A stretch of 64,000 nucleotides of DNA from Acidimicrobiia bacterium (GCA_041751055.1 JBGSYD010000047.1:71875-135874), one strand, 5' to 3'; positions 1-64,000 are shown, numbered from the stretch's first letter. Notes: a model not told the origin generated them from the sequence alone. Program-made: numbers and translations.

Positions 1-411
1 CGACCTGACCCGACTCTTCCACCGTTGCTCGAGCTCGAGCAGTTGCTCGAAGAGGCCGACATCATCTCATTGCATCTTCCGTTGACCGATGAAACCCGCG
101 GGCTGATAGGTCCGACCGAGATACGGAAGATGAAATCCGATGCGATCCTCATCAATACCTCACGGGGGCCCCTCGTCGACCTTTCGGCAGTAACCGATGC
201 GTTGAAAATCGGAAGTCTTGGCGGGGCGGGACTGGATGTCTTCGACGTCGAACCTTTGGACCCCAAACGAATCGAGGGTGTCCCGAACCTCATCGTCACG
301 CCTCATATGGCCTACTACTCAGAGCAGTCTCTGGAGGAGTCTCAACGCAAGGCGGCCACTCAGGTGATCAAAGTGTTGACCGGGCAGGCCCCGGACTATC
401 AGGTGAATTGA
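1..411 (+). CDS. D-isomer-specific 2-hydroxyacid dehydrogenase family protein (C-terminal fragment; 5' end lies outside the window)
   Basis: The frame is open from position 1 to the TGA at 409-411. The translation carries the NAD-binding/catalytic C-terminal half of D-2-hydroxyacid dehydrogenases (INTSRGPLVD, GAGLDVFDVEP, VTPHMAYYS). Confidence 0.75.
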   Translation, partial: RPDPTLPPLLELEQLLEEADIISLHLPLTDETRGLIGPTEIRKMKSDAILINTSRGPLVDLSAVTDALKIGSLGGAGLDVFDVEPLDPKRIEGVPNLIVTPHMAYYSEQSLEESQRKAATQVIKVLTGQAPDYQVN

Positions 412-412
412 A

Positions 413-790
413 ATGGACTCGAACCCCGGGTTTGTCGAGGAAGGCAGTTTCGACACCGGCGATTTTGTCGACGAGTTGGCCGCTGCGCCGGACAATCACA
501 ACCTGGGCACAACCCTTTGGTTTGAAAACAACCGCGTCAGAGTTTGGGAGATCCTGCTTTCGCCGGGCGAACGGGGTCCTTTTCACTCGCACACGACCAA
601 TTACTTCTGGACGGTTGTGGAAGCAGGTCGTGGGTTGCAGCGGTTCGCCGATGGTTCCTACGCCGTCAGGGATTACGCGGTTGGCGAGACCAAGTATCTC
701 GAACACACCACTTTGACTCCTTTGGTCCACGATTTGGAGAACATTGGCGACACCGTCCTCCGCTTCGTGACAGTTGAGATTCTTGACTGA
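413..790 (+). CDS. cupin-domain protein
   Basis: 125-aa ORF starting 2 nt after the upstream stop. A small beta-barrel-type sequence with conserved His residues (GPFHSHTTNYFW) is consistent with the cupin fold. Family recognition only. Confidence 0.55.
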   Translation: MDSNPGFVEEGSFDTGDFVDELAAAPDNHNLGTTLWFENNRVRVWEILLSPGERGPFHSHTTNYFWTVVEAGRGLQRFADGSYAVRDYAVGETKYLEHTTLTPLVHDLENIGDTVLRFVTVEILD

Positions 791-802
791 ACCACGAATC
801 CG

Positions 803-1984
803 ATGAAGTGGCCGAAGGTCGTAATCGCCGGAGGATCGATCGGAGGCCTGACTGCGGGCGTGCTGCTGCGCGACCTGGGATGCGTGGTGGACATCTACGA
901 GAGGTCGACCTCGGCCCTCGAGGACCGGGGAGCCGGCATCGTGGTGCTTCCGATCACAGAGAGGTACTTCAATGAGACGTCTGCAAATCGGGCCCGGGTC
1001 AGCCTCGCTTTGAATTTCTGGACCTATGTCGACAGGGACGGGTCCATCATCGACGCGGCACCGGTCAAGACCAGGTTCAGCGCGTGGAGCACGATCTACG
1101 GCGCTCTTCTCGATGCCTTTGGCGGCGAGCGATATCACCTCGACAGGGAAGTCGTGGGGTTTGAACAAGATGCCAATGGTGTGTCGGCTCATTTCGCCAA
1201 CGGTGAGAACGTGGACGGCGACCTCCTGATTTTTGCCGACGGCCTTTCTTCAACCGGCCGGTCGATCCTTCAGCCTGAGGTACGGCCTTCGTACACAGGC
1301 TATGTCGCCTGGCGCGGGACCACCGCGGAATACCTTCTATCCGAACGAGCCCGGAGCGCCCTGCTCGATTCGATGATCTATCAGGTTCTCGACCAGAGTC
1401 ATATCCTCGCCTATGCCATCCCGAGTCACGATGGGGGCACAAGCCCACCCGATCGCGCCATGAATTTCGTTTGGTACCGGAATTATCCGACCGGGGGCCA
1501 GTTCGAAGATCTGATGCTTGGTCGTGATGGCAACCGACGAACCACCACGATGCCACCGGGGATGGTTCGACAGGATCACATCGACGAGATGAGAGCGGAG
1601 GCGGGGGCGACACTCGCTCCCTCGTTATTGGAGGTGGTTCTCGGGTGCGAGGAGCCATTGATCCAGGCCGTATTTGAACTGGAAAGCCCTCGGACCGTTT
1701 TCGGCCGTGCTTGCCTGATCGGGGATGCTGCCGCGACGCTTCGTCCACACGTTGCCGCAGGGCAAGCCAAGGCATGCGCCGATGCGTGGGCGTTGCGCGA
1801 CAAGCTCTTCGAAAGCCATGGCGAGCTCGAGCCCGCCCTGGCAGCGTTCGAGCCCGCGCAGCTTGATCTCGCCAGGAGAGCAAGCGCCCGCACCCGAGAG
1901 ATGGGCATAGCCAGCCAGTATGAGGCTTCGATGATTCCGGGTGACTCCACCTGGAGGTTTGGATTGTGGGAGCCAGGGAATTGA
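803..1984 (+). CDS. FAD-dependent monooxygenase (aromatic-ring hydroxylase-like)
   Basis: N-terminal dinucleotide-binding motif VVIAGGSIGGLTAG, and a C-terminal GDAAAT...P FAD motif typical of salicylate/UbiH-type hydroxylases. Confidence 0.75.
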   Translation: MKWPKVVIAGGSIGGLTAGVLLRDLGCVVDIYERSTSALEDRGAGIVVLPITERYFNETSANRARVSLALNFWTYVDRDGSIIDAAPVKTRFSAWSTIYGALLDAFGGERYHLDREVVGFEQDANGVSAHFANGENVDGDLLIFADGLSSTGRSILQPEVRPSYTGYVAWRGTTAEYLLSERARSALLDSMIYQVLDQSHILAYAIPSHDGGTSPPDRAMNFVWYRNYPTGGQFEDLMLGRDGNRRTTTMPPGMVRQDHIDEMRAEAGATLAPSLLEVVLGCEEPLIQAVFELESPRTVFGRACLIGDAAATLRPHVAAGQAKACADAWALRDKLFESHGELEPALAAFEPAQLDLARRASARTREMGIASQYEASMIPGDSTWRFGLWEPGN

Positions 1985-2048
1985 GGGGAAAGCCCGTCTC
2001 TTCGGTGCACGTCTCCTCGACATCGGATCAACCGAAAGTTCAGTAGGG

Positions 2049-3236
2049 ATGCCCAACCGACTGGCCATTGCCCTCGAGCAACATCCGTTGTTGACAGCTG
2101 TCATCTACACCGGGATCGGCGTCTTACCGTTGTTCCTACTCAGCGCCCAGATTCTCCAGGTCGGGCGAGAGCTCGATTTCGGCGTCGGTAGGTTGGGAAT
2201 CGCAACTGCCGCCTTCTTCGGATCGGCCGCGCTTGCGGCCAACCTGGCGGGACGTCTGATGGTGCGAGTCGGTTCTGTTGGTGCCTTGCGCGTCGGCAGC
2301 ACCCTGTCGATCATCTCGTGTCTGGCGGTCGCGAGCGCAACCGCCTTGTGGATGATCCCCGTTGCTCTCGCCGTTGGTGGCTTTGCGAACGGGACGATTC
2401 AAGTTGCAGCGAACATTGCAATCTTCGATGGCGTGAAAGCCAGGCGACAAGGTCTCGCCTTTGGCTCGAAACAGGCTGCGGTGCCTATGGCGAGTGTTCT
2501 GGCCGGTTTGTCTCTTCCGCTTGTCGCATCAGCTTTTGGCTGGCGTTGGGTCTTTGTGGCGGCCGCCGTCCTCGCGCTCGTCCTGACTGTGTCAGTTCCG
2601 AACCTCGAGTCCAGAAAGGAAGTGGCGAGGAAAGAGGACGCATTGGGCCGGCCACCTCTGTCACTGGTGCTTCTTGCTGTCGGCGGTATCTGCGGTGCCG
2701 CTGCCGGGAACGGAATTTCGCTTTTCATCGTACCTTCGGCAGTTGAGGTCGGATTCAGTGAGCCTGTGGCCGGAATTGTCCTCTCATCGTTTTCGATCCT
2801 TGTCGTTGCGGTCCGAGTCGGATCGGGATGGCTGGTCGACCGCCGCAACAGCACCGGTCATGTGGAGATGATGTGGTTGGCGGGTGCCGGAGCCGTAGGA
2901 GCGTTGGTCCTCATGGCGGCCTCGACCCAGACAATGTATCTGCTCGCCATGCCCGTTGCGGTGCTCGGAGCCTGGGGGTGGCCAGGTATCTTTTTCTTCA
3001 CCGTGGTCAGGAGCTACCCGCGGTTCCCGGCACGTGCAACCGGTCTTGTGTTGTCCGGGAATCTGGCCGGCACCTTGATCGGCCCGTTGGCAGTCGGCGC
3101 ATTGGCCGGTCAAGGCAGATTCCAAAGCGCCTGGTTGTTCGTCAGCATCACTGCAGGGCTGTCGACCGCCGCTTTAGCGTCCAGTTTTGTGACCGGACGA
3201 CGGATCTCTGAGGTCAGTGCGGTGCAGCAGCCTTGA
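2049..3236 (+). CDS. MFS transporter
   Basis: The ORF 1941-3236 would overlap the upstream gene, so I take the start as the internal ATG at 2049 (MPNRLAIALEQ...). The product is hydrophobic with about 12 predicted TM segments and a GRLxxRxG-like loop (ANLAGRLMVRVG). Confidence 0.7.
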   Translation: MPNRLAIALEQHPLLTAVIYTGIGVLPLFLLSAQILQVGRELDFGVGRLGIATAAFFGSAALAANLAGRLMVRVGSVGALRVGSTLSIISCLAVASATALWMIPVALAVGGFANGTIQVAANIAIFDGVKARRQGLAFGSKQAAVPMASVLAGLSLPLVASAFGWRWVFVAAAVLALVLTVSVPNLESRKEVARKEDALGRPPLSLVLLAVGGICGAAAGNGISLFIVPSAVEVGFSEPVAGIVLSSFSILVVAVRVGSGWLVDRRNSTGHVEMMWLAGAGAVGALVLMAASTQTMYLLAMPVAVLGAWGWPGIFFFTVVRSYPRFPARATGLVLSGNLAGTLIGPLAVGALAGQGRFQSAWLFVSITAGLSTAALASSFVTGRRISEVSAVQQP

Positions 3237-4287
3237 CGGTGCCTGCTTTCACGGTCGGCTCCAGGGGCAGTTCCACGACCTGACCCGTCTCGGCCGATAG
3301 GTCTGCAGCGAGGTAGATCTCCATGGATTGACGTGCCAGCCTGGGCTCGACCATGATTGGTCTGTCATAGGCCACCGCTTCCAGGAAATGTATGGTCTCT
3401 CGCTCCATCGGGCCTGCGTAAACATGGTCGACGAACTCTCCGGGCATCGTCGATAGCGGAAACTCCAATCCTCGATGGGTTGTATTCAGAACAATGTCCT
3501 TGTGGCTGGCGTCCATCAGCAAGGCCCCGTCCGTCCCGATGAATTCGATCCAAGTTGTCGAATAGTTCGGATATCCAGCAGGGAGGGACCAGCCAGCGCC
3601 GATGGTCACGGTGACGCCGTCATCCATTGTGATCACCATCACCTGAGTGTCAGGAACACCCTGTTCGGCGGCCCGGGCACCCCATGCGATCTGCGAGTAC
3701 ACCCGAACTGCGCGCCGAGGTTCGAGACACCAAAGGGAAAAGTCGATGTCGTGGGTGGCCTCCATGACCGCCGGCGAAAGCTTGGTCCGCGACCCGATTT
3801 TCTTGCCCAGTGACCGGGTTATATGGCGACTGATCAGAACGCTGACAGGGTCACCAAGTGTTCCATCGCCGAGGCTCCTTTTGACTAGTGCCTGCTTGGA
3901 GTTGAATCGCTGGGAGTACCCGATGGTGAACTTGAGGCCCCGTGACTCAGCGGCGTCGATCAACTCATCCGCCTCGTCGAGGGTGATGGCCATTGGCTTT
4001 TCCAAAAGGACGTGCTTACCGGCCTCGAGCGCCGCCTTGGCCATCGGAAAGTGAATGGTCTCCGGCGTGGCCGAGATGATGATCGCCTCGATGTCCTCGT
4101 TTTCGATCAACTCTCGCCAGTCTTCGGTTGTGGTCGACGCCCCCGTTTCGAGTGCGACCTCTTGCAGCCGATCGGGCTTTATCTCGGCGAGGTGAAGAGA
4201 CGCCACGAGGGGGCTGTTGGCTGACGTCACAGCCCTTATGCCCCCACACCAGCCGGTTCCGATGATGCCTAGGTTGATCGGATTCAT
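3214..4287 (-). CDS. Gfo/Idh/MocA family NAD(P)-dependent oxidoreductase
   Basis: Start placed at MNPINLGIIGTGWCG, the Rossmann N-terminus typical of this family. The EKP motif is present (HVLLEKPMA). Confidence 0.75.
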   Translation of the reverse strand: MNPINLGIIGTGWCGGIRAVTSANSPLVASLHLAEIKPDRLQEVALETGASTTTEDWRELIENEDIEAIIISATPETIHFPMAKAALEAGKHVLLEKPMAITLDEADELIDAAESRGLKFTIGYSQRFNSKQALVKRSLGDGTLGDPVSVLISRHITRSLGKKIGSRTKLSPAVMEATHDIDFSLWCLEPRRAVRVYSQIAWGARAAEQGVPDTQVMVITMDDGVTVTIGAGWSLPAGYPNYSTTWIEFIGTDGALLMDASHKDIVLNTTHRGLEFPLSTMPGEFVDHVYAGPMERETIHFLEAVAYDRPIMVEPRLARQSMEIYLAADLSAETGQVVELPLEPTVKAGTVKAAAPH

Positions 4288-4336
4288 GTCGATGCCTTTC
4301 CTGTCTTGACGACGTTCTCCCTGCAATTACCCGCGC

Positions 4337-5335
4337 TCATCCTTCGATGCCAAGCAGTCGGGCTGCGTTCCCGCCACGTATGAGGTCTACGTCATCGGCC
4401 GTCAGATTTTCAACGGAGTTGATTAGACCGAGAGGGTCTTCGTCGCCCATGTCGTACGGGTAATCGGTTCCCAGCAGTACGTGGTCAGATCCGTATTTCT
4501 TGATGAGATAACCCAGTTGGTCCGGCTCGAAGACCATCGTGTCGAAGAAGAACTCCTTGAGGTATTCACTTGGGGGGCGGGGAAGCCCGTACCGGACGTC
4601 CTCTCGAGCGTGGTAGGCGTGATCAAACCGTCCTGAATAGGCCGGAAGAAAGCCACCGCCGTGTGCAAACACGATCTTCAATCCCGGGTGGCGTTCCATC
4701 ACGCCGTCGAAGATGAGTCGGCCCGCGCACAACGTCTCTTCGAGGGGATGACCGATCGTGTTGTAGAAGTAGTGATCGGTGAACCTGCCGGGATCTGTGA
4801 ATCCCATGGGATGGATGAAGACCACCATCTCCAATTCCTCGACGCTCTCCCAAAAAGGCTCAAAGCGTGGATTGGAGATCTCTTCGCCCAGGATGTGGGT
4901 GCTGATCTCGATTCCACGGAACCCGAGCTCGTGGTGGCATCTTTTCAGTTCAACGATTGCACTTTCGGAATCCTGGAGGGGCACCGCACCCAGGCCTACA
5001 AAACGCGCCGGATCAGCGGCGACCAGTTCCGCGAGGTCGTCGTTTATCGTCTGAAATGCACTCACACCCAATTCACCGCCGGCCCAGTAGAACTGGTGAT
5101 AGGGCGAAATGCTCAACGCTTGAACGTCGACTCCCATGGCGTCCATGTCCGCGAGGCGGACGTCGATCGATTCCATCTTGGGGCGAAGACCGGCGAGCTG
5201 CCGACGATTTACCTCCCTGGTCAGCTCGCTTCCTATTTGCAGTGGGGCACGACCCTGGCGATCAGCCTCAGGTTGAACCATGGCGGCGGCCTGTCCACAC
5301 TCGCGATGGCAATGGATATCGATTACTCGGGTCAT
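4337..5335 (-). CDS. amidohydrolase-2 family metal-dependent hydrolase/decarboxylase (ACMSD-like)
   Basis: N-terminal IDIHCH metal-binding motif, internal FIHPMG and AHGGG motifs, and a C-terminal LGTDYP motif. This is the TIM-barrel amidohydrolase_2 pattern. Confidence 0.7.
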   Translation of the reverse strand: MTRVIDIHCHRECGQAAAMVQPEADRQGRAPLQIGSELTREVNRRQLAGLRPKMESIDVRLADMDAMGVDVQALSISPYHQFYWAGGELGVSAFQTINDDLAELVAADPARFVGLGAVPLQDSESAIVELKRCHHELGFRGIEISTHILGEEISNPRFEPFWESVEELEMVVFIHPMGFTDPGRFTDHYFYNTIGHPLEETLCAGRLIFDGVMERHPGLKIVFAHGGGFLPAYSGRFDHAYHAREDVRYGLPRPPSEYLKEFFFDTMVFEPDQLGYLIKKYGSDHVLLGTDYPYDMGDEDPLGLINSVENLTADDVDLIRGGNAARLLGIEG

Positions 5336-5400
5336 GGACTCCTCAACGAACTGCTACGTGTGACATATCTTGCATAATATAGGGCGTTCGAGAAGGTGTC

Positions 5401-6294
5401 TCAATGCGTCCGGCTCTGACCCGTACGGCTCCTCACCACCTCGATAATCGAAGAATTGTCGAGATCGCCCAGGCCGGTCGATTCACCCCAGGCCAGGGCG
5501 TCCCGGACCACTTCTATCAGGTCGGTGGGCGACCCTATCTTGCGACCGTGTTCCACGATGAGCCGGGCATCTTTGTGGCTCTGTCGGAGTCGGGAGAATG
5601 GGGCGTCGTGCGCTCCGGCGATCATGCGCTCGCCCCAGACGTCCATCGCCTTTGAATATGAGAGCCCGTCTTTCAAGACTTCCAGGCTTGCATTGGGATC
5701 GAGGCCGCTCATCTCTGCGGTGACAAGGGCCTCGGCAAGGGCCATCCGATGAATCGATAGGACCTGGTTGACGATGAGTTTCATCGTTGCGCCGGACCCG
5801 ACATTTCCCACGTGGTGGTGGGACCGCCCGATCGTTTCGAATATGGGCCGTCCCGCATCGTAGGCTTCGACCGGACCACCGATCATGACCACCAGTTGCC
5901 CTCGCTCGGCCACTTCTCCGTTTCCACTCACCGTGGTGTCCGAATAGGTGATGCCAAACCGCGCCAGTGCCAATGCGACGTCTTCGGCGTCACCAGGCCG
6001 CCCCGTCGTGGTGTCGTATATGTAGAGAGGACTCACCCCCGAGGTCGAAATGCCGGCGTCACCAAGACATACCTCACGGGCGATGTCGGAATCTGGCAAG
6101 GAAAGCAGCGCCGCCCACGAACCCTCGACGGCTGCGGCAGGGGAGGCCGTTGGTTGGCCGCCCTTCTCCTCGAATTCGCGCAAGCGAACAGCGTTGGTGT
6201 CGAAACCACGCAGTTTGTATCCACCGGCCAAGAGGCGATCCGACATTCTTGATCCCATGAGACCTAGCCCGATGACGGCAATTGTTTGGCTCAT
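5401..6294 (-). CDS. 3-hydroxyisobutyrate dehydrogenase-family NAD(P)-dependent oxidoreductase
   Basis: N-terminal IAVIGLGLMGSRM Rossmann motif and overall HIBADH / 6-phosphogluconate-dehydrogenase-like NAD-binding pattern. It overlaps the upstream gene by 4 nt. Confidence 0.75.
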   Translation of the reverse strand: MSQTIAVIGLGLMGSRMSDRLLAGGYKLRGFDTNAVRLREFEEKGGQPTASPAAAVEGSWAALLSLPDSDIAREVCLGDAGISTSGVSPLYIYDTTTGRPGDAEDVALALARFGITYSDTTVSGNGEVAERGQLVVMIGGPVEAYDAGRPIFETIGRSHHHVGNVGSGATMKLIVNQVLSIHRMALAEALVTAEMSGLDPNASLEVLKDGLSYSKAMDVWGERMIAGAHDAPFSRLRQSHKDARLIVEHGRKIGSPTDLIEVVRDALAWGESTGLGDLDNSSIIEVVRSRTGQSRTH

Positions 6295-8330
6295 CGGACG
6301 GTCATCTCCCTGTTAGGTGATTGGTCTACACCATCGGCAACGATCAACCAGTCCACGGCAATCCACTCGTGGCCAGCCCAGATCAGCGGGTTTATTTCGA
6401 TCTCCTGGAGCCCCGAACCGACCAGCCCGCGACTGACGATGCTGACGATTCGTGCGAGTTCGTCGACGTCGGCAGGACTCCGCTTCCTGAAATCATCGAG
6501 ACCCGCTCTGAGCTTCAGGCTGTCGATCATCTCTGCAGCCTGCCGCTCGTTGACGGGAGCGATGGCGAACACGACATCACCGACGAGCTCTGCGAAGACT
6601 CCTCCAAATCCGACCGAAACAATCGGACCGAAGATCTCATGATGGATGGCGCCAACGATGACCTCAATGCCTGGTGTGTATTTCTGTAGTAGCGCCTCAG
6701 AGATCATGTGGCCGCTGGCCTCGATCGAGGCCATCAGTTCCGAGAAGGCCACTCTGACCCCCGCGGCATCCCCGAGGTTGAGTTTCACGCCCCCGTGTTC
6801 GGTCTTGTGTGCAATCGCAGCTGAGTGGACTTTCAACGCCACCGGATAGCCGATAGATTCAGCGGCCATTATTGCCTCGGTCGGGGAGCCAACAACCGTC
6901 CCGCGCAGGAGAGGCAAACCCCAACTGTCAAAGGCGCCACTGACGGTAGGAAGCGGCGTAGCAGGCCCCTCGATAGCGGACCTGGCTAGGGCTGCGATTC
7001 CCAGGATGGCCGCACGAGGGTCTTCGGTTACCGGTCTTCCCGCCTCCCGTAAACGCCTCAAGCTGGTGCGTGCCTGATCGCCGGCCATCCAGAGGTGAAC
7101 TATTGAGACCGGGGTTGTGAGGCCCAGCAATGACGCTGCTCGCTCTTCGGAATGGTTTGGTGAATGAGCTGTGGTCACCGCGAGAACGATGTCGTATTCA
7201 CCTGAATCGGCGAAGGCGCCAACCACCTCGGCAAAGCGGTGAGGTCCGCCGATGATCCCTCCCATGTCAACAGGATTGTCCACCGTTCCGTGATCTAACA
7301 GCGGTTTCACACGCGCTTTGAGTTGTGGGCTGGGAGTCTCGAGTACAAGCCGATGCCGCTCGGCCCGATCGGCGAGCATGATCGCCGTGCCGCCGGAATG
7401 GGTCACGATCGCCGCACGGGCACCGGTGGGCGATCCGGCCCGAGCCAACAACTCGGCCACATCCAGAGCCTCGGCGGGTGTCTCCGCAATCACGACCCCG
7501 AGAGACTCGAGAACTCCGTCCAATACCGGGCCTGAAACCGCTAGTGCACCGGTGTGTGATGTCATCAGTGCTCGGGCTCGATCTCCCGACCCAAGACGAC
7601 ACGCGACAACAGGCTTCCCCCGTGCTCGAGCGTCACGGATTCCGCCGATGAAAGAAGCTCCATCTCGAACCGTTTCAAGCACCACGACGATCGCATCAAC
7701 GGTGTCGACACCTGCGACCGTCGCCAATGCTTCACCCATTTCGATGTCGGCTTCGTTGCCTGTGGCGATTGAAATCGCCAGTCCTCCCTGGCGCTCAGCC
7801 GCGAGATTGTGGAGGAAGCTCCCGATGCCGCCGCTCTGGGTCACGAGCCCGACCGGTCCCGAGCGAATCTCGACCGCAGGTCGATCCAAACAGGTCAGAA
7901 AACTCGCAGCCAGATGGTGACTTGGGCATATCACCCCTCCGCTGTTGGGCCCGAGCAAGCGAACGTGCATCTCTTGTGCCAAGCGGCTGAGTTCATTCTG
8001 GTTGTCGAGCCCTTGTGGGCCTGATTCCCCGAAGCCTCCTGCAAAGACGATCGCCGCACCGACTCCGTCGCAGTCGCGAATAATGCTTGAAACCGCCGCA
8101 GCCGGGATGGCGCAGATCACCAGGTCTGGCGGCTCGGGGAGGTCGCTCATCTTTCCGAAGACTCCTACTTCCTTGATATCTGGCCGACTCGGGTTGACGC
8201 CCCAGATCTCGCCCGGGAACCCCAGATTTTGGAGATTGGTCAGTACCCGGCTCCCGTGCTTGTCCGGGTTGGCTGATAGCCCGACGATCGCGATTGTCCT
8301 TGGATCGATGAGGCGAATGAGATCGTTCAT
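6291..8330 (-). CDS. NDP-forming acyl-CoA synthetase (acetate--CoA ligase, ADP-forming type; fused alpha/beta domains)
   Basis: 679 aa. N-terminal CoA-binding domain (IAIVGLSANPDKHGSRV) followed by succinyl-CoA-synthetase-like and ATP-grasp regions. Confidence 0.75.
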   Translation of the reverse strand: MNDLIRLIDPRTIAIVGLSANPDKHGSRVLTNLQNLGFPGEIWGVNPSRPDIKEVGVFGKMSDLPEPPDLVICAIPAAAVSSIIRDCDGVGAAIVFAGGFGESGPQGLDNQNELSRLAQEMHVRLLGPNSGGVICPSHHLAASFLTCLDRPAVEIRSGPVGLVTQSGGIGSFLHNLAAERQGGLAISIATGNEADIEMGEALATVAGVDTVDAIVVVLETVRDGASFIGGIRDARARGKPVVACRLGSGDRARALMTSHTGALAVSGPVLDGVLESLGVVIAETPAEALDVAELLARAGSPTGARAAIVTHSGGTAIMLADRAERHRLVLETPSPQLKARVKPLLDHGTVDNPVDMGGIIGGPHRFAEVVGAFADSGEYDIVLAVTTAHSPNHSEERAASLLGLTTPVSIVHLWMAGDQARTSLRRLREAGRPVTEDPRAAILGIAALARSAIEGPATPLPTVSGAFDSWGLPLLRGTVVGSPTEAIMAAESIGYPVALKVHSAAIAHKTEHGGVKLNLGDAAGVRVAFSELMASIEASGHMISEALLQKYTPGIEVIVGAIHHEIFGPIVSVGFGGVFAELVGDVVFAIAPVNERQAAEMIDSLKLRAGLDDFRKRSPADVDELARIVSIVSRGLVGSGLQEIEINPLIWAGHEWIAVDWLIVADGVDQSPNREMTVR

Positions 8331-8447
8331 CGAAGTTGTGGTTCGACAGTTGGAGCTATTCCGGAGATGTAACCCTGCCAGGGCGAGAGAGGGGTTCCCT
8401 CAGTGGCCTTATTCCGATCGAGGGCTACAAGAGTCCCGATTTTCATC

Positions 8448-9653
8448 TCACAACTCAGGCCAAATTCTCACGACGCCCTCAGCGGCCAATCGCCTCACTT
8501 CTGATTCGCCGATGCCCAGCCGATCCTCGAGCACCTGAGATGTGTGCTGACCCAACATGGGAGCGGGCCTTTCTGAGCCTTCCCCACTGCTGAACTTCAT
8601 TGGGCTCGGTGGGTACCGCACTTCACCGACGGTCGGATGCCGATAGGTCTTGACCATATTTCGCGCCTTGACCTGAGGGTCTTCGAACACTTCGCCTATG
8701 TCGTTCACGGGTGCGCTCGGAATGTCGTATTTGTCAAGGATTCCGAGCCACTCGAGCCGGGTCTTGGTACGAAACACATCGTTGAGGATCGGATTCACGT
8801 ATTCCCGATTGGCCACGCGCGCCGCATTGTCGATGGTCCTGGGGTCTGTCTTCAGATCGGGTCGTGAGATCGCCTCGCAAAGGTTCTGCCAGAACTTCTC
8901 GTCGCGAGCAGCCACCACGATGTAGCCGTCACGGGCTTGGTAGGCCTGCCAGGGGACAAGATGGGCATGAGCGGTTCCTTGTCGGCTGATCCTCCGGCCG
9001 GAGTTGAGATGGTCCACCGCGTCGTAGGAGAGCATGGACACCAACGTGTCGAGCATTGCCACATCGGCATGCCGTCCATCACCGTGTAGCTCCCGGCCGA
9101 GTAGGCCGGCCAAAACCGCAATACAGGAGTAGATTCCGCCCGCAATGTCGGCAATCGGGATGCCCACCCGCGCCGGGTCACCGTCGCTGGGCCCGGTTAT
9201 GTCCAGGAGCCCGCTGTAAGCCTGCACAACCAGATCAAAGGCAGCCTTATCCCGCGCCGGGCCGAATTCTCCGAAGCCAGTGACGGAGACGGTGACGATG
9301 TCGGGATTGTGGGTTTTGAGTTTCGCATGGTCTATGCCGAGTCGCTCCATTACTCCCGGTCGGAAATTGTCGATCACGACATCGGCATTCGCCACCAGTT
9401 CATAGAACAGCTCCAACCCACGCTCGCTCTTGAGGTCCAGAACGACACTCTTCTTTCCGCGATTCATAAACAAGTGAATTGCGCTCTCGCCGCCGAGCGG
9501 CGCGATGGTCGGGTTGCGTGCCGTGTCGCCTTTGGGCGGCTCGATCTTGATCACTTCGGCACCCAGATCGGCCAGGATCACGCCCCCGAAGTTGCCCGCT
9601 ATCACTTGTCCCAATTCCAGGACTGTGATGCCAGAGAGCATTGGCGTTGTCAT
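8448..9653 (-). CDS. family III CoA-transferase (CaiB/BaiF family)
   Basis: The N-terminus GITVLELGQVIAGNFGGVILADLGAEVIKIEPP is the hallmark of family III CoA-transferases. Confidence 0.8.
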   Translation of the reverse strand: MTTPMLSGITVLELGQVIAGNFGGVILADLGAEVIKIEPPKGDTARNPTIAPLGGESAIHLFMNRGKKSVVLDLKSERGLELFYELVANADVVIDNFRPGVMERLGIDHAKLKTHNPDIVTVSVTGFGEFGPARDKAAFDLVVQAYSGLLDITGPSDGDPARVGIPIADIAGGIYSCIAVLAGLLGRELHGDGRHADVAMLDTLVSMLSYDAVDHLNSGRRISRQGTAHAHLVPWQAYQARDGYIVVAARDEKFWQNLCEAISRPDLKTDPRTIDNAARVANREYVNPILNDVFRTKTRLEWLGILDKYDIPSAPVNDIGEVFEDPQVKARNMVKTYRHPTVGEVRYPPSPMKFSSGEGSERPAPMLGQHTSQVLEDRLGIGESEVRRLAAEGVVRIWPEL

Positions 9654-9693
9654 GCCGACCTGCTGGCGTGAATAGCGGTGCTACATAGACGGG

Positions 9694-10575
9694 TCATGGT
9701 TTTGCCGCACGGGCAGCCATATCGGCCCTTTCGATGATCGTCCTTGCAACGCGGGCGACCGCGTAGTCCACCATCTTCCCGTCAACGGCGATGGATGCCG
9801 ACCCTTGGGACTCTGCCTCCTCGAATGCGGCAAGGACCTTCTTCTGATACTCAACGACTTCGGGAGTTGGAGTGAACACGTCGTTGATGATCGGGACTTG
9901 CGCCGGGTGAATTGCCACCTTGCCCACGTACCCGATGCGACGAGCCAACTCTGATTCGACACGTAGCGCTTCCAGGTCGCGGAAGTCCATAAACACAGCC
10001 TCCATCGGATACGGAACACCTGCTGCCCGCGAACTGAGCAAGACCTGAGATCGGGCGTGAAGAAGGCCGGTTCCTTCCGGGGTCCACTCCGCTCCAAGAT
10101 CGGCAACGAGATCGCCTTGCTCGCCGCCACCAAACATGACACATTGGATTCGTTCGCTTGCCCTCGCGATCTCGTAGGTCATGCGCACTCCGAGAGCGGA
10201 TTCGATCAGCGGTATCAGGGAGAGCGTTCCGACCGATTTTCCGCTCGACATCTCCAGAACAGTCAGCGCGCCGTCGACTTTGCTGATCAAACCCGGATCG
10301 TCAGCCTTGGGCAAAACCAGACCTGCAACATTTGCGACCGTTGCGGCGAGGACGTCGTCCCAGAGCAGACCGGTTTCGACAGCGTTCGTGCGTACATAAA
10401 AAGGCACGGTGGACTCAGGCAACTCCGCGAGGTTGTCACGGGCTGCTGCCTTGTTGTCGAGCGATACTGCGTCCTCGAGGTCGATTATCACCGCGTCGGC
10501 CCCCGACTTGATTGCCTTCTCGATCAGGTCGAGTCGGTGCCCCGGGGTGAACAACATCGAACGGACTGGATTCAT
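9694..10575 (-). CDS. HpcH/HpaI aldolase / citrate-lyase beta (CitE)-like acyl-CoA lyase
   Basis: The N-terminus RSMLFTPGHRLDLIEKAIKSGADAVIIDLEDAV matches the CitE / malyl-CoA-lyase family signature. Confidence 0.75.
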   Translation of the reverse strand: MNPVRSMLFTPGHRLDLIEKAIKSGADAVIIDLEDAVSLDNKAAARDNLAELPESTVPFYVRTNAVETGLLWDDVLAATVANVAGLVLPKADDPGLISKVDGALTVLEMSSGKSVGTLSLIPLIESALGVRMTYEIARASERIQCVMFGGGEQGDLVADLGAEWTPEGTGLLHARSQVLLSSRAAGVPYPMEAVFMDFRDLEALRVESELARRIGYVGKVAIHPAQVPIINDVFTPTPEVVEYQKKVLAAFEEAESQGSASIAVDGKMVDYAVARVARTIIERADMAARAAKP

Positions 10576-10664
10576 ATCACGCCTTTGCTTTGGGAAGACT
10601 CCGAATATTGCACGATATAGGATTGAAATGGTTTGGGTCTCCGGTCAGTGTTAATTTGCCCGGG

Positions 10665-11192
10665 ATGGACTCCAGTTCGAGACGTTTGGTGCAAGCCGAC
10701 GAACACGCGACAGCGCCAGGCGTTGGCGACACCGCTCCGCAATTCGAGTTGCGCCGTAGCTTCGAACAGGACGTCAGTCTGAGCGATCTCACTGCACGAG
10801 GATCTGTTCTTCTTGTTTTTTACGTTTTCGACTTTGGACATGTGTGAGGTCACGAGTTGTCCCAGTTGGGACAGATGACGGATCAGGTGCGCAAGTTGGG
10901 AGCCGAACCGGTGGCGATCGCCGTTACCGCCACATTTTCGCAGCTGGCTTTTGCCGAGGAGTTGGGAGTCGACTTCCCGATGTTGTCGGACTGGGATGGA
11001 ACGACTGCTAATGCATATGGAGTCCAGTACCGGGAGTGGAAAGGGCACTCCGGTCTGGCCAAGCGATCTGTGTTCGTGATCGACCGCGGCGGCGTGATTC
11101 GATACCGCTGGTCAACCGATGACGCGCTTATCGAACCCGACCTCCATGAAGCAGTTGCTGTTGTCGATTCATTGTCGTCTGATGCCAGCTAG
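10665..11192 (+). CDS. AhpE-like 1-Cys peroxiredoxin with an in-frame TGA (10845-10847) at the peroxidatic-Cys position; candidate selenoprotein, alternatively a nonsense pseudogene
   Basis: ORFs 10590-10847 and 10857-11192 are in the same frame and are separated only by the TGA. Read through, they give ...VLLVFYVFDFGHV-U-GHELSQL...FPMLSDWDGTTANAYGV...VFVIDRGGVIRYRW. This aligns along its length to AhpE/Bcp peroxiredoxins, with the TGA exactly where the peroxidatic Cys sits (compare GICQGELDQL in AhpE). The start is chosen at ATG 10665. Confidence 0.55.
10857..10874 (+). other. small stem-loop (7-bp stem including a G-U pair, loop AGUU) 9 nt downstream of the in-frame UGA; SECIS-like candidate
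   Basis: ttgtccc-agtt-gggacag is self-complementary. Its position immediately 3' of the UGA is where bacterial SECIS hairpins are found. It is short, so this is weak evidence on its own. Confidence 0.3.
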
Positions 11193-11213
11193 CTCAATGG
11201 GCATGTAGCGCCC

Positions 11214-12560
11214 ATGGCCGATCTAGCGGTACGTGGAGGGATTATTGTCTCGGCCCGACAGAGCTTTCAAGCCAATCTCCTCGTGTCAGACGGCCGGATC
11301 GCAGACGTCGGCTCCGGACTACAAGATGCATCTGAGACCATCGACGCTACGGGTCTACTGGTGTTGCCGGGACTGGTCGATACCCATGTTCACCTCATGG
11401 ATCCAGGTGACACCAGTCGTGAGGATTTCCCGACCGGAACCGCTGCTGCGGCTGCGGCCGGAGTCACCACTCTCATCGAGCACACCCATGCCCGACCGAT
11501 TCGTAGCGCTTCCGACCTCGCTGAGAAGACGTCCTACCTGAAAGGGCGTTCTCATGTCGACTACGGCCTGGCGGCACACGTATGGCCAGATCGGATTGAT
11601 GGCCTAGCGGAATTGTGGTCGGCGGGAGTTTCGTTCTTCAAGATCTTCACGTGTTCCACTCATGGGGTGCCCGGACTTGGTGCGACCGTCCTGGAACGAG
11701 CACTCACCGCCATCGCCGGGTTTGACGGGAGTTGTCTCGTCCACTGTGAGGACGACACCATGACTGGGTCGGCAGAATCGTCGCTCAGGTCTGCCGGACG
11801 GTCGGACAACGGCGTCCTCGTCGAATGGCGTTCGCGTGTCGCCGAACAAATGGCCGTCGACCAGGTCTGCGAGCTCGCCGTCAAAACCGGGGTTCGAGGC
11901 ACTATCGCCCATGTGAGCAATCCCGCTGTCGCCGCCATTGTCGATTCCGCACGGAGCCGGGGAGCCGACATCGTCGCGGAGACGTGCCCTCAGTATTTTG
12001 GCCTTCGCGAAGATGAGGTCCTTGTGGAAGGTCCGTTGCGCAAGTTCACGCCACCGGCCCGAGCTCGCTCTGACGAAGAGGAGGACGAGATGTGGGCGTT
12101 GCTTCGCTCCGGGGCGTTCAACCACATTTCCACTGATCACGCCCCGTCGACACGCGCCCAGAAAGACGTAGGAATCTGGGAAGCTCCATTTGGCCTTCCT
12201 GGCCTCGATACCACCGGCCCGTTTCTGATCGACGCCGTTTCCCGCGGAAAGATCAGTTTCCCCGACATAGTTCGGGTGTACTCGGAGGCTCCCGCTCGAA
12301 GGTACGGGCTGTACCCGAGAAAGGGTCAGCTCTCTGTCGGATCCGACGCCGACTTCGTGCTGATCGACCCGGCCCGAAAATGGCGAGTCGGTGACGGAGA
12401 CATAATCTCGAAAGCTGGCTGGTCTCCGTTCGCCGAGAAGGTCTTCACCGGATCAGTCGTGGCGACCTATCTACGTGGTCGCCTGGTCGCTCAAAACCGC
12501 CAACCGACGAATGCGGGATCGGGTGAGTTCATCCCCGGGCCGGGCGCGCAGGCCCTCTGA
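11214..12560 (+). CDS. cyclic amidohydrolase (dihydropyrimidinase / hydantoinase / allantoinase-like)
   Basis: LPGLVDTHVHL metal-binding motif, the later HCED motif, and the overall length and pattern of the D-hydantoinase/dihydroorotase superfamily. Confidence 0.75.
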   Translation: MADLAVRGGIIVSARQSFQANLLVSDGRIADVGSGLQDASETIDATGLLVLPGLVDTHVHLMDPGDTSREDFPTGTAAAAAAGVTTLIEHTHARPIRSASDLAEKTSYLKGRSHVDYGLAAHVWPDRIDGLAELWSAGVSFFKIFTCSTHGVPGLGATVLERALTAIAGFDGSCLVHCEDDTMTGSAESSLRSAGRSDNGVLVEWRSRVAEQMAVDQVCELAVKTGVRGTIAHVSNPAVAAIVDSARSRGADIVAETCPQYFGLREDEVLVEGPLRKFTPPARARSDEEEDEMWALLRSGAFNHISTDHAPSTRAQKDVGIWEAPFGLPGLDTTGPFLIDAVSRGKISFPDIVRVYSEAPARRYGLYPRKGQLSVGSDADFVLIDPARKWRVGDGDIISKAGWSPFAEKVFTGSVVATYLRGRLVAQNRQPTNAGSGEFIPGPGAQAL

Positions 12561-12581
12561 TATATCATATATGATCCGCAG

Positions 12582-13604
12582 GTGCCCTCAGATACGGACG
12601 ACCCTTTGACCAACAACAATCAAATTCGCCTGGCTTCTGTCGGACTCGGATGGTGGGGATCGGTACTGGCTGACGGAGCCAAAGCGGCCGGGGCAGAGAT
12701 AGTTGGTGGATTCGCCCGTCGCAACGAGTCGAGGAGCACTTTTCAGTCGACTCATGGCGGTCGCCAGTTTGAGTCATATGAAGAGGTTCTGCACGCCTCG
12801 GATGTCGACGGCATTTTGCTCGCGACGCCCCACACGGCTCATGCCGACCAGATCGTGGCCGCCGCCAACGCGGGTAAGCACGTTTTTGTCGAAAAGCCAT
12901 TTGCGCTTTCGGTCGATTCGGCCAAGCGGGCGCTCGCCTCGTCTGAAGAGGCCGGGACCGTTTTACAGGTCGGGCACAACAAGCGCCGACAGCCTGCAAA
13001 CAGGCGTCTCAAGTCCATGATCGACAATGGTGACCTGGGCACGGTCACCATGATCGAAACCCATCAGTCGGTGCCCAAGGCTCTGGGTTTCGAGGCTGGC
13101 TACTGGAGGGCCAATGATACCGAGAGCCCCCTCGGGGGTATGACCAGCCTCGGTGTTCACATGATCGATACGATGACGTATCTTCTAGGGCCCATCGATC
13201 GGGTTTTTGCGTTCAGCAAGAGAATTCTCGACAGTCCACCGATTGATCACGCAACGACTTTGGTCTTCGAGTTCGCCTCCGGCCCTTTGGGATATCTGGG
13301 AACGTCATTTGTGGTCCCTCGGACTACCTCCGTCACCGTCCGGGGCACCGGCGGGACCGCCGTCAATGATCTCGATGGAGCCAGGTTCTACACCCAAGGG
13401 CCGGGTGAACCGGCGCCGACCGAACAGTCCGTCGAGGTGATCGATACGGTCGCTGATCAACTGGTTGAATTCGTGCTGTCGATCAAAGGGGAGTCTTCCC
13501 CGCAAACTGGTGGACACGAAGGAGTGGAAGTGATTGCGGTCCTCGAGGCGGCCATGGCTTCTCACCGGTCCGGTCTGCCCCAGCCAGTCGCAGAGTTCAG
13601 ATAA
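12582..13604 (+). CDS. Gfo/Idh/MocA family oxidoreductase
   Basis: N-terminal Rossmann segment (IRLASVGLGWWG) and EKP motif (HVFVEKPFA). Confidence 0.75.
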   Translation: MPSDTDDPLTNNNQIRLASVGLGWWGSVLADGAKAAGAEIVGGFARRNESRSTFQSTHGGRQFESYEEVLHASDVDGILLATPHTAHADQIVAAANAGKHVFVEKPFALSVDSAKRALASSEEAGTVLQVGHNKRRQPANRRLKSMIDNGDLGTVTMIETHQSVPKALGFEAGYWRANDTESPLGGMTSLGVHMIDTMTYLLGPIDRVFAFSKRILDSPPIDHATTLVFEFASGPLGYLGTSFVVPRTTSVTVRGTGGTAVNDLDGARFYTQGPGEPAPTEQSVEVIDTVADQLVEFVLSIKGESSPQTGGHEGVEVIAVLEAAMASHRSGLPQPVAEFR

Positions 13605-13606
13605 CC

Positions 13607-14908
13607 GTGCACTCGTTCTTGAAGGAACCGAAGAAGACGGCCCAGGCTGCAACGGACGAGATTCGAGAGACGGTCAGCCAGATTATCTCAGACGTCGAAC
13701 GCCGCGGAACCGAAGCAGTGCGTGAGTACTCCGAGCGATTCGACGGATGGAGCCCCAAGTCGTTCCGGGTCTCCAGCGATGAGATCGAGCGGATTACCGC
13801 AGGCTTGGATCCCGAGGTAGTGAGCCATGCCAGCTTCACCCTGGATCAAGTACGCAACTTCGCCCAACTGCAACTAGAGAGCATGCACGAGTTTGAGGAG
13901 GAAACCTTACCGGGCGTTCTTCTGGGCCAGAAACACATCCCGGTCAACTCCGTTGGCGCGTATTCGCCAGGTGGTTTATATCCGTTGATTGCCTCGGCGA
14001 TCATGACGGTGGCCACGGCCAAAACCGCGGGAGTCCCCAGGGTTGTTGCCGCAGCACCTCCGCGAGATGCAGCGGGGATCCACCCGCCTCAACTCTGGGC
14101 AATGGTTGCGTCGGGAGCGGATGAGATATTTTGCGTCGGTGGTGTTCAGGCGCTTGCTGGTATGGCCTTCGGCATGGAGGACTCCAAGCCCGTGGACATG
14201 ATTGTCGGAGCGGGGAACGCGTACGTCGCAGAAGCGAAAAGACAGCTCTTTGGCCGTGTGGGCATCGACTTGCTTGCCGGGCCGACCGAAATCATGGTCA
14301 TCGCCGACGAAACCGCCAACCCGGCCGTAGTGGCAGCCGACCTCCTCGGACAGGCAGAACATGGTCCGACATCGCCGGCGATACTGGTAACGACTTCTGA
14401 ATCGGTTGCCGCTGAGACACAACGTGAGGTCCTGCGCTGGCTCGAAACATGGCCGACCGCCGCGATCGCGGCCGTGGCGTGGCAAGATTATGGAACCGTG
14501 ATCCTCTGCGACAGCGACTCGGAGATGGTGGCGGTGTCCGATGAGTTTGCACCCGAGCATCTCCAGATCCACACTGCTGATCCGGATTGGTTCGCTGAAC
14601 GGCTCCGCAATTACGGAACAATTTTTATCGGGACGCACGCCACTGTCACCTATTCAGACAAGGCAATCGGGACCAACCACGTTCTCCCCACCGAGCGAGC
14701 GGCCCGTTATACGGGTGGCCTATGGGTCGGAAAGTTCCTAAAGACTGTGACGACGCAACGCGTCACGGCTCAAGGGTCGGCACTGGTCGCAGAGCATGCC
14801 GCCTCGGTTGCGAATGCTGAGTTGATGTTCGGGCACGCCATCAGTGCCTTGCTTCGTCGCAATCCGGAATATTTCTGGGACGCCCTATCAGTGGGCGAGG
14901 ACGAATGA
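13607..14908 (+). CDS. histidinol-dehydrogenase-family (HisD paralog) 4-electron alcohol/aldehyde dehydrogenase
   Basis: 433 aa with HisD-like motifs (GPTEIMVIADETANP, AEHGPTSPA, IGTNHVLPT). No other histidine-biosynthesis genes are nearby. Confidence 0.75.
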   Translation: MHSFLKEPKKTAQAATDEIRETVSQIISDVERRGTEAVREYSERFDGWSPKSFRVSSDEIERITAGLDPEVVSHASFTLDQVRNFAQLQLESMHEFEEETLPGVLLGQKHIPVNSVGAYSPGGLYPLIASAIMTVATAKTAGVPRVVAAAPPRDAAGIHPPQLWAMVASGADEIFCVGGVQALAGMAFGMEDSKPVDMIVGAGNAYVAEAKRQLFGRVGIDLLAGPTEIMVIADETANPAVVAADLLGQAEHGPTSPAILVTTSESVAAETQREVLRWLETWPTAAIAAVAWQDYGTVILCDSDSEMVAVSDEFAPEHLQIHTADPDWFAERLRNYGTIFIGTHATVTYSDKAIGTNHVLPTERAARYTGGLWVGKFLKTVTTQRVTAQGSALVAEHAASVANAELMFGHAISALLRRNPEYFWDALSVGEDE

Positions 14909-15678
14909 GCTCCCCGGTGACCCTCATCACCGGAGCCAGCCAAGGAATCGGGCGGGACCTGGCGACAACCTTCGCGCGTGCGGGCCACTCCCTGGCTCTT
15001 GCGGCACGTAACGAATCAAACCTGGCCGAGACGATGCGGGCAGCACTGGAGTTCGGCGGCGACGTCGAAGTGATCGTCACCGACATAACCCAGCCCGAAC
15101 AAGTGGAGGCAATGGGGGAGAAGGCCCTCGAACGGTTTGGACACGTCGACAATGTGGTCAACAACAGCGGGATTGGTGGGCCTTCGGGCCTCCTCTGGGA
15201 GCTCGACATCGATGACTGGAGGCAGACTTTTGCCGTAAATGTGGAAGGTGTTTTCCTAGTGTCGCGAGCCATCCTCCCCCATATGGTGAAGCGTGGCGAA
15301 GGTTCCGTGATAAACATCGGCTCTATCACAGGCAAGAGGCCGCTGTGGGGCCGATCGCCGTACGCCGCCAGCAAAGCCGCTCTTATCGGGTTGACCCGCA
15401 CGCTGGCCGTCGAGGCAGGTGCCTATGGGGTCCGGGTAAACCTCATTTCGCCAGGATTTGTGGAAGGGGCTCGCCTTGACTGGGTGATCCGGACCCAGGC
15501 GGAGGGGAGAGGGGTGAGCGAGGATCAGGTCCGCCGCGAATTCGAAGCCGAAGCGGCCTTGAACCGACTCACCCAGCCTGTTGACGTGGCCCGCGCTGCT
15601 CTGTTCCTGGCGTCCGATGGATCGCTGGGGATCTCAGGTGCTGATGTGAATGTCAATTCCGGCGCAGTGATGTATTAA
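14905..15678 (+). CDS. SDR family oxidoreductase
   Basis: TGASQGIG cofactor motif, NNSG, and the YxxxK catalytic motif (YAASKAA). The start overlaps the upstream stop in ATGA form. Confidence 0.8.
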   Translation: MSSPVTLITGASQGIGRDLATTFARAGHSLALAARNESNLAETMRAALEFGGDVEVIVTDITQPEQVEAMGEKALERFGHVDNVVNNSGIGGPSGLLWELDIDDWRQTFAVNVEGVFLVSRAILPHMVKRGEGSVINIGSITGKRPLWGRSPYAASKAALIGLTRTLAVEAGAYGVRVNLISPGFVEGARLDWVIRTQAEGRGVSEDQVRREFEAEAALNRLTQPVDVARAALFLASDGSLGISGADVNVNSGAVMY

Positions 15679-15687
15679 AGGAGGACA

Positions 15688-16374
15688 ATGCCGCGGCTCA
15701 TCGATCTGTCTCAGGACATCTATCAGGGAATGATGGTCTATCCGGGCCATCTCAAGACCGTCGTGTTCCAACACGCCACACATAGGGAAACGGCTGCACG
15801 TTTCGAAGGGGGCTTCTCGTTCCAGACCCTTGGATTCATGCTCAACGACAACGGCCCAACCCATGTTGATTCGTTCAGCCATCTCGATCCAGATTCGACA
15901 GCTCAAACAATCGACCAAATGGCGCTCGACCTCTTTTACGGGCCTGCCATTTGCCTCGATGTCTCGTCTGTTGCCCCGAAGACCGACATCACCAATCAGG
16001 ATCTAGATGCGGCCCTCACCGCCTCCGGGCTCGACCTGGTGCCTGGTGACATGCTCTTCCTGTATACGGCGACCTTTGACCGACACAAGGGGACAGATGA
16101 GTATTTGACCGAATTCCCCGGGCTCGGCGAGAGCGGCGCCGAATGGATAGTGGACAAAGGGGTGAAGACGTTCGGTGTCGACTCACCAACTCCAGACAAC
16201 CCGACGTCGCGATCCTACCCATGCCACATGATGTGTCGTCGGGAGCACATAACGCATTACGAGAATCTCGTGCTGACCGATGTGGTCAATTCAAGGTTCA
16301 CTTTTGTGGGTTTTCCGTTGAAGGTCCTGGGTGCCCATGGCGGACCTACACGTGCGGTGGCGATCGTTGAATGA
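15688..16374 (+). CDS. cyclase-family metal-dependent hydrolase (kynurenine formamidase / isatin hydrolase-like)
   Basis: HxGTHxDxxxH-type motif (NDNGPTHVDSFSH) and a length of about 230 aa. Confidence 0.7.
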   Translation: MPRLIDLSQDIYQGMMVYPGHLKTVVFQHATHRETAARFEGGFSFQTLGFMLNDNGPTHVDSFSHLDPDSTAQTIDQMALDLFYGPAICLDVSSVAPKTDITNQDLDAALTASGLDLVPGDMLFLYTATFDRHKGTDEYLTEFPGLGESGAEWIVDKGVKTFGVDSPTPDNPTSRSYPCHMMCRREHITHYENLVLTDVVNSRFTFVGFPLKVLGAHGGPTRAVAIVE

Positions 16375-16826
16375 GACGGCTGAAACTCGACGAAGCCGAC
16401 ACGATCATCGATGCCGCGCTGGCCAAAGGCCGGGAAATGGGCCTGGGAAAGCTCTCGGTGGTCGTGCTCGACGATGGCGGGCACCAAATTGCGATGAAAC
16501 GTGAGGATGGCTCGGAATTCATGCGGCCCATGATCGCCAACGCCAAAGCTTGGGGCGCCTTGGGGATGGGGCTTCCGAGTCGTTTGCTCTCCGAGCGTGC
16601 CCAAAAGCTTCCTGTTTTCGTCGCTGCCCTGTCCGACATCTCTCAAGGCCGGCTGGTGGCGCTTCCGGGGGGAGTCATAGTCCGCGATGGGGAGGGGCAG
16701 ATCCTGGGCGCCGTTGGTGTGTCGGGCGATGTCTCGGAGCCAGACGAAGTCTGCGCAGTGGCCGGAATCGAAGCCGCCGGGCTGAAACCCGACTTTGGTC
16801 AAAACCCCGAATGGCGTCGCCCATGA
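16371..16826 (+). CDS. GlcG/HbpS-like (DUF336) protein
   Basis: 151 aa. The GG(V/I)...G..G.IGAVGVSG pattern is typical of DUF336/GlcG. The start overlaps the upstream stop in ATGA form. Confidence 0.6.
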   Translation: MRRLKLDEADTIIDAALAKGREMGLGKLSVVVLDDGGHQIAMKREDGSEFMRPMIANAKAWGALGMGLPSRLLSERAQKLPVFVAALSDISQGRLVALPGGVIVRDGEGQILGAVGVSGDVSEPDEVCAVAGIEAAGLKPDFGQNPEWRRP

Positions 16827-16930
16827 GGATCAGACATGAGTTTGGGGCCACGTCGCTGACCCATCGTATATGATGCATGATCGTTGACCGGGTCACATGC
16901 CGGCTGACGAAAACCAAAAAGGGAGACAAT

Positions 16931-17971
16931 ATGGCCAGAAAGGCCTTTCGCTACACCGCCTTATTTTCGATCCTGGCGCTTGTGGCCGCCGCTTGTGGCG
17001 GCGATAACTCGGGAGAAGACGGAGGCACGACGGACCCTGATGCACTCAAGGTGATCAGATTCGCCTTCGCACCCGACCCGGTCTGGGACTATCTGGTCGA
17101 TTCGGGAATCCGTGAGGAAATGGAGACTGCGGCCAATATCGCCATCCTCGACTCAGCGACCTGGAATGAGGTCGGTGTTTATGCCGGGGGCAACGCCGAT
17201 ATCATGTCGGTTGGTGACTTCGAGGTGCCAACGATCGAGCAGGAGTTCGGAATTCCGAGCGTCGTTTTCGGCAAGTACAACATCGATCGCAGCATCATCG
17301 TCGCCTCACCGGAGCATCCGGAGTACACAACTCTGGCGGACTGCGCCGGCGGCACGGTTGCTGTATGGGACACGTTGTCGTCAACCACCATCTGGGGAGT
17401 GCTGGCAAATGAATTGCACGGCCTCGACTTCCGTGTCGATGGTGGAGACTTCGAGCTTGTCGTAGTGGATATCACCAACACAGCCACCCAAGCAGCCAAC
17501 GGCGACACTGATTGCGCGATCGTATTGCCCGACTTCTCCATTCCGGTCCTCATGAATAACGAGGTCAACGTCCTCTACGACGGCAGGACTTCAGCGGACA
17601 TGTATGCAGAGGTTGTCGGCAAGCCCGGCCATGAAGGCCCCATGATCAATATCTTCCTCGCCCGCGAGGATTGGTATGACGACCATCCTGAAGAGGTAGC
17701 CTTCTTCCTCGCCCTCTGGGATCGGGGAGTCAAGGAATGGGCGGCCAATCGTGACGAGATCATCGCCAGCTATCCGCAACATTTCGCGGCCGAAGGTGAC
17801 GAACAAGTTGCGTGGATGCAGGACTACCTCAGCCAACACGACTGGTTCGCTAAGGGGATCTACCTCACCGACGAGTGGGTCGAGTCGGAATCTGAGCTGT
17901 TCGGCCTGTTGGAGGACGCCGGTTTGTCTGACACATCGGAGCCACCGAGGTTCGACGTAGTCTCTCCCTGA
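16931..17971 (+). CDS. ABC transporter substrate-binding lipoprotein (NitT/TauT-type inferred from partner genes)
   Basis: Start at MARKAFRY after a GGGAG ribosome-binding site. Signal peptide with lipobox LVAAAC. The gene is followed by two permeases and an SsuB/TauB-like ATPase. Confidence 0.6.
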   Translation: MARKAFRYTALFSILALVAAACGGDNSGEDGGTTDPDALKVIRFAFAPDPVWDYLVDSGIREEMETAANIAILDSATWNEVGVYAGGNADIMSVGDFEVPTIEQEFGIPSVVFGKYNIDRSIIVASPEHPEYTTLADCAGGTVAVWDTLSSTTIWGVLANELHGLDFRVDGGDFELVVVDITNTATQAANGDTDCAIVLPDFSIPVLMNNEVNVLYDGRTSADMYAEVVGKPGHEGPMINIFLAREDWYDDHPEEVAFFLALWDRGVKEWAANRDEIIASYPQHFAAEGDEQVAWMQDYLSQHDWFAKGIYLTDEWVESESELFGLLEDAGLSDTSEPPRFDVVSP

Positions 17972-18778
17972 GTGACGCAGAACGCGATTGAAACCGAGTC
18001 CCCTCGGTCCGCCCGCCGTAACTGGCGGCGGACCGGGGGACTTGTCCTGGGTTGGGGCGGCTTCATACTTTTGTGGGCCTTCGTGTCTGCCGTCATCCTC
18101 GACCAGTTCACTTTGCCTGGCCCCCTCAAGGTGGGCAAAGCAATGTGGGCCATCGTGGTCCAAGGTGAGTTCTTCGATGATTTTGCCGCCAGCATCACAA
18201 AGACCTTCATGGGATTCGGACTGGGCGTGGCTTTCGGTGTCCCTGTCGGCTATCTCATGGGTAGGAGTCGCTATTGGAAGGCTTTTTTCCACGACGGCGT
18301 AGTTGGCGCGGGAAGTGTCCCCGGCATCACATATGCAGTGTTGGCATTGGTGGTAGTCGGGACGGGTTACCTCGGGCCGGTCCTGGCGGTGGGGTTGATT
18401 TCGATGCCCTTCATCGCATTGAGCGTTGCCGAAGGGGTCGAAGGCGTCGATCAGAATCTCGTGCGGATGGCCACCGCATTCCGGAGGAACGATCGCCAGA
18501 TTGCTCGGGAGATCATGTTGCCGTCGATCATGCCCTTCGTCTTCGCAGGGGTCCGATTGGCCTTCGCAATTGCATGGAAGGTGGAGGCCTTGACCGAGGT
18601 CTTCGGGTCGTCAAACGGTGTGGGCTTTCAAATACGTTTCGCATTTCAGTCCTTCAGCATCACGAACGTTCTGGCCTGGACTCTTCTGTTTATCCTTTTC
18701 ATGCTCCTCATCGAGCGCGCCCTCGCTCTGGTTGAGCGAAGGGTTTTCGTGTGGCGGACCTGGGAGCAAACCGCATGA
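17972..18778 (+). CDS. ABC transporter permease (NitT/TauT family)
   Basis: GTG start immediately after the upstream stop. Multi-pass membrane protein with an EAA-like loop (AFRRNDRQIAREIMLP). Confidence 0.75.
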   Translation: MTQNAIETESPRSARRNWRRTGGLVLGWGGFILLWAFVSAVILDQFTLPGPLKVGKAMWAIVVQGEFFDDFAASITKTFMGFGLGVAFGVPVGYLMGRSRYWKAFFHDGVVGAGSVPGITYAVLALVVVGTGYLGPVLAVGLISMPFIALSVAEGVEGVDQNLVRMATAFRRNDRQIAREIMLPSIMPFVFAGVRLAFAIAWKVEALTEVFGSSNGVGFQIRFAFQSFSITNVLAWTLLFILFMLLIERALALVERRVFVWRTWEQTA

Positions 18779-19656
18779 CAGCGACAGTTGTTACAGAACC
18801 TCCACAGCGCACTAAGTGGCGGCGGATTTTGACGTCTGATACCGCTGCCCGAATCACTTTCTATATAGCGATCGTCGCCGGCTGGCAACTCCTTGCCTGG
18901 CAAGTCGACCGAATGCCAGCCCCGTGGGAGACCGCTGATTTCCTCTACCGGGAGCTGACAGCGGGTTCACACGGTGGTGTGCTTACCGGTGAGTTCTGGG
19001 AACATTTCCTTGCTACCTTGCAGCGGTTCATCGCCGGATTGGCAGTTGGCTTCGTGATCGGTGTCATCCTCGGGATAGCCATTGGTTCTTTCAACTTCGT
19101 ACGCAGTCTGCTCAACGACGTGATGCTGGTGTTCCTGGCCCTCCCGGCGGTTATCTGGGCCTTTCTCACTGTCATGTGGTTCGGCCTGGGATGGGAGGCT
19201 CCGGTCTACACGGTGATTCTGGCGACCATCCCGTTTGTGGCGGTAAATGTTGCTCAAGGCGTGCGTGCGGTGTCCCCAGATCTACATCGGATGTCTGATG
19301 CATTTGATGTTCCCCGACAGCGGCGACTACGCCATCTGCTCCTCCCGTCGATTACCGGGTACCTGTTCACGGGGTTGCGGTTTGCGGTGATCATCGGGTG
19401 GAACGCCGTTTTGTTGGCAGAGTGGTTTGGAGCATCGAACGGAGTGGGATGGCGATCCCGCTACTGGTATGACGCGGCGAGATATCGGGGATTTCTCGGT
19501 TGGGTCCTGGTCTTCATTGCCTTCATTTTCGTGTTGGACGGTTTAGTGATGCGACCCCTACAGCGACGGGCGTTTCGCTGGAGAGATGGCGGCGCAGAGG
19601 GTGACGGCGATCGTCCCGAGTCCGCAATCGAAAAGATGGCAGCAACAGGTGTTTAG
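18775..19656 (+). CDS. ABC transporter permease (second membrane subunit)
   Basis: The ATG at 18775 overlaps the upstream TGA in ATGA form. Hydrophobic, with an EAA-like loop (AFDVPRQRRLRHLLLP). Confidence 0.75.
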   Translation: MTATVVTEPPQRTKWRRILTSDTAARITFYIAIVAGWQLLAWQVDRMPAPWETADFLYRELTAGSHGGVLTGEFWEHFLATLQRFIAGLAVGFVIGVILGIAIGSFNFVRSLLNDVMLVFLALPAVIWAFLTVMWFGLGWEAPVYTVILATIPFVAVNVAQGVRAVSPDLHRMSDAFDVPRQRRLRHLLLPSITGYLFTGLRFAVIIGWNAVLLAEWFGASNGVGWRSRYWYDAARYRGFLGWVLVFIAFIFVLDGLVMRPLQRRAFRWRDGGAEGDGDRPESAIEKMAATGV

Positions 19657-19672
19657 ACATGGAGGCTTTTAG

Positions 19673-20434
19673 ATGGCGACTCTGAGTGTGAAGGAGCTAA
19701 CCAAGACGTTCCCCGCGGTCAGCGGGGGTGGGCAACCGGTTCGCGCCATCGGGGATGTCTCATTCGAAATGTCCGGACAGGTGTTCGTGTCACTGGTAGG
19801 GCCATCCGGTTGTGGCAAGAGCACGCTGCTCAACATCGTCTCCGGTGTCGACACCCCCTCAACAGGGTCGGTGACCGTCACACAGGATGGGAAGCCTGCC
19901 CGCCTTGGATATGTGTTTCAGGATCCGCGCCTCCTTCCATGGAGGACCGTGATGCAAAACATGATGTATGTGAGCGATCTGCAGGAGGAAGAGTCGAGGC
20001 TCAATGCTCGCCGCTACCTGGACATGGTCGGATTGGCCCACGCCGAGGACATGTTCCCGGGACAGCTGTCTGGCGGCATGCAACAACGTGTTGGAATTGC
20101 TCGGGCCTTTTCGGTAGGTCCCGATTTGTTACTCATGGATGAGCCTTTCAGCCATCTCGACGCCATCACCGCGCGTTCGCTCCGGGATCAACTACAGGAG
20201 ATGTGGAATGAGACAAAGAAAACCGTCTTGTTCGTGACTCACGACGTCATGGAAGCAGTTCAACTCTCCAACAGGATCATCACCCTGGCCCACGGTGGTG
20301 TTGTGTTCGACGACACCGCGATCGACTTGCCGTTCCCGCGTAAGGCGTCCGATCCCGAATTCGCCCAGCACCAGGCAACGCTCCTTGGCCGTTTTGAGGA
20401 TATGGAGGCAGAACGCACCGCCGGGGGCGGCTAG
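19673..20434 (+). CDS. ABC transporter ATP-binding protein (SsuB/TauB/NrtD-like)
   Basis: Walker A GPSGCGKST, signature LSGGMQQRV, Walker B LLLMDEP. Confidence 0.85.
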   Translation: MATLSVKELTKTFPAVSGGGQPVRAIGDVSFEMSGQVFVSLVGPSGCGKSTLLNIVSGVDTPSTGSVTVTQDGKPARLGYVFQDPRLLPWRTVMQNMMYVSDLQEEESRLNARRYLDMVGLAHAEDMFPGQLSGGMQQRVGIARAFSVGPDLLLMDEPFSHLDAITARSLRDQLQEMWNETKKTVLFVTHDVMEAVQLSNRIITLAHGGVVFDDTAIDLPFPRKASDPEFAQHQATLLGRFEDMEAERTAGGG

Positions 20435-21312
20435 CGGTCCAGGTTCGCTCGCCCTTCGAGTAGGCGGGCAAGTGCTGCCGCATCCAGCTCGCCAAGTCCT
20501 CTCTCCACTGCGTCCCGGTATAGCGGGAGGGACGCGTCGAGAAGCGGCGTGGGCACACCGAGAGAGCGTGCGTGGTTGCCGATTATGTCGATGTCCTTGA
20601 GAAACATCTGTAGTTTCGCAGCTGCCGGATAGTCGTCATCGACGATCATCGGGCCCCGAATCTCGAAGATCTTCGAACTCCCGACGCCCGCAGAGATCAC
20701 CTGGAGGATCTGCTCAGGAGCGAGCCCGCTCTTCATGCCGAGGGTGAATGCTTCCGCCGTGGCAAGGTTGTGTATCGACACCAGCAGGTTTGCAACGAAC
20801 TTCATTTTCGAGCCATTCCCGAAGGCCCCAAGATCAAAGGTAGCTTTCGCGATCGCATCGAAGATCGGCCGCGCTTTGGAAAGAGCAGCCGGCGCGCCGC
20901 TGGCATAAACCACTATCTCAGCCGATTCGGCCTGGAGTCCGGTACCGCTCACCGGCGCATCGAGCAAGTCGGTACCACCCTGCGCCAGTGACTCGAGGGC
21001 CTCCACTTTCGTGTCCAAAGGGAGCGTGCCCATTTCGATGACAACAAGCCCCGGGCGAGAAGCTCCGAGAAGGCCCCCTTCACCACTGAGCATGTCCGAG
21101 AAGGCAGCGACAGAGGCCAGAGCGACAAGGACGACATCTGATCCGTCTCCTACCGCTCCTGCCGACTGGACCGGGTGACCACCGAGGGCTTCGAGCTGAT
21201 CGAGCCGGGACTGCTCGATATCTGTCCCGATCACTTCAAATCCCGCATTAATCAGATTTCGGGCGTATGCGAGTCCCATGATCCCGAGTCCAATCACACC
21301 GACATGACTCAT
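20431..21312 (-). CDS. 3-hydroxyisobutyrate dehydrogenase-family NAD(P)-dependent oxidoreductase
   Basis: Start placed at MSHVGVIGLGIMG (Rossmann). The longer ORF to 21360 would overlap the upstream gene. HIBADH-like pattern. Confidence 0.7.
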   Translation of the reverse strand: MSHVGVIGLGIMGLAYARNLINAGFEVIGTDIEQSRLDQLEALGGHPVQSAGAVGDGSDVVLVALASVAAFSDMLSGEGGLLGASRPGLVVIEMGTLPLDTKVEALESLAQGGTDLLDAPVSGTGLQAESAEIVVYASGAPAALSKARPIFDAIAKATFDLGAFGNGSKMKFVANLLVSIHNLATAEAFTLGMKSGLAPEQILQVISAGVGSSKIFEIRGPMIVDDDYPAAAKLQMFLKDIDIIGNHARSLGVPTPLLDASLPLYRDAVERGLGELDAAALARLLEGRANLDR

Positions 21313-21352
21313 GGCGGTCTCTCCGTGGGCCGGGATCGACGACGACGGGGCC

Positions 21353-22141
21353 TCACCCATCGAGAAAGCCTCTGAGAACCCGCACCAGCGCCTCAGGCTG
21401 TTCTATCTGCGGGCAATGCCCGCATTCTGCGATCAACTCGAATTGGGCGTCGGGAATCGAGGAGGCGGCAGCCCTACCCATTTCCGGCGGTGTCGTCTGG
21501 TCGATTTCCCCGGCGATAATCATCGTCTGCTTGCTTATCTCGGACAGCTGTTCGCTCAGGTCGAGTGTGGCAAGAGCCAGGCACGCAGCCGAAAAGGCGC
21601 CGGGGTCGATCATTTCGAGAACCAACCTGCGCTCGCCGAGGGCCGCTGGGTGAGCAGCCTGGAACTGCGCGGGGAAGATCCTTTTGAGTGCCACATCGGC
21701 TACGGCGGCCATTCCGCCCGACATGGCCAGGTGGCTCATGTTGGTGAACGCAACACGCCGTTCAGAGCTAAACCCGGCGCCGCAGTTGGAGGCGATGAGC
21801 GATCCAAAAGATTCGCCGTGCTCGATGGCAAGTTTCAATGCCACAAACGCCCCTAGCCCGTTCCCGAGAACGCTCGTCAGTGGGCTGCATCCGACGGCAC
21901 CCATTGCCGTGGCGACGAAATCGGCAAGATCGGTGATCGATACCGACCCTCTGATAAGCGGAGTAGAGGCACCGAAACCAGGCAGGTACACGCGGTGCAC
22001 GGTGTGATCATTCTCCAGCGACCCGACAACACCGTCAAAGGCTTCAGGCCCGGTCAATAGGGAGTGGATGATGACGAGCTCGGGCCCCGCTCCCGATGTG
22101 TCCACCTGGACTGCTCCCGTCTCGATTTCGAGCACAGTCAC
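21353..22141 (-). CDS. alpha/beta hydrolase fold protein
   Basis: 262 aa with HSLL oxyanion region, nucleophile elbow GNGLGAF, and a C-terminal catalytic His (ECGHCPQ). Confidence 0.7.
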   Translation of the reverse strand: MTVLEIETGAVQVDTSGAGPELVIIHSLLTGPEAFDGVVGSLENDHTVHRVYLPGFGASTPLIRGSVSITDLADFVATAMGAVGCSPLTSVLGNGLGAFVALKLAIEHGESFGSLIASNCGAGFSSERRVAFTNMSHLAMSGGMAAVADVALKRIFPAQFQAAHPAALGERRLVLEMIDPGAFSAACLALATLDLSEQLSEISKQTMIIAGEIDQTTPPEMGRAAASSIPDAQFELIAECGHCPQIEQPEALVRVLRGFLDG

Positions 22142-22157
22142 ATCAGGGGCGGACCGT

Positions 22158-23663
22158 CTAATTGAGGCGCTGATTGTCGCCCCCGTACCAGTCGACGTCC
22201 TCCGTGGCGGTGCGAATGGTCACGGAGCGCACATGGGTGAAATCGTGGAAAGACTCCCATCCACCTTCCCGACCCGACCCGCTGTCACGCACGCCTCCCC
22301 ATGGTGATGCCGGGTCCAGACGGTGATGGTCGTTGACCCACACGATGCCGTGGCTTAGCCGGTTGGCGACGCGGTGAGCCCTGGCCACGTCGTTAGTCCA
22401 GATCGAGGACCCGAGCCCATAGCGTGAGTCATTTGCCTGGCTGACGGCGTCGTCTTCATCCGTGAAAGGGATCACAACTGCCACGGGGCCAAAGATCTCT
22501 TCCCGGGCGCAACGCATGAGGTTGCTCACGTTTCTCAAGACTGTCGGCTCGACGAAGTACCCAGGGGGTAGAGACTCTCCGGTTGCCGCCTGCCCTCCGC
22601 AGGCCACCACGGCACCTTCCTCCTTGCCTAGTGCGATGTAGTCGAGAATTCGCTGTTGGGCTTTCTCGCTGACGACCGGGCCGAGTTGCGTCTCCGGTAA
22701 TGCGGGGTCACCGATTTGGATCCGTGAAGCCTGCTTCACCAATTCATCCACGAACTCGTCATATATCGTTTCCTGAACCAGGATCCGGCTGCCACAGATG
22801 CATGTTTGCCCGGCGGCTATGAACGCACCGAAGGCTGCTCCGCGAGCTGAGGTAAGGACGTCCTGGTCATCAAAAACGATCACTGGCGTTTTGCCGCCCA
22901 GCTCCACCGTGACCTTGGCAAAGCGGGTCGCGGCCGCAATGGAGACCTGTCTTCCTGGTTCGGTGCCCCCTGTGAATATCACTTTCCCCACATCAGGGTG
23001 TTCGCTGAGGCGTTTGCCGGCTGTGACCCCTATCCCGGGTACCACGTTCAGCACCCCCGGAGGGATCCCGGCCTCCAGCGCCATATCACCGAGCATCAAA
23101 CATGTGAATGGGGTGAGCTCTGAGGGCTTCAGAACAACGCTGTTTCCTGTGGCCAGGGCCGGTGCGAGACTTTTTGAGGAGATCATCAACGGATGGTTGA
23201 ACGAGCTGAGGATCCCAACAACGCCTATCGGGAAGCGTGATGTGTAGGAGTGATAAGGGCCGGGCATCGGGATCACGCTGTTGCGATCGGCCAGCAGCAA
23301 CGATGCGTTGTAGCGGTACCAATCCCCGAGACGTGTTACCTGGGCTCTGGTTTCAGTTATAGGTCGACCATTGTTCTTAGTTTCGAGGCGAAACAGGTCT
23401 TCGAGGTGGGCATCGATCAGATCAGCGATTGCGTGGAGGGTCGAAGATCGGTCTCGGATCGGTTTTTCTGACCACGTGCCTCTGTCGAAGGCATTTTTGG
23501 CGGCGGCCACCGCTGCGTCGATGTCTTGTTCGGTCGCGAGCGCGCTTCTTCCAAAGACTTGCCCGTCGGTGGGGTTGACGATGTCGGCCATCTCCCCGGT
23601 CGACGACATCACTTCTTTGCCATCGATGATCAGCCCGTGTTCGATCAAACCTGATTCACTCAT
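22158..23663 (-). CDS. NAD(P)-dependent aldehyde dehydrogenase
   Basis: Catalytic Glu (ELGGKTP) and Cys (GQTCICGSRIL) motifs, and the NAD motif FTGGTEPG. The start is chosen at MSESGLIEHG, giving about 500 aa. The ORF upstream to 23942 is taken as non-coding extension. Confidence 0.85.
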   Translation of the reverse strand: MSESGLIEHGLIIDGKEVMSSTGEMADIVNPTDGQVFGRSALATEQDIDAAVAAAKNAFDRGTWSEKPIRDRSSTLHAIADLIDAHLEDLFRLETKNNGRPITETRAQVTRLGDWYRYNASLLLADRNSVIPMPGPYHSYTSRFPIGVVGILSSFNHPLMISSKSLAPALATGNSVVLKPSELTPFTCLMLGDMALEAGIPPGVLNVVPGIGVTAGKRLSEHPDVGKVIFTGGTEPGRQVSIAAATRFAKVTVELGGKTPVIVFDDQDVLTSARGAAFGAFIAAGQTCICGSRILVQETIYDEFVDELVKQASRIQIGDPALPETQLGPVVSEKAQQRILDYIALGKEEGAVVACGGQAATGESLPPGYFVEPTVLRNVSNLMRCAREEIFGPVAVVIPFTDEDDAVSQANDSRYGLGSSIWTNDVARAHRVANRLSHGIVWVNDHHRLDPASPWGGVRDSGSGREGGWESFHDFTHVRSVTIRTATEDVDWYGGDNQRLN

Positions 23664-23865
23664 GTCTTTCACTACCGCCTTCGTGATTTGTGAGAATCTT
23701 AAGCTCGATTTCACCATGGCTTCGTCGACGGGTTGACTGCCCGCATCGCAATAGAGCCCGGGCTGCCCGTTTATCGGTTCCGGGATGTCCATCTGAGTGA
23801 CCCCGACAGCTACCCCATGAAGCTGTGGATTAGAAGCGAGCCGTCGGGTCGCTACATTCACCTCT

Positions 23866-24861
23866 ATGGAAGAAGAACGAATCGCTCTGTTTGTCGATTT
23901 TGAGAACCTTGCAATCGGGGCACGGGAAGCTTTGGGGGGCATGGAGTTCGATTTCGAGCCAATTGCAAACGCCCTCGCCGAACGAGGCCGGGTCGTCGCC
24001 CGGAAGGCCTACGCGGATTGGACGATGTTCGACAATGCCCGGCAGAACATGACGCGGAGCCACGTCGAGCTGATAGAAATCCCACAGCGGATGGGAGCAA
24101 CCCGAAAGAACGCTGCCGACATCAAGATGGCCGTTGACGCCATCGAATTGGCCTTCGAACGCGACTATGTGACCACGTTCGTGATCTGTACGGGCGATAG
24201 CGACTTCACACCTCTCGTCCACAAGCTGCGGGAGCTGAACAAGAAGGTGATTGGCGTGGGCGTGAAGGCGTCGACGTCCGCACTGCTGCCCCCGGCGTGT
24301 GATGAATTCCTCTTTTACGAGAACCTGGAGGGTATCGATCCCCGACCGGCGGAAACCTCCTCCAGCGATTCAACAGCGCCTCCCCAACTCGAGGCCCTCA
24401 TCACGACCACCCTGGCAGGACTCGGCCGCACGAGCGGGGGTGAGGTTCTCGCTTCCTCCCTGAAGCGGGCCCTCTTGCGGAAGGACTCGACTTTCTCCGA
24501 GACCGATCACGGATATCGGGCCTTTGGTGAGCTGCTCCGGGACCTGGAGAGCCAGGGCATCGTTGAACTTTCCGAGGGACCGGGCCGTGGAGACCCAATG
24601 GTTCAATTCCCCTCCAAGGGGAGCGGAGAGGAGGCCGCCTTCGCCTTGCTGGCCGGCGTTGTCTCAGAACTTTCGGGTAAGAACGGTCAGGTCCTTCTCT
24701 CCGGGCTGAAGAACCAGCTGCGGAAGAAAGACCCGGAGTTCTCGGAGAAGAAATTCGGCTATGGCGGATTTCTCCAATTCTGCAAAGGTGCTGAGCGTCG
24801 CGGGCTCATCGAGCTGAATTGGGATCAAGGAGCCGAGGATTACACGGTGGCGCCGGGGTGA
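23866..24861 (+). CDS. NYN (LabA-like) nuclease-domain protein with two C-terminal OST-HTH/LOTUS domains
   Basis: N-terminal IALFVDFENL...TFVICTGDSDFTPLVHKLRE is the NYN/LabA pattern. It is followed by two repeats of the form ...LLRK(K)D..FSE...GY..F..L.......G..EL, which is OST-HTH-like. Confidence 0.65.
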   Translation: MEEERIALFVDFENLAIGAREALGGMEFDFEPIANALAERGRVVARKAYADWTMFDNARQNMTRSHVELIEIPQRMGATRKNAADIKMAVDAIELAFERDYVTTFVICTGDSDFTPLVHKLRELNKKVIGVGVKASTSALLPPACDEFLFYENLEGIDPRPAETSSSDSTAPPQLEALITTTLAGLGRTSGGEVLASSLKRALLRKDSTFSETDHGYRAFGELLRDLESQGIVELSEGPGRGDPMVQFPSKGSGEEAAFALLAGVVSELSGKNGQVLLSGLKNQLRKKDPEFSEKKFGYGGFLQFCKGAERRGLIELNWDQGAEDYTVAPG

Positions 24862-26090
24862 ATGCCGACGTGGTCGTGGTCGGGGCCGGGATTATCGGCG
24901 CCTCGATCGGATACCAACTCGGAAAGCACAAAGCCGGAAGCGTCGTTGTGGTCGACAAAGGGATGGGCCCCTCCGAAGGGTCGACAGGGGCCTCGTCTTC
25001 GATCTGCCGCTGTCGTTACACAAACCCGGAAGTAGTTCGTCTTGCCTTCCACGGTCAGGAGGCTTACGGGAATTGGGGAGAGTTCCTCGAGATCGAACAC
25101 CCGAGGTCGGGTCTGCAGCGCTATGGAGTCTTGTGGATGATGGGCGAGTCGGCAGAAAAGGTGAACCAGGACGTCGCCAAGCTCGCCAGCCAGGGTGTGA
25201 GCGCCGAAGCGATGTCTCCTAGCGACCTCGGCGACCGGTTCCCGGCCCTATCGACATGTACTGCGCTATTTGATATGACCGGGGCGATCGAGCATGAGTG
25301 CTCGACAGAAGGCGCTTTTTTGTTTGAGACCGATGGCGGTTACGCCGACCCTGTAGGCGCGAATCAGGACCTCATCGAAGCCGCACGGACCAAAGGTGTC
25401 GAGGTTCGGTTTCGCTCACAGGTGACGGAAGTGATCAAGGCCGGTGATGGGGTTCATGGCGTCAAGCTCGCCGACGGCACTGAAATCCACGCTGGTCTTG
25501 TTATCAACGCTTCGGGGCCATGGTGCAACCAGCTGAACCGAATGGCCGGCGCTGACCTCTCCTGGACATTGACCCCGACTCGGGTTCAAACCATCTATCG
25601 CGAGTGGCCGGATGAGCTGGGCCCAATTCCCGTCGGGGCCGACACGAGCACGGGCATCTACTTCAGGCCGGAGTCGGGAGGTCAGCAAGTCCTGGTTGGG
25701 TCGGTCCTGCCCGAAGACGAAGAGGAGGCTGTGGGCGACCCCGACACCTTCAAACGCACACCGGACGCCGAATTCACCCAGATGAAACTCGCCGCATTCC
25801 ATCACCGGATCCCCGACCTCGAGGCGCGGGGCAAGGTCTCGGGCGTCGCAGGTCTCTACACGATCAACCGCGAAGACGTCCACCCCGTCGTCGGTCCGAC
25901 CGACGTTGGTAACTTCTGGGTCGCCAACGGCTTTTCAGGACACGGCTTCAAGCTCGCTCCTGCTGTCGGTTCGATGGTCGCGCAGGCAATAAGCGGCGAG
26001 AGGTTGGAGTCGGATACCGATGTGCCTATCGACTTCTTTGCATGTGACCGGGATCCGATCTCAGTTGAAGTGAAAAGCGTCCTCGCGTGA
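24858..26090 (+). CDS. FAD-dependent oxidoreductase (DAO family; sarcosine/glycine/D-amino-acid oxidase-like)
   Basis: N-terminal ADVVVVGAGIIGASIG Rossmann motif and a C-terminal GHGFKLAP motif. The start is ambiguous: GTG 24858 overlaps the upstream stop in GTGA form, and TTG 24819 is the alternative. Confidence 0.7.
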   Translation: MNADVVVVGAGIIGASIGYQLGKHKAGSVVVVDKGMGPSEGSTGASSSICRCRYTNPEVVRLAFHGQEAYGNWGEFLEIEHPRSGLQRYGVLWMMGESAEKVNQDVAKLASQGVSAEAMSPSDLGDRFPALSTCTALFDMTGAIEHECSTEGAFLFETDGGYADPVGANQDLIEAARTKGVEVRFRSQVTEVIKAGDGVHGVKLADGTEIHAGLVINASGPWCNQLNRMAGADLSWTLTPTRVQTIYREWPDELGPIPVGADTSTGIYFRPESGGQQVLVGSVLPEDEEEAVGDPDTFKRTPDAEFTQMKLAAFHHRIPDLEARGKVSGVAGLYTINREDVHPVVGPTDVGNFWVANGFSGHGFKLAPAVGSMVAQAISGERLESDTDVPIDFFACDRDPISVEVKSVLA

Positions 26091-26959
26091 TATTCCTGGA
26101 CGCGGTTGCGACCCGAATCAGTCTGCCAATCGATGGCGCAATTGGTGCTATGAGGTTGGCTTTTTCGGGCGATAGTGAAGCCCCGCTGAGGATGCAGTTG
26201 GGCTCCTCGCTCTTCATGCCGGGCCGGCTCAACGAGATTACGGCCGTCAAAGTGGTGGCCACTACGCCCGGCAACCCGGTTGGGCTTGTCGCAGTTTTCG
26301 ATTCTCAGGGGTCACCGCTTGGTGTCGTTGACGGCCCCACCTTGACTTCGATTCGCACCGGGGCCGTAGTTGGCCTTGCCACCGACCTGTTGGCTAGCCC
26401 ATCAGCCTCGACTCTGGCCATGCTCGGTGCCGGCGCCATGGCCTTCGATCAGGTGGCGGCAGTGAAAGCGGTTCGGGACATCGATCGGGTGTTGGTGTGG
26501 TCTCGCGATCGGACTCGCGCCTCCGACCTGGCGCGCCGCGTTGGTGGAGATGTGGTGGACCATCCCGACGAAGCCGTTTCCGTCTCATCCATCATCGCCT
26601 GCGCCACCCCATCGACATCACCGCTTTTCTCGGCGTCCTCGGTCCAGCCAGGAACCCATGTCAACGCGGTGGGCGCGTTCCGCCCGGACATGGTGGAAGT
26701 GCCTGCCGAGACAGTGGCGAGAGCCTATGTAGTGGTCGACGATTACGAAGCCGCGTCTGAAGAGGCCGGAGACCTGATCCAGGCCGATCGGTTGGCCAAC
26801 TCCGATCTTCGCGAATTGCTCGCTGACATCGGCCCCGCCATCGGCGAAGACGTCACCTTCTTCAAGAGCGTCGGCGTTGCAGCCCAGGATGTGGCTGCCG
26901 GACACCTTGCTCTCCTTAACGCCGAGCGCGAGGGAGTGGGAGTCTTCGTAGGCTCTTAG
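26087..26959 (+). CDS. ornithine cyclodeaminase / mu-crystallin family protein
   Basis: MLGAGAMAFDQVAAVKAVRDIDRVLVWSR is the NAD-binding signature of the OCD/mu-crystallin family. The start overlaps the upstream stop in ATGA form. Confidence 0.7.
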   Translation: MIFLDAVATRISLPIDGAIGAMRLAFSGDSEAPLRMQLGSSLFMPGRLNEITAVKVVATTPGNPVGLVAVFDSQGSPLGVVDGPTLTSIRTGAVVGLATDLLASPSASTLAMLGAGAMAFDQVAAVKAVRDIDRVLVWSRDRTRASDLARRVGGDVVDHPDEAVSVSSIIACATPSTSPLFSASSVQPGTHVNAVGAFRPDMVEVPAETVARAYVVVDDYEAASEEAGDLIQADRLANSDLRELLADIGPAIGEDVTFFKSVGVAAQDVAAGHLALLNAEREGVGVFVGS

Positions 26960-27047
26960 CCAGGCGAATCGGAAGTTTTTCGAGACACTGACCCCAACCG
27001 GCCCCGATATCGGCGACCATTGAACATCCCTCCAAGTGGGAGGCAGG

Positions 27048-27263
27048 TTACGCCGGCTTGGCGCCGCGAATCTCCAGTGAATGGAGGAGGTGCTCAGAGA
27101 TTCGTGCGATGTCCTCTACGGCTTCGTCGAAAACTTCCTTGTTATGTGAGGCCGGCTGGCGAAATCCGCTGATCTTGCGGACGAACTGAAGCGCTGCTGC
27201 CTCTACTTCTTCGCTTGGTGCTGGTGTTGCCCCCTCGCGGAGGACTTTGATGGAACGGCACAT
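27048..27263 (-). CDS. small conserved protein (DUF2277-like)
   Basis: 71-aa ORF beginning MCRSIKVL, 16 nt downstream of ung on the same strand. The family assignment is from memory only. Confidence 0.4.
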   Translation of the reverse strand: MCRSIKVLREGATPAPSEEVEAAALQFVRKISGFRQPASHNKEVFDEAVEDIARISEHLLHSLEIRGAKPA

Positions 27264-27279
27264 TGTCTGAATCTAGTGG

Positions 27280-27951
27280 TCACATGGAAGGGAGGCACCA
27301 GTCGATCGGACTTCTTCCAGCAGCTCGGAGCGCCGCGTTCGTCTTTGAGAATGGCCGGCTGCCGAAGAAGCCCCGATGCGCCGAGAGCGGTGACGGGTGC
27401 GGGGACTCGATGACCACGTGGCGGTTGATATCGATCATCTGCCGTTTCTGCCGGGCGGAAGAGCCCCACAGAATGAATACCACTCTCTCCTGTTTGTCGT
27501 TGACAACTTGTATCACGCGATCAGTGAAAATCTCCCAGCCTTTCTTCTGGTGACTCGCTGCTCGTCGGGCGCGAACCGTGAGTGTTGCGTTCAGCAACAA
27601 GACGCCCTGATGGGCCCAGTGCTCGAGCGAGCCGTGATTGGGGACAGCGCATCCAAGATCGGCGTGGAGTTCCTGATGAATGTTTGCCAGGGAAGGCGGC
27701 GGATCCACACCTGGTCTGACCGAGAAACAGAGCCCGTGGGCCTGGCCGGGGCCGTGATAAGGATCCTGGCCGAGGATCAGCGCTTTGACCCCGGCGAATG
27801 GGGTGAAGTGCAGCGCCGAGAAGACTTCCCCCTCCGGGGGATAGACGTTGTGCTGAGCCCGCTCGTTTTTCACAAACGTCATCAGTTCGGCCCAGTACGG
27901 CTTGCTGAGCTCATCGGCCAGAAGAGGGTTCCAGTCAGTCCGCGTGGCCAT
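27280..27951 (-). CDS. ung: uracil-DNA glycosylase (family 1)
   Basis: Hallmark motifs GQDPYHGPGQAHGLCFSV and the C-terminal HPSPLSA. Confidence 0.9.
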   Translation of the reverse strand: MATRTDWNPLLADELSKPYWAELMTFVKNERAQHNVYPPEGEVFSALHFTPFAGVKALILGQDPYHGPGQAHGLCFSVRPGVDPPPSLANIHQELHADLGCAVPNHGSLEHWAHQGVLLLNATLTVRARRAASHQKKGWEIFTDRVIQVVNDKQERVVFILWGSSARQKRQMIDINRHVVIESPHPSPLSAHRGFFGSRPFSKTNAALRAAGRSPIDWCLPSM

Positions 27952-28054
27952 GGACCCGATCCTAAAAGCTGGCCAGCACGGTGCCCAAAAAACGACCCGA
28001 TCTGTGCTTGAGGAGAGCGGGAAATCTGCGCCGACCCGTTACCGTCTGAAGTCG

Positions 28055-30160
28055 ATGAGGAAGCCGTTCGACAGTATCCGCAAGATCCCCGCTGTCGGTG
28101 TTCTGGCCGAGCGGCAGATGGGTGGCTTTCTTGCAGTGGCGGCCCTGGTGGGTGTTGGTGTGGGTCTGGGTGCCGCCGGCCTTGTTTACCTTCTCGAACT
28201 GGTCAGCGACCTCACTGATCCGCTGCAGATCCACGACGGCTCTGCCTGGCTCTTGACCACGGTTCCGATCGGTTTCGCAGCAGCGTGGTTTCTGGCTCGC
28301 AGGCTCGCTCCGGAAGTTGCCGGCGATGGGGTTCCGGAGGCAGCAGTAGCACTCGAGGTGCACGGAGGCCGGATCCGCAAGAGGGTGTTCTCGCTGAAGA
28401 TCCTGGCAACGGTCCTTACCGTTGGCTCAGGTGGCTCGGCGGGACGGGAGGGGCCGATCGTCCAGATTGGCGGCTCGGTCGGAAGCGTGATGTCCCGTTG
28501 GTTCAACCTGGGTGAGGACCAGGTTCGATCTCTGGTCGCCGCCGGAGCAGGTGCCGGAATCGGGGCGGCCTTCAATGCACCCATCGCAGGGATGCTGTTT
28601 GCTCTTGAGGTCATCCTGGGGAGTTTTGCGTCACGCCATATGTCGGCGATAGTCATCGCCTCGGTGACCGCTGCCGTCACCTCCCGGCTTCTGGTGGGCG
28701 AAGAATTGGCTATCCGCGCCGGTTCCTATTCATTGGAGAGCTTCTACGAACTGATTGCCTACGCATTGATGGCTCTCGTCATCGTGACGGTGGGACTGCT
28801 CTTTCTTCGCATGCTCGAAGGGCTCGAGCAATTCATGGCGAAACGGGAATCGAAGCTCGGTGTGCTCCGCCCACTCGGGACAGGGCTCCTCGTGGCAGGA
28901 CTGATCATGCTCGAGCCCCGCTTGTTCGGCACTGGCCAGGAAGTGACCAACTCACTCCTCAACAACGAAAAATTAACCGCGGTGACCGGGGAGGGTCAGG
29001 AGTTCTGGTGGATTCTCATACTTCTTGGCATCGGAAAAGCAGCTGCGACTTCGTTGACCATCTCTTCTGGGGCATCGGGTGGCGCTTTCATGCCTTCGCT
29101 GTTCATGGGGGCGGCTGTTGGCACTGGGTTCGCACGTCTCGTCGACCCGGTATTCGGTGTCAATCTCGAACCTGGTGCATTTGCCGTTGTGGGCATGGCC
29201 GCGATGTTCGCCGTGGTTGCCAGGGCCCCACTCACGGCCATGTTGATCGTGTTCGAGATCACCGGGGCGCGGGACTACGGGCTGATACTGCCGCTGATGC
29301 TGACCGCGACCCTTGGGACTTTCCTGGCCGAGCGCTTCTCCTCAGATTCGGTCTACACAATGGCGTTGAAGCGCCGGGGTATCCGAATTCGGCAATCAGG
29401 GGAAGTCGACATTCTGGACACTGTGCACGTCGGCAGTGTCATGAGAATCCCGCAATACGTCGCTTCCTCTGCCGACATGTTGGTCCAGGCGACGGACCAA
29501 ATGCAGAAGCATCGTTCGCATGGAACACCGGTGGTCGATGACGGTGTCCTGGTTGGCATTATCACCATGACCGACATCTCCAGGACCGACGGCGACCCGG
29601 CCTCCGTCACCGTTGGAGAGGTCATGACGAAGCGTCCAATAACCGTGGTGCCGAGCACACCTGTGTCCCAGGCGCTAGAGCGTATGGCCGCTTTGGGGAT
29701 TGGCCGGTTGCCAGTGGTGGATGAGCACACCCCTAACCTCCTGGTTGGACTGTTCCGACGGGAGGAAGCCGTAAGGGCGTATCACGAAGCATTGGGGGCA
29801 TCGACGGGACATGGCCTCGAAAGAGCCCGACTGGCGAAAAGGCTCGATCCTGGGGCCGGCTATTACGACTTCAGGATTCCCAAAGGGTCCATGGCGGATA
29901 CGCGGCGCGTCGGCGAGGTAGTTTGGCCGGAGGGTTCGACCCTGGTGTCGGTGCAGAGGGGTCGGAACGTTATCGTTCCCAGTGGGGGCACAGTCCTCCA
30001 GGCTGGAGATGTAGTCACCGCTTTCGGGACCTGGTCCTCGAAACAGCGGATGATTGATCGGCTCAATGCGGGAGCGGATGAGCCCACCGCTGAGATTGAT
30101 ATCGTAGAAGTTGACGATGACGGTGTGATTGTGGAGGATGAATCCTCACCAGCTGTCTGA
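28055..30160 (+). CDS. ClC-family voltage-gated chloride channel with C-terminal CBS pair and TrkA-C (RCK_C) domain
   Basis: ClC selectivity motifs GSGGSAGREGP and GxFxP (GAFMPSLFMG), tandem CBS-like segments, and a terminal TrkA-C-like segment (VGEVVWPEGSTLVSVQRGRNVIVPSG). The start is chosen at ATG 28055. An ATG at 27950 would overlap the divergent ung start. Confidence 0.8.
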   Translation: MRKPFDSIRKIPAVGVLAERQMGGFLAVAALVGVGVGLGAAGLVYLLELVSDLTDPLQIHDGSAWLLTTVPIGFAAAWFLARRLAPEVAGDGVPEAAVALEVHGGRIRKRVFSLKILATVLTVGSGGSAGREGPIVQIGGSVGSVMSRWFNLGEDQVRSLVAAGAGAGIGAAFNAPIAGMLFALEVILGSFASRHMSAIVIASVTAAVTSRLLVGEELAIRAGSYSLESFYELIAYALMALVIVTVGLLFLRMLEGLEQFMAKRESKLGVLRPLGTGLLVAGLIMLEPRLFGTGQEVTNSLLNNEKLTAVTGEGQEFWWILILLGIGKAAATSLTISSGASGGAFMPSLFMGAAVGTGFARLVDPVFGVNLEPGAFAVVGMAAMFAVVARAPLTAMLIVFEITGARDYGLILPLMLTATLGTFLAERFSSDSVYTMALKRRGIRIRQSGEVDILDTVHVGSVMRIPQYVASSADMLVQATDQMQKHRSHGTPVVDDGVLVGIITMTDISRTDGDPASVTVGEVMTKRPITVVPSTPVSQALERMAALGIGRLPVVDEHTPNLLVGLFRREEAVRAYHEALGASTGHGLERARLAKRLDPGAGYYDFRIPKGSMADTRRVGEVVWPEGSTLVSVQRGRNVIVPSGGTVLQAGDVVTAFGTWSSKQRMIDRLNAGADEPTAEIDIVEVDDDGVIVEDESSPAV

Positions 30161-30175
30161 CGAGAGAGGGAATAG

Positions 30176-31102
30176 ATGCCTCAGGCCATTGTCGGGATAA
30201 TTGTCGTAGTCGTACTTCTGATAGCCGGCCGAGCATGGCTCAAGAAGCGGACCGCTGCCCAACTCGCGGGGTCCAGCCCCGACAAATCCAAAGGGTTGCC
30301 TGCGGGCTCGGTCGGGATGCGGAGTTCGCCACTGGCCGAATTCCATATCGTTGGCGACGAGGCAAGAGTCACCTTCGATGTTCCTCTCGACGACGAGGAT
30401 GACGAGATTCTCAACGAATTGCTCGTCGATGAAGCTGTTGAGGTCGTCCGCGAGAAACAGCACAGTTTTCCAATCGAAGAGGTGCATCACGTTGTGGTCT
30501 TTGCGGGGCGAGGTCAGGTTCGTGAAGTCGGTCGGACCAAGCTTCCTTCTCCAGGTGTGCTGCCGCCTCCGCCACCGGTCAACATGCTCAACCTGGGGAA
30601 CGTCACCCGGGATCCCTTTACCGCGGAGATTTCCACGGAGCCCTCTGTCGCCTATCAAACGAAGGCCGATGTCCCTGCCGACGAACTGCCCGCGATCGGC
30701 AAGGAACTGAAGATCCCGAAGGGCCTCGAGCGGGGCCTCCGCGCCACCGGAGTCGACATCAATGAGGCAGCCGGTCAAGACATAATCCTTGGTTTGCTGC
30801 GCTTGTTCGGATACAGCGTGGCCGCCACTCCGGAGCCCAACGTCTACATGGCGGGCAAAGGTGGGGAGAGCACCCTGGTTGTCGTCGATCCGTACATGAA
30901 GGGTGATTACCCCGAGGTCGAAGAGGCAACGGTGCGAGCCTTTGCAGGAAGATTCTCTATGTCCGGCGCTAGCCGTGGGGTTTTCGTCAGTGAGAAGTAC
31001 GCGCCTTTCATGATCTATTCGCTGGAGAAAAACGAGCCGAGGCTGAGATTCATCACACGGGAACGGCTGCAGGAATTCATCGACCTGATGGCGCTCGGAT
31101 AG
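30176..31102 (+). CDS. hypothetical membrane-anchored protein
   Basis: 308 aa with a single N-terminal TM helix (IVGIIVVVVLLIAG), an acidic central region, a proline-rich stretch (PPPPPVNMLNLGNV), and a C-terminal globular domain. I recognise no family. Confidence 0.5.
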   Translation: MPQAIVGIIVVVVLLIAGRAWLKKRTAAQLAGSSPDKSKGLPAGSVGMRSSPLAEFHIVGDEARVTFDVPLDDEDDEILNELLVDEAVEVVREKQHSFPIEEVHHVVVFAGRGQVREVGRTKLPSPGVLPPPPPVNMLNLGNVTRDPFTAEISTEPSVAYQTKADVPADELPAIGKELKIPKGLERGLRATGVDINEAAGQDIILGLLRLFGYSVAATPEPNVYMAGKGGESTLVVVDPYMKGDYPEVEEATVRAFAGRFSMSGASRGVFVSEKYAPFMIYSLEKNEPRLRFITRERLQEFIDLMALG

Positions 31103-31214
31103 ACATCTGCTGGGCCGGACACACCCCGATCGTGACAACCAACGCCAGGTTGGGGCCATACTGAGGCTTGATTAGCGCCCGCGGTAAGCTTTGAGTCCAC
31201 TAAGGAGGATTCGA

Positions 31215-31382
31215 TTGAGAGGACAAGAATGGCTGATTGTCCTGCTGGTTGTGCTGCTTGTGTTTGGAGCCCGTAAACTGCCCGAGCTGGCACGTTCGCT
31301 CGGCTCGTCTGCCAAAGAGTTCCGTAAGGGACTCGAAGATGGCGCGGACGAGGAAACCGAAGCACATTCCTCAGACTCCTAG
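31215..31382 (+). CDS. tatA: twin-arginine translocase subunit TatA/E
   Basis: TTG start 6 nt after AGGAGG. N-terminal TM helix and FGARKLPELARSLGSSAKEFRKG match the TatA consensus. Confidence 0.8.
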   Translation: MRGQEWLIVLLVVLLVFGARKLPELARSLGSSAKEFRKGLEDGADEETEAHSSDS

Positions 31383-31445
31383 AACCTCCATCCCCGGATA
31401 TAGAGACGGGACGGCAATGTCTTTTCACGTTGCAGACCAAACAGT

Positions 31446-31472
31446 GGGAACTTGCCGCTGCCCAAAGGCGTT
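31446..31472 (+). promoter_or_regulatory. ECF-sigma-type promoter GGGAAC-N17-CGTT upstream of the ECF sigma gene (probable autoregulation)
   Basis: GGGAAC at 31446-31451, a 17-nt spacer, then CGTT at 31469-31472. This lies about 18 nt upstream of the ATG at 31490. It matches the mycobacterial SigE / sigmaW-class -35/-10 pattern. Confidence 0.5.
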
Positions 31473-31489
31473 TTGGGGGTAAGTCAGCA

Positions 31490-31993
31490 ATGACTGAGTC
31501 AGTACCACTGACGTGGGAAGAAGTTGCTCGTGTTTACGGACGGAAGATCTATAACTTTGCCTATCGGCTCACTGGCGACCCCAACGACGCCGCCGACCTC
31601 GTACAAGAGGTACTACTCCGCGTCAGGAAGGGTCTGGCCAATTACCAGCCCGGCAGTTTCGAGGGTTGGTTGTGGCGTATCACCCGCAACGCGTTCCTCG
31701 ACGACGTTCGAAAGAAAAAGCGACGCCCCACTGCACCCCTCCCTGAGGAGATCGACCGGTGGGACCTGGCACATTCGCCTGGCGCAGATGTCGAATTCTC
31801 TCGGATCACCCTCGGCGACGACATCCAGAAGGCCCTCGTCGAATTGCCTTTCGAGTTCCGTGAAGCGGTTGTCATGTGCGATGTGGTGGGGCTCAGCTAT
31901 GAGGAGATCGCTGTCGCTGTCGCTGTGCCGATCGGCACGGTCCGGAGCAGGATCCACCGTGGCCGGAAGATGTTGAAGGATCTCCTGACGTGA
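31490..31993 (+). CDS. sigE: ECF RNA polymerase sigma factor (SigE-like)
   Basis: Region 2 (DLVQEVLLRVRKGLANY) and region 4 (LSYEEIAVAVAVPIGTVRSRIHRGRKML). The start is chosen at MTESVPL, downstream of the promoter-like motif. The ORF to 31430 probably includes leader sequence. Confidence 0.8.
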   Translation: MTESVPLTWEEVARVYGRKIYNFAYRLTGDPNDAADLVQEVLLRVRKGLANYQPGSFEGWLWRITRNAFLDDVRKKKRRPTAPLPEEIDRWDLAHSPGADVEFSRITLGDDIQKALVELPFEFREAVVMCDVVGLSYEEIAVAVAVPIGTVRSRIHRGRKMLKDLLT

Positions 31994-32394
31994 GGCATCC
32001 GGACGTTTTGATCAGTGCGTACCTCGATGGTGAACTGACACTCGACGAGCGCCAGGACCTGATGGCTCACATGGGCCGATGCGGACGCTGCAGCCGCGAG
32101 ATAGCCGAGCTTCAGGGAATCAGGGCCGCGGTCCGCGCTCTTCCCGTGGTGGAAATGCCGGTCGGGCTCGTACCCGAGGCGGACGCCGAATTGTTGCCGT
32201 CGCACCGGAATCGAGGGATCTGGGTCGGAGCGGCCGCTGCTGTTGTTGCGGCCGTCATTACCGTCGCAACGTTGTTTGGGCCCACCCCTCCGACGATCTC
32301 CGTTGATGACCTCAACTCCCGGCTGGGAGCCAGAGTCTCCCTCGACCCGGCATTTGGCCCGGCGAAGGTCGTTATCCCCGAGGTGACAGAGTGA
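31990..32394 (+). CDS. zinc-binding anti-sigma factor (ZAS family; RseA/RsrA-like)
   Basis: The GTG start overlaps the sigma-factor stop in GTGA form. HxxxCxxC motif (H-MGR-C-GR-C) followed by a hydrophobic helix, which is the usual partner of ECF sigma factors. Confidence 0.65.
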   Translation: MRHPDVLISAYLDGELTLDERQDLMAHMGRCGRCSREIAELQGIRAAVRALPVVEMPVGLVPEADAELLPSHRNRGIWVGAAAAVVAAVITVATLFGPTPPTISVDDLNSRLGARVSLDPAFGPAKVVIPEVTE

Positions 32395-33314
32395 AGCGCG
32401 TGGTGGGGTTAGTCCTGGTGATGCTGCTTCTGCCGATTACGCCGGTGCTGGCTGTTGATCTCGACGAGATCTTGGAGCGAAGTGGAGAGGCCAGCTACAC
32501 CGCCGAACAACTCATCACATGTACGACTCCGGACGGGACCCGGAACGCCTTTATCCAGCTCAAGCAATCGCAAGGTGAGATCAGGTACAGCGCTGTCAAC
32601 GAATCCGACGTCGAGGTGTCGTCCGGATTCGGAGGCTGGGCTCTTCAATCTGGAGGCACCAGGATCGAGCCCAAAACGGCTGGGGAGGCAGAACTCGCTG
32701 TAGCCGAGGTACCGACCTACATCGTCGATGAGGGGAGCAGTGTGACTTTCCTCGGGCGCCCCGCCACCTCGTACGAGCTTCAAAGGGACGGCATTGCGCG
32801 CGCACAGCTCGTGGTGGACGATGGAATCGGCGTCCTGGTCAGCGTCACCAGCTTCGATGCTGATGGTGCGGTCTATTGTCAACGTCGATTCATCTCTTTC
32901 GACCCGACATCGCCACTGTGGTCTTCTTGGTCCGGGACGGACATCGAAGCCATCGAGAACAGCGAGGCGGCAACACTCCCGGATCAACTGAACGGCTTCA
33001 GACGATTGGATTTCTATCAGGACGAGTCCGGCCTGAGCTTCGCCTATTACTCGGACGGGTTCTTTTCGTTTGCGGTGTTTCAGAGCACGTCTCAGGTAAT
33101 TCTTGATGACGTCACCACCTATGAGTTGGATGGCAGTGAGTATCAGCGCCAGTTCAACCCGGGTCAGGTCACTTACACCTGGGCGGTCCGGGATGGCTGG
33201 ATGGCACTGACGGGCGACCTACCCCCGGATATGCACGAAGCGGTCCTGGCCGGATTGGAAGAGCCGCACGAGGCCGGTTTGTGGCGCAGGCTGTGGCGTC
33301 GGATATTCGGATAG
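32391..33314 (+). CDS. secreted protein of unknown function (possibly MucB/RseB-like)
   Basis: The GTG start overlaps the anti-sigma stop in GTGA form. N-terminal signal peptide MKRVVGLVLVMLLLPITPVLA. The RseB-like assignment is from operon position only. Confidence 0.45.
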   Translation: MKRVVGLVLVMLLLPITPVLAVDLDEILERSGEASYTAEQLITCTTPDGTRNAFIQLKQSQGEIRYSAVNESDVEVSSGFGGWALQSGGTRIEPKTAGEAELAVAEVPTYIVDEGSSVTFLGRPATSYELQRDGIARAQLVVDDGIGVLVSVTSFDADGAVYCQRRFISFDPTSPLWSSWSGTDIEAIENSEAATLPDQLNGFRRLDFYQDESGLSFAYYSDGFFSFAVFQSTSQVILDDVTTYELDGSEYQRQFNPGQVTYTWAVRDGWMALTGDLPPDMHEAVLAGLEEPHEAGLWRRLWRRIFG

Positions 33315-33333
33315 AAGCCCGGTTGATCGTGGA

Positions 33334-33792
33334 TCAGTAGGCGGCCAATGCCTCGCCGTAGCGATCGAATTCGCGAGCCTCACCGAGGACATCCGATGAG
33401 ATTACGTCCCGGATCACCGCATCCCCATCGAGGAAATATGTGACTCGCTTGGAATAGCCAAACCGCTCGTCAAAGGCGTCGTACCTACGTGAAACGTCCC
33501 CGTGGGGCCAGAAATCGGCAAGCACATCGAAGGTGAACTGGTTCTGCCTGACCCATTCCGCGTTAGTCGAGGTGGCATGTGCTGTGATGACCACAACTCG
33601 AGCCCCGGCATCGCTCAATGAGCCCATCGTGTCGCGAATGTTGCACAGCTCGGTCGTGCACACACGCGTGAAGGGGTAAGGGACGAAAACGACCATCGAC
33701 TTGTCGCCGAGGAGATCATCGCGAGAGACCTTGTCGAGAGTATGGCTCCGCAACAAGAAATCGGGCGCAAGAGTTCCGACGTTCAGAACCAC
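33334..33792 (-). CDS. AhpE-like peroxiredoxin (conventional Cys form)
   Basis: GTG start. MVLNVGTLAPDF, FTRVCTTE (peroxidatic Cys) and LADFWPHGDVSRRY align to AhpE. Confidence 0.8.
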   Translation of the reverse strand: MVLNVGTLAPDFLLRSHTLDKVSRDDLLGDKSMVVFVPYPFTRVCTTELCNIRDTMGSLSDAGARVVVITAHATSTNAEWVRQNQFTFDVLADFWPHGDVSRRYDAFDERFGYSKRVTYFLDGDAVIRDVISSDVLGEAREFDRYGEALAAY

Positions 33793-33853
33793 GTTCCTCC
33801 CTTGCTCCAGCCGACGTTAACGCCCGAGAGTTTGGGGCGAGATCCAACATCGC

Positions 33854-33903
33854 GAAACCTAAGGCTTGCAGCCCCACTATTGATGCTTACAGCCTTAGGT
33901 TTC
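33854..33903. repeat. 13-bp perfect inverted repeat (GAAACCTAAGGCT ... AGCCTTAGGTTTC) with a 24-nt spacer
   Basis: The arms at 33854-33866 and 33891-33903 are exact reverse complements. The repeat lies directly 3' of the minus-strand gene ending at 33909 and upstream of the peroxiredoxin start at 33792. Confidence 0.6.
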
Positions 33904-33908
33904 TGGGC

Positions 33909-34985
33909 CTAGGTCCACCCGTCCAGCAACACTCGCGCGGCCCATGCTGTGGGGTCGCGGAGTTCGGCGGCGGTTGGCATTCGGGTGGGATCTGCCCATA
34001 GGGTTTGCAGGGAATCGTCCCCGTAGCGTCGTTCCACCTCCTGGTTGAACTCGTCGCCCAGTTGGGTTGCCTCGGGCGGCACGGAGCTGACACCAATCAA
34101 AGTCTGGGATTCCTGCCGTGTCACCTCTCTCAGACGGTCGCGGTCGGAAGAGATCGCGTCGAACCCCGGCAAGAGGTCTTTGGTCGCGCGGCGCGCCAAA
34201 AGCCGGCTGCATCCGGTCAACGCTCCGAGAAAGGCCTCCAACTCGAGTCGCGGTGCCTCCGCTTCTTCGCCGCCGATGAGGCTTTCCAAACCACCGGCCC
34301 CCTCAATGGCGGCCTCGATGGCGCCCGGGTCGGCCCCTCCCATCATCAGACCGCTCAGCTGTGTCGGGTCGATCTTCACCGCGTCTGCGTACCGGTCCAC
34401 CAGGACCGCCAGGTGGTCCTGGATCCAGGGAAGATTGGCCACGGCGCGGAACGAGACTTCGTTGGCAACGACCCACAACCTGACTTCTTTCGAATCGAAA
34501 GAACCGTTGTTGGCCAGCTCATCGACGTTAGGAACGATGATCGTGAGTGGCACAGGTCGGTCCGGTGGGATTCCTGCGTCAAAAGAAGCCATCGCCCATG
34601 TTGACAGGGAGCCAACCAGAGACCCGACCTGAAGCCCGATCATCGCTGGCTTCAGCTGTTCCATCATCGGTGCCACCAGGCCTTCCCCGGCCACAGAAGA
34701 TCCGAAAGGCTCCACCACGTTCCCATAACTTTCGAGATGAGTGTCGACCCAGGAGCGGGCGTCGACGGGAACCACATCGGATGCCGGTGGGGACCGGAAC
34801 GGGGAGATCTGATCGAGTCGGTACTCCACGAGCCGGGCCAGTTCCCGATATTCCTCCGCGGCCCACGGCTCTATAGGAATGCGTTCCCCGGACACGCTCT
34901 TGGCCACCTCTGCGGCAAGTTTCCAATTGATTGGACCGGGCTGGTCGAAAAGTTCGAACAGTTTTGAGAAGATGTCGTCGCTCAT
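33909..34985 (-). CDS. conserved hypothetical protein (possibly a zincin-like DUF2342-type protein with a degenerate metal motif)
   Basis: 358-aa soluble protein. At the position where I expect an HEXXH zinc motif it reads WVVANEVSF. The family assignment is from memory only and is uncertain. Confidence 0.4.
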   Translation of the reverse strand: MSDDIFSKLFELFDQPGPINWKLAAEVAKSVSGERIPIEPWAAEEYRELARLVEYRLDQISPFRSPPASDVVPVDARSWVDTHLESYGNVVEPFGSSVAGEGLVAPMMEQLKPAMIGLQVGSLVGSLSTWAMASFDAGIPPDRPVPLTIIVPNVDELANNGSFDSKEVRLWVVANEVSFRAVANLPWIQDHLAVLVDRYADAVKIDPTQLSGLMMGGADPGAIEAAIEGAGGLESLIGGEEAEAPRLELEAFLGALTGCSRLLARRATKDLLPGFDAISSDRDRLREVTRQESQTLIGVSSVPPEATQLGDEFNQEVERRYGDDSLQTLWADPTRMPTAAELRDPTAWAARVLLDGWT

Positions 34986-36160
34986 GGCTCCAGATGTCCC
35001 ATTGTCGCTGTCAACTCGGTTTCGGAATCGGCACGAGTGACCGTAACCGTCACAACATCGCCTGCTCGTAACATCCGGATCCGGGTGAGCATCTCGTCGA
35101 GAGTCACCACCGGCTCACCACCGATGGATGTGATGACGTCATTTACCTGACCGCCGGCTTGTGCGAACGACGAGTTGTCGGGTATCGCGATCACGCTGAC
35201 TCCGACCGGATACTCAGCATCGCCGGAGAATGCGAATGCAGTCTCGCCCCGGATCCCAAGCATGGCGTGGTCGACGGATCCATCCTCGATCAAATCAGTG
35301 ACCACTCCGACAACCATGTCGATTGGGATCGCGAAGCCGAGTCCTTCCGCTCCAACATCAGACACCGCGATCGCGGTCGTGATTCCGATCAACCTTGCGT
35401 TTCGGTCGAGTAGCGCCCCGCCACTCGATCCCAGCGTGATGGGCGCATCCGTCTGTACCAGCCCGTACAGCTGGCTGGAACCATCAACGGCGAGTGACCG
35501 ATTCAAGGCACTGATGATGCCCGAAGTCACGCTCGGCCCTCCGAGCAGGCCCAGGGGATTGCCGACGGCAATAGCTGTCTGTCCGATCGTTATCGAAGTC
35601 GTGGTCCCGATGTCTATAGAGGTCAGATCGGGTCGATCGACAAGCAGCACAGCAAGATCAGTCAGAGGATCAGAACCGACCAGCTCGGCTGAGAATCGTG
35701 CACCATCGGAGAAGGTCACAGCCAGCTCACGGGCGCCATCGACAACGTGATGATTGGTGACGATGTATCCCTCATTTCCATACACGACGCCACTCCCTCC
35801 GCCCCTGCCGAGTAGCCCCGTTACTTCAACCGTCACGATTGATGGGATCGCTCTTTGCGCCACCGGAGAAACGTCGACACTCTCCGCCAGGCTCCCGGGG
35901 GCACTTGTGGGGGGTGGGGCGGTCAGAGTTGGAGCAGGTGGAATTGTGGGAGATGTTGGCTCGGTGATGACGCCCGTGAACCCAAGAATTGCAAACGTGA
36001 CCCCGGTTCCGAGGAGAACCCCGCCAAGTATTCCAAGGATGATCCCCCAGCGGTCACTCGACGTTCGGCCGGCACCGGTGGTGGGGTGCTGCGACGCATC
36101 AACGGAAAACGACCCTTCGTCGGCCGGATCAGGTGGCCGCACCGGGCCTTCAGGTGTCAT
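34982..36160 (-). CDS. htrA: HtrA/DegP-family trypsin-like serine protease with PDZ domain
   Basis: Catalytic residues in TNHHVV, the LTDLAVL (Asp) segment, and the GSSGGAL (Ser) motif. There is an N-terminal TM segment and a C-terminal PDZ domain. The start is chosen at MTPEGPV, because the longer ORF to 36331 overlaps moaE. Confidence 0.8.
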   Translation of the reverse strand: MTPEGPVRPPDPADEGSFSVDASQHPTTGAGRTSSDRWGIILGILGGVLLGTGVTFAILGFTGVITEPTSPTIPPAPTLTAPPPTSAPGSLAESVDVSPVAQRAIPSIVTVEVTGLLGRGGGSGVVYGNEGYIVTNHHVVDGARELAVTFSDGARFSAELVGSDPLTDLAVLLVDRPDLTSIDIGTTTSITIGQTAIAVGNPLGLLGGPSVTSGIISALNRSLAVDGSSQLYGLVQTDAPITLGSSGGALLDRNARLIGITTAIAVSDVGAEGLGFAIPIDMVVGVVTDLIEDGSVDHAMLGIRGETAFAFSGDAEYPVGVSVIAIPDNSSFAQAGGQVNDVITSIGGEPVVTLDEMLTRIRMLRAGDVVTVTVTRADSETELTATMGHLEP

Positions 36161-36172
36161 AGTCTTGATTGT

Positions 36173-36607
36173 ATGGATGCATCCCAGCAAACAGTCAGGG
36201 TGGCCGTCTCGGACGACCCCATTGACACAAATGCGCTTGTCGGGGAAGTGCGCCGGGCGGACAGCGGAGCAACGGTGCTGTTTCTGGGCACGGTGAGGGA
36301 CCATTCGCCTGGTAAGACGGGCGTAAGCCACCTCGACTACGAGGTCTATCCCGAGCTTGTGGAGTCCAAGATTTCAGAGATCATCGAAGAGGCCGCCTCC
36401 AAATGGCCGATTCTGTCAGTGGCAGTCGAGCACCGGTCAGGTGTTGTCTCCCTCGGTGACGTTTCAGTGGCGGTCGTCGTTGCGACAGCACACCGAGCGG
36501 ATGCATTCGAAGCGGCACGGTTCCTGATTGACGAATTGAAACAGCGGGCACCGATCTGGAAGAAGGAGTTCTGGGAAGAGGGCTCGGAATGGTCCGAGGG
36601 TTCGTGA
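36173..36607 (+). CDS. moaE: molybdopterin synthase catalytic subunit
   Basis: 144 aa, MoaE-like (EVYPELV...LSVAVEHRSGVV...APIWKKE). The start is taken as the internal ATG at 36173 of the longer ORF. Confidence 0.75.
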   Translation: MDASQQTVRVAVSDDPIDTNALVGEVRRADSGATVLFLGTVRDHSPGKTGVSHLDYEVYPELVESKISEIIEEAASKWPILSVAVEHRSGVVSLGDVSVAVVVATAHRADAFEAARFLIDELKQRAPIWKKEFWEEGSEWSEGS

Positions 36608-36741
36608 CGACCGTTCGCGGCATCGTTGAGGAGCTTCACTCCTGTCCGAATGGCGACAGACCAACATGCATAATTCTCGAAGCAGAGCCACATGCGAGGG
36701 TTCTGTCGCCTATTGTCCGAAGCCTGTGAGGAGGACGATTC

Positions 36742-38616
36742 ATGACCACACTCGCTGAACGCCCGTCGGCTCCGTCGACCGATCTTGGTTTCCGGACCGA
36801 GGCAGCCATGGTGCGCGAATGGGCCGAGAAACGACCCAACGCCGTGGCCATGCGGGAAAAAGATTTCGGGATCTGGCAAGAGATCACGTGGTCCGAATTG
36901 TGGGACAACATCCTCAACGCAGCGCACGGCTTGTTGGCCGTGGGGGTCGATGTCGGAGATCGCGTGTCGATCCAATCGGAGGATCGCCCGGAATGGGTGA
37001 TTCTGGATCTGGCGACGGTTGCGGTGCGCGGAATCACGGTTGGCCTGTATCCGACCAATCCATCACCCGAAGTCGAGTACCTCTTGACGGACTCCGAGGC
37101 AGAAATACACCTGGCCGAAGATCAGGAGCAGGCCGACAAAGTGATGGAGGTCGAGGCGTCGCTTGCCCATCTTCGCAAGATCATCCATGTCGAACCGCGC
37201 GGCTTCAAGAAATGGCGTGACGACCAGCGGTTCATCTTTTGGGATGACTTCATTGCCATGGGGCGCGCACATCGCGAGAAGAACCCTGGCGCAGTCGAGC
37301 AGAGGATGGCCGAGGCGACGGCGGATGACATCATCACCCTCGTGTATACCTCGGGGACCACCGGCCCTCCCAAGGGCGCAATGTTGACAAATGCCAACTT
37401 CAGTTTTTGTGTGGAGACCATCGTCAACACGCCGGGCCGGACCGGTGGTCAGCCACCGGGCCCCGATGATCTGCTCCTCACCTATCTGCCCCTGTGCCAC
37501 GTCGCGGAACGGATTTTCTCGACATGGACGATGGCAGCCAATGGCTGTTCATTGAACTTTGCCGAGTCCATAGAAACAGTCCAGGTAAACCTGCGGGAGA
37601 TCCAGCCAACGATCTTCTTCGCTGTCCCGAGGATCTGGGAAAAGATCCATGCGTCCATTGCGATCAAAGGCCGAGACGGCACCTTCTTCAAGAGGCTTTG
37701 GTTCGGTTTCGGAATGAAGCTTGCCTCCTACATCGGCAAGGAGCGCGTCGCCAATGACGGAAATCACACCTTCGGGTCACGAATTGCCTACGCCATCGGG
37801 TATCCGCTGGTCTTTCGGGCCCTGCAGGAGCGGATCGGTTTACGCCGAACGCGTTATGCCTCCACTGGGGCTGCCGCCATCGCACCGGAGGTGATCCGGG
37901 ACTTCCTCGGAATGGGCATTCCGATATGCGAGCTCTACGGGATGACGGAGAACTCCGCCATTGCGACGACCAACTTCCCGAAACGGAACAAGGTCGGGAC
38001 AGTCGGCGAGCCCTATCCGGGGATCGGGCTTCGGATCGACGAGGAGACCGGCGAGATTCAGACCAAACACCCGGGTGTGTTCAAGGGCTACTGGCGCAAA
38101 CCCGAGAAAACAGCTGACACATTCACCGACGACGGCTGGCTCAAGACTGGAGATGTCGGGGAATGGGTTGATGGCACACACGTGAAAATCGTCGATCGGA
38201 TCAAAGACATAATCGTCACTTCGGGTGGAAAGAATATTTCGCCCTCTGAGATCGAGAACTCCATCAAGACTTCGCCTTATGTCAAAGAGGCCATGGTCAT
38301 CGGTGATCGACGTAAGTACCTCGTGGCTTTGGTAGGGATCGAATTCGACGTTGTAGGTGATTGGGCTACCCGTCGCGGCATCCCTTATACGACCTATCGC
38401 GACCTGACGGAGAAACCCGAAGTCATCGATCTCATCCAGGGGGTCGTCAACGAAACCAATGAGAAGTTTGCACGTGTTGAGAATGTCAGGAAGTTCCAGA
38501 TGATTCCCAAAGAGCTCGACCACGAAGACGGTGAGCTGACCGCCACCCAGAAGCTCAAGCGCTCAGCGATGGAAGACATGTTCCGGGAATTGATCGAGGA
38601 CATGTACAACTCCTGA
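36742..38616 (+). CDS. long-chain-fatty-acid--CoA ligase (AMP-dependent synthetase)
   Basis: AMP-binding motif LVYTSGTTGPPKGAM and later ligase motifs (YGMTE, GWLKTGD, IIVTSGGKNISPSEIE). Confidence 0.85.
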   Translation: MTTLAERPSAPSTDLGFRTEAAMVREWAEKRPNAVAMREKDFGIWQEITWSELWDNILNAAHGLLAVGVDVGDRVSIQSEDRPEWVILDLATVAVRGITVGLYPTNPSPEVEYLLTDSEAEIHLAEDQEQADKVMEVEASLAHLRKIIHVEPRGFKKWRDDQRFIFWDDFIAMGRAHREKNPGAVEQRMAEATADDIITLVYTSGTTGPPKGAMLTNANFSFCVETIVNTPGRTGGQPPGPDDLLLTYLPLCHVAERIFSTWTMAANGCSLNFAESIETVQVNLREIQPTIFFAVPRIWEKIHASIAIKGRDGTFFKRLWFGFGMKLASYIGKERVANDGNHTFGSRIAYAIGYPLVFRALQERIGLRRTRYASTGAAAIAPEVIRDFLGMGIPICELYGMTENSAIATTNFPKRNKVGTVGEPYPGIGLRIDEETGEIQTKHPGVFKGYWRKPEKTADTFTDDGWLKTGDVGEWVDGTHVKIVDRIKDIIVTSGGKNISPSEIENSIKTSPYVKEAMVIGDRRKYLVALVGIEFDVVGDWATRRGIPYTTYRDLTEKPEVIDLIQGVVNETNEKFARVENVRKFQMIPKELDHEDGELTATQKLKRSAMEDMFRELIEDMYNS

Positions 38617-38647
38617 TGGAGACCTCGCACAAAGTCTGGAGTTCGCA

Positions 38648-39610
38648 TTGCTGATCCTGGCCCAAGCAGCGAACGAAGGGTCGAATGAGCTAGCCCAGCT
38701 ATTTGTTCAGGGGATGTCGTTGGGCTCGATCTATGCGTTGTTGGCTATGGGTTTCGTGATCATCTTCAAGGCAACCCAGGTGCTCAACTTCGCGCATGGA
38801 GCGCTTGCTGCCACCGGCGCATTCCTCGTCGCTGTCTTCGCCACGGTGTGGGACATCCCGGCCCGCTGGATGCCCGATGCACCCATTTGGATCAGCTGGA
38901 CCCTGGCAGTCCTCCTGGCTCTCGTCTTTGCCTTCCTTTTGGGAATGCTCCTGGAGCGAATATTCATCCGGCCGATGATCGGCGAAGAACTCTTTGCCGT
39001 GGCGATCGTCACCCTTGGGGTCGATATCGTATTGCGGTCCATCACAAACGACTTCATCGGTACCAACTCACGTCCACTGGCAGATCCGTGGGGGACCAAG
39101 GTTGTCGAACTGGGGTGGGTGCGCATCGCGCACACCGAGATAGTCCAGCTGAGCGTCACGTTGGTGTTGGTCCTCGCAGTGGCCTGGTTTTTCCGGACCC
39201 GCACCGGCATCGCCATGAGGGCTACCGCTTTCGACCAGGAGGCTGCCCGGGCTCAGGGGATCAATGTCGGTCGAATCTTCAGTATCTCCTGGGGCATCGG
39301 TGCAGCACTCGCCGCAGTTGCCGGCGTATTTCTCTCACTTTTTCCCCGACGTGCGGCGGGCCTCGATACACAAACCGCCTTTGTCGCGTTTGCCGCATTT
39401 CCCGCAATTGTGCTGGGTGGTCTGGACTCGGTGGTCGGGGCAGTCATCGGAGGTCTCATAATCGGCCTGGCGCAGGCTTACTCCAATTTGCTCCCGTGGG
39501 AGTTTCTCGGGTCGGGATTCGGAGGTGTGGTCCCATACATCGTGATGCTCATCGTCCTTTTCATCAGGCCATACGGGCTGTTCGGCACCGAAGAGATCAG
39601 AAGGGTATGA
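38648..39610 (+). CDS. branched-chain amino acid ABC transporter permease (LivH-type)
   Basis: TTG start. The N-terminus ...GSIYALLAMGFVIIFKATQVLNFAHG is the LivH signature. Multi-pass membrane protein. Confidence 0.8.
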   Translation: MLILAQAANEGSNELAQLFVQGMSLGSIYALLAMGFVIIFKATQVLNFAHGALAATGAFLVAVFATVWDIPARWMPDAPIWISWTLAVLLALVFAFLLGMLLERIFIRPMIGEELFAVAIVTLGVDIVLRSITNDFIGTNSRPLADPWGTKVVELGWVRIAHTEIVQLSVTLVLVLAVAWFFRTRTGIAMRATAFDQEAARAQGINVGRIFSISWGIGAALAAVAGVFLSLFPRRAAGLDTQTAFVAFAAFPAIVLGGLDSVVGAVIGGLIIGLAQAYSNLLPWEFLGSGFGGVVPYIVMLIVLFIRPYGLFGTEEIRRV

Positions 39611-39614
39611 GGCG

Positions 39615-40892
39615 ATGAGAGGGCGCCCCATGCTCTATACCAGCTATGAGGCTGACCAGGCCATGGTCAACACTTTTACCAAGCGGGTTGTCCTCTTCCT
39701 CTTCGTGGTTTTCCTGCTGACGATTCCTCTGCTTCAGCCTGGAGCTCTGGGTGGAGGAGATTCACCCACAGGTTCGTTTCCTGGCTTCGACTTCTTGGGT
39801 TCGAGCGATTGGCTGAAACTGCTCACCACCGTCCTGATCTTTGCAATCGGTGCCCTAGGCCTGAATATCCTCACCGGGCTCGCCGGGCAGGTGTCGCTCG
39901 GTCACGCATTTTTCATGGGACTTGGTGCTTATGTGGCGGCGGTGGTCGGCACGCCTGGCGGGGCCCTGTGGGGACTCGGACTGCCGATCTGGATTTGGCT
40001 TCCGATGGCCGGCTTGATCCCGGCCGTTGTCGGAATCCTCATCGCCCCTACCGCGGTGAGAGTTCGTGGGCTCTATCTGGCGATCGTGACGTTGGGTCTG
40101 GTCTTCATCGGGGAGTATCTGTGGCGCAATCTCGATTTCATAACGGGAGGTGCCCAGTCGGGCCGGTCCCATCCTCCGTTTGAGATCAAGCTTTGGAACG
40201 AGGAAGTGCCGCTTATCGATTTCACGTCGGACGGGACCTGGTTCGGCATTTTCAACCTGTCCAGCGAAGCCAAGACATACCTGTTCTTATTGGTGATCAC
40301 TGTCGTCTTCGTACTGTTTGCCAAGAACATCCAACGGACGCGCGTCGGTCGGGCTTTCATGTCGATCCGGGATCGTGATATCGCCGCCGAGATCATGGGG
40401 GTCAACGAGTACAAATACAAGACCATGGCTTTCGGGATCTCGTCGTTCTTCGCTGGAATCTCAGGGGCGTTGCTGGCCAGTTTCGTCGGACGATCGATTC
40501 CCGAAACGTGGATCTTGTTCCTCTCGGTTCAGTTCATCGCGATCATCCTCATCGGCGGGGCGGGGACGGTGTCGGGTACACTGATGGGTTCAGCGTTTGT
40601 GATATTGCTTCCGCGGATCATCCGGGACTTCACCCAGTGGATGCAAGGCGTGGTTCAGTCCGGGGAAGGTTTCCTTTCCAAGATATTCGACGTCGTGGTG
40701 TCCACAGGTGACGGCGACTTCGGATTGATCAACACTTCGCCGGGGGTGGCCCCGGGTCTGGGGATAGACCAACTCAATCTTGTTATTTACGGTCTTCTGA
40801 TCATAGGTTTTCTAGTCTTTGAGCCATTGGGCCTTTACGGAATATGGCTCAGAGTCCGCAATTATTGGAAGGGTTGGCCGTTCACATATTGA
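39615..40892 (+). CDS. branched-chain amino acid ABC transporter permease (LivM-type)
   Basis: Hydrophobic 425-aa product following LivH. The start is ATG 39615 or the in-frame ATG 39630. Confidence 0.8.
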   Translation: MRGRPMLYTSYEADQAMVNTFTKRVVLFLFVVFLLTIPLLQPGALGGGDSPTGSFPGFDFLGSSDWLKLLTTVLIFAIGALGLNILTGLAGQVSLGHAFFMGLGAYVAAVVGTPGGALWGLGLPIWIWLPMAGLIPAVVGILIAPTAVRVRGLYLAIVTLGLVFIGEYLWRNLDFITGGAQSGRSHPPFEIKLWNEEVPLIDFTSDGTWFGIFNLSSEAKTYLFLLVITVVFVLFAKNIQRTRVGRAFMSIRDRDIAAEIMGVNEYKYKTMAFGISSFFAGISGALLASFVGRSIPETWILFLSVQFIAIILIGGAGTVSGTLMGSAFVILLPRIIRDFTQWMQGVVQSGEGFLSKIFDVVVSTGDGDFGLINTSPGVAPGLGIDQLNLVIYGLLIIGFLVFEPLGLYGIWLRVRNYWKGWPFTY

Positions 40893-40940
40893 GCGGTCGC
40901 ACATGAGACATTGAGGTGTCTCGAATTAAATGAGGAGGAT

Positions 40941-42311
40941 ATGAAAAAGATGAAGATCAAATCCAAGTGGTTTGCCATCTTCCTCGTTCTCGGTCTCGTG
41001 GTTGCCGCCTGTGGTGACGGCACTGTTGACGAGACGACGACGACGGCGGATGTGGGACAGACCACTACAACCGGCGGTGGCGGTGAAACCACTACCACGG
41101 CCGAGCAAACGGTCGACCCGACTGTTGATGTGGGAGTGGATCTGGAGGCAGGAACTATTCAGGTAGGACTGCTGTCGGACCTAACGGGGCCATTTGGCCC
41201 GCTCGTCTCAGCGATCGTGGCCGGGCACAATGCCTACTGGGCAGATGTCAATGCAAATGGTGGGATTCACGGGCTGATGGTCGAGTTGAAGACCGTTGAC
41301 ACCGTTTATGACGTCACCAACCATGTCCAGTTCTACAACGAGCTCAAGGACGAGGTCGTGGCGTTCGGGCACTCGACCGGTTCGCCGCACACAGTGGCGA
41401 TCAATGCCGACCTCCAGGCCGACGGAATCCTTGCGATCCCGCTCACCTGGTACTCGGGTTGGTCCGATCCCGCGATCAACTCCAACCTGGTTCCCCACGG
41501 TGCGCCATATTGCATCGAGGCGATGAACCTGATCGAATACATGGTCGATCAATCGGGTGTAGACACGCCGACTATCGCCATTGCTTCGCTGGCAGGTGAC
41601 TACGGACTCGACTCCGCCGCGGGGGCCGCCCTCGCAGCCGAGGCCTTGGGTCTTGATGTCGTTTATGACGGCACGGGTGCTTTGGTCAACGGTGACGACG
41701 CGTCGTATGCGGACATTGCCGGGAAGATCGTGGCTGCTGACCCCGACCTCGTGTTCCTCACGGCAACACCTGGATCATTCTCAGGCGTTTACGGTCAGGC
41801 AATAGCGACCGGCTTCGAAGCAATCTGGAGTGGTGCGTCACCATCGTGGAACCCGGCATTTGTTGCCGAGGACTCCCCGATTCGTGAGGCGATTGCCCGC
41901 GACATGATTACCTCGTCGTATTACGAGCCATGGGACGGAACTTCGAACGGGGCTGCGCGAGTGCGTGACCTGATGACAGCGGCCGGAGCACCTCCGACCG
42001 ACTTCTACGGTGAGGGCTTCATCGAGGCATCGATTCTGCATCAGGCGCTGTTGCAGGCTTACGACAATGGCGACCTGACCCAGAAGGGTGTCCTGGCGGC
42101 AGCGAAATCGCTGACGTCGGTGGACTTCGATGGGCTCGGCCCGACCGAGGTCTACTCGGGTGAGCCGAATGACATTGTCCAGCGGGCACAGTGGATCACT
42201 CGTCCAAGTCTCACCTCAGAGACCGGCACGGAGATCGTCGAAGAGAACTACACATCTGACATTGCCGCAGCATTCGAATTCACGGGTGCTTGCTACGTGT
42301 TGGAAGGTTGA
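40941..42311 (+). CDS. ABC transporter substrate-binding lipoprotein (Leu/Ile/Val-binding family, type I PBP)
   Basis: Start after GAGGAGG. Lipobox VVAACGDG, followed by a Thr/Gly-rich linker (TTTTADVGQTTTTGGGGETTTTAEQ) and a periplasmic-binding-protein fold. It sits between Liv permease and ATPase genes. Confidence 0.75.
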   Translation: MKKMKIKSKWFAIFLVLGLVVAACGDGTVDETTTTADVGQTTTTGGGGETTTTAEQTVDPTVDVGVDLEAGTIQVGLLSDLTGPFGPLVSAIVAGHNAYWADVNANGGIHGLMVELKTVDTVYDVTNHVQFYNELKDEVVAFGHSTGSPHTVAINADLQADGILAIPLTWYSGWSDPAINSNLVPHGAPYCIEAMNLIEYMVDQSGVDTPTIAIASLAGDYGLDSAAGAALAAEALGLDVVYDGTGALVNGDDASYADIAGKIVAADPDLVFLTATPGSFSGVYGQAIATGFEAIWSGASPSWNPAFVAEDSPIREAIARDMITSSYYEPWDGTSNGAARVRDLMTAAGAPPTDFYGEGFIEASILHQALLQAYDNGDLTQKGVLAAAKSLTSVDFDGLGPTEVYSGEPNDIVQRAQWITRPSLTSETGTEIVEENYTSDIAAAFEFTGACYVLEG

Positions 42312-42328
42312 TCTAGCGACCTAGTGGA

Positions 42329-42353
42329 CGGGGGTGAGCATCGCTCACCCCCG
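42329..42353 (+). terminator. GC-rich stem-loop (11-bp perfect stem, 3-nt loop) 18 nt after the substrate-binding-protein stop; intrinsic terminator/attenuator-like, without a U-tract
   Basis: cgggggtgagc-atc-gctcaccccc g is perfectly self-complementary. It lies between the SBP stop (42311) and the next ATPase start (42433). Confidence 0.4.
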
Positions 42354-42432
42354 GGTCCACACTGTTAGATATTGGTTGTAGGTGTCGAGCGCACCCAGAG
42401 CCAATGGCTAACCCGAGACGGAAACTGCGCAG

Positions 42433-43224
42433 ATGCTGAGCCTTGAGAACATCGAGGTTGTCTACAACGACGTCGTCCTGGTTCTCCGCGGGATTTCCAT
42501 AGAGGTCCCTGACGGGAAGATCGTCGCCTTGCTCGGCGCAAACGGAGCCGGAAAGACCACAACCTTACGTGCCATCACCGGTCTGCTCGATATCCACGAG
42601 GGAGACATCACCAAAGGGGAGATTGTCTTCGATGGCGTTGACATCACCCATGAGGATCCTTCGGCCCGGGTGCGACGCGGAATCAGCCAGGTTATGGAAG
42701 GACGCCGGGTGTTTGCCGAGCTTTCTGTTGAGGAGAATTTACGTGCAGGCGCCTATGTCAATCGAGACAATGCGGCCGTCATAGATGCCCGCGACCGGGT
42801 GATGACTCTCTTTCCAAGGCTGGCAGAACGCAAGAATGCCACCGCCGGGTACCTGTCTGGCGGCGAACAACAGATGCTTGCAATCGGACGTGCCCTGATG
42901 CAAAACCCGAAGTTGCTCATACTCGACGAGCCTTCACTGGGTCTCGCACCGATGCTGGTGCAAGAGGTTCGTCAGATTATCCAGTCGATCAACGAGCAAG
43001 GGACGTCGGTGTTACTGATCGAGCAGAATGCGAACATGGCACTATCCATCGCCCACCATGGGTACATCATGGAAACCGGGAAGATGGTTATGGACGGTAA
43101 GCCCGAGAAATTGCTGAAGGATGAAGACGTGCAGGAGTTCTACCTAGGTCTGCACGCCACCGGTGAGCAGAAATCCTTCCGCGACGTGAAACACTACAAA
43201 CGACGTAAGAGGTGGCTTTCGTGA
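42433..43224 (+). CDS. branched-chain amino acid ABC transporter ATP-binding protein (LivF-type)
   Basis: Walker A GANGAGKTT, the LivF hallmark LSGGEQQMLAIGRALM, and the C-terminal EFYLG. Confidence 0.85.
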   Translation: MLSLENIEVVYNDVVLVLRGISIEVPDGKIVALLGANGAGKTTTLRAITGLLDIHEGDITKGEIVFDGVDITHEDPSARVRRGISQVMEGRRVFAELSVEENLRAGAYVNRDNAAVIDARDRVMTLFPRLAERKNATAGYLSGGEQQMLAIGRALMQNPKLLILDEPSLGLAPMLVQEVRQIIQSINEQGTSVLLIEQNANMALSIAHHGYIMETGKMVMDGKPEKLLKDEDVQEFYLGLHATGEQKSFRDVKHYKRRKRWLS

Positions 43225-43333
43225 ATCATCTTTGGGTGGAGCGGCAGCCCCGGCCGACCGGCGTCTGTTTGGCCGGGTCACGAACCTCTGTGGGTGTGGC
43301 TGAGGGTGGTCCCCGGTCACGCGCCGACTTCGG

Positions 43334-44242
43334 GTGTCGGAGGCGTTCGGTCAAAGTCGGCCGGCAATCAAACAGGTGGCTGTCGTGACGTCGGAGGTTC
43401 GCGGGCGGCTGCACCGTCGTGCGGAGCGGTCCGGTCCCAAAGAGTACGAACACCTTTTGGACGTCGACAACCTCAATCTGTCTTTCAAGGGAGTCAAGGC
43501 GATCGACGGTGTCTCTTTCCACGTTGATGACGGTGAGTTGTTTGCGATTATCGGTCCCAACGGTGCGGGTAAGACATCGCTCTTCAACTCGATAAACCAG
43601 GTTTACAGACCGGAAGAGGGCGACATCCGTTGGAAAGGCGAGAGCTTGATGGGCTTGAAGCCGAACAAGACAGCTGAGCTCGGGATTGCCCGGACTTTCC
43701 AGAACATCGCCCTGTTCCCGCATATGACGGTCACCGAGAATCTCCTGACCGGTCGGCATGTGCGCATGCGCTCGGGTTGGCTGGCGGGATCAATTTGGTG
43801 GGGCAAAGCGAAGAAGGAAGAGATCGAGAATCGAGCCATTGTCGAGGACATCATCGACTTCCTGGAGATCGAGCAATGGCGGAAGTATCCGGTCGGCCTC
43901 CTTCCTTATGGCATCCAGAAGCGGGTTGAACTTGGCCGGGCACTCGCCATGGACCCCGAGCTTTTGCTGCTCGATGAGCCCGTGGCCGGGATGAACCTCG
44001 AAGAGACCGAGGACATGGCCAGGTTCATTCTCGACGTCCAAGATGAGTTGGGGATCGCCCTGATCCTCGTTGAGCACGATATGGGTCTCGTTATGGACAT
44101 TGCTGACCGTGTCCTCGTTGTCGACTTCGGAAAGCCGATCGCAACCGGGGTGCCTGCGGAGATACAGAAGAATCCCAACGTGATCAAGGCATATCTCGGC
44201 GAAGAGTTGGAGCCAGATAGCGGTCTGGCATCTGGCAACTAG
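43334..44242 (+). CDS. branched-chain amino acid ABC transporter ATP-binding protein (LivG-type)
   Basis: Walker A GPNGAGKTS, the LivG hallmark GIARTFQNIALFPHMTV, and the C-terminal KAYLGEE. The start is uncertain (GTG 43334 or GTG 43385). Confidence 0.8.
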   Translation: MSEAFGQSRPAIKQVAVVTSEVRGRLHRRAERSGPKEYEHLLDVDNLNLSFKGVKAIDGVSFHVDDGELFAIIGPNGAGKTSLFNSINQVYRPEEGDIRWKGESLMGLKPNKTAELGIARTFQNIALFPHMTVTENLLTGRHVRMRSGWLAGSIWWGKAKKEEIENRAIVEDIIDFLEIEQWRKYPVGLLPYGIQKRVELGRALAMDPELLLLDEPVAGMNLEETEDMARFILDVQDELGIALILVEHDMGLVMDIADRVLVVDFGKPIATGVPAEIQKNPNVIKAYLGEELEPDSGLASGN

Positions 44243-44245
44243 TCG

Positions 44246-45136
44246 GTGCACAAGTTGCCGGCACCCGGCCTACCCGACTGGATCGCCCGGGATCTCCCGT
44301 TCGAACGATATCGACTCGAAGTAGAACCGGGTCTCGCCATGCATGTCATGGAGCAAGGCGAAGGTCGACCGATAGTCCTCTTTCACGGAAATCCAACCTG
44401 GGGGTACATCTATCGGAAAGTGGCCGAAGAACTACGCGGCGAGTCAATTCGGTTGATCATGCCCGATCTGGTCGGCCTCGGATTTTCGGATCGACCCCCT
44501 ACCGCCGCCGACCACACGCTGGCGAACCATTCACGATGGGTCGCGTCGTTGCTACGGCTGATGAAGCTCGAAGATGTGGTGGCGGTTGCTCAAGATTGGG
44601 GTGGGCCAATCAGCATGCATGCCCTCCGTCAGGACCCCGGCATGATGACCGGCCTGGTTGTGATGAACACCTCGCTGACGCCGCCGCGGCCCGGGTTCAA
44701 GCCAACGACCTTTCATCGTTTCTTCTCAACCCGGCTTGGCGATTTCGCGACCCGCTACCTCGGACTCCCGCAACGAGCTCTGTGGTTGGCCCAGGGAGAC
44801 CGCTCCTCGATTTCTGGACATGTCAGGAAGGCCTACACATTCCCATTGTCACTTTCGCGCGGCAACGGTGCTGTCGCCGCTTTGGTTCGTATGGTTCCTG
44901 ACTCGATGGGACATCCGTCGGTGCCCTTGCTGAGGGAGATAGAGGAATTCGTCGGTTCGTTCTCCGGGCCGTCAGCGATCGTGTGGGGGAGTAGAGACCC
45001 GGTTCTGGGACGTCTGCTGCCACGCCACCAACGGCTACTGCCGAATGCAATGGTCACCGAGACCAGCGCCGGGCACTTCGTTCAGGAGGAGGTGCCTGGC
45101 GAGGTCGCCGCAGCAATACGTGCCCTGGCTTCTTAA
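44246..45136 (+). CDS. alpha/beta hydrolase (haloalkane-dehalogenase-like)
   Basis: HGNPTWGYIYR, the nucleophile region AQDWGGPI, and a C-terminal SAGHFVQEE region resemble haloalkane dehalogenase / epoxide hydrolase alpha-beta folds. Confidence 0.7.
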   Translation: MHKLPAPGLPDWIARDLPFERYRLEVEPGLAMHVMEQGEGRPIVLFHGNPTWGYIYRKVAEELRGESIRLIMPDLVGLGFSDRPPTAADHTLANHSRWVASLLRLMKLEDVVAVAQDWGGPISMHALRQDPGMMTGLVVMNTSLTPPRPGFKPTTFHRFFSTRLGDFATRYLGLPQRALWLAQGDRSSISGHVRKAYTFPLSLSRGNGAVAALVRMVPDSMGHPSVPLLREIEEFVGSFSGPSAIVWGSRDPVLGRLLPRHQRLLPNAMVTETSAGHFVQEEVPGEVAAAIRALAS

Positions 45137-45648
45137 CCGTTCCTGTTTGCGGCGAAATTCTTGACCGCTCGTTTGGCCATTGATCGCGTGATCGGAGCGT
45201 GCAATACCGAAACTGGAATCCAGTAAACCTTTCCTCTCCAACCATTCAGTTTGACCACCGTTGTGACTTGCAATAGACGACGGCTCGGGTTGATGTAAAC
45301 GGCGGCCCGGAAATCGAGGTGGGTGTCGTCTTCGGCGATGAGGGCCTCGCCACCCTCGACCCTGTCGATGTCGAACACTGACCTGTCGGCCCTGTCGACC
45401 CCGATCAACCGGACAAGTGCCTGGCGCAGACCAAGGAGGCCGATAACCCAGCGCGGAGCTGACTCGATGGAAAACACTCGTCCGGCCCACCAGGCCGGGT
45501 CATCCGGAATGGCTCCATCCGATGGCGGGATGGCGACCATCACCGCATCGGCAAAATCCGGGGCTGGAATATCTGCAAATGCTATCGACACCCCGACCGA
45601 CGGCTGGACCTGACCGTTCAAGGCCGCGATTCTCCGAGCAGTCTCCAT
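45133..45648 (-). CDS. DUF2867-like protein
   Basis: 171-aa soluble protein. The family is recalled from memory only. Confidence 0.4.
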   Translation of the reverse strand: METARRIAALNGQVQPSVGVSIAFADIPAPDFADAVMVAIPPSDGAIPDDPAWWAGRVFSIESAPRWVIGLLGLRQALVRLIGVDRADRSVFDIDRVEGGEALIAEDDTHLDFRAAVYINPSRRLLQVTTVVKLNGWRGKVYWIPVSVLHAPITRSMAKRAVKNFAANRNG

Positions 45649-46205
45649 GCACCGGGTAGAAGCAGGCCTGCCGCAGCGGCTTTGATCAGGTCTCCGAACA
45701 GGAACGGCACAACACCGTTGGCGAAGGCGGTCGTTAGATCCATCTCAGCAGCGTTCATAAGGCCGATCAGTCCAAACCCATAGATCAGGGCCGATCCGGA
45801 GATGAACGCGGTGAACATGCTGGGAAAGGTCCGGTCTTGCCTGCGTTCGGCCATCGAGCCAACAAGTGCGGCGGCGAAGATGAATCCGATCAGATAACCG
45901 CCCGTGGCTCCCTGGATGACCTCGATCCCACCGCGAGAGTCAGTGAATATCGGGGCACCGAGGGCGCCCACTGCGACATACAAGAGTTGCCCAGAAGCTC
46001 CGAGCTTGGTTCCCAACGCAGCGGCTGTGAGGAGGACAGCGAAGGTCTGGCCGGTGATCGGGACAGGGGTGAACGGAAGCTGGATTCGCCATTGCGCGGC
46101 GAGGGCCGTCAGGCCGGCTGCCGCGATTACCAGCACAGTCATCACGATTAGAGCAAGGACTCGACTCCTCGGAACGGCTCGTTGAGTGATAACTGCGGCG
46201 GTCAT
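45618..46205 (-). CDS. bioY: biotin transporter BioY (ECF S component)
   Basis: 195 aa with 5-6 TM segments and BioY-like patterns (PITGQTFAVLL, GGYLIGF). Confidence 0.7.
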   Translation of the reverse strand: MTAAVITQRAVPRSRVLALIVMTVLVIAAAGLTALAAQWRIQLPFTPVPITGQTFAVLLTAAALGTKLGASGQLLYVAVGALGAPIFTDSRGGIEVIQGATGGYLIGFIFAAALVGSMAERRQDRTFPSMFTAFISGSALIYGFGLIGLMNAAEMDLTTAFANGVVPFLFGDLIKAAAAGLLLPGAWRLLGESRP

Positions 46206-46232
46206 TAGGCACCTCTGCGCTGGCTTTGGGAG

Positions 46233-47363
46233 TTGTGTTTCTACCGATCAATGATGGTCGAGCAAGGTGCGGCAGAGTACGTTCTGAGACGCTCCACCGC
46301 AATTACTGGTGCACGGTCCGTAACCGTAGATGACCGGTACTCTTTGCAAGTGGAAGACCGACGTCGCGATAACTCTTCCTGGCCCCTCTATCTCGCCGGA
46401 ACTTTACTTTTCATGGGCTTGATGACGCTTGTCCTCTGGAATGTCGAACTGCCCTATCTGGCATGGTCGGCAGGTCCGGTATCCGACGCCGCAGACGCAA
46501 TTGTCATCGAAGGACAGACCACCTATGACCCCGAGGGTGAGCTCCTGATGCTGACCGTGATGAGCCAGGATGTGAACATTTTCGAAGCTGTAATCGCCGG
46601 AATCGACCCCGATATCGACCTGATCCGCAAAGAGGCCGTGCGGAGCCCTGATGAGTCTGACGAGGATTATCGGACCCGGGTTCTCGCTCAAATGGACGAT
46701 TCTCAGAGCCGGGCGATCACGCTAGCTCTTCTGCAACTTGGTTATGAACTTGTGCCCGAAGACGTAATAGTCATCGAGATCGTGGTGGGCCTGCCGGCCG
46801 ACGCGGTCCTGGAACCTGGAGATTCGATCAATACCGTCAACGGTATTGAGATCCTGCATTCTGCCGATGTGCCCGCAGCCCTCGAAGGTCTGAAGCCTGG
46901 AGATGTTGTCCGGTTGGGAATCACCCGCAACGGGGCAGATCAAGAAGTCGAGTTGACCCTCGCAGCACGCGATGACGACCCTGAGCAGCCCATCATGGGG
47001 ATCGTGGTCAGGGAGCTGACGGAGCCACCGTTCCCTGTGAGCATCGAAGCCGGGAACGTCGGCGGTCCTTCTGCGGGAATGATGCACACATTGGCCATCA
47101 TGGACACGTTGACTCCCGGCGAGATGACCAAGGGTCACATCATCGCGGGCACCGGGACGATCCAACTCGATGGCACAGTGGGGAATATCGGCGGCGTGCG
47201 CCAAAAGGTTGCGGGGGCCGAAGCGGCGGGCGCAACAATCATCATGGTGCCCGCAGGCAACTACGAAGAGGCCCTGACCGCTGACTTCCACGACATTGAG
47301 ATAGTCCCGATTGCGACCCTCGACGAGGCCGTGGCTTTTCTCGAAGACCTAGATCCCGCCTGA
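46233..47363 (+). CDS. Lon-like S16 protease domain + PDZ domain protein (YlbL/SepM family; Rv3194c-like)
   Basis: N-terminal TM segment, a central PDZ segment (GDSINTVNGIEI), and a C-terminal Lon catalytic region with GPSAGMM. Confidence 0.75.
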   Translation: MCFYRSMMVEQGAAEYVLRRSTAITGARSVTVDDRYSLQVEDRRRDNSSWPLYLAGTLLFMGLMTLVLWNVELPYLAWSAGPVSDAADAIVIEGQTTYDPEGELLMLTVMSQDVNIFEAVIAGIDPDIDLIRKEAVRSPDESDEDYRTRVLAQMDDSQSRAITLALLQLGYELVPEDVIVIEIVVGLPADAVLEPGDSINTVNGIEILHSADVPAALEGLKPGDVVRLGITRNGADQEVELTLAARDDDPEQPIMGIVVRELTEPPFPVSIEAGNVGGPSAGMMHTLAIMDTLTPGEMTKGHIIAGTGTIQLDGTVGNIGGVRQKVAGAEAAGATIIMVPAGNYEEALTADFHDIEIVPIATLDEAVAFLEDLDPA

Positions 47364-47401
47364 CAATCGACGACTAATCCATCCGTCGTCGGTATCTTCT
47401 A

Positions 47402-49183
47402 TTGCGGATGTCCCCTGAAGTAACACCAGATTCTCTACGCAGCGCCCGGTTTCGCACCGTGTTCCGGGGCGTCGACCTATCTGAGGTGACGGAGCTTCTC
47501 GACGCGGTTGCATCCCGCTTGGAAGAACTCGAAAATCAAAAGGATCGACTTGCGGGCCGACTAGGGGAGTTTGCAGATCGTGATCTCAAGTCAGAGTTCG
47601 AGAAGGTGGGGAGCGAAGTCACCGAGGTTCTGGAAGCTGCGCGTCAAGCGGCCGACACCATGCGCGAGAGGGCCAGTCTCGACGCCAACAGGTGGCGGTC
47701 CGAGGCAATGGCTGAAACCGAGCAGCTTCGCAAAGAGGCCAAGAACGACGCCGAAGCCCTCCGGGGAGACGCCTGGACAACCGGGACCGACCTGTTGAAC
47801 CAGGTCGTCGCAGAAGTGAGGCGTTTGAGCGAGCAGGCCGAACGCGACGCGATAACGATCACTGGTGAAGCGGAGAGGGAAGCTCATCGCCTCGTTTCGA
47901 ATGCAAGACGCGAGGCTGAGGATCTGATGCGCTCGGCGACAATGGATTCCGAGAAGATGGGAGCGGACGCCGCCAAGGCCCGCGATTCCATGATCGAGGA
48001 TGCCCGACGTCAAGCTGAGGCGAGCCAAGAGCGGACCAGGGCCCTGGAACAGCGGCGCGAAGAGCTAATGAGGGAACTCGACGGGGTCCGTGCGACGCTC
48101 GGCCAGTTAGAGGGAACTCTCGAGGCGAAGCGTGAGGACATGAATCTATCTCGCACGTCCGAGACCTCCGTGAAGGTTGTCCCCGCCCAACCCCGGCCGG
48201 TCGAGATGCCCAAACAAACCTGGGAACCCGGAGAAACCGTAAGGGTCATCCGACCCTCCGACGAAGAGACCGAGTCCGTCGACGATGGACAACCTGCCCC
48301 GGACAAAGCGCCAGTCGAACCCGTCCTTGCCGAACCTCGCGAAGAAATAGCGGACTCGGACCCTGAGCCTGTCACGTCTCAAGTCGATGATTCCTCTGAG
48401 AAGCAAGCGGCTGCGGCCCCTAACGCGTTATCGCCAGTAGGTTCGGGCAAAGACGAGGTTGGGGCGCTTTTTGCGTCGCTCAGGTCTCCTGACGAGGAGC
48501 CAAAACCTGCGACCGGGTCTGGCCAGGAGCCCCCAGCGACGGCTCAAGTCGAACCCGCAACACCCCGGGCCGAGAAAGCGGTTTTGACAGTCGACGACAG
48601 CCTTTTGGAAAGTCGAGACGCGGCCCTTCTGCCAATCACCAACCGAGCGTTGCGGGGCATCAAGCGAGCCGTGACCGAGGCGCAGAATATTGCCCTTGAC
48701 AGCCTGCGCACCGACGGGTCATGGTCCCCTGATGAGTCGGCTCTCGCCGAAATCCTACGTGCCGACCTGATTGGTTTGTGGTCGGAGAGTTACGCGGCGG
48801 GCCACCATATGGCGGAAGCGATCACAGGCGGCAAGCTGAAACGGCCGGACACTCCGTCGAACCACTCTGCTCAGAAATTCGGTTCCGATCTGGCGGCCGC
48901 CCTAGAGAAGGAGTTGTCCGCTTCTGGTGATGGCCAGCGGGAGCGGCAGTCTGCGGCTTCTCGCGTGTTCCGAGGTTGGCGGACGGACGAGTCGGAACGC
49001 CGGATCCGTGAGCTTTCGTTGCGCGGCTTTCACAAGGGTCTGGTTGATTCATCGAAAAGCTCCAAGGTTTCGTGGGTGCCATCGGGAACGCCATGCAGTG
49101 CATGTCGTGAGGCAGCTCTGGACCCGGTATCGAACCTTCCCCCGGTTCACGCCGGGTGTGAGTGCACCGTCACTGTTTCCTGA
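47402..49183 (+). CDS. DivIVA-domain protein with long coiled-coil and Cys-rich C-terminus
   Basis: The N-terminus FRTVFRGVDLSEVTELLDAV matches the DivIVA N-domain. Next comes about 250 aa of charged heptad-like sequence and a Pro/Glu-rich linker. The C-terminus carries CSAC...(17 aa)...CEC. Confidence 0.7.
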   Translation: MRMSPEVTPDSLRSARFRTVFRGVDLSEVTELLDAVASRLEELENQKDRLAGRLGEFADRDLKSEFEKVGSEVTEVLEAARQAADTMRERASLDANRWRSEAMAETEQLRKEAKNDAEALRGDAWTTGTDLLNQVVAEVRRLSEQAERDAITITGEAEREAHRLVSNARREAEDLMRSATMDSEKMGADAAKARDSMIEDARRQAEASQERTRALEQRREELMRELDGVRATLGQLEGTLEAKREDMNLSRTSETSVKVVPAQPRPVEMPKQTWEPGETVRVIRPSDEETESVDDGQPAPDKAPVEPVLAEPREEIADSDPEPVTSQVDDSSEKQAAAAPNALSPVGSGKDEVGALFASLRSPDEEPKPATGSGQEPPATAQVEPATPRAEKAVLTVDDSLLESRDAALLPITNRALRGIKRAVTEAQNIALDSLRTDGSWSPDESALAEILRADLIGLWSESYAAGHHMAEAITGGKLKRPDTPSNHSAQKFGSDLAAALEKELSASGDGQRERQSAASRVFRGWRTDESERRIRELSLRGFHKGLVDSSKSSKVSWVPSGTPCSACREAALDPVSNLPPVHAGCECTVTVS

Positions 49184-49273
49184 TCGAACGACAACCGAGG
49201 TGGCTGGTTTGGGGAGGACACCGAACTCGTGCCACTGGCCAGTACAACCACGAGCCACGTACACTCGATTTCA

Positions 49274-52138
49274 ATGTTCACCAGGGTCCCCTCCGGATAT
49301 CAGTCTGATCGTCGTCGACCAATCACCATCATCCTCGGTATTGGAGTCGCGATCTACCTTGTCCTCACCGCGGCCGGGACACTGTGGACGGACTTTCTCT
49401 GGTTCGATTCGGTTGGCTACGACTCGGTGTGGTTGAAGAACTGGGGAACCTCGATAGTTCTGGGCGCGGTCGGCGTGGTTTTCGCTTTTGGAATCATTTG
49501 GCTCAACTTGAAACTGGCGGATCGCCTCAGCCCGCGTTGGGTCCCGTTCGATCTCTCCGAAGAGGAGGAGCTGATCGAGCGATTCCGCGAATGGGTCGAG
49601 CCACGACTTCGCCAGGTACGAGTGGGGGTCAGTGCCGTTCTCGCTCTGCTGCTGGGTCTGGCTGCGGCGTCGTGGCGCGATGAGTTCTTCCTGTTCCAGA
49701 ACGGCGGCGACTTCGGTGTGACCGAGCCGATTTTCGGTGCGGATGTCGGTTTCTACTTGTTCCAGTTGCCTCTCCTCAACACCACATTGGATTGGCTCTT
49801 CAACCTGATGTTGTTGACCGTCGTAGTGGTCGCTGTCGCCCACTATTTCAATGGTGGCGTCAGGTTCAACGGACGTCGGTTCACGATCTCCACCGGAGCC
49901 AAGAAGCATTTGCTGGTTCTCCTGGCCGTCCTCGCCTTAGTGCGCGCCGCTGTTTACCGACTGGACATGTACGCCTTGCTTTTCTCGAACCGTTCGGAAC
50001 CGGCGTTTTTTGGACCCGGCTATACCGATGTGAATGCCCGGCTCCCCGCACTTCGACTTCTCCTGCTGGTTGCGATCGTCGCCGCTGTCATTTTTGTGGT
50101 CAACATCTGGCGACGGGGCTGGACGCTCTCGATCGTTGCAGTCGTTTCATGGCTGGTCGTCGCAATTGCAGCGGGAGCGATCTACCCGACCGTTATCCAA
50201 CGCTTCCAGGTGGCTCCTCAGCAGCTGGATCGGGACCGGGAGTTCATTTCCAATAATCTCGCAATGACCCAATCCGCTTACGGCCTCGATCAGGTCGAGG
50301 TACGTGAATTTGCTGCGTCCGGACAGCTCGACGCCGACGGTATCGACGCCAACCGGGCTGTAATCGACAACCTCCGAATCTGGGACACGTCGGTCCTGCC
50401 CAGGACCTATCAGAACTTCCAGGAGCTTCGCCCCTACTACTCCCTGACCAGGGTCGACACCGACCGATATACGGTAAATGGCGAGGCGACCCAGGTGATG
50501 ATCTCAGTGCGGGAACTCGAGGAGGGCGCGCTCCCCAGGTCAGACTGGCAGAACGAGCGCCTGTTCTACACCCACGGGCTCGGCGCCGTCGTAAACGAAG
50601 CGAATGTGGTCGAAGCCAATGGCCAACCCCGATTCCTCCTCAAGGATGTTCCGCCCGAGGCCTCCGTCCCCAGCCTCGAGCTCGAGGAGCCACGAATCTA
50701 TTTTGGCGAAACTTATGCGCCGGGCCGGCCGGTCATCGTCAAGACCGGCTCGTCCCCACAGGAGGTCGACTTCCCGCTCCCGGGCGAAGGGACCGACACC
50801 AATGAATACGACGGCCCCGCCGGCGTTGTCCTCGACAACATCTTCAAGAAGATCGCATTTGCCTTCCGCTATCGCGACCTCAACCTGCTCATTTCGGGCG
50901 AGATTCGCCCCGATAGTGCGGTGTTGGTGGAACGCAACGTTCGCGCGATCGTTGAGGATATTGCACCGTTCCTCATTCCCGACACCGACGTGTACCCGGT
51001 GATCAACGACGGGCGGTTGCTATGGGTGCTCGATCTCTATACGACGTCGAACAATTACCCATACTCTCAACGACTCACGCGCGGGGCCATCGACCGTCTT
51101 TCCAGAACCTCACAGATTCAGGTCGGCACGAACTATCTCAGAAACTCGGTCAAGGCCGTCATCGACGCATACAACGGCGATGTCACGTTCTACCTGTTCG
51201 ATCCGACCGACCCTCTTGCTGCCGCATGGGCGAGGACATACCCGGAGTTGTTTGCAGATGCTGACGACATGCCGGATCTTCTCGAGGATCACTTGCGATA
51301 CCCCCAGGACCTCTTTCGGGTGCAAAGCCACATCTACCTCGAGTACCACGTCCAGTCAGAGAACGAATTGTTCATCGGGAACGACGCCTGGTCCCTTCCG
51401 GTCGACCCGTCGACGATCTCACGAGACGAACAAAATGGGGTCAATCTGCTTGTCGGTGATCGATTCGACACACAGGCCGGCCAGTGGTCCTTCCTCGATA
51501 AGATTCTGCCGTATTACGTGCTGACTCAATTGCCAGGTGATCAGGATCTGTCCTACCTTCTCCTCCAACCGTTCACCCCGCGCGAGAAGAAGAACATGTC
51601 CGGGTTCCTTGTCGCTGACTCGACTCCGGGACGGTATGGCCGGCTAATCGACTTCAGGATGCCTCAGGGCGAACTCGTCGATGGAACCGAGCAGGTCGGC
51701 CAACGGATCGAACAAGACGCCGAGATTTCCCAGCAATTCACCCTCTGGGACTCCCAGGGGTCGATGGTCATCAAAGGTGACCTTCTTGTTATCCCGATCG
51801 AGGAGTCGGTCCTTTACATCCAACCCATTTTCCTCGAGGCGGAGGGCGGAGGTTTTCCCGAATTCCGCCGGGTTGCCGTCGTCTTCGGTGATCGGGTCGA
51901 ATGGGATGACACCCTGGATGGAGCCCTTGCCAAAGTATTCGGTGCCCTGGAGGATGACGAAGGGCAGATCCCGGATGGTGCGACGATCGAAGCCCTTGTG
52001 GTCCAGGCAACCACCTCTTTTGCCAACGCCGATGCCGCACTGAGTGCCGGTGATTTGGCCGGGTACCAGCGTTGGGTGGAGGAAGCGCAACGCCTCGTCG
52101 GCGAAATCGAGAAGATTCTCGCCGAGGCCGCCGGCTGA
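49274..52138 (+). CDS. UPF0182 family membrane protein (Rv3193c-like)
   Basis: The N-terminus RRRPITIILGIGVAIYLVLTAAGTLWTDFLWFDSVGY matches the UPF0182 N-terminal pattern, with multiple TM helices and a large C-terminal domain. The start is chosen at ATG 49274. GTG 49229 is also possible. Confidence 0.8.
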   Translation: MFTRVPSGYQSDRRRPITIILGIGVAIYLVLTAAGTLWTDFLWFDSVGYDSVWLKNWGTSIVLGAVGVVFAFGIIWLNLKLADRLSPRWVPFDLSEEEELIERFREWVEPRLRQVRVGVSAVLALLLGLAAASWRDEFFLFQNGGDFGVTEPIFGADVGFYLFQLPLLNTTLDWLFNLMLLTVVVVAVAHYFNGGVRFNGRRFTISTGAKKHLLVLLAVLALVRAAVYRLDMYALLFSNRSEPAFFGPGYTDVNARLPALRLLLLVAIVAAVIFVVNIWRRGWTLSIVAVVSWLVVAIAAGAIYPTVIQRFQVAPQQLDRDREFISNNLAMTQSAYGLDQVEVREFAASGQLDADGIDANRAVIDNLRIWDTSVLPRTYQNFQELRPYYSLTRVDTDRYTVNGEATQVMISVRELEEGALPRSDWQNERLFYTHGLGAVVNEANVVEANGQPRFLLKDVPPEASVPSLELEEPRIYFGETYAPGRPVIVKTGSSPQEVDFPLPGEGTDTNEYDGPAGVVLDNIFKKIAFAFRYRDLNLLISGEIRPDSAVLVERNVRAIVEDIAPFLIPDTDVYPVINDGRLLWVLDLYTTSNNYPYSQRLTRGAIDRLSRTSQIQVGTNYLRNSVKAVIDAYNGDVTFYLFDPTDPLAAAWARTYPELFADADDMPDLLEDHLRYPQDLFRVQSHIYLEYHVQSENELFIGNDAWSLPVDPSTISRDEQNGVNLLVGDRFDTQAGQWSFLDKILPYYVLTQLPGDQDLSYLLLQPFTPREKKNMSGFLVADSTPGRYGRLIDFRMPQGELVDGTEQVGQRIEQDAEISQQFTLWDSQGSMVIKGDLLVIPIEESVLYIQPIFLEAEGGGFPEFRRVAVVFGDRVEWDDTLDGALAKVFGALEDDEGQIPDGATIEALVVQATTSFANADAALSAGDLAGYQRWVEEAQRLVGEIEKILAEAAG

Positions 52139-52198
52139 TTCGACAACTTCTCTCAAGGGGCTCGGATCGCCTATCGTTGGGGCTGATCCAAAGGACTT

Positions 52199-52426
52199 AT
52201 GGCAAAAGACACTGAAGAATATATAAGAATGCGGGGCACAGTCATGAAGATGCTGCCTGACTCGACCTTCGAAGTGAAGTTAGACAGCGGTTTCGAATTG
52301 CTTGCCAAGCCTTCCGGCAAAATGCGTCGTGGCCGGGGCATCCGTGTTCTCCCCGGTGACACCGTGGATGTGGAAGTTTCCACCTACGACCCGACCCGGG
52401 GCCGCATCGTCTGGCGTTATCGCTGA
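52199..52426 (+). CDS. infA: translation initiation factor IF-1
   Basis: 75 aa. MAKD...GTV...LP...F.V.L..G.E..A..SGKMRR..IR.LPGD.V.VE.S.YD...GRIV.R aligns to IF-1 throughout. Confidence 0.9.
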   Translation: MAKDTEEYIRMRGTVMKMLPDSTFEVKLDSGFELLAKPSGKMRRGRGIRVLPGDTVDVEVSTYDPTRGRIVWRYR

Positions 52427-52429
52427 ATC

Positions 52430-53569
52430 CTATTCCTGCTCGGGCACCACGCAATTGGTAGTCGAGGGGCTTCCGACATTCCCCTGGAACAGTTCTGGCT
52501 CTCGTATCTCCGATCCAGTTTCGCCGGTCGTCAAAAACCTGATCAAACCCCGATAGACCCCTTCGGCATAAGCCTGCCTGAATACGGTCGTGCCCAGAAG
52601 TTCTTCTTGTTGGGGATCAGAGACAAACGCCCCTTCGATGATCACCGCCGGTGACTCCGAACGTCGTAGAAGCCCGTAGAAGTCGTCGCCGGTGTCGGAA
52701 TCGACGCGTGCCGCCGTGCCCTGGATCCCGGAACCCTGCCAATCGATTGAGAAGGGGTTGAGCGAGCGGATGAGCTCAGCGTCTATCAACGACGCCAGAC
52801 GGTCTGAGTCGTCCACAGATACGGCATAGAACACAGCAGATGGGGGATCGTTGAGAGTTCGATCGGTCCCGGTGTTGTTGTGGATGGCGATCAATGCGTC
52901 GGCAGCAACGCTGTTAGCCATTGCCGCCCTGTAGGCCAGCCCGGCCTCGAAATCGCCGCCATCCGGCCCCACAGTGTCGCGGGTCATCCACGCTCCGAAC
53001 AGGGAGGCATAGGTGTCGCCGGGGCCGATCACCCCGGTTTGCCAGTCGATGTCGTGCGAGCTCAACAGCAGATCCCTCAGCCTGTCGGCTATGTCCAGGT
53101 TGAAGTTCGATTCCCGGGTGCCGCTCGGACCGGGTGCTCCCCAGTCCCTGCCTCCGTGACCCGGGTCGATCACGATCACTGCCTGTGAGAGATCAAAACT
53201 GTCCCCGGTCGGCTGTCGCGTACCCCTGGGTGCCACACTGACCTCTCCTTGCTTCACCCAGGCAGGGTTGGAGCAGGAGTCCATTATCTCGAACCATGAT
53301 CCGTCGATACCCGTAATCGGGAATATCAGACCTTGGTTTGCTGTGAGCCGGGCTTCGCCTCCGGGAGAGTCGTAAAGGGCAACCCCGCCATCGGGGGCGA
53401 TGGCCAGACCCGGAGCCGAAGGCGCGGGCGTTGATGGCAGCTGCCCGGTTGTTTGCGAGCTACCTGAGGTCCGGTCGCTCGGGGGTTGGGTAAGGTCGGC
53501 GCCGGTGATGACGGCGCATGAAGCGAGCACTAGAGAGAATGCGGCGGTAGATATGGTGCGGCGGAGCAT
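52430..53569 (-). CDS. N-acetylmuramoyl-L-alanine amidase (Amidase_3 family) lipoprotein
   Basis: Lipobox LVLASCA. The catalytic domain has VIVIDPGHGG and the later IAIHNN/EGAFVS motifs typical of AmiC/CwlM-type amidases. Confidence 0.75.
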   Translation of the reverse strand: MLRRTISTAAFSLVLASCAVITGADLTQPPSDRTSGSSQTTGQLPSTPAPSAPGLAIAPDGGVALYDSPGGEARLTANQGLIFPITGIDGSWFEIMDSCSNPAWVKQGEVSVAPRGTRQPTGDSFDLSQAVIVIDPGHGGRDWGAPGPSGTRESNFNLDIADRLRDLLLSSHDIDWQTGVIGPGDTYASLFGAWMTRDTVGPDGGDFEAGLAYRAAMANSVAADALIAIHNNTGTDRTLNDPPSAVFYAVSVDDSDRLASLIDAELIRSLNPFSIDWQGSGIQGTAARVDSDTGDDFYGLLRRSESPAVIIEGAFVSDPQQEELLGTTVFRQAYAEGVYRGLIRFLTTGETGSEIREPELFQGNVGSPSTTNCVVPEQE

Positions 53570-53635
53570 TGTGCCTAAATCTGGAGGACCTCAAGCACGA
53601 TAAGCGTCGACGGGCCGATACCTGTAGTACATCCG

Positions 53636-54049
53636 TTACTCGACGACGCTTATGGCCCAGTTCTCTCCGAGCCACAATCCGATCACTTCGATAGCGGGAT
53701 AGCGGCGGCGGAAGTGCGCCACCGCTTCCGTGAGTTGTGATTGCTGTGCGTCATCACTGACCGGGTTTCCGGCGCAGTCGTGATGGGCGACCAGCGCAAT
53801 CTGCGTCGAGCCGTGGCCGTCTAGTGACGTCTCCAGGTCCTCGATGATGAGATTTGTTGCCGGGTCATAGGACGCAGTCAAATGTTTCACCATCCCGGCC
53901 CTGGTCACTTTGTCGAGATGTGCAGCACCGAATCTCGTCATCAGAAAATCAGAAACCGGTCTCTGGATCCGGCCGTCGATACACGTGAGGGCGGTGGCGA
54001 ATTGTGCGGACATCCAAGCACAATATTCGACCACAATTCGCAACGGCAT
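53636..54049 (-). CDS. beta-class carbonic-anhydrase-like protein (short, Rv1284-type)
   Basis: The CxDxR (CIDGR) and HxxC (HHDC) metal-ligand motif pair has the spacing seen in small beta-CAs. At 137 aa it is shorter than usual, so the true start may differ. Confidence 0.45.
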   Translation of the reverse strand: MPLRIVVEYCAWMSAQFATALTCIDGRIQRPVSDFLMTRFGAAHLDKVTRAGMVKHLTASYDPATNLIIEDLETSLDGHGSTQIALVAHHDCAGNPVSDDAQQSQLTEAVAHFRRRYPAIEVIGLWLGENWAISVVE

Positions 54050-54218
54050 TCGAAGGCAAACCCCGAACCTGAGGTTGTCAGAGCCAATAGGGGCGGAAAT
54101 GGCACAGAGAACGACGAGAACATCTCCAGAATCCGAAGGTCAGCAGCCCGGGAAAAGTGCAGGTGGCGTGCGAGCAGGGCGGGCGAGGAGCTCGGTGATC
54201 AAACCCGTTTTGGATGAT

Positions 54219-55352
54219 TCAGTTTGCGGCGAGTTTGTTGAGCCAGTCCGCGCACACAGCAGCAATTGCCTTGGCCCGAAGACCATTGATCCCATCAAAG
54301 CCGTGTTGGGCCGCCCCCACTTCTATGTATGTAGTCGTGGCACCGGCCGACTGCAGGGCTTCGTTCAGATAGACCGACTCCGCCGGAAGGACTACAGAGT
54401 CGAACTCTCCATGGACTATGTGAAACGGCGGAGCCGCATTGCTCACGAGATCCAGCGGTGAGGCGAGGCGATAAAGCTCGGGACTGGCTGCGCGCCTGCT
54501 TTTCATCACATACTTTGCGACGAACGGCCAATCGTGTCGCGTCGCATTCCGGTTGAGCAGGTCGAAAATTCCGTAAAACGGAACGCATCCAAGCACGCTG
54601 ACGTCGGCGTCCTCGAAGCCGGGTTGAAGGGCGGAGACTCCGGGCGTCAGCGCGGCAACAGCAGCGAGATGGGCTCCCGCCGAGCCGCCGGAAACCGCTA
54701 TTCGCGCCGGGTCAATCCCATACCGAGCACCACCATCTCTAGCCCAGGCGATTGCTCGCTTTACACCGATGACGTGATCGGGAAAAGTGGCTGCCGGAGA
54801 TAGGGGGTAGCTGACATCGAGCACCACCCAGCCGTCCTTGACGAGCCTGTGCACCAACGGCCGGGCCTGCCGCCCGGGTTTGCCCCGCATCCACGAGCCG
54901 GGATGCAGGTAGAGCAACGTAGGTGCGTTCTCTGCACTGCCACCTCTGTGGACATTGAGAGTCAAGCCGGGAGCGTAAGGGACTTCGTAATCGATCAACT
55001 CGTCCGAGGGAGTCCGGTCTCGCACATCAACGAGTGCCCTGAGGGTGATCGGATAGTCGAGGGCTCTTGTTGCTCGGACAGACCTGTAGAAGATCACTGC
55101 TAGACCGACTTCACCGATCACGAACAGCGCGAGACCAACCTTTCCGATGGTGAGGTCGGCTGCCCCCAGTCTCAGGAATAGCGCTGCCACCAACCCACGT
55201 ACGATCAGAAATGGCCCGGCAAGCTCACTTACGATCATCCCGGGAAGCCACAACGGAGCCATGCCTTGGCCCGGCGGCTTCGGTCGGCGCAGAGCGTTGA
55301 CAGTCCAGATGAGGGCGACAGCGAACCAAACGAAGAAAATTGCAGAAATCAC
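54219..55352 (-). CDS. membrane-anchored alpha/beta hydrolase (esterase/lipase-like)
   Basis: Two or three N-terminal TM helices, then LYLHPGSW (HGG-like), the GGSAGAH nucleophile elbow, and a C-terminal catalytic His region. Confidence 0.7.
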   Translation of the reverse strand: MISAIFFVWFAVALIWTVNALRRPKPPGQGMAPLWLPGMIVSELAGPFLIVRGLVAALFLRLGAADLTIGKVGLALFVIGEVGLAVIFYRSVRATRALDYPITLRALVDVRDRTPSDELIDYEVPYAPGLTLNVHRGGSAENAPTLLYLHPGSWMRGKPGRQARPLVHRLVKDGWVVLDVSYPLSPAATFPDHVIGVKRAIAWARDGGARYGIDPARIAVSGGSAGAHLAAVAALTPGVSALQPGFEDADVSVLGCVPFYGIFDLLNRNATRHDWPFVAKYVMKSRRAASPELYRLASPLDLVSNAAPPFHIVHGEFDSVVLPAESVYLNEALQSAGATTTYIEVGAAQHGFDGINGLRAKAIAAVCADWLNKLAAN

Positions 55353-55509
55353 CTGGTTCTCCTACACGTCGATGAGCGACCGACTGATCCGGGAGTCGGC
55401 CCTCGACCGGGTCCAGGATGAAGATGGTAGCGACCTATCTCCTTACATCCCGGACGTTGCGCTGTTTCCGGAGCACACTGCGGCTGCGCTTTGACCTGTT
55501 GGGGCAAAC

Positions 55510-56571
55510 TCAAGGTTCGCGGTAGATAACCGCTCCATAATGTGCACCCGCACCGAAGGCGGTGAAGGCGACAACTGCACCAGAAGAAACCCGCCCCACC
55601 GATCTGAGCTCGTGATAGAGGATCGGTATGGTCCCAGAGGTTGTGTTCCCGTAGCTCTCGATGTTGGAAGGAATCTTGTCGGCTGACATGCTCAGCTCGC
55701 GACGAACGCCTTGCAATATTCGGTCATTGGCCTGATGTGCAACGACCAGGTCAATTTCCTCAAGTGAGAGCCCGGCCTTCTCAGCTGCCTTTCGGGTTGC
55801 TTCCGGCATCTTCTTGACGGCTTTTCTGAACAGGCCTACCCCATCCATTTGCGGAAGATGCGAGTGCTGCCTGAGTTGATCGACTGAAACGTACGGGCGG
55901 GACCTGAACCCGACACCCGGAACCCAGATCAGCTCGAACGATTCCCCTTCGGTGTGCAAGGAGGAGGACAGGATTCCTGATTCGGTGTTCGGATGACGCC
56001 GCAACACCATCGCTCCGGCTCCATCACCAAAGAGAACGCTCCAATTGCGGTACCTGGTGTTGAGCTCGTAGTCGTCCTTCGGGATGCCATCTCCGCCTCC
56101 TAGGACTTCATCCCAGGACTCCTTAGTCCAGGGTTGGAATCCAGCGTGAACTTCGGCTCCTACGATCAGAGCCGTTTCTCCACGCCCGGATGCGAGCAAC
56201 GCATCGGCCATGTCGAGCGCATATAGAAAACCGCTGCATTGCTGTCTGAGGTCAAACGATGCGATGGTCCCGAGACCCAGTCCACTCTGGACCAACCCTG
56301 CGATTCCGGGCGCTACGTAGTCCGGAGTCATGGTCGCCGTGACCAGCAAGTCGACCTCAGAAACGCTGATTCCAGCGTCTTCTAAAGCACCTGCCCCAGC
56401 GCGTATCGCAAGATCCGACGCTCCCTGACCTTCGTCGACGAATCGTCTTTCCCGGATCCCGGTTCGCGCCACTATCCAGTCGTCATCCGTATCCATGATG
56501 CGGGCCAAATCTATGTTGGTGACGATGTTGGCCGGCACATACATGCCTGTTCCGACGATTTGACTACCCAA
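55510..56571 (-). CDS. 3-oxoacyl-ACP synthase III (FabH-like ketosynthase)
   Basis: TTG start. IVGTGMYVPANIVTN, the active-site Cys region (QCSGFLYAL), and the C-terminal HQAN...GNTTSGTIP motifs of KAS III. Confidence 0.8.
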   Translation of the reverse strand: MGSQIVGTGMYVPANIVTNIDLARIMDTDDDWIVARTGIRERRFVDEGQGASDLAIRAGAGALEDAGISVSEVDLLVTATMTPDYVAPGIAGLVQSGLGLGTIASFDLRQQCSGFLYALDMADALLASGRGETALIVGAEVHAGFQPWTKESWDEVLGGGDGIPKDDYELNTRYRNWSVLFGDGAGAMVLRRHPNTESGILSSSLHTEGESFELIWVPGVGFRSRPYVSVDQLRQHSHLPQMDGVGLFRKAVKKMPEATRKAAEKAGLSLEEIDLVVAHQANDRILQGVRRELSMSADKIPSNIESYGNTTSGTIPILYHELRSVGRVSSGAVVAFTAFGAGAHYGAVIYREP

Positions 56572-56576
56572 TGGGA

Positions 56577-57509
56577 CTATCTCCGTTCGACGAGCGAACC
56601 AGGGACATCCGACCCTGTGATCTCAACGAGCTGGTCCCAGAGTAGAGCGCGATCCTCTCCGGTTTCACGAGTGGAGTCCATTAAGTGCAACGGAGCCTGG
56701 CCCCGATCAAACCAGAAACTGCCTGATTTGCCTGGCTCGTCCGCTGAGGCAAGCCACACGATGGTGTCAGCACCTTGTGCAGTGTTCCGCAGTAGTGGCC
56801 GCATGAGCTTGTAGAAGACAGGCAGGGATCCTTGGACTCCTGCGGTCGCCGACCAGCCCGGATGCATCGAGTGGAAGGCGACTTTGGCCGGGTCGAGGCG
56901 TTTCGCCCACTCTTTGGTCACTATGACTTGCGCTCTCTTGGTGCGGGCGTAAGCCGTTGATCCCGAATAGGAGTCGATCTCGTTTTGCAGATCGGTCGGA
57001 TGGAGTCTCTGGGAGTACATCCCGCCGGAGGTGATATTGACGACCCGGGCCGGTGCAGACCCCACAAGCCTGGGTAGGAGGAGGTTTGTGAGCAAGAACT
57101 GACCAGCGAGATTGGTGGCGAAAGTGGTCTCGAGGCCCTCCACGGTTTCGGAACGCTCGGGTAGCAACACACCCACGTTATTGATCAAGACATCGACTCG
57201 AGGGACCGAATCGAGGACATCGGCAGCGAGGTTTCGTACATCCGCCATCAGGCTCAGGTCCGCCCTGAACGGCATGGCGTTTTGCCCAATTGATCGAGCG
57301 GCACTGTCGAGTTTGTCGCGGTTGCGGCCCACGATGACGACCCGGGCACCCAACCCGGCCAGAGTTTCGGCGGTCTCGAAGCCGAGGCCTCCGGTCGCCC
57401 CGGTGATAGCCACGACTTTCCCGGTCATATCAGTGTCGATTGGTTCGAATCGGCGGGCGTGCCAGAAATAGCCGACGTTCGTGAAACTGGCGATCGATAG
57501 CTTTTTCAC
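56577..57509 (-). CDS. SDR family oxidoreductase (retinol-dehydrogenase-like, N-terminally extended)
   Basis: VAITGATGGLG, NNVG, and YARTK (YxxxK). The GTG start overlaps the upstream stop in GTGA form. Confidence 0.75.
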   Translation of the reverse strand: MKKLSIASFTNVGYFWHARRFEPIDTDMTGKVVAITGATGGLGFETAETLAGLGARVVIVGRNRDKLDSAARSIGQNAMPFRADLSLMADVRNLAADVLDSVPRVDVLINNVGVLLPERSETVEGLETTFATNLAGQFLLTNLLLPRLVGSAPARVVNITSGGMYSQRLHPTDLQNEIDSYSGSTAYARTKRAQVIVTKEWAKRLDPAKVAFHSMHPGWSATAGVQGSLPVFYKLMRPLLRNTAQGADTIVWLASADEPGKSGSFWFDRGQAPLHLMDSTRETGEDRALLWDQLVEITGSDVPGSLVERR

Positions 57510-57934
57510 GACTCGAGGCGGCCGGCCAGCCCATCGAGTGCCCGCCGTCCCACTCTTCTGAAAACCGGTCCCATGAAAGGCGTCAGGTACTTCATGAAAT
57601 TGTTGAAGGTGATCTCGCTCGTGTAGATGATTCGGGTTTCTGAATCCGCCGTTTCGAATCGGATCTCATCGATGGCAGTCCATCCGTCGGCGGTACCTTG
57701 CAACCTCACTCGCTGGTTTGGCTCGTAGTCGGTGACTTCAAATGTCGCCTGACCCGTGGAACTTCCAAATTTCACGTCCAGGTCGAATTTGGTGCCCTCC
57801 CCGATCGGGCCATCGCCGATCTGGCGGGACGACTCGATGCCAGGGTCCCATTGCTCGATGTTGGAAAAGTCTGCGGTGTACTTGAACGCGGTCTCTGGTG
57901 ATGTCGAGACCGTTCTCTCTTCGTGAAGTTTCAT
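57506..57934 (-). CDS. SRPBCC-superfamily protein (polyketide cyclase/dehydrase / AHSA1-like)
   Basis: 143 aa from the internal Met (MKLHEERTV...). TAFKYTADFSNIEQWDPG is the typical SRPBCC N-terminal pattern. Confidence 0.6.
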   Translation of the reverse strand: MKLHEERTVSTSPETAFKYTADFSNIEQWDPGIESSRQIGDGPIGEGTKFDLDVKFGSSTGQATFEVTDYEPNQRVRLQGTADGWTAIDEIRFETADSETRIIYTSEITFNNFMKYLTPFMGPVFRRVGRRALDGLAGRLES

Positions 57935-58072
57935 GTTCGCTATTCGGAGCCGAGGTCCGTCGTGGATGTTCCAACTTAACCTTCGGATCGGTGGCCCACC
58001 GGGGTCCACTCGGGGAAGTCCCCGATAGAAAGTGTCACACCTCGCGTCGATGATGAGGGTATGGAGATATTC

Positions 58073-58162
58073 ATGAACCTGGCCGCCGGGTTGACGGGGG
58101 CGATATTGATGCTGATCGGCCTCTATTCGATCGCTTCGATTTGGTCCGACGAGCTTCCGTAG
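58073..58162 (+). CDS. candidate small hydrophobic peptide (29 aa)
   Basis: MNLAAGLTGAILMLIGLYSIASIWSDELP, a single predicted TM helix. GGAG lies 9-12 nt upstream. It sits in a 250-nt intergenic gap. Very weak evidence; could be fortuitous. Confidence 0.2.
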   Translation: MNLAAGLTGAILMLIGLYSIASIWSDELP

Positions 58163-58183
58163 AGCTCTTGCCAACGATGGCGG

Positions 58184-58681
58184 CTACCTTCCGCCGGGGT
58201 TTTCAATTCGTCTAGCCGGGGCTGCCTTGGTGACGTCGGCCACCGTGGCGTCCAATAGGTGGATGAGGTCGGCCCCATTCAAAGCAAGCGAAACGCCGTG
58301 TTCACCACCGCCGATCGACACAGTTCCAGTCGATATGCGCTCGTCCGCTATTGCCGACCATTGCTGGGTTGATCCCAGCGGGGTGATCGTTCCGCGGACA
58401 TATCCTGTGGCTTGAAGGGCCGTCTCAGCGTCTGGCATCGAAATTCGATTTACGCCAAGGAGGTCCCGAAGTTTGGGCCAGGCGATCACCCGATCACCAG
58501 GGACCAACACGAAGACATAGTCACCTTCTTCGACTCGCACCACCATGGTTTTGATCACTGCACCAGGTGCGACACCTCTCAACCTGGCAGCTTCTTCCAA
58601 GGAATCGACGGGGCCGTGCCGCACTACCTGGTACTCGATACCAAGGAGTCTGGGGTCTTCCAGCGCCGGATTCGAAGGCAT
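58184..58681 (-). CDS. YbaK/ProX-family aminoacyl-tRNA deacylase
   Basis: 166 aa from the internal Met. The pattern is K.MVV....GDYVFVLVPGD..I...KL....G..RISMPDAE......GY..G.ITPLG, which is YbaK-like. Confidence 0.7.
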   Translation of the reverse strand: MPSNPALEDPRLLGIEYQVVRHGPVDSLEEAARLRGVAPGAVIKTMVVRVEEGDYVFVLVPGDRVIAWPKLRDLLGVNRISMPDAETALQATGYVRGTITPLGSTQQWSAIADERISTGTVSIGGGEHGVSLALNGADLIHLLDATVADVTKAAPARRIENPGGR

Positions 58682-58740
58682 CCCGTTGACGGTAGCTGTC
58701 GTTTCGCTCGCCTTTATGAGGCAATCCTTATCTTGATCAC

Positions 58741-60105
58741 GTGAAGATTCTGGCCATTTTCGTATTGCTGGTCTCGGCGTGCTCTCAGACAGCAGCACCC
58801 AAAGGAGAGTTCTTGGAACCCATCGAAGACGGTTCCGAATACCCGCCGGCACCGGAAGTTCCAGCCGGCCCATTAGCGGACAGTGTTGTGAACGAACTGG
58901 GATCGTTGTTGGCGTCCATCAATCAGAACGGTTTCGATGCTGAAGCCGTGGCTGCGATCGGCGCACAAGGCGATCCCCGGGTCGGGTGGTTCCTGGCCGA
59001 CCTCATGCGTTTCTTTCAATCTCCCGGCCCGGCCGCTCAGCTGACGAGGGCGTTTGAGGCTGCCACCGGAACACGGATCGACCCTACGGGAGGCGTTGGT
59101 TTTGTCGAGGCCTTCAACGTGCTGATCGCCTGGGATCTCCCCGCCTGGGATGGCTACGACGAATGGAAGAGAGATCTTTACACGATCCTGGAGCCTGGAT
59201 GGGCTCCGTTCTTCGATCAGAATGTGTCGATCGACTGGAGACTCATCACCTGGGGTGGTGTTTTGATCGATGATCGTCCGCTCGGCGATTCTGAGCCGTG
59301 TCCGCGCAGCTGCATACCCGCCATCGACGACCCGCCGACGGTGCCCGGTGACGAAGTGACGTGGCTCGCCGACAGCGACGTGGTTTTCGGCCTGACCCTG
59401 AACGGAGAATCGCTGGCCCTGCCACGGAATCAGATGGAAGTCCATGAGATGGCAAATTTGACCGTCGGTGGGAGGAGGTTGGGGATCCCCTACTGCACCC
59501 TTTGCGGTTCAGCTCAGGCGTATCTGACTGACTCGGTCCCAGACGAGTTTCCGACGGCAGTTCTGCGGACGTCGGGTCTTCTGTCGCGATCCAACAAGGT
59601 CATGTACGACCTTGAGACTCATTCCGTGTTCGACACGTTCACCGGGCAGGCCCTTTCCGGCCCACTCGGAGTGGAGGGCGTCATCCTCGATCAAGTCACG
59701 GTGGTTACGAGCACATGGGGGGAGTGGTTGGCTAGCCATCCAGACACACAGGTGATAGCCCGGGATGGTGGGTTGGGCAGGTCCTATGATCGAAACCCAT
59801 TGGGAGATCGCGATGCCGACGGTCCCATCTTCCCCGTAGGGCCGGTAGATCCCAGACTGCCCGTGCACGAGAGGGTGGTCGGGGTCATTGCCGCCGACGG
59901 AACGGCAGTTGCGTTTCCGGTGGAGACGACGAGACAGGCCCTGCTTGCCGGGGACAGAGTTGCGTTCAAGGACCTTTCGGTCGAACTCGACGGGGACGGG
60001 TTGCGAATCGTTGGTCCCGATGGCGAAATCCCTGCCCATGAATCTTTCTGGTTCGCCTGGAGCCAGTTCCATCTCCCAACCCTCGTTTGGTATCCGGGGT
60101 CATAG
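58741..60105 (+). CDS. DUF3179-family lipoprotein
   Basis: GTG start. Signal peptide with lipobox LLVSACS. The family assignment is by recalled similarity only. Confidence 0.55.
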   Translation: MKILAIFVLLVSACSQTAAPKGEFLEPIEDGSEYPPAPEVPAGPLADSVVNELGSLLASINQNGFDAEAVAAIGAQGDPRVGWFLADLMRFFQSPGPAAQLTRAFEAATGTRIDPTGGVGFVEAFNVLIAWDLPAWDGYDEWKRDLYTILEPGWAPFFDQNVSIDWRLITWGGVLIDDRPLGDSEPCPRSCIPAIDDPPTVPGDEVTWLADSDVVFGLTLNGESLALPRNQMEVHEMANLTVGGRRLGIPYCTLCGSAQAYLTDSVPDEFPTAVLRTSGLLSRSNKVMYDLETHSVFDTFTGQALSGPLGVEGVILDQVTVVTSTWGEWLASHPDTQVIARDGGLGRSYDRNPLGDRDADGPIFPVGPVDPRLPVHERVVGVIAADGTAVAFPVETTRQALLAGDRVAFKDLSVELDGDGLRIVGPDGEIPAHESFWFAWSQFHLPTLVWYPGS

Positions 60106-60143
60106 CTTCCGCAAGTTCGGTGGCCAACCGCGACAATGGGGCG

Positions 60144-60659
60144 ATGGAACGACACGACCCCCCTCACTCCGGCGGCGAACTGGAACTTCTGAATGCCTTC
60201 CTCGATTACCAGCGGGCGACGCTCGTCAACAAGGCGGAAGGTCTCGACGACCGACAGGCAGGCACGGCATCGGTCCCGCCCTCGACCCTGACGATCTCGG
60301 GTCTCCTCAAACACATGGCTCTGGTTGAGGCGAACTGGTTTCCGAACATTCTCCTGGGTGGGAGTTGGGGGGAGCCGTGGGACAGTGCACCCTTCAACGA
60401 GGACCGCGATTGGGAGTTCAACTCCGCTCCGAACGACAAGCTATCCGATCTGATCGATCTCTACTCGATCACCTGCGAGCGCAGCCGACAAATCGTCGCT
60501 GGCGCCTCGTCCCTGGATCAAATCTCTGAGAAGAGCACCCATCGGGGGGATCGAGCGAGCCTTCGGTGGATTCTGCTCCACATGATCGAAGAGACCGCCC
60601 GTCACGCCGGCCACGCCGATCTCATTCGTGAATCGATCGACGGGCAGACGGGTATATAG
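60144..60659 (+). CDS. DinB_2 / DUF664-family protein
   Basis: Start chosen at MERHDPPH. The C-terminus WILLHMIEETARHAGHADLIRESIDG is characteristic of DUF664 (DinB-superfamily four-helix-bundle metal-binding proteins). Confidence 0.6.
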   Translation: MERHDPPHSGGELELLNAFLDYQRATLVNKAEGLDDRQAGTASVPPSTLTISGLLKHMALVEANWFPNILLGGSWGEPWDSAPFNEDRDWEFNSAPNDKLSDLIDLYSITCERSRQIVAGASSLDQISEKSTHRGDRASLRWILLHMIEETARHAGHADLIRESIDGQTGI

Positions 60660-60799
60660 GCGTTGCTGTGAACCTATAGGACAGGATGGCCTGATATAAC
60701 GGCGGTCGTCATCGGGACAGATGTCCCTCTGCGTTGGCGTCTGATCAGTTCTTGGTGCGAATCGCTCAGGTGGCAGCGCTTCAGGCCGCAACACGACTG

Positions 60800-61314
60800 T
60801 CAAGCCTTGAATGTCCCCGGTCTCGGCTGTGTCCGGGGGTCTTTGAAATCAACTTCCCACGGGAACTTTCCATTCAGGTCTGCATAAGTGAGTTGCAAAA
60901 CCGGCACCGAATACAGGTCGGGTCTCTGGTAATACCGATTGGCGGAGAAGACGATATCGCCGGCGTTGGGCACGACGTCGGGAATGATTGGACGGGACCA
61001 CTCCTCGAGGTCCACGGGTATACCAGGCATCAATGGTTCGCCGGAGCGAAACTCGGCGCCCCAGGCCGTTGAGTACGACAGTCGCCGTTTGCGGGTCGAC
61101 ACTGAAAATGAGCAACTCGGGATGCGCCAGCCCGAACAAACCGACCGTGTATGCAAACGGAGGTCCGTCGTCCGGCGGACAGTCACAGCCTGGTCTGGAG
61201 CAAGCGTCGCCTCGCGTCGCCTCCTACGTATTGAATGAGCCAACCGTGATTCCTGACGACCTCGGCGGTGCGAGCGTTTTCGTGATCACTCCAAGCCTGA
61301 ATCTGAGCATCCAT
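60800..61314 (-). pseudogene. frameshifted DUF4262-like gene (two frame changes)
   Basis: On the minus strand, AAGGAG-N5-ATG at 61314 opens MDAQIQAWSDHENARTAEVVRNHGWLIQYVGGD. The reading then continues in two other frames, first as ...PPFAYTVGLFGLAHPELLIFSVDPQTATVVLNGLG and then as ...EPLMPGIPVDLEEWSRPIIPDV...PWEVDFKDP. The first shift coincides with a perfect 10-bp tandem duplication at 61204-61223. The second is near the G/C run around 61050-61065. Confidence 0.55.
61204..61223. repeat. perfect 10-bp tandem direct duplication (GCGTCGCCTC x2)
   Basis: Read directly from the sequence: gcgtcgcctc gcgtcgcctc. Removing one copy restores the DUF4262-like reading frame. Confidence 0.9.
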
Positions 61315-61714
61315 TTGTCTCCTTCCCTTGTTTGCGAACGTAGCGTTGGGCAGGGATAGGATTTGGAATGCGACTCCTGGTCAGCCGCTCAGGCGTCCTG
61401 TCGGGACCCAGAGTGTGCAAAATCTGACGGAAAGTGGTCGTTAGCGAAAAGTTTCGCGTTCAGTTGGCATCAGAAAACATGTGGTCTATATTTCGACCCG
61501 TAAGGTCCATGTGGCGAGAACGAGAGTTGGGTGCCTTCCCAGCTAAGAGCCAGGCAATAGGAGCCAGGCGATCGTCGAACCTGAGTCGGCTTCGGTCGGC
61601 ATAGGAATTTCGTCAGATGGGCCTTACACCTTTTTGTGGTACATCAGGTAGCCACATCCTTCCAACCCGTCGGACTTTGTCTTGCTCGCGTCCAGTCCGT
61701 AGCCTCAACAGCGC

Positions 61715-62848
61715 ATGGCAGACGAACGATTCAGTCTCAAGGACCATCTGTTCAATCGGGACACAGTCAGCCGCCTCGCCGGGTGGTTCGTTGCGGCCGA
61801 CGCTGGCTTTTCGGCCGACAACTTCATTGAAGAGGTCATGGCCGAGCTTCCATCGCTTGAACTCAAGCAACGAATTTCTCTCATCGCCGACGTGCTCGCC
61901 AACTATCTTCCCTCTGATTTTTCTGAAGCGGCCGACCGCATCCTTCCGGCACTTCCACCGCCACTCGATCCAAATCTGAGCGACGACGATTTCGGAGAGT
62001 TCATCATCGCTCCGCTCGGTGAAGTGGTGGCCACTCGGGGGATTGGGCCCGAACACCGACAACGGTCCCTGATTCTGCTTGGAGAGCTCACCAAGCGATT
62101 CTCCATGGAGGGTGCCATTCGCCCCTTCCTCGACCTCTACCCGGAAGAGACAATGGCGCACCTCACCCGATGGGCTGAGGATCAGAACTATCACGTTCGC
62201 AGGCTGGTCAGCGAGGGAACCCGACCGCTCCTGCCGTGGGCACCGAGGATCAAGCTCGAACCCGGACAGGCAATTCCGCTATTGGACACCCTCCATTCCG
62301 ACCCCACCCGATATGTGACCCGTTCTGTCGCGAACCACCTCAACGACATTTCCAAGACCGACCCCGAACTCGTCATCAAGACCCTGCGACGATGGCGCAA
62401 GTCGGGCCAACAGGACGCGAAAGAACTCGCGTGGATCACCAGGCATTCTCTGCGCACTCTGGTCAAGGAAGGCGATCCGGCGACTATGGAATTCCTCGGT
62501 TTCTCACCAAGGCCCGACGTCTCCGTAGACCCCATATCCTTGCTGCACCAGGTGCCGCTTCACATTGGCGATGTGCTCGAGTTCGAGTTCGGTGTTACTG
62601 CCCGGCAGGACGAGAAAGTGATCATCGATTATCTGATCGACTTTGCAAAGGAAGACGGGACCACGAGGTCAAAAGTATTCAAGCTCAAGCAAACGTCGGT
62701 CGCCAGGGGTGAAACAAAGCTCATCAAGAAGAGGCACCCGCTCCGGGCCGATGCCACCACCTTTACCCTGTTTCCGGGGACTCACCGATTGACTATTCAG
62801 ATCAATGGAAACCGGTTCGCGAGCACCATTTTTGAATTGGTCGATTGA
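61715..62848 (+). CDS. DNA alkylation repair protein (AlkC/AlkD-like HEAT-repeat glycosylase family)
   Basis: 377 aa. The ...HVRRLVSEGTRPLLPWAP... segment is characteristic of the DNA-alkylation-repair family (PF08713-like). Confidence 0.6.
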   Translation: MADERFSLKDHLFNRDTVSRLAGWFVAADAGFSADNFIEEVMAELPSLELKQRISLIADVLANYLPSDFSEAADRILPALPPPLDPNLSDDDFGEFIIAPLGEVVATRGIGPEHRQRSLILLGELTKRFSMEGAIRPFLDLYPEETMAHLTRWAEDQNYHVRRLVSEGTRPLLPWAPRIKLEPGQAIPLLDTLHSDPTRYVTRSVANHLNDISKTDPELVIKTLRRWRKSGQQDAKELAWITRHSLRTLVKEGDPATMEFLGFSPRPDVSVDPISLLHQVPLHIGDVLEFEFGVTARQDEKVIIDYLIDFAKEDGTTRSKVFKLKQTSVARGETKLIKKRHPLRADATTFTLFPGTHRLTIQINGNRFASTIFELVD

Positions 62849-63070
62849 CGTTGGCCAAGGAATGTCAGGCGCCCTCTTTCATTTCGGAACTCTGGACGGC
62901 ACAATCAGCCGACGATGCCGATCGCATGGCGTGATGAGGACGAGGGGCTCCCGATCACTTTTGGCCAGTGCTCCAACGGGGAGTACGAGCCCGAGCCGAT
63001 AACACCCGCCCGGGTCGAGATGGAACAGGTCGCGCTTGGTGATATCGACGCTTCCGTTGCCCGGTCGGGC

Positions 63071-64000
63071 ATGACGAGGCGGCAGTTCCTCAGGTCGGCC
63101 TGTTCTTTGGCAGTATGTCTGACGGCGATCGATGGTGTTGTCGCCCGGGCCACCGGGCACCCGGCGGGTTTGTGGTACCCGTTCGACCCGATCGCTCGTT
63201 ACGACACCGCTGCGGCTCAGAGCATTATCGGGCCCTCGCAGTTCGTATTCGACGTGGAGGGTCACCTTCTCGAATACGACCTCGACCCGTCGACGGCCGG
63301 CGACTGGTTCTGGGGTAAGCAGTTCCCTCAAGCGAATTGCGAAGATGAGGACGATCCCCGGGCCTGCTTTTCGACCAACCACTTTCTCGAAGAGCTCTTC
63401 ATCCGCTCTGACACCACGATGGTGGCCCTGTCCGGTCTCCCGATCAACCCCGAGGGAAGTCCGCTTTCCAATGAGGTTATGGAAGAAACCCGCCGTCTTG
63501 TTCTTGCGTTGTCCGGCGACGAGCGCGTGGTCGTCAACGCTCTGGCCCTGCCCCAGACGGCCAGTTCGGGTGCACTAATCGAGGAAATGGAAAAGACCGT
63601 TTCGGAGAATGGGGTGTCGGGGTGGAAGACCTTCACCCACTTCCCTGCCAACCTCCACTGGTGGCTTGACGACCATGATCCGGCGTTTCCAGCGGTTGCG
63701 AACCCATTCTTAGAGCAGCTCGTCAAGCTGAACACACCGATTCTCTTCGTCCACAAAGGCCTATCAAACGGTGGTCGCTACGGCTCACCGGAAGATATCG
63801 GTCCTGCGGCGAAGACCCACCCTGACGTCACCTTCGTGGTGTATCACTCGGGTTTCGAGGTGGCGCAGTATGAAGGGCCGTACACGGAGGGCACGGCCAA
63901 CCGGGGCGTAAACCGGCTGATCACCTCGCTCGAAAAGGCCGGAATCGGGCCGGGCCAGAACGTCTGCGCCGAATTGGGTTCGACCTGGTGGCACTTGCTG
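63071..64000 (+). CDS. Tat-exported amidohydrolase-family protein (N-terminal part; runs past the window end)
   Basis: The frame has no stop from 62849 to 64000. ATG 63071 gives MTRRQFLRSACSLAVCLTAIDGVVARA, which has the Tat consensus T-RR-QFL-R plus a hydrophobic core and an AxA cleavage site. The mature part has amidohydrolase_2-like segments (FDVEGHLL, ILFVHKG, VVYHSGF). Confidence 0.6.
   Translation, partial: MTRRQFLRSACSLAVCLTAIDGVVARATGHPAGLWYPFDPIARYDTAAAQSIIGPSQFVFDVEGHLLEYDLDPSTAGDWFWGKQFPQANCEDEDDPRACFSTNHFLEELFIRSDTTMVALSGLPINPEGSPLSNEVMEETRRLVLALSGDERVVVNALALPQTASSGALIEEMEKTVSENGVSGWKTFTHFPANLHWWLDDHDPAFPAVANPFLEQLVKLNTPILFVHKGLSNGGRYGSPEDIGPAAKTHPDVTFVVYHSGFEVAQYEGPYTEGTANRGVNRLITSLEKAGIGPGQNVCAELGSTWWHLL

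Follow-up and report, generated by a model that had tools for sequence, protein, structure and literature searches.

Introduction

Peroxiredoxins that carry selenocysteine (Sec) are an established kind of selenoprotein, with an abundant family of marine representatives of the TxxU type (PMC1088965, PMC13188914), and their PxxxTxxU active-site motif is highly conserved (PMC13188914). Two of the closest described systems, PrxU of Eubacterium acidaminophilum and the marine Prx (TxxU; COG1225/PF00578), share with the locus analyzed here the PF00578 family, a Sec in the peroxidatic position and a bacterial SECIS (bSECIS) element within the coding region (PMC1088965, PMC13188914). They keep PxxxTxxU, whereas the family described below has VxxxGxxU, and the NCBIfam model of PrxU extends over ~230 aa vs. 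175 aa here. The Prx-like UxxC/UxxU proteins, the Prx-like cd02970 proteins (UxxS) and Prx-SUH (CxxU) resemble it in their thioredoxin fold and relation to PF00578 (PMC13188914), but their motifs do not fit the U-G-H-E of this locus.

For Actinobacteria, Geodermatophilaceae genomes are reported to contain a tRNA-Sec with a CUA anticodon as well as selenoprotein genes with UAG (PMC5330540, citing Mukai et al. 2016), and a selenoprotein of the AhpC type, having Sec-TAG as well as a bSECIS, is presented for Blastococcus saxobsidens DD2 (Santesmasses et al. 2017, PMC5330540, S4 Fig). The latter is like our locus in its AhpC/TSA domain, its Sec at the catalytic Cys and its downstream bSECIS, and it comes from Geodermatophilaceae, a family that also contributes members to the set described below. 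The passages of that report dealing with this gene concern one genome and UAG recoding and, as far as these passages go, do not extend to a breadth across Acidimicrobiia, to members with UGA or to a non-canonical active site. In Actinomarinales (class Acidimicrobiia), selA, selB, selC and selD are present in all 84 complete genomes (preprint 10.64898/2026.04.03.716425).

Two kinds of Cys peroxiredoxins are also relevant for comparison. The archaeal Bcp/PrxQ proteins (Aeropyrum pernix 2cx3; Sulfolobus 2ywn and 3hjp) are alike over residues 20–171, in length, in the catalytic Arg and in a C-terminal 'Y(K/R)W ... DP ... EP' region; they carry Cys, Pro, Ser/Thr and mostly a resolving Cys (+5), in contrast to Sec, Val, Gly and Ser in the protein described here. 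The one-Cys AhpE of Mycobacterium tuberculosis (Rv2238c) is likewise actinobacterial and small, with a single redox residue and an external reductant, but it matches less well than the Bcp types, and the DNA analyzed here carries an AhpE of its own.

Here we present a computational analysis of a peroxiredoxin gene with an in-frame TGA in a 64,000-nucleotide stretch of DNA from an Acidimicrobiia bacterium; this whole stretch is referred to below as the window. A previous reading of the window made from sequence alone (the sequence-only reading) had put the gene forward as a candidate selenocysteine peroxiredoxin.

Results

A single peroxiredoxin frame with an internal stop

The frame on the plus strand starts with the ATG at 10665 and ends with the TAG at 11190–11192, and its translation yields 175 sense codons with one internal stop, the TGA at codon 61. 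A mechanical ORF listing renders it as two pieces in the same frame (10590..10847 and 10857..11192), and both this list and the translation agree with the TGA-interrupted frame described in the sequence-only reading. The start position is common to the closest orthologs, the translated loci of which begin with M/V-D-x-T/S-S/T-R/H/Q-R. With the stop replaced by Cys, the product gives a Pfam AhpC-TSA match with E = 3.7e-27 and 95.2 bits (cut-off 26) over profile positions 1–123 of 124; since this match crosses the TGA, the domain is continuous over the stop. The features of the locus are collected in Table 1.

Table 1. Features of the candidate selenoprotein gene (positions counted from the first nucleotide of the window)
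Feature	Position	Strand	Basis
Complete CDS of a predicted 175-residue, one-selenocysteine peroxiredoxin-family protein	10665..11192	+	Translation, AhpC-TSA match, ortholog start
TGA predicted to be read as Sec (residue 61), peroxidatic position	10845..10847	+	Alignment with catalytic Cys; ortholog codons
Codons of the active-site lead-in V54-F-D-F-G58-H-V60	10824..10844	+	FYVFDFG invariant or nearly so in 27/27
Bacterial SECIS-type hairpin UUGUCCC-AGUU-GGGACAG	10857..10874	+	Folding, conservation, bSECIS model
Conserved hairpin core GUCCC-AGUU-GGGAC	10859–10872	+	Consensus structure
Apical loop AGUU	10864–10867	+	Invariant in consensus
Possible extended lower stem GGUC.AC ... GGAUC, window sequence only	10848..10885	+	-15.6 kcal/mol, z = -2.5

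In alignments, the position of the stop is that of the peroxidatic Cys in solved peroxiredoxins ('fdfghvCghel' of the query vs. 'paafspvCtkel' of 2cx3), and also that of the catalytic Cys in P0230, P0238, P0243, L027 and the AhpE encoded elsewhere in the window, so that the earlier placement of the UGA exactly at the codon of this cysteine holds. A global reassignment of TGA was considered and rejected: TGA is the usual stop in the window, ending 36 of 53 other ORFs, and is therefore not globally reassigned in this organism.

Conservation of the stop and the switch between TGA and TAG

A scan restricted to a single genome for each species recovered 27 loci, namely 26 actinobacterial orthologs and a distant archaeal homolog from Natronomonas (36% identity), the latter being the sole carrier of Cys among them. 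The actinobacterial orthologs originate from Acidimicrobiia MAGs (mostly from soil catalogues), a Nocardiopsaceae MAG, Geodermatophilus and Blastococcus; together with the window sequence they form the family alignment (n = 27), and the window copy retains all residues that are invariant across it. In the translated loci a stop equivalent to codon 61 follows an invariant FYVFDFGxx in 26/26 actinobacterial orthologs, and the frame continues past it in every one of them.

The stop itself is TGA in 23 orthologs and TAG in three (24 TGA and 3 TAG with the window included). The TAG carriers, Geodermatophilus africanus DSM 45422, Blastococcus sp. CT_GayMR19 (L016) and a Geodermatophilus MAG, account for all Geodermatophilaceae of the set, and the other orthologs have TGA. 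Two further family loci fetched separately (L029 and L030) also have TGA, and one of these, L030, is a GC-rich sequence (72% GC) from outside Geodermatophilaceae that keeps TGA while being 72% identical to the Blastococcus protein. In a third locus, L028, a metagenomic member of the family, this site reads CGA (Arg). Without decoding by tRNA-Sec, one could hardly account for a change from TGA to TAG just in the lineage with a UAG-reading Sec tRNA, and the codon at the Sec site appears to follow the Sec tRNA across lineages.

A conserved hairpin downstream of the stop

Folding reproduced the hairpin proposed in the sequence-only reading, with its 7-bp stem and AGUU loop, beginning 9 nt past the TGA. 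The seven pairs include a terminal U-G, RNAfold forming six of them, and the energy (Table 2) corresponds to z = -4.2 vs. shuffles. Individual folding of the 27 sequences placed this hairpin equally far from the stop in almost every case, and the consensus structure consists of 5 bp (10859–10863 with 10868–10872; alignment columns 15–19 with 24–28) and the invariant loop. With seven pairs considered, the proportion of paired cells is 85.7%, falling to 40–52% when the 3' partners are slid by 1–3 columns. Covariation is thin, with double changes at two pairs only, and a score as high as the observed one occurred in 2 of 500 shuffles; compensated changes are seen in L006 (where U-A is replaced by G-C), L024 (a shifted A-U) and L026. 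Support for the hairpin thus comes mostly from invariance, not from covariation.

Stronger evidence than covariation is provided by the fixation of synonymous sites in the 5' arm and the loop, where Ser is encoded by TCC (23/23), Gln by CAG (27/27) and Leu by TTG (25/25), the TTG codon supplying the U residues of the loop. By comparison, other conserved Ser columns show a codon entropy of 1–2.2 bits, and other Leu columns are mostly CTG/CTC. The ELSQLG peptide is itself conserved, and part of the nucleotide conservation is accordingly at the protein level. On a larger scale, the 48-nt fold is unremarkable (z = -1.4), and the possible lower stem is not conserved, its pairs varying between sequences and being absent from the consensus structure.

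The 5-bp core starts 11 nt past the UGA, the same spacing as has been reported for the minimal SECIS of E. coli fdhF. A comparison with the published bSECIS model is given in Table 2: the window hairpin falls within the model in every respect, the distance from UGA to the loop lying at its lower limit. The expectation of a bacterial SECIS at this place, voiced in the sequence-only reading, is thereby strengthened, both by the agreement with the model and by the conservation of the hairpin in the family.

Table 2. The window hairpin compared with the bSECIS model (PMC13188914, Fig. 2)
Property	bSECIS model	Window hairpin
Apical loop	3–9 nt	4 nt (AGUU)
Upper stem	4–16 bp	5–7 bp (5 conserved)
Loop G	G within first two loop positions, then G or U	A-G-U-U, G-U at positions 2–3
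UGA to loop	16–37 nt	16 nt (10848–10863), lower limit
MFE	<= -7.5 kcal/mol	-9.7 kcal/mol

A hairpin of this kind might also stimulate read-through of the stop with a standard amino acid (Trp, Cys or Arg, via a near-cognate or suppressor tRNA) instead of Sec. Structure-stimulated read-through of stops is known in bacteria and viruses, no Sec machinery was found in the 64-kb window, and the CGA codon of L028 specifies Arg at the very same site. We nevertheless consider this explanation very unlikely, as the position is a redox-catalytic one, for which only Cys or Sec is chemically able; as it would not predict the replacement of TGA by TAG precisely in the family with a reported CUA tRNA-Sec; and as the hairpin fits a SelB-type SECIS model by the G-U in its small loop and by its spacing.

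Truncated database entries and the breadth of the family

When the read-through product was compared with 5.8 billion proteins, 598 matches were obtained at E <= 1e-5, the best 120 of which are all 96–129 aa long and cover just the C-terminal ~60% of the query. Entries of this length and position are the signature of gene callers that stop at the conserved stop and restart downstream. An exhaustive HMMER search of the C-terminal fragment against 1.84 billion representatives yielded only three clusters with E < 1e-30, all of the truncated type, and even the nearest full-length homologs do not exceed 47% identity. Only two database entries appear 'full-length': in one, from JGI, the TGA is translated as Trp, and the other is the CGA variant. 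In RefSeq/GenBank the products are uniformly named 'redoxin domain-containing protein', with lengths of about 103–127 aa.

Overall, 598 to 905 cluster representatives of the family were recovered, most of them belonging to soil Acidimicrobiia and Geodermatophilaceae, and a Cys form of the clade was not found among these ~600–900 database relatives. The statement of the sequence-only reading that such proteins are uncommon in Actinobacteria is incorrect here, as the family is a common one.

The same records, which list products of 103–127 aa, could be taken at face value, with real termination at 10845 producing a 60-residue N-terminal peptide and/or a separate 111-residue C-terminal protein from the TTG-start ORF that is indeed present at 10857. 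We consider this very unlikely as well. The putative start at TTG 10857 is a Leu codon within the hairpin, and the called starts vary among orthologs (96–129 aa), i.e., there is no conserved initiation site. In addition, the thioredoxin fold would be cut one residue before the catalytic residue, leaving neither piece with a redox center, and the continuity of the frame across the stop is kept in all orthologs.

Purifying selection on both sides of the stop

The coding sequence is constrained before as well as after the TGA: for the 41 codons 5' of the stop, pN is 0.13–0.37 vs. a saturated pS of 0.72–0.99, and the 3' part is similar. That a Cys codon (TGC or TGT) was mutated or miscalled in this strain, which would take only one base change and would agree with the public annotation of the locus as a truncated gene, is barely credible given that all 26 actinobacterial orthologs (independent assemblies, 54–77% identity) are interrupted at this very codon, that a Cys form is lacking among the database relatives, and that both halves show strong purifying selection with every family-invariant residue kept; the earlier argument that the gene is not a dead pseudogene is thus well founded.

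Subfamily assignment and departures from the canonical active site

A total of 129 peroxiredoxin sequences from PDB match at E <= 1e-3, the best solved relatives being of the archaeal Bcp/PrxQ type (2cx3, 1e-20; 2ywn, 1.7e-19; 3hjp, 4e-19), while the match to M. tuberculosis AhpE is weaker (~1e-15; 8e-16). Of the original "AhpE/Bcp" designation, the peroxiredoxin part stands, while the AhpE-like label is imprecise because the archaeal Bcp/PrxQ types match better. Membership in several named groups was tried and rejected: AhpE, with its Rv2238c-like match weaker than those to 2cx3, 2ywn and 3hjp; PrxU, with 57.4 bits vs. a cut-off of 270 (NF040737); and the UxxC/CxxU Prx-like group, given the U-G-H-E with no nearby Cys and a Prx-SUH score of 32 vs. 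298 bits. No NCBIfam model reaches its cut-off with this protein.

The canonical P-x-x-x-T/S-x-x-C(U) motif is replaced in this family: its Pro corresponds to Val54 and its Thr/Ser to Gly58, so that FYVFDFGxxU, found in all 27 family sequences, yields the motif VxxxGxxU. In an ungapped alignment the nearest Cys homologs read FYPFDF[S/T]xxC-T-x-E-L-C vs. FYVFDFGxxU-x-x-E-L-S of the Sec family. The loss of the active-site Pro and Thr had been overlooked in the sequence-only reading. The catalytic Arg, in contrast to these residues, is retained: Arg134, in the strand ...KR[SA]xF[VI]xD, is invariant in 27/27 sequences (column 118) and aligned with that of the Cys homologs and the PDB matches.

The position of the resolving Cys (+5) is occupied by Ser66, encoded by TCC in 23 of the 27 sequences and replaced by Ala or Thr in the rest, and the translation of 10665–11192 contains no Cys anywhere. 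As not all Bcp proteins have a resolving Cys, Ser66 argues against a two-Cys mechanism and not against relatedness. Peroxidase activity is less certain than the assignment of the fold, because the canonical Pro and Thr/Ser are missing; it is plausible that a selenolate, which would already be deprotonated and more nucleophilic at neutral pH, may dispense with the activating Thr hydroxyl on which the thiolate of Cys peroxiredoxins relies.

The second peroxiredoxin and the genomic neighborhood

The gene at 33334–33792 on the minus strand is a genuine AhpE, matching Rv2238c over its full length (7.7e-25) and carrying the motif P-Y-P-F-T-R-V-C. This bears out the Cys-containing AhpE of the sequence-only reading; the proposed Cys/Sec paralog pair, however, is not a close one, for the two proteins share only 29% identity and thus belong to two different peroxiredoxin subfamilies with no recent Cys/Sec pairing.

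Neither a tRNA nor an Rfam family was detected in the 64-kb window. Bacterial SECIS elements are poorly represented in Rfam, and the empty Rfam result is an expected one. No SelA, SelB or SelD domain was found among window ORFs of at least 300 aa; these tRNA, Rfam and ORF domain searches, all of them empty, concur with the earlier remark that the window holds no selA, selB, selD or tRNA-Sec. Near the 27 loci, ARAGORN detected no tRNA-Sec, and clustering of the flanking ORFs, which is noisy owing to antisense ORFs in high-GC DNA, revealed no family-wide partner gene and no sel gene. Local synteny, with a downstream amidohydrolase and a GFO/IDH/MocA oxidoreductase, is limited to the nearest relatives.

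As for other TGA-interrupted genes of the window, inspection of its long same-frame ORF pairs revealed ordinary adjacent genes only. A GC3 scan for such genes did not separate the frames at 59% GC, and the target gene itself failed the filter.

Discussion

Taken together, the stops in the orthologs, the selection on both sides of them, the switch to TAG and the frozen hairpin support the initial proposal of a selenocysteine peroxiredoxin, and we hold with high confidence that 10665–11192 (+) is a genuine selenoprotein gene of the peroxiredoxin superfamily with Sec in the peroxidatic position 61. The window organism is presumably capable of Sec decoding. The actual insertion of Sec, the peroxidase activity and the identity of the reductant are what we infer from comparison with known systems.

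By the standard bacterial pathway, a ribosome meeting the UGA at 10845–10847 would be served by the downstream hairpin (its loop 16 nt on) as a SECIS; the hairpin would recruit SelB-GTP with Sec-tRNA-Sec, Sec would be inserted, and 114 further codons would be translated. By homology, the resulting protein would be a thiol-dependent peroxide reductase working via one Sec, the selenolate of which would attack the peroxide to form a selenenic acid, to be recycled by an external thiol reductant; with a single redox residue in the protein, this recycling would have to depend on such a reductant.

The family described here is very probably the same as that of the Sec-UAG AhpC of B. saxobsidens DD2, because the Blastococcus ortholog in our set has TAG. 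Several of its features appear to be undescribed in the literature reviewed, including: (i) its breadth across Acidimicrobiia; (ii) its apparently exclusive Sec form; (iii) its mis-annotation; and (iv) the VxxxGxxU site. A further-reaching and rather speculative possibility is that these proteins constitute a distinct, essentially unannotated Sec-only clade of soil actinobacteria in which Sec has made the Pro, the Thr/Ser and the resolving Cys dispensable (VxxxGxxU...S), and in which the codon marks the reassignment to Sec (TGA; TAG in Geodermatophilaceae; possibly CGA in one metagenomic member). If so, these enzymes would depart from textbook peroxiredoxins in their catalytic mechanism or even in their substrate.

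With respect to annotation, hundreds of entries in RefSeq, JGI and ENA represent 96–129-aa fragments of a full-length selenoprotein for which there is no NCBIfam model. The match between codon and anticodon across lineages (TGA or TAG) provides an internal control for Sec decoding, and the loss of Pro and Thr in an apparently Sec-only family offers a testable case of selenium changing the requirements of an active site. For the biology of these organisms, the findings indicate that soil Acidimicrobiia use Sec in their defense against oxidative stress.

Genomic surroundings

Directly upstream of the selenocysteine (Sec) gene, and divergent from it, lie five co-oriented genes whose products are an amidohydrolase_2 protein, a 3-hydroxyisobutyrate-dehydrogenase-like enzyme, an ADP-forming acyl-CoA synthetase (CoA_binding/ATP-grasp_5), a family III CoA-transferase and an HpcH/HpaI (citryl/malyl-CoA-lyase-like) aldolase; together they look like a putative CoA-dependent organic-acid catabolic cluster. 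Elsewhere in the window, four ORFs of 300–380 aa gave no Pfam matches at E <= 1e-5; the product of one of them (32391-33314) has at its N-terminus a hydrophobic segment resembling a signal peptide, and the next ORF starts immediately after the terminal TGA of another (16877-17971), with an ABC permease gene located after this pair.

Coordinates of features in the window and in family loci
Feature	Locus	Position	Strand	Remark
Five co-oriented genes	window	4337-10575	-	adjacent to the Sec gene on its 5' side, divergently oriented
ORF	window	16877-17971	+	no Pfam match
ABC permease gene	window	18751-19656		
NYN ribonuclease and OST-HTH/LOTUS domains in one protein	window	23866-24861	+	331 aa
ORF	window	30146-31159	-	no Pfam match
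ORF	window	32391-33314	+	no Pfam match
AhpE-type one-Cys peroxiredoxin	window	33334-33792	-	7.7e-25 to M. tuberculosis Rv2238c, full length
DivIVA-domain protein (593 aa, unusually long), then UPF0182 family membrane protein (969 aa)	window	47402-52138	+	
ORF	window	61715-62848	+	no Pfam match
TAG at Sec site	L013	3139-3141		instead of TGA
TAG at Sec site	L016	3163-3165		instead of TGA
TAG at Sec site	L017	3154-3156		instead of TGA
Gene with CGA at Sec site	L028	1115-1609		
Gene with TGA at Sec site	L029	268-738		

Cysteines and the second peroxiredoxin

In the family alignment, many orthologs (Geodermatophilaceae and several Acidimicrobiia) carry within the segment R-T-V-C-x-x-Y-G a cysteine that could be a candidate resolving residue. 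The Sec protein of the window has alanine at this position (residue ~115, 11007-11009) and no cysteine at all. The second peroxiredoxin of the window, which carries the canonical PxxxTxxC, is a genuine AhpE-type one-Cys enzyme and shares only 29% identity with the Sec protein.

Annotation of family members

The truncated ORFs annotated as ‘redoxin’ range in product length from 96 to 129 aa because gene callers pick different start codons in different family members. In the window the listed fragment starts at TTG 10857 (10857-10859), which encodes Leu65 and sits at the bottom of the 5' arm of the SECIS hairpin; in many orthologs the start is called at the TTG of the hairpin loop, and their products therefore open with M-G-. 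One JGI entry (P0124, contig 3300071300) is a ‘full-length’ product of 156 aa with Trp at the Sec position, where the underlying DNA (L029) reads TGA; this contig was evidently translated by JGI with a code in which TGA specifies Trp.

Codon usage at the Sec site

A sense codon at the Sec position, CGA (Arg), occurs in one family member (L028) and is supported by one low-coverage contig only (Logan SRR33880243, 1671 bp); both the FYVFDFG motif and the hairpin are intact, and CGA could stem from a sequencing error, from a loss-of-function mutation or from sense-codon Sec recoding. Three Geodermatophilaceae orthologs, from Geodermatophilus africanus, Blastococcus sp. CT_GayMR19 and a Geodermatophilus MAG, use TAG at the Sec site, followed by the same downstream SECIS hairpin as elsewhere in the family, which matches the recoding of UAG as Sec reported for Geodermatophilaceae (PMC5330540, citing Mukai et al., 2016).

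Follow-up and report, generated by a model that had tools for sequence, protein, structure and literature searches.

The window, by which we mean the whole 64 kb stretch of Acidimicrobiia DNA analysed here, carries a real, conserved catabolic gene set of this group, including ten co-directional, closely spaced plus-strand open reading frames at 11214-20434. We propose, at a probability of roughly 55%, that this operon, the three convergent genes behind it and an upstream flavin monooxygenase gene form a catabolic system for a non-sulfonate compound, most probably a nitrogen heterocycle, a cyclic amide or a precursor thereof. As part of the same reading, the substrate would be small and imported and would bear a primary alcohol beside a hydroxyl or amino group. 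The observed basis is gene order, domain content, intact catalytic and metal-binding residues, the missing specificity residues of both HpsN and HisD, and synteny; what each enzyme does, in which sequence, and on what class of substrate is inferred.

Gene order and its conservation

In the ORF listing of the window, consecutive genes of the operon are separated by 21, 2, -4 (ATGA), 9, -4, 50, 0, -28 and 16 nt, with stop/start overlaps between the HisD-like and SDR genes and between the cyclase gene and glcG (Table 1). Judging from the ATGA overlap, the SDR is translationally coupled to the HisD-like gene. Pfam and NCBIfam searches gave the order Amidohydro_1, GFO/IDH/MocA, Histidinol_dh, SDR, PF04199 and HbpS-like/GlcG, followed by a weak NMT1/THI5-like solute-binding protein (SBP), two BPD_transp_1 permeases and an ABC ATPase; the original prediction of a ten-gene plus-strand operon was thus borne out, with all its domain assignments correct. 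For the SBP, the most likely start is ATG 16932, preceded by the ribosome-binding site AAGGGAG, rather than the mechanical ORF start 16877; this correction leaves 105 nt behind glcG, the operon's sole sizeable gap. Permease 2 may start slightly 3' of 18751. Promoter and terminator consensus scans gave no signal exceeding shuffle expectation. The ten genes stand but the proposed extent does not: the functional unit exceeds 11214-20434, taking in the upstream peroxiredoxin gene and the three convergent genes at 20431-23942, the first of which, for a beta-hydroxyacid dehydrogenase, overlaps the operon by 4 nt.

Table 1. Features of the gene set, with positions counted from the first letter of the window
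Feature	Position	Strand	Basis or closest match
Class A flavin monooxygenase	803..1984	+	Homologous to 2,6-dihydroxypyridine 3-hydroxylase (PDB 2VOU, E = 4e-64)
Amidohydro_2 (ACMSD-like) decarboxylase or hydrolase	4337..5335	-	Family-level recurrence
Peroxiredoxin (AhpC/TSA), TGA-interrupted	10665..11192	+	In-frame TGA 10845-10847 at peroxidatic Cys position
Candidate bacterial SECIS hairpin	10857..10874	+	7-bp stem UUGUCCC/GGGACAG, loop AGUU
Binuclear-metal cyclic amidohydrolase	11214..12560	+	Pfam/NCBIfam; PDB 1GKR match
Gfo/Idh/MocA NAD(P) oxidoreductase	12582..13604	+	Pfam/NCBIfam
HisD-family Zn/NAD-dependent four-electron alcohol-to-acid dehydrogenase	13607..14908	+	Pfam/NCBIfam, alignment, NJ tree
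Classical SDR	14905..15678	+	Pfam; ATGA overlap with HisD-like gene
PF04199 'cyclase' metal hydrolase	15688..16374	+	Pfam; family of kynurenine formamidase, isatin hydrolase, HpoH
GlcG/HbpS-like (DUF336) protein	16371..16826	+	Pfam
Lipoprotein SBP, NMT1/THI5-like (NitT/TauT class) fold	16932..17971	+	Pfam, RBS, signal, AlphaFold, Foldseek
ABC permease 1 (BPD_transp_1)	17972..18778	+	Pfam/NCBIfam
ABC permease 2 (BPD_transp_1)	18751..19656	+	Pfam/NCBIfam
ABC ATPase, NtrCD/SaoA/TauB-like	19673..20434	+	Pfam/NCBIfam; best match NtrCD
Beta-hydroxyacid dehydrogenase (3-HIBDH family)	20431..21360	-	L-threonate dehydrogenase, tartronate semialdehyde reductase
Alpha/beta hydrolase	21353..22141	-	3-oxoadipate enol-lactonase and RutD
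Aldehyde dehydrogenase	22158..23942	-	Ring-fission semialdehyde dehydrogenase HpaE; true start probably near 23650, because relatives have 496-501 aa

Synteny was counted in related Acidimicrobiia contig loci (L numbers) with a HisD identity of at least 69%. The SDR gene adjoins the HisD-like gene in 24 of the 26 loci evaluable for it; the cyclase gene follows the SDR in 16 and the ABC importer is found in 9. Six loci have the amidohydrolase near the HisD-like gene (L003, L004, L086-L088, L177), six have the Gfo enzyme directly 5' of it (L003, L084/85, L175-L177), and GlcG occurs in L004, L086, L085/L175 and L177. Among the convergent genes, the beta-hydroxyacid dehydrogenase is syntenic in L003 and L177 and the alpha/beta hydrolase in L003, L005, L089 and L177, where aldehyde dehydrogenase orthologues (77-79% identical) also lie near the HisD-like gene, so that this pair recurs in four loci. 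L003 and L177 each have all thirteen gene families (53-85% identical) in differing orders and orientations, and L177 has the selenocysteine-type peroxiredoxin as well. In L174, an Amidohydro_2-HisD-SDR-cyclase group stands opposite a GntR gene and SBP-permease-permease-ATPase. The constant core is therefore HisD-SDR(-cyclase), and the amidohydrolase, Gfo, GlcG, the importer and the three convergent genes are a recurring, shuffled set around it; conservation as a fixed ten-gene unit was not found.

Such shuffling could also arise if there were no single pathway and the HisD-SDR-cyclase module merely sat beside an unrelated transporter and hydrolases in an often-rearranged catabolic island. Only that module is nearly always there: most loci lack the amidohydrolase, most lack Gfo and most lack GlcG, and several have no ABC system or an inverted one. 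In addition, the 105-nt gap precedes the SBP gene, and the SBP family is found in L173 away from any HisD-like gene. We consider this very unlikely, given the two stop/start overlaps and the same thirteen families in L003 and L177, since regrouping in varied orders is the usual sign of functional coupling.

The HisD-like dehydrogenase

The HisD-like protein matches Histidinol_dh at 449 bits (Pfam) and TIGR00069 (hisD) at 441 bits against a cut-off of 244; apart from this score, no enzyme here reaches an NCBIfam equivalog cut-off. Its top solved relatives are the structures of HpsN, the (R)-2,3-dihydroxypropane-1-sulfonate (DHPS) 3-dehydrogenase, from C. pinatubonensis (PDB 8V35, 404 bits) and R. 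pomeroyi (PDB 8WWE, 367 bits), which share its fold and family (PF00815) at 48% identity, whereas HisD structures score at most 255 bits and E. coli HisD (PDB 1KAE) is 36% identical. In CpHpsN numbering, Gln248, His251, Glu318, His319, Asp352, Lys353, His359 and His411 are all kept, which gives it the same zinc ligands and catalytic Glu-His-Asp as HpsN and HisD, and the two-step, four-electron NAD chemistry of HisD would be expected of it.

The specificity residues tell the families apart. The zinc-binding Asp is followed by Lys (D-K) where canonical HisD has D-Y/F, a pair found in 88/88 canonical sequences compared, and the Ala and Ser of HisD are replaced by Tyr124 and Thr226. The motif reads G-L-Y-P-L, as against G-R-Y-A/S-H in HpsN and G-S-A-P-L in HisD: Arg123 and His126 of HpsN align with Leu and Leu, and the Pro-Leu at motif positions 125-126 is a HisD-like feature. 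Both motifs were defined in the HpsN structure paper (PMC11382572), where His126 and Lys353 were shown to bind the sulfonate, His126 was regarded as the distinguishing residue of HpsN, and HpsN had no activity on histidinol. In a neighbour-joining tree the His126-bearing HpsN sequences form a single clade; the window protein lies outside it, in a separate Acidimicrobiia lineage, but shares a D-K superclade with it, from which the HisD proteins with D-Y/F are set off. On this evidence it belongs to an uncharacterised lineage related to HpsN and has the defining residues of neither HpsN nor HisD; nearest to HpsN by score, it does not join that clade.

Could it nonetheless be the organism's true histidinol dehydrogenase, placed in the operon by chance? 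The TIGR00069 score, the NCBI label 'histidinol dehydrogenase' on its relatives and the Pro-Leu pair would fit, but we regard this as extremely improbable: the protein is closer to HpsN, itself inactive on histidinol, than to E. coli HisD, it differs at D-K, Tyr124 and Thr226, profile searches found no his genes within the 64 kb window, and its gene shares an operon with a transporter and is translationally coupled to that of the SDR. By these marks it is a non-canonical HisD, probably a paralog used in catabolism, as the original prediction had it.

The kinship with HpsN raises a second question, namely whether the operon degrades a C3-sulfonate (DHPS or cysteinolate) with a functional HpsN, an HpsO-type epimerising SDR and a sulfonate importer. 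Many close relatives of the protein bear the JGI label 'sulfopropanediol 3-dehydrogenase', Lys353 is kept, the SDR gene directly adjoins as hpsO does in the hpsNOP DHPS cluster, where an uptake system is linked too, and the transporter family covers SsuABC and TauABC. Yet His126 and Arg123 are gone and the protein falls outside the His126-bearing clade; the operon has no HpsP-type MDR dehydrogenase, and the 64 kb contain no match to SuyAB, Xsc, CuyA, SlcD or a sulfite exporter. Unlike in hpsNOP, the HisD-like gene is accompanied by those for a cyclase-family hydrolase, a hydantoinase-like amidohydrolase, a Gfo enzyme and GlcG; the cyclase and amidohydrolase, like the flavoenzyme and the Mo hydroxylases of related loci, have no role in DHPS catabolism. 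The host, an actinobacterium, is also outside the Proteobacteria and Desulfobacteria of the published HpsN survey. A sulfonate thus seems quite unlikely, and the earlier view, which favoured an N-heterocycle or cyclic amide, holds up, also in view of the flavoenzyme, Amidohydro_2, RidA and Mo-hydroxylase genes found beside the HisD-like gene in relatives.

Importer, putative ring-opening enzymes and the proposed route

The SBP, a lipoprotein by its signal LVAAAC, is of the NMT1/THI5-like, NitT/TauT class. Its AlphaFold model (pLDDT 86) found as top Foldseek matches Thi5-PLP, PqqT-PQQ, a thiamin-bound SBP, ThiY, SsuA and TauA: the ligands of the nearest structures are PLP, PQQ, thiamin or formylaminopyrimidine, and sulfonate binders follow closely at nearly equal scores. 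Both permeases match SaoP/SsuC/TauC/NtrB best in NCBIfam. The system thus resembles SsuABC, TauABC, ThiXYZ and PqqT in architecture, SBP fold and permease and ATPase subfamilies; it differs in having two separate permease genes and in its SBP, which finds no match in the PDB by sequence, is only 11-18% identical to the nearest structures and fits no equivalog model.

The amidohydrolase is nearest to allantoinase, dihydroorotase and hydantoinase, each score being under the family cut-off, and aligns with PDB 1GKR (203 bits) with the full set of binuclear-site ligands (HxH, Lys, His, His, Asp). The cyclase has a variant metal motif, N-G-P-T-H-V-D-S-F-S-H, in which Asn replaces the first metal-ligand His. 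The flavin monooxygenase, whose PRK07236 score exceeds the cut-off, is 10 kb upstream of the operon here, across genes that are non-syntenic elsewhere, and has orthologues (56-68% identical) 1-4 kb from the HisD-like gene in L003, L005, L089, L010 and L095. Amidohydro_2 genes lie near the HisD-like gene in L003, L005, L089, L174 and L177, though the window gene is linked to the cluster more weakly, by family-level recurrence among relatives only ~40% identical. RidA is a recurrent neighbour, and XDH-type Mo hydroxylases stand beside the core in L176, L007/L009/L094 and one Haloarcula plasmid, which also has cyclase-hisD-SDR and a flavin monooxygenase. Taken at the level of families, these partners suggest that an N-heterocycle with an alcohol side group, rather than a sulfonate, is degraded by hydrolysis and oxidation.

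Lower pathways of pyridine degradation are among the closest parallels. The PF04199 cyclase HpoH of Rhodococcus PY11 is assigned to the hydrolytic opening of 2,3,6-trihydroxypyridine, the same role is hypothesised for the 'polyketide cyclase' of the nicotine plasmid pAO1, whose gene adjoins that of the dihydroxypyridine hydroxylase, and the 4-hydroxypyridine kpi cluster combines a flavin monooxygenase, an Amidohydro_1 protein and an alpha/beta hydrolase. The hydroxylase homologue, PF04199, Amidohydro_1 and alpha/beta hydrolase co-occur here too, with Mo hydroxylases in some related loci. In contrast, the window cyclase, with its altered metal motif, is ~31% identical to that on the Arthrobacter sp. 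NicSoilE8 plasmid, the window has no omega-amidase, and the pyridine pathways lack a HisD-family enzyme, a Gfo enzyme and a NitT/TauT importer. A literature search found no described pathway with the same gene combination, which the original prediction had likewise failed to recognise.

We envision the following route. The compound would enter through the SBP and the importer made up of two permeases and the ATPase. Its secondary hydroxyls would be oxidised or inverted by the Gfo/Idh/MocA enzyme and the SDR, in the way HpsO and HpsP act on DHPS. The HisD-family enzyme would then convert the primary alcohol to a carboxylate, in a four-electron oxidation that depends on NAD and is assisted by Zn, which the substrate would chelate in the manner of histidinol and DHPS. 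The cyclase-family hydrolase and hydantoinase-like amidohydrolase would open ring C-N bonds. A wider set could lead the products to central metabolism: on the one hand the decarboxylase-like Amidohydro_2 protein, the 2,6-dihydroxypyridine-hydroxylase-like flavoenzyme and RidA, on the other the enol-lactonase-like hydrolase, the semialdehyde dehydrogenase and the beta-hydroxyacid dehydrogenase.

The same genes can be read with no N-heterocycle at all, for a polyol, acid sugar or lactone: a dicarboxylic or uronic-type acid would be the product of the Gfo enzyme, SDR and HisD-like enzyme acting on a polyhydroxy compound, with the 'amidohydrolases' serving as lactonases and the downstream genes handling the hydroxy-acid semialdehydes that result. 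Sugars and inositols are the usual Gfo/Idh/MocA substrates, GlcG is known from glycolate operons, and two convergent genes are nearest to L-threonate dehydrogenase and an enol-lactonase. More distant D-K superclade members (52-57% identity) have LacI regulators and sugar transporters (ABC or MFS) as neighbours on plasmids of Deinococcus, Salmonella and Geobacillus and in several MAGs, and a polyol or acid-sugar substrate therefore keeps some probability. We nevertheless hold it unlikely: the transporter is of the NitT/TauT class and not a CUT1/CUT2 sugar system, the amidohydrolase has a full cyclic-amidase site and is nearest to L-hydantoinase and allantoinase, and RidA, the dihydroxypyridine-hydroxylase homologue and the XDH-type hydroxylases fit N-rings better than sugars.

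The upstream peroxiredoxin

The peroxiredoxin gene ends 21 nt 5' of the operon's first gene. In 9 related loci, whose proteins are 60-77% identical, the TGA stands at the identical codon, and the product is probably a selenocysteine protein conserved with the cluster. The candidate SECIS hairpin begins 10 nt past the UGA and has a minimum free energy of -15.4 kcal/mol (z = -1.9, weak taken alone); 7 of those 9 loci share the predicted hairpin and preserve its synonymous codon positions.

Identity of the HisD-like protein

Judged from its sequence, the HisD-like protein of the operon is neither canonical HisD nor, by the published criterion, HpsN, because its motif lacks both His126 and the motif Arg, its zinc-binding Asp is followed by Lys (D-K) and it belongs to a separate lineage. 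Its matches to PF00815 (449 bits) and TIGR00069 (441 bits against a cut-off of 244) do not discriminate, since the same profile captures HpsN too. Among solved structures the best matches are CpHpsN (8V35, 404 bits) and RpHpsN (8WWE, 367 bits); true histidinol dehydrogenase structures score at most 255 bits. The protein shares 48% of its residues with CpHpsN and 36% with E. coli HisD. Aligned with these two proteins, it keeps the zinc ligands (Gln, His, Asp and a second His) and the catalytic Glu-His pair. In CpHpsN numbering, the retained residues are Gln248, His251, Glu318, His319, Asp352, Lys353, His359 and His411.

In the CpHpsN structure the sulfonate coordinates the zinc and is bound by His126 and Lys353 (PMC11382572). 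His126 closes the motif G-R-Y-A/S-H, which sets HpsN apart from HisD with its G-S-A-P-L, and HpsN does not oxidise histidinol (PMC11382572). The window protein shares the sulfonate contact Lys353 with HpsN, and in the ungapped alignment to 8V35 its motif reads G-L-Y-P-L. HpsN is further defined by its neighbours hpsO (an SDR) and hpsP (an MDR dehydrogenase, PF08240 plus PF00107) (PMC11382572); here an SDR gene is adjacent, and neither the operon nor its flanks hold an hpsP-type MDR gene. The window cluster thus departs from HpsN in motif, clade and hpsP. It departs from HisD in the specificity residues, with G-L-Y-P-L and D-K where HisD has G-S/T/K-A-x-L/Y and a Tyr or Phe after the Asp (D-Y/F in 88 of the 88 canonical sequences compared), and no his genes occur among the ORFs scanned in the 64 kb window. 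Together with the HpsN-nearest structures, these features support the original prediction of a non-canonical paralog in a catabolic setting.

A comparison of 154 family members from genomes, metagenomes and plasmids resolved three groups. Canonical HisD sequences have D-Y/F and G-x-A-x-L/Y and share 33-42% identity with the window protein. All the non-canonical members fall in a D-K superclade, and inside it lies the third group, the His126-bearing HpsN clade (45-48% identity). In a neighbour-joining distance tree computed without bootstrap support, the ten sequences with His126 form a monophyletic group, and the window protein is placed apart from them, in an Acidimicrobiia lineage of the same superclade whose members are 64-82% identical to it; the branch closest to the window protein invariably carries G-L-Y-P-L. 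In the loci collected, HpsN-clade genes sit beside TRAP-transporter-like, SDR and MDR genes, as in the known hps layout.

To our knowledge, Zn/NAD four-electron alcohol dehydrogenases form a small family with so far only two established substrate types, histidinol and DHPS (2,3-dihydroxypropane-1-sulfonate)/cysteinolate, and the HisD-like protein marks an unexplored specificity class within it. The protein is widespread, with at least 120 clusters at 90% identity that are at least 70% identical to it. Automatic pipelines call it histidinol dehydrogenase (NCBI) or sulfopropanediol 3-dehydrogenase (JGI), although the defining HpsN residue is absent, and both names are likely wrong. Tallies of DHPS catabolism drawn from metagenomes or metatranscriptomes by homology score may thus include these Acidimicrobiia genes in error, a risk that bears on marine sulfonate surveys.

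D-K paralogs of 50-57% identity also occur on plasmids of Salmonella, Klebsiella, Geobacillus, Deinococcus, Sinorhizobium, Rhizobium and others (L166-L168, H26-H65). They are annotated "hisD / histidine biosynthetic process", yet adjoin LacI regulators and sugar ABC or MFS transporters, and probably form another uncharacterised specificity group.

The operon and its arrangement in related loci

All ten plus-strand genes of the original prediction were recovered in the ORF listing, and Pfam and NCBIfam agree with every domain name that it assigned. Distances between the mechanically called ORFs range from -28 to 50 nt, with ATGA overlaps at two junctions (HisD/SDR and cyclase/GlcG). Gene 2 is a Gfo/Idh/MocA oxidoreductase, the SDR is a classical one whose PDB matches are only generic and FabG-like, and the PF04199 cyclase gene is followed by an HbpS-like/GlcG gene. 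The substrate-binding protein (SBP) most likely starts at an ATG after AAGGGAG, has a lipoprotein signal ending LVAAAC and has homologues of 344-354 aa. With this start the real gap behind glcG is 105 nt, the only place in the operon for an internal promoter. A scan for consensus promoters and terminators gave nothing above shuffles, and Rfam over the whole window together with a sensitive leader scan returned no match, so no riboswitch gives a clue to the ligand.

Features of the window, with positions in nucleotides
Feature	Position	Strand	Remarks
Small protein	413-790	+	No confident family (weak cupin match, E = 6e-4); beside the flavin monooxygenase gene
Flavin monooxygenase	803-1984		2,6-dihydroxypyridine 3-hydroxylase homologue (PDB 2VOU, E = 4e-64)
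CoA genes	6291-10575	-	NDP-forming acyl-CoA synthetase, family III CoA-transferase (succinate-glutarate/mesaconate-like), CitE/RipC-like C-C lyase
Peroxiredoxin	10665-11192	+	In-frame TGA; ends 21 nt upstream of the operon
TGA codon	10845-10847	+	Peroxidatic Cys codon, VFDFGHV-U-GHELSQL
Hairpin	10857-10874		About 10 nt past the TGA
Ten-gene operon	11214-20434	+	
HisD-like gene	13607-14908	+	
Cyclase	15688-16374	+	Metal motif at residues 53-65
SBP start codon	16932	+	ATG
Convergent trio	20431-23942	-	3-HIBDH-like, alpha/beta hydrolase, aldehyde dehydrogenase (ALDH)
NYN/LOTUS protein	23866-24861	+	NYN ribonuclease domain and OST-HTH/LOTUS domain
Oxidoreductase pair	24819-26959	+	DAO-type FAD oxidoreductase, overlapping an ornithine cyclodeaminase/mu-crystallin family protein

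We followed the gene set in relatives by tblastn of the window proteins against 28 loci, some of them near-duplicates, that carry a HisD-like gene at least 69% identical. The HisD-like gene is directly followed by the SDR in 24 of the 26 loci that could be evaluated, and the cyclase comes next in 16, being missing from five fully evaluable ones. Other partners recur less often: a NitT/TauT importer no more than 10 kb away (nine loci), the amidohydrolase and the Gfo enzyme (six each), GlcG (five), and the convergent ALDH with the alpha/beta hydrolase (four, two of which also have the 3-HIBDH-like gene). Locus L177, whose HisD is 77% identical, has the order amidohydrolase-RidA-Gfo-HisD-SDR-cyclase-GlcG; its transporter is inverted, and both the interrupted peroxiredoxin and the 3-HIBDH/hydrolase/ALDH trio are present. 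L003 contains the same families in yet another order, and in L174 an Amidohydro_2-HisD-SDR-cyclase array faces a GntR gene and a transporter. From these counts and arrangements, we conclude that the genes are functionally linked but change their order around a core of HisD, SDR and cyclase. The expected conservation of the cluster therefore stands in substance, since its partners recur around that core, and fails for a rigid ten-gene unit. Such a conserved set, with an operon, a soluble SBP and a few enzymes, is a tractable route to a compound imported and degraded by an abundant, poorly cultured actinobacterial class.

The upstream CoA genes, a C5-dicarboxylate-type CoA module divergent from the operon, were considered as cluster members and rejected, having no synteny with the cluster elsewhere.

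The window DNA is 59% GC, close homologues carry Acidimicrobiia names and megablast of the operon against plasmids gave no match. Elsewhere the window has the content of an ordinary actinobacterial chromosome, including genes for DivIVA, UPF0182 and mycothiol S-transferase.

Importer, hydrolases and the class of substrate

The importer belongs to the NitT/TauT class, combining a class II SBP fold of the NMT1/THI5-like type with matching permeases and ATPase. The two permeases and the ATPase match best to sulfonate, taurine and nitrate systems (SsuC/TauC/NtrB and NtrCD/TauB), all below equivalog cut-offs. The SBP has a weak Pfam NMT1 match (E = 3e-5) and its sequence found no match in the PDB. 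Its AlphaFold model (pLDDT 86) gave Foldseek TM-scores of 0.6-0.76 to Thi5, PqqT, ThiY, SsuA and TauA; it lies nearest to binders of PLP, PQQ, thiamin and formylaminopyrimidine, with SsuA and TauA nearly as high. With scores so close, the modelled fold confirms the class but not the ligand.

Two hydrolases are encoded in the operon. The Amidohydro_1 protein has about the same score with each of the NCBIfam models for allantoinase, dihydroorotase, hydantoinase and ErtD; the best equivalog match is allantoinase (287 bits against a cut-off of 358), and the protein stays below every cut-off, those of AllB, PyrC, D-hydantoinase and ErtD included. Its closest structure is the L-hydantoinase 1GKR, with which it shares DTHVH, FK, HCE, HVS and DH, the full binuclear metal site of HxH, carboxylated Lys, two His and Asp. 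The cyclase matches PF04199, to which kynurenine formamidase, isatin hydrolase and HpoH belong (95 bits against a gathering score of 23), and falls far below the arylformamidase equivalog TIGR03035 (64 bits against a cut-off of 223). Its metal motif, HxGTHxDxPxH, reads NGPTHVDSFSH and is incomplete, the first His being Asn; the other metal ligands, including the distal His and Glu, are conserved. The Asn is invariant among aligned Acidimicrobiia orthologues of at least 72% identity, while homologues at or below about 40% (Haloarcula, Halomarina, Natrinema and locus L014) retain His, which suggests an altered metal site in the Acidimicrobiia subfamily. In published work the PF04199 "cyclase" HpoH opens 2,3,6-trihydroxypyridine hydrolytically, and the same role has only been hypothesised for a pAO1 protein, whose gene adjoins a dihydroxypyridine hydroxylase gene.

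Orthologues of the flavin monooxygenase (56-68% identity) lie 1-4 kb from the HisD-like gene in five loci; in the window the distance is 10 kb. Amidohydro_2 (ACMSD-like) proteins and RidA recur in related loci, and four-subunit Mo hydroxylases of the xanthine dehydrogenase (XDH) type flank the core in L176 and in loci with G-A-Y-P-L. Of the convergent genes, the ALDH most resembles ring-fission semialdehyde dehydrogenases, and the alpha/beta hydrolase most resembles enol-lactonase and RutD. None of the window's approximately 60 ORFs is a sulfolyase (SuyAB, Xsc with ComDE, CuyA) or sulfite-handling gene. Taken together, the monooxygenase, Amidohydro_2, RidA, Mo hydroxylases, cyclase, amidohydrolase, downstream genes, SBP and lack of sulfonate genes favour an N-heterocyclic or cyclic-amide compound with an oxidisable alcohol as the substrate, the preference over a sulfonate that had been voiced at the outset. 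A polyol or acid sugar is a competing, less likely explanation: more distant D-K relatives adjoin LacI and sugar transporters, and the Gfo enzyme and the L-threonate-dehydrogenase-like gene would fit it too.

For the N-heterocycle, we envision the following sequence of events, in which step order and substrate are both inferred. The ABC system would import the compound, and the Gfo enzyme and SDR would oxidise or epimerise secondary hydroxyls. The HisD-like enzyme would then convert a primary alcohol to the carboxylate by a Zn-templated four-electron oxidation through His319/Glu318, as is established for HisD and HpsN. Hydrolysis of C-N bonds would fall to the cyclase-family enzyme and the hydantoinase-like amidohydrolase, and accessory genes would carry out decarboxylation, hydroxylation and lower-pathway steps. 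Read at its boldest, with roughly one chance in four of being right, the cluster specifies an entire pathway, so far undescribed, for an N-heteroaromatic that bears a hydroxymethyl or diol substituent, with candidates among vitamin-type molecules, for example pyridoxine/4-pyridoxate, hydroxymethylpyrimidine, 5-hydroxymethyluracil or a pterin with a polyol side chain. A new HpsN/HisD-type specificity class would here make the ring carboxylate, followed by decarboxylation, hydroxylation and hydrolytic opening.

In its architecture the gene set is like an hps-type module (importer, SDR and four-electron dehydrogenase), here grafted onto N-heterocycle-type hydrolases. In the kpi cluster for 4-hydroxypyridine, a flavin monooxygenase occurs with an Amidohydro_1 protein and an alpha/beta hydrolase. 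Full-text literature searches returned no paper on this gene combination or this HisD subclade, in keeping with the view that it is not a described pathway.

Two known routes were weighed. Vitamin B6 (pyridoxine) degradation has a plausible enzyme for every step and is kept only as an unproven candidate; we downgraded it because the monooxygenase and alpha/beta hydrolase have no PDB match at E <= 1e-5 to the M. loti MHPC oxygenase or AAMS amidohydrolase. The kynurenine/2-amino-3-carboxymuconate pathway, prompted by the KynB-like cyclase and the ACMSD-like protein (204 bits to human ACMSD for the window Amidohydro_2 protein), was rejected since tryptophan dioxygenase, kynureninase and 3-hydroxyanthranilate dioxygenase are absent, the flavoenzyme is not KMO-like and the Amidohydro_2 proteins that other loci encode close to the HisD-like gene share only some 40% identity with the window copy. 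For the dihydroxypyridine/trihydroxypyridine lower pathway, which runs through a hydroxylase, a cyclase and an omega-amidase, the hydroxylase homologue adjoins the HisD-SDR-cyclase core in five related loci, and the window ORFs scanned include no CN_hydrolase domain (the omega-amidase for 2-ketoglutaramate).

A more distant cluster lies on plasmid CP050017 of Haloarcula sp. JP-L23 (L165, 7900-18700), with an amidohydrolase_2, a cyclase-hisD paralog pair, a 2Fe-2S (ferredoxin) subunit, an XDH-family Mo subunit, SDRs and an FAD monooxygenase, members being 36-42% identical to their window counterparts. Its hisD paralog (42%) has G-R-H-P-L and D-K, and its flavoenzyme is 36% identical. The HisD-cyclase-SDR-monooxygenase association thus crosses domains of life. 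None of the other nearest plasmid cyclases whose contexts were compared, those of Paracoccus, Halomarina, Natrinema, Cupriavidus and Aureibacter, has the HisD link seen on the Haloarcula plasmid.

Locus L173 (10001-18400) holds an SBP 59% identical to that of the window, with permeases, ATPase, ALDH, a dihydroxypyridine-hydroxylase-like monooxygenase, a 135-aa unknown protein, RidA, Amidohydro_2 and an arginase-family protein. It has neither HisD nor cyclase, so a transporter-monooxygenase module can exist without the HisD core. ORFs of 128-135 aa adjoin the monooxygenase in L003 and L173.

An upstream peroxiredoxin and genes past the island

The peroxiredoxin gene is interrupted by a TGA that is conserved in nine related loci. 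A hairpin follows it at a distance of about 10 nt in seven of the nine, reading CUGUCCC-AGUU-GGGACAG in most loci and with synonymous positions preserved; its fold by itself is weak (z = -1.9). No sel genes occur in the window. The gene is syntenic with the catabolic cluster in L003, L004, L086-L088, L177 and L008/L093, and a selenocysteine peroxiredoxin travelling with the cluster is probable on this pattern. In a pathway for a substituted N-heteroaromatic, such a dedicated enzyme would shield the reactions from peroxides.

Just past the island, the DAO-type oxidoreductase and ornithine cyclodeaminase pair may act on cyclic imino acids. The NYN/LOTUS gene is overlapped by the mechanical ALDH ORF, whose N-terminal approximately 95 codons are probably untranslated.
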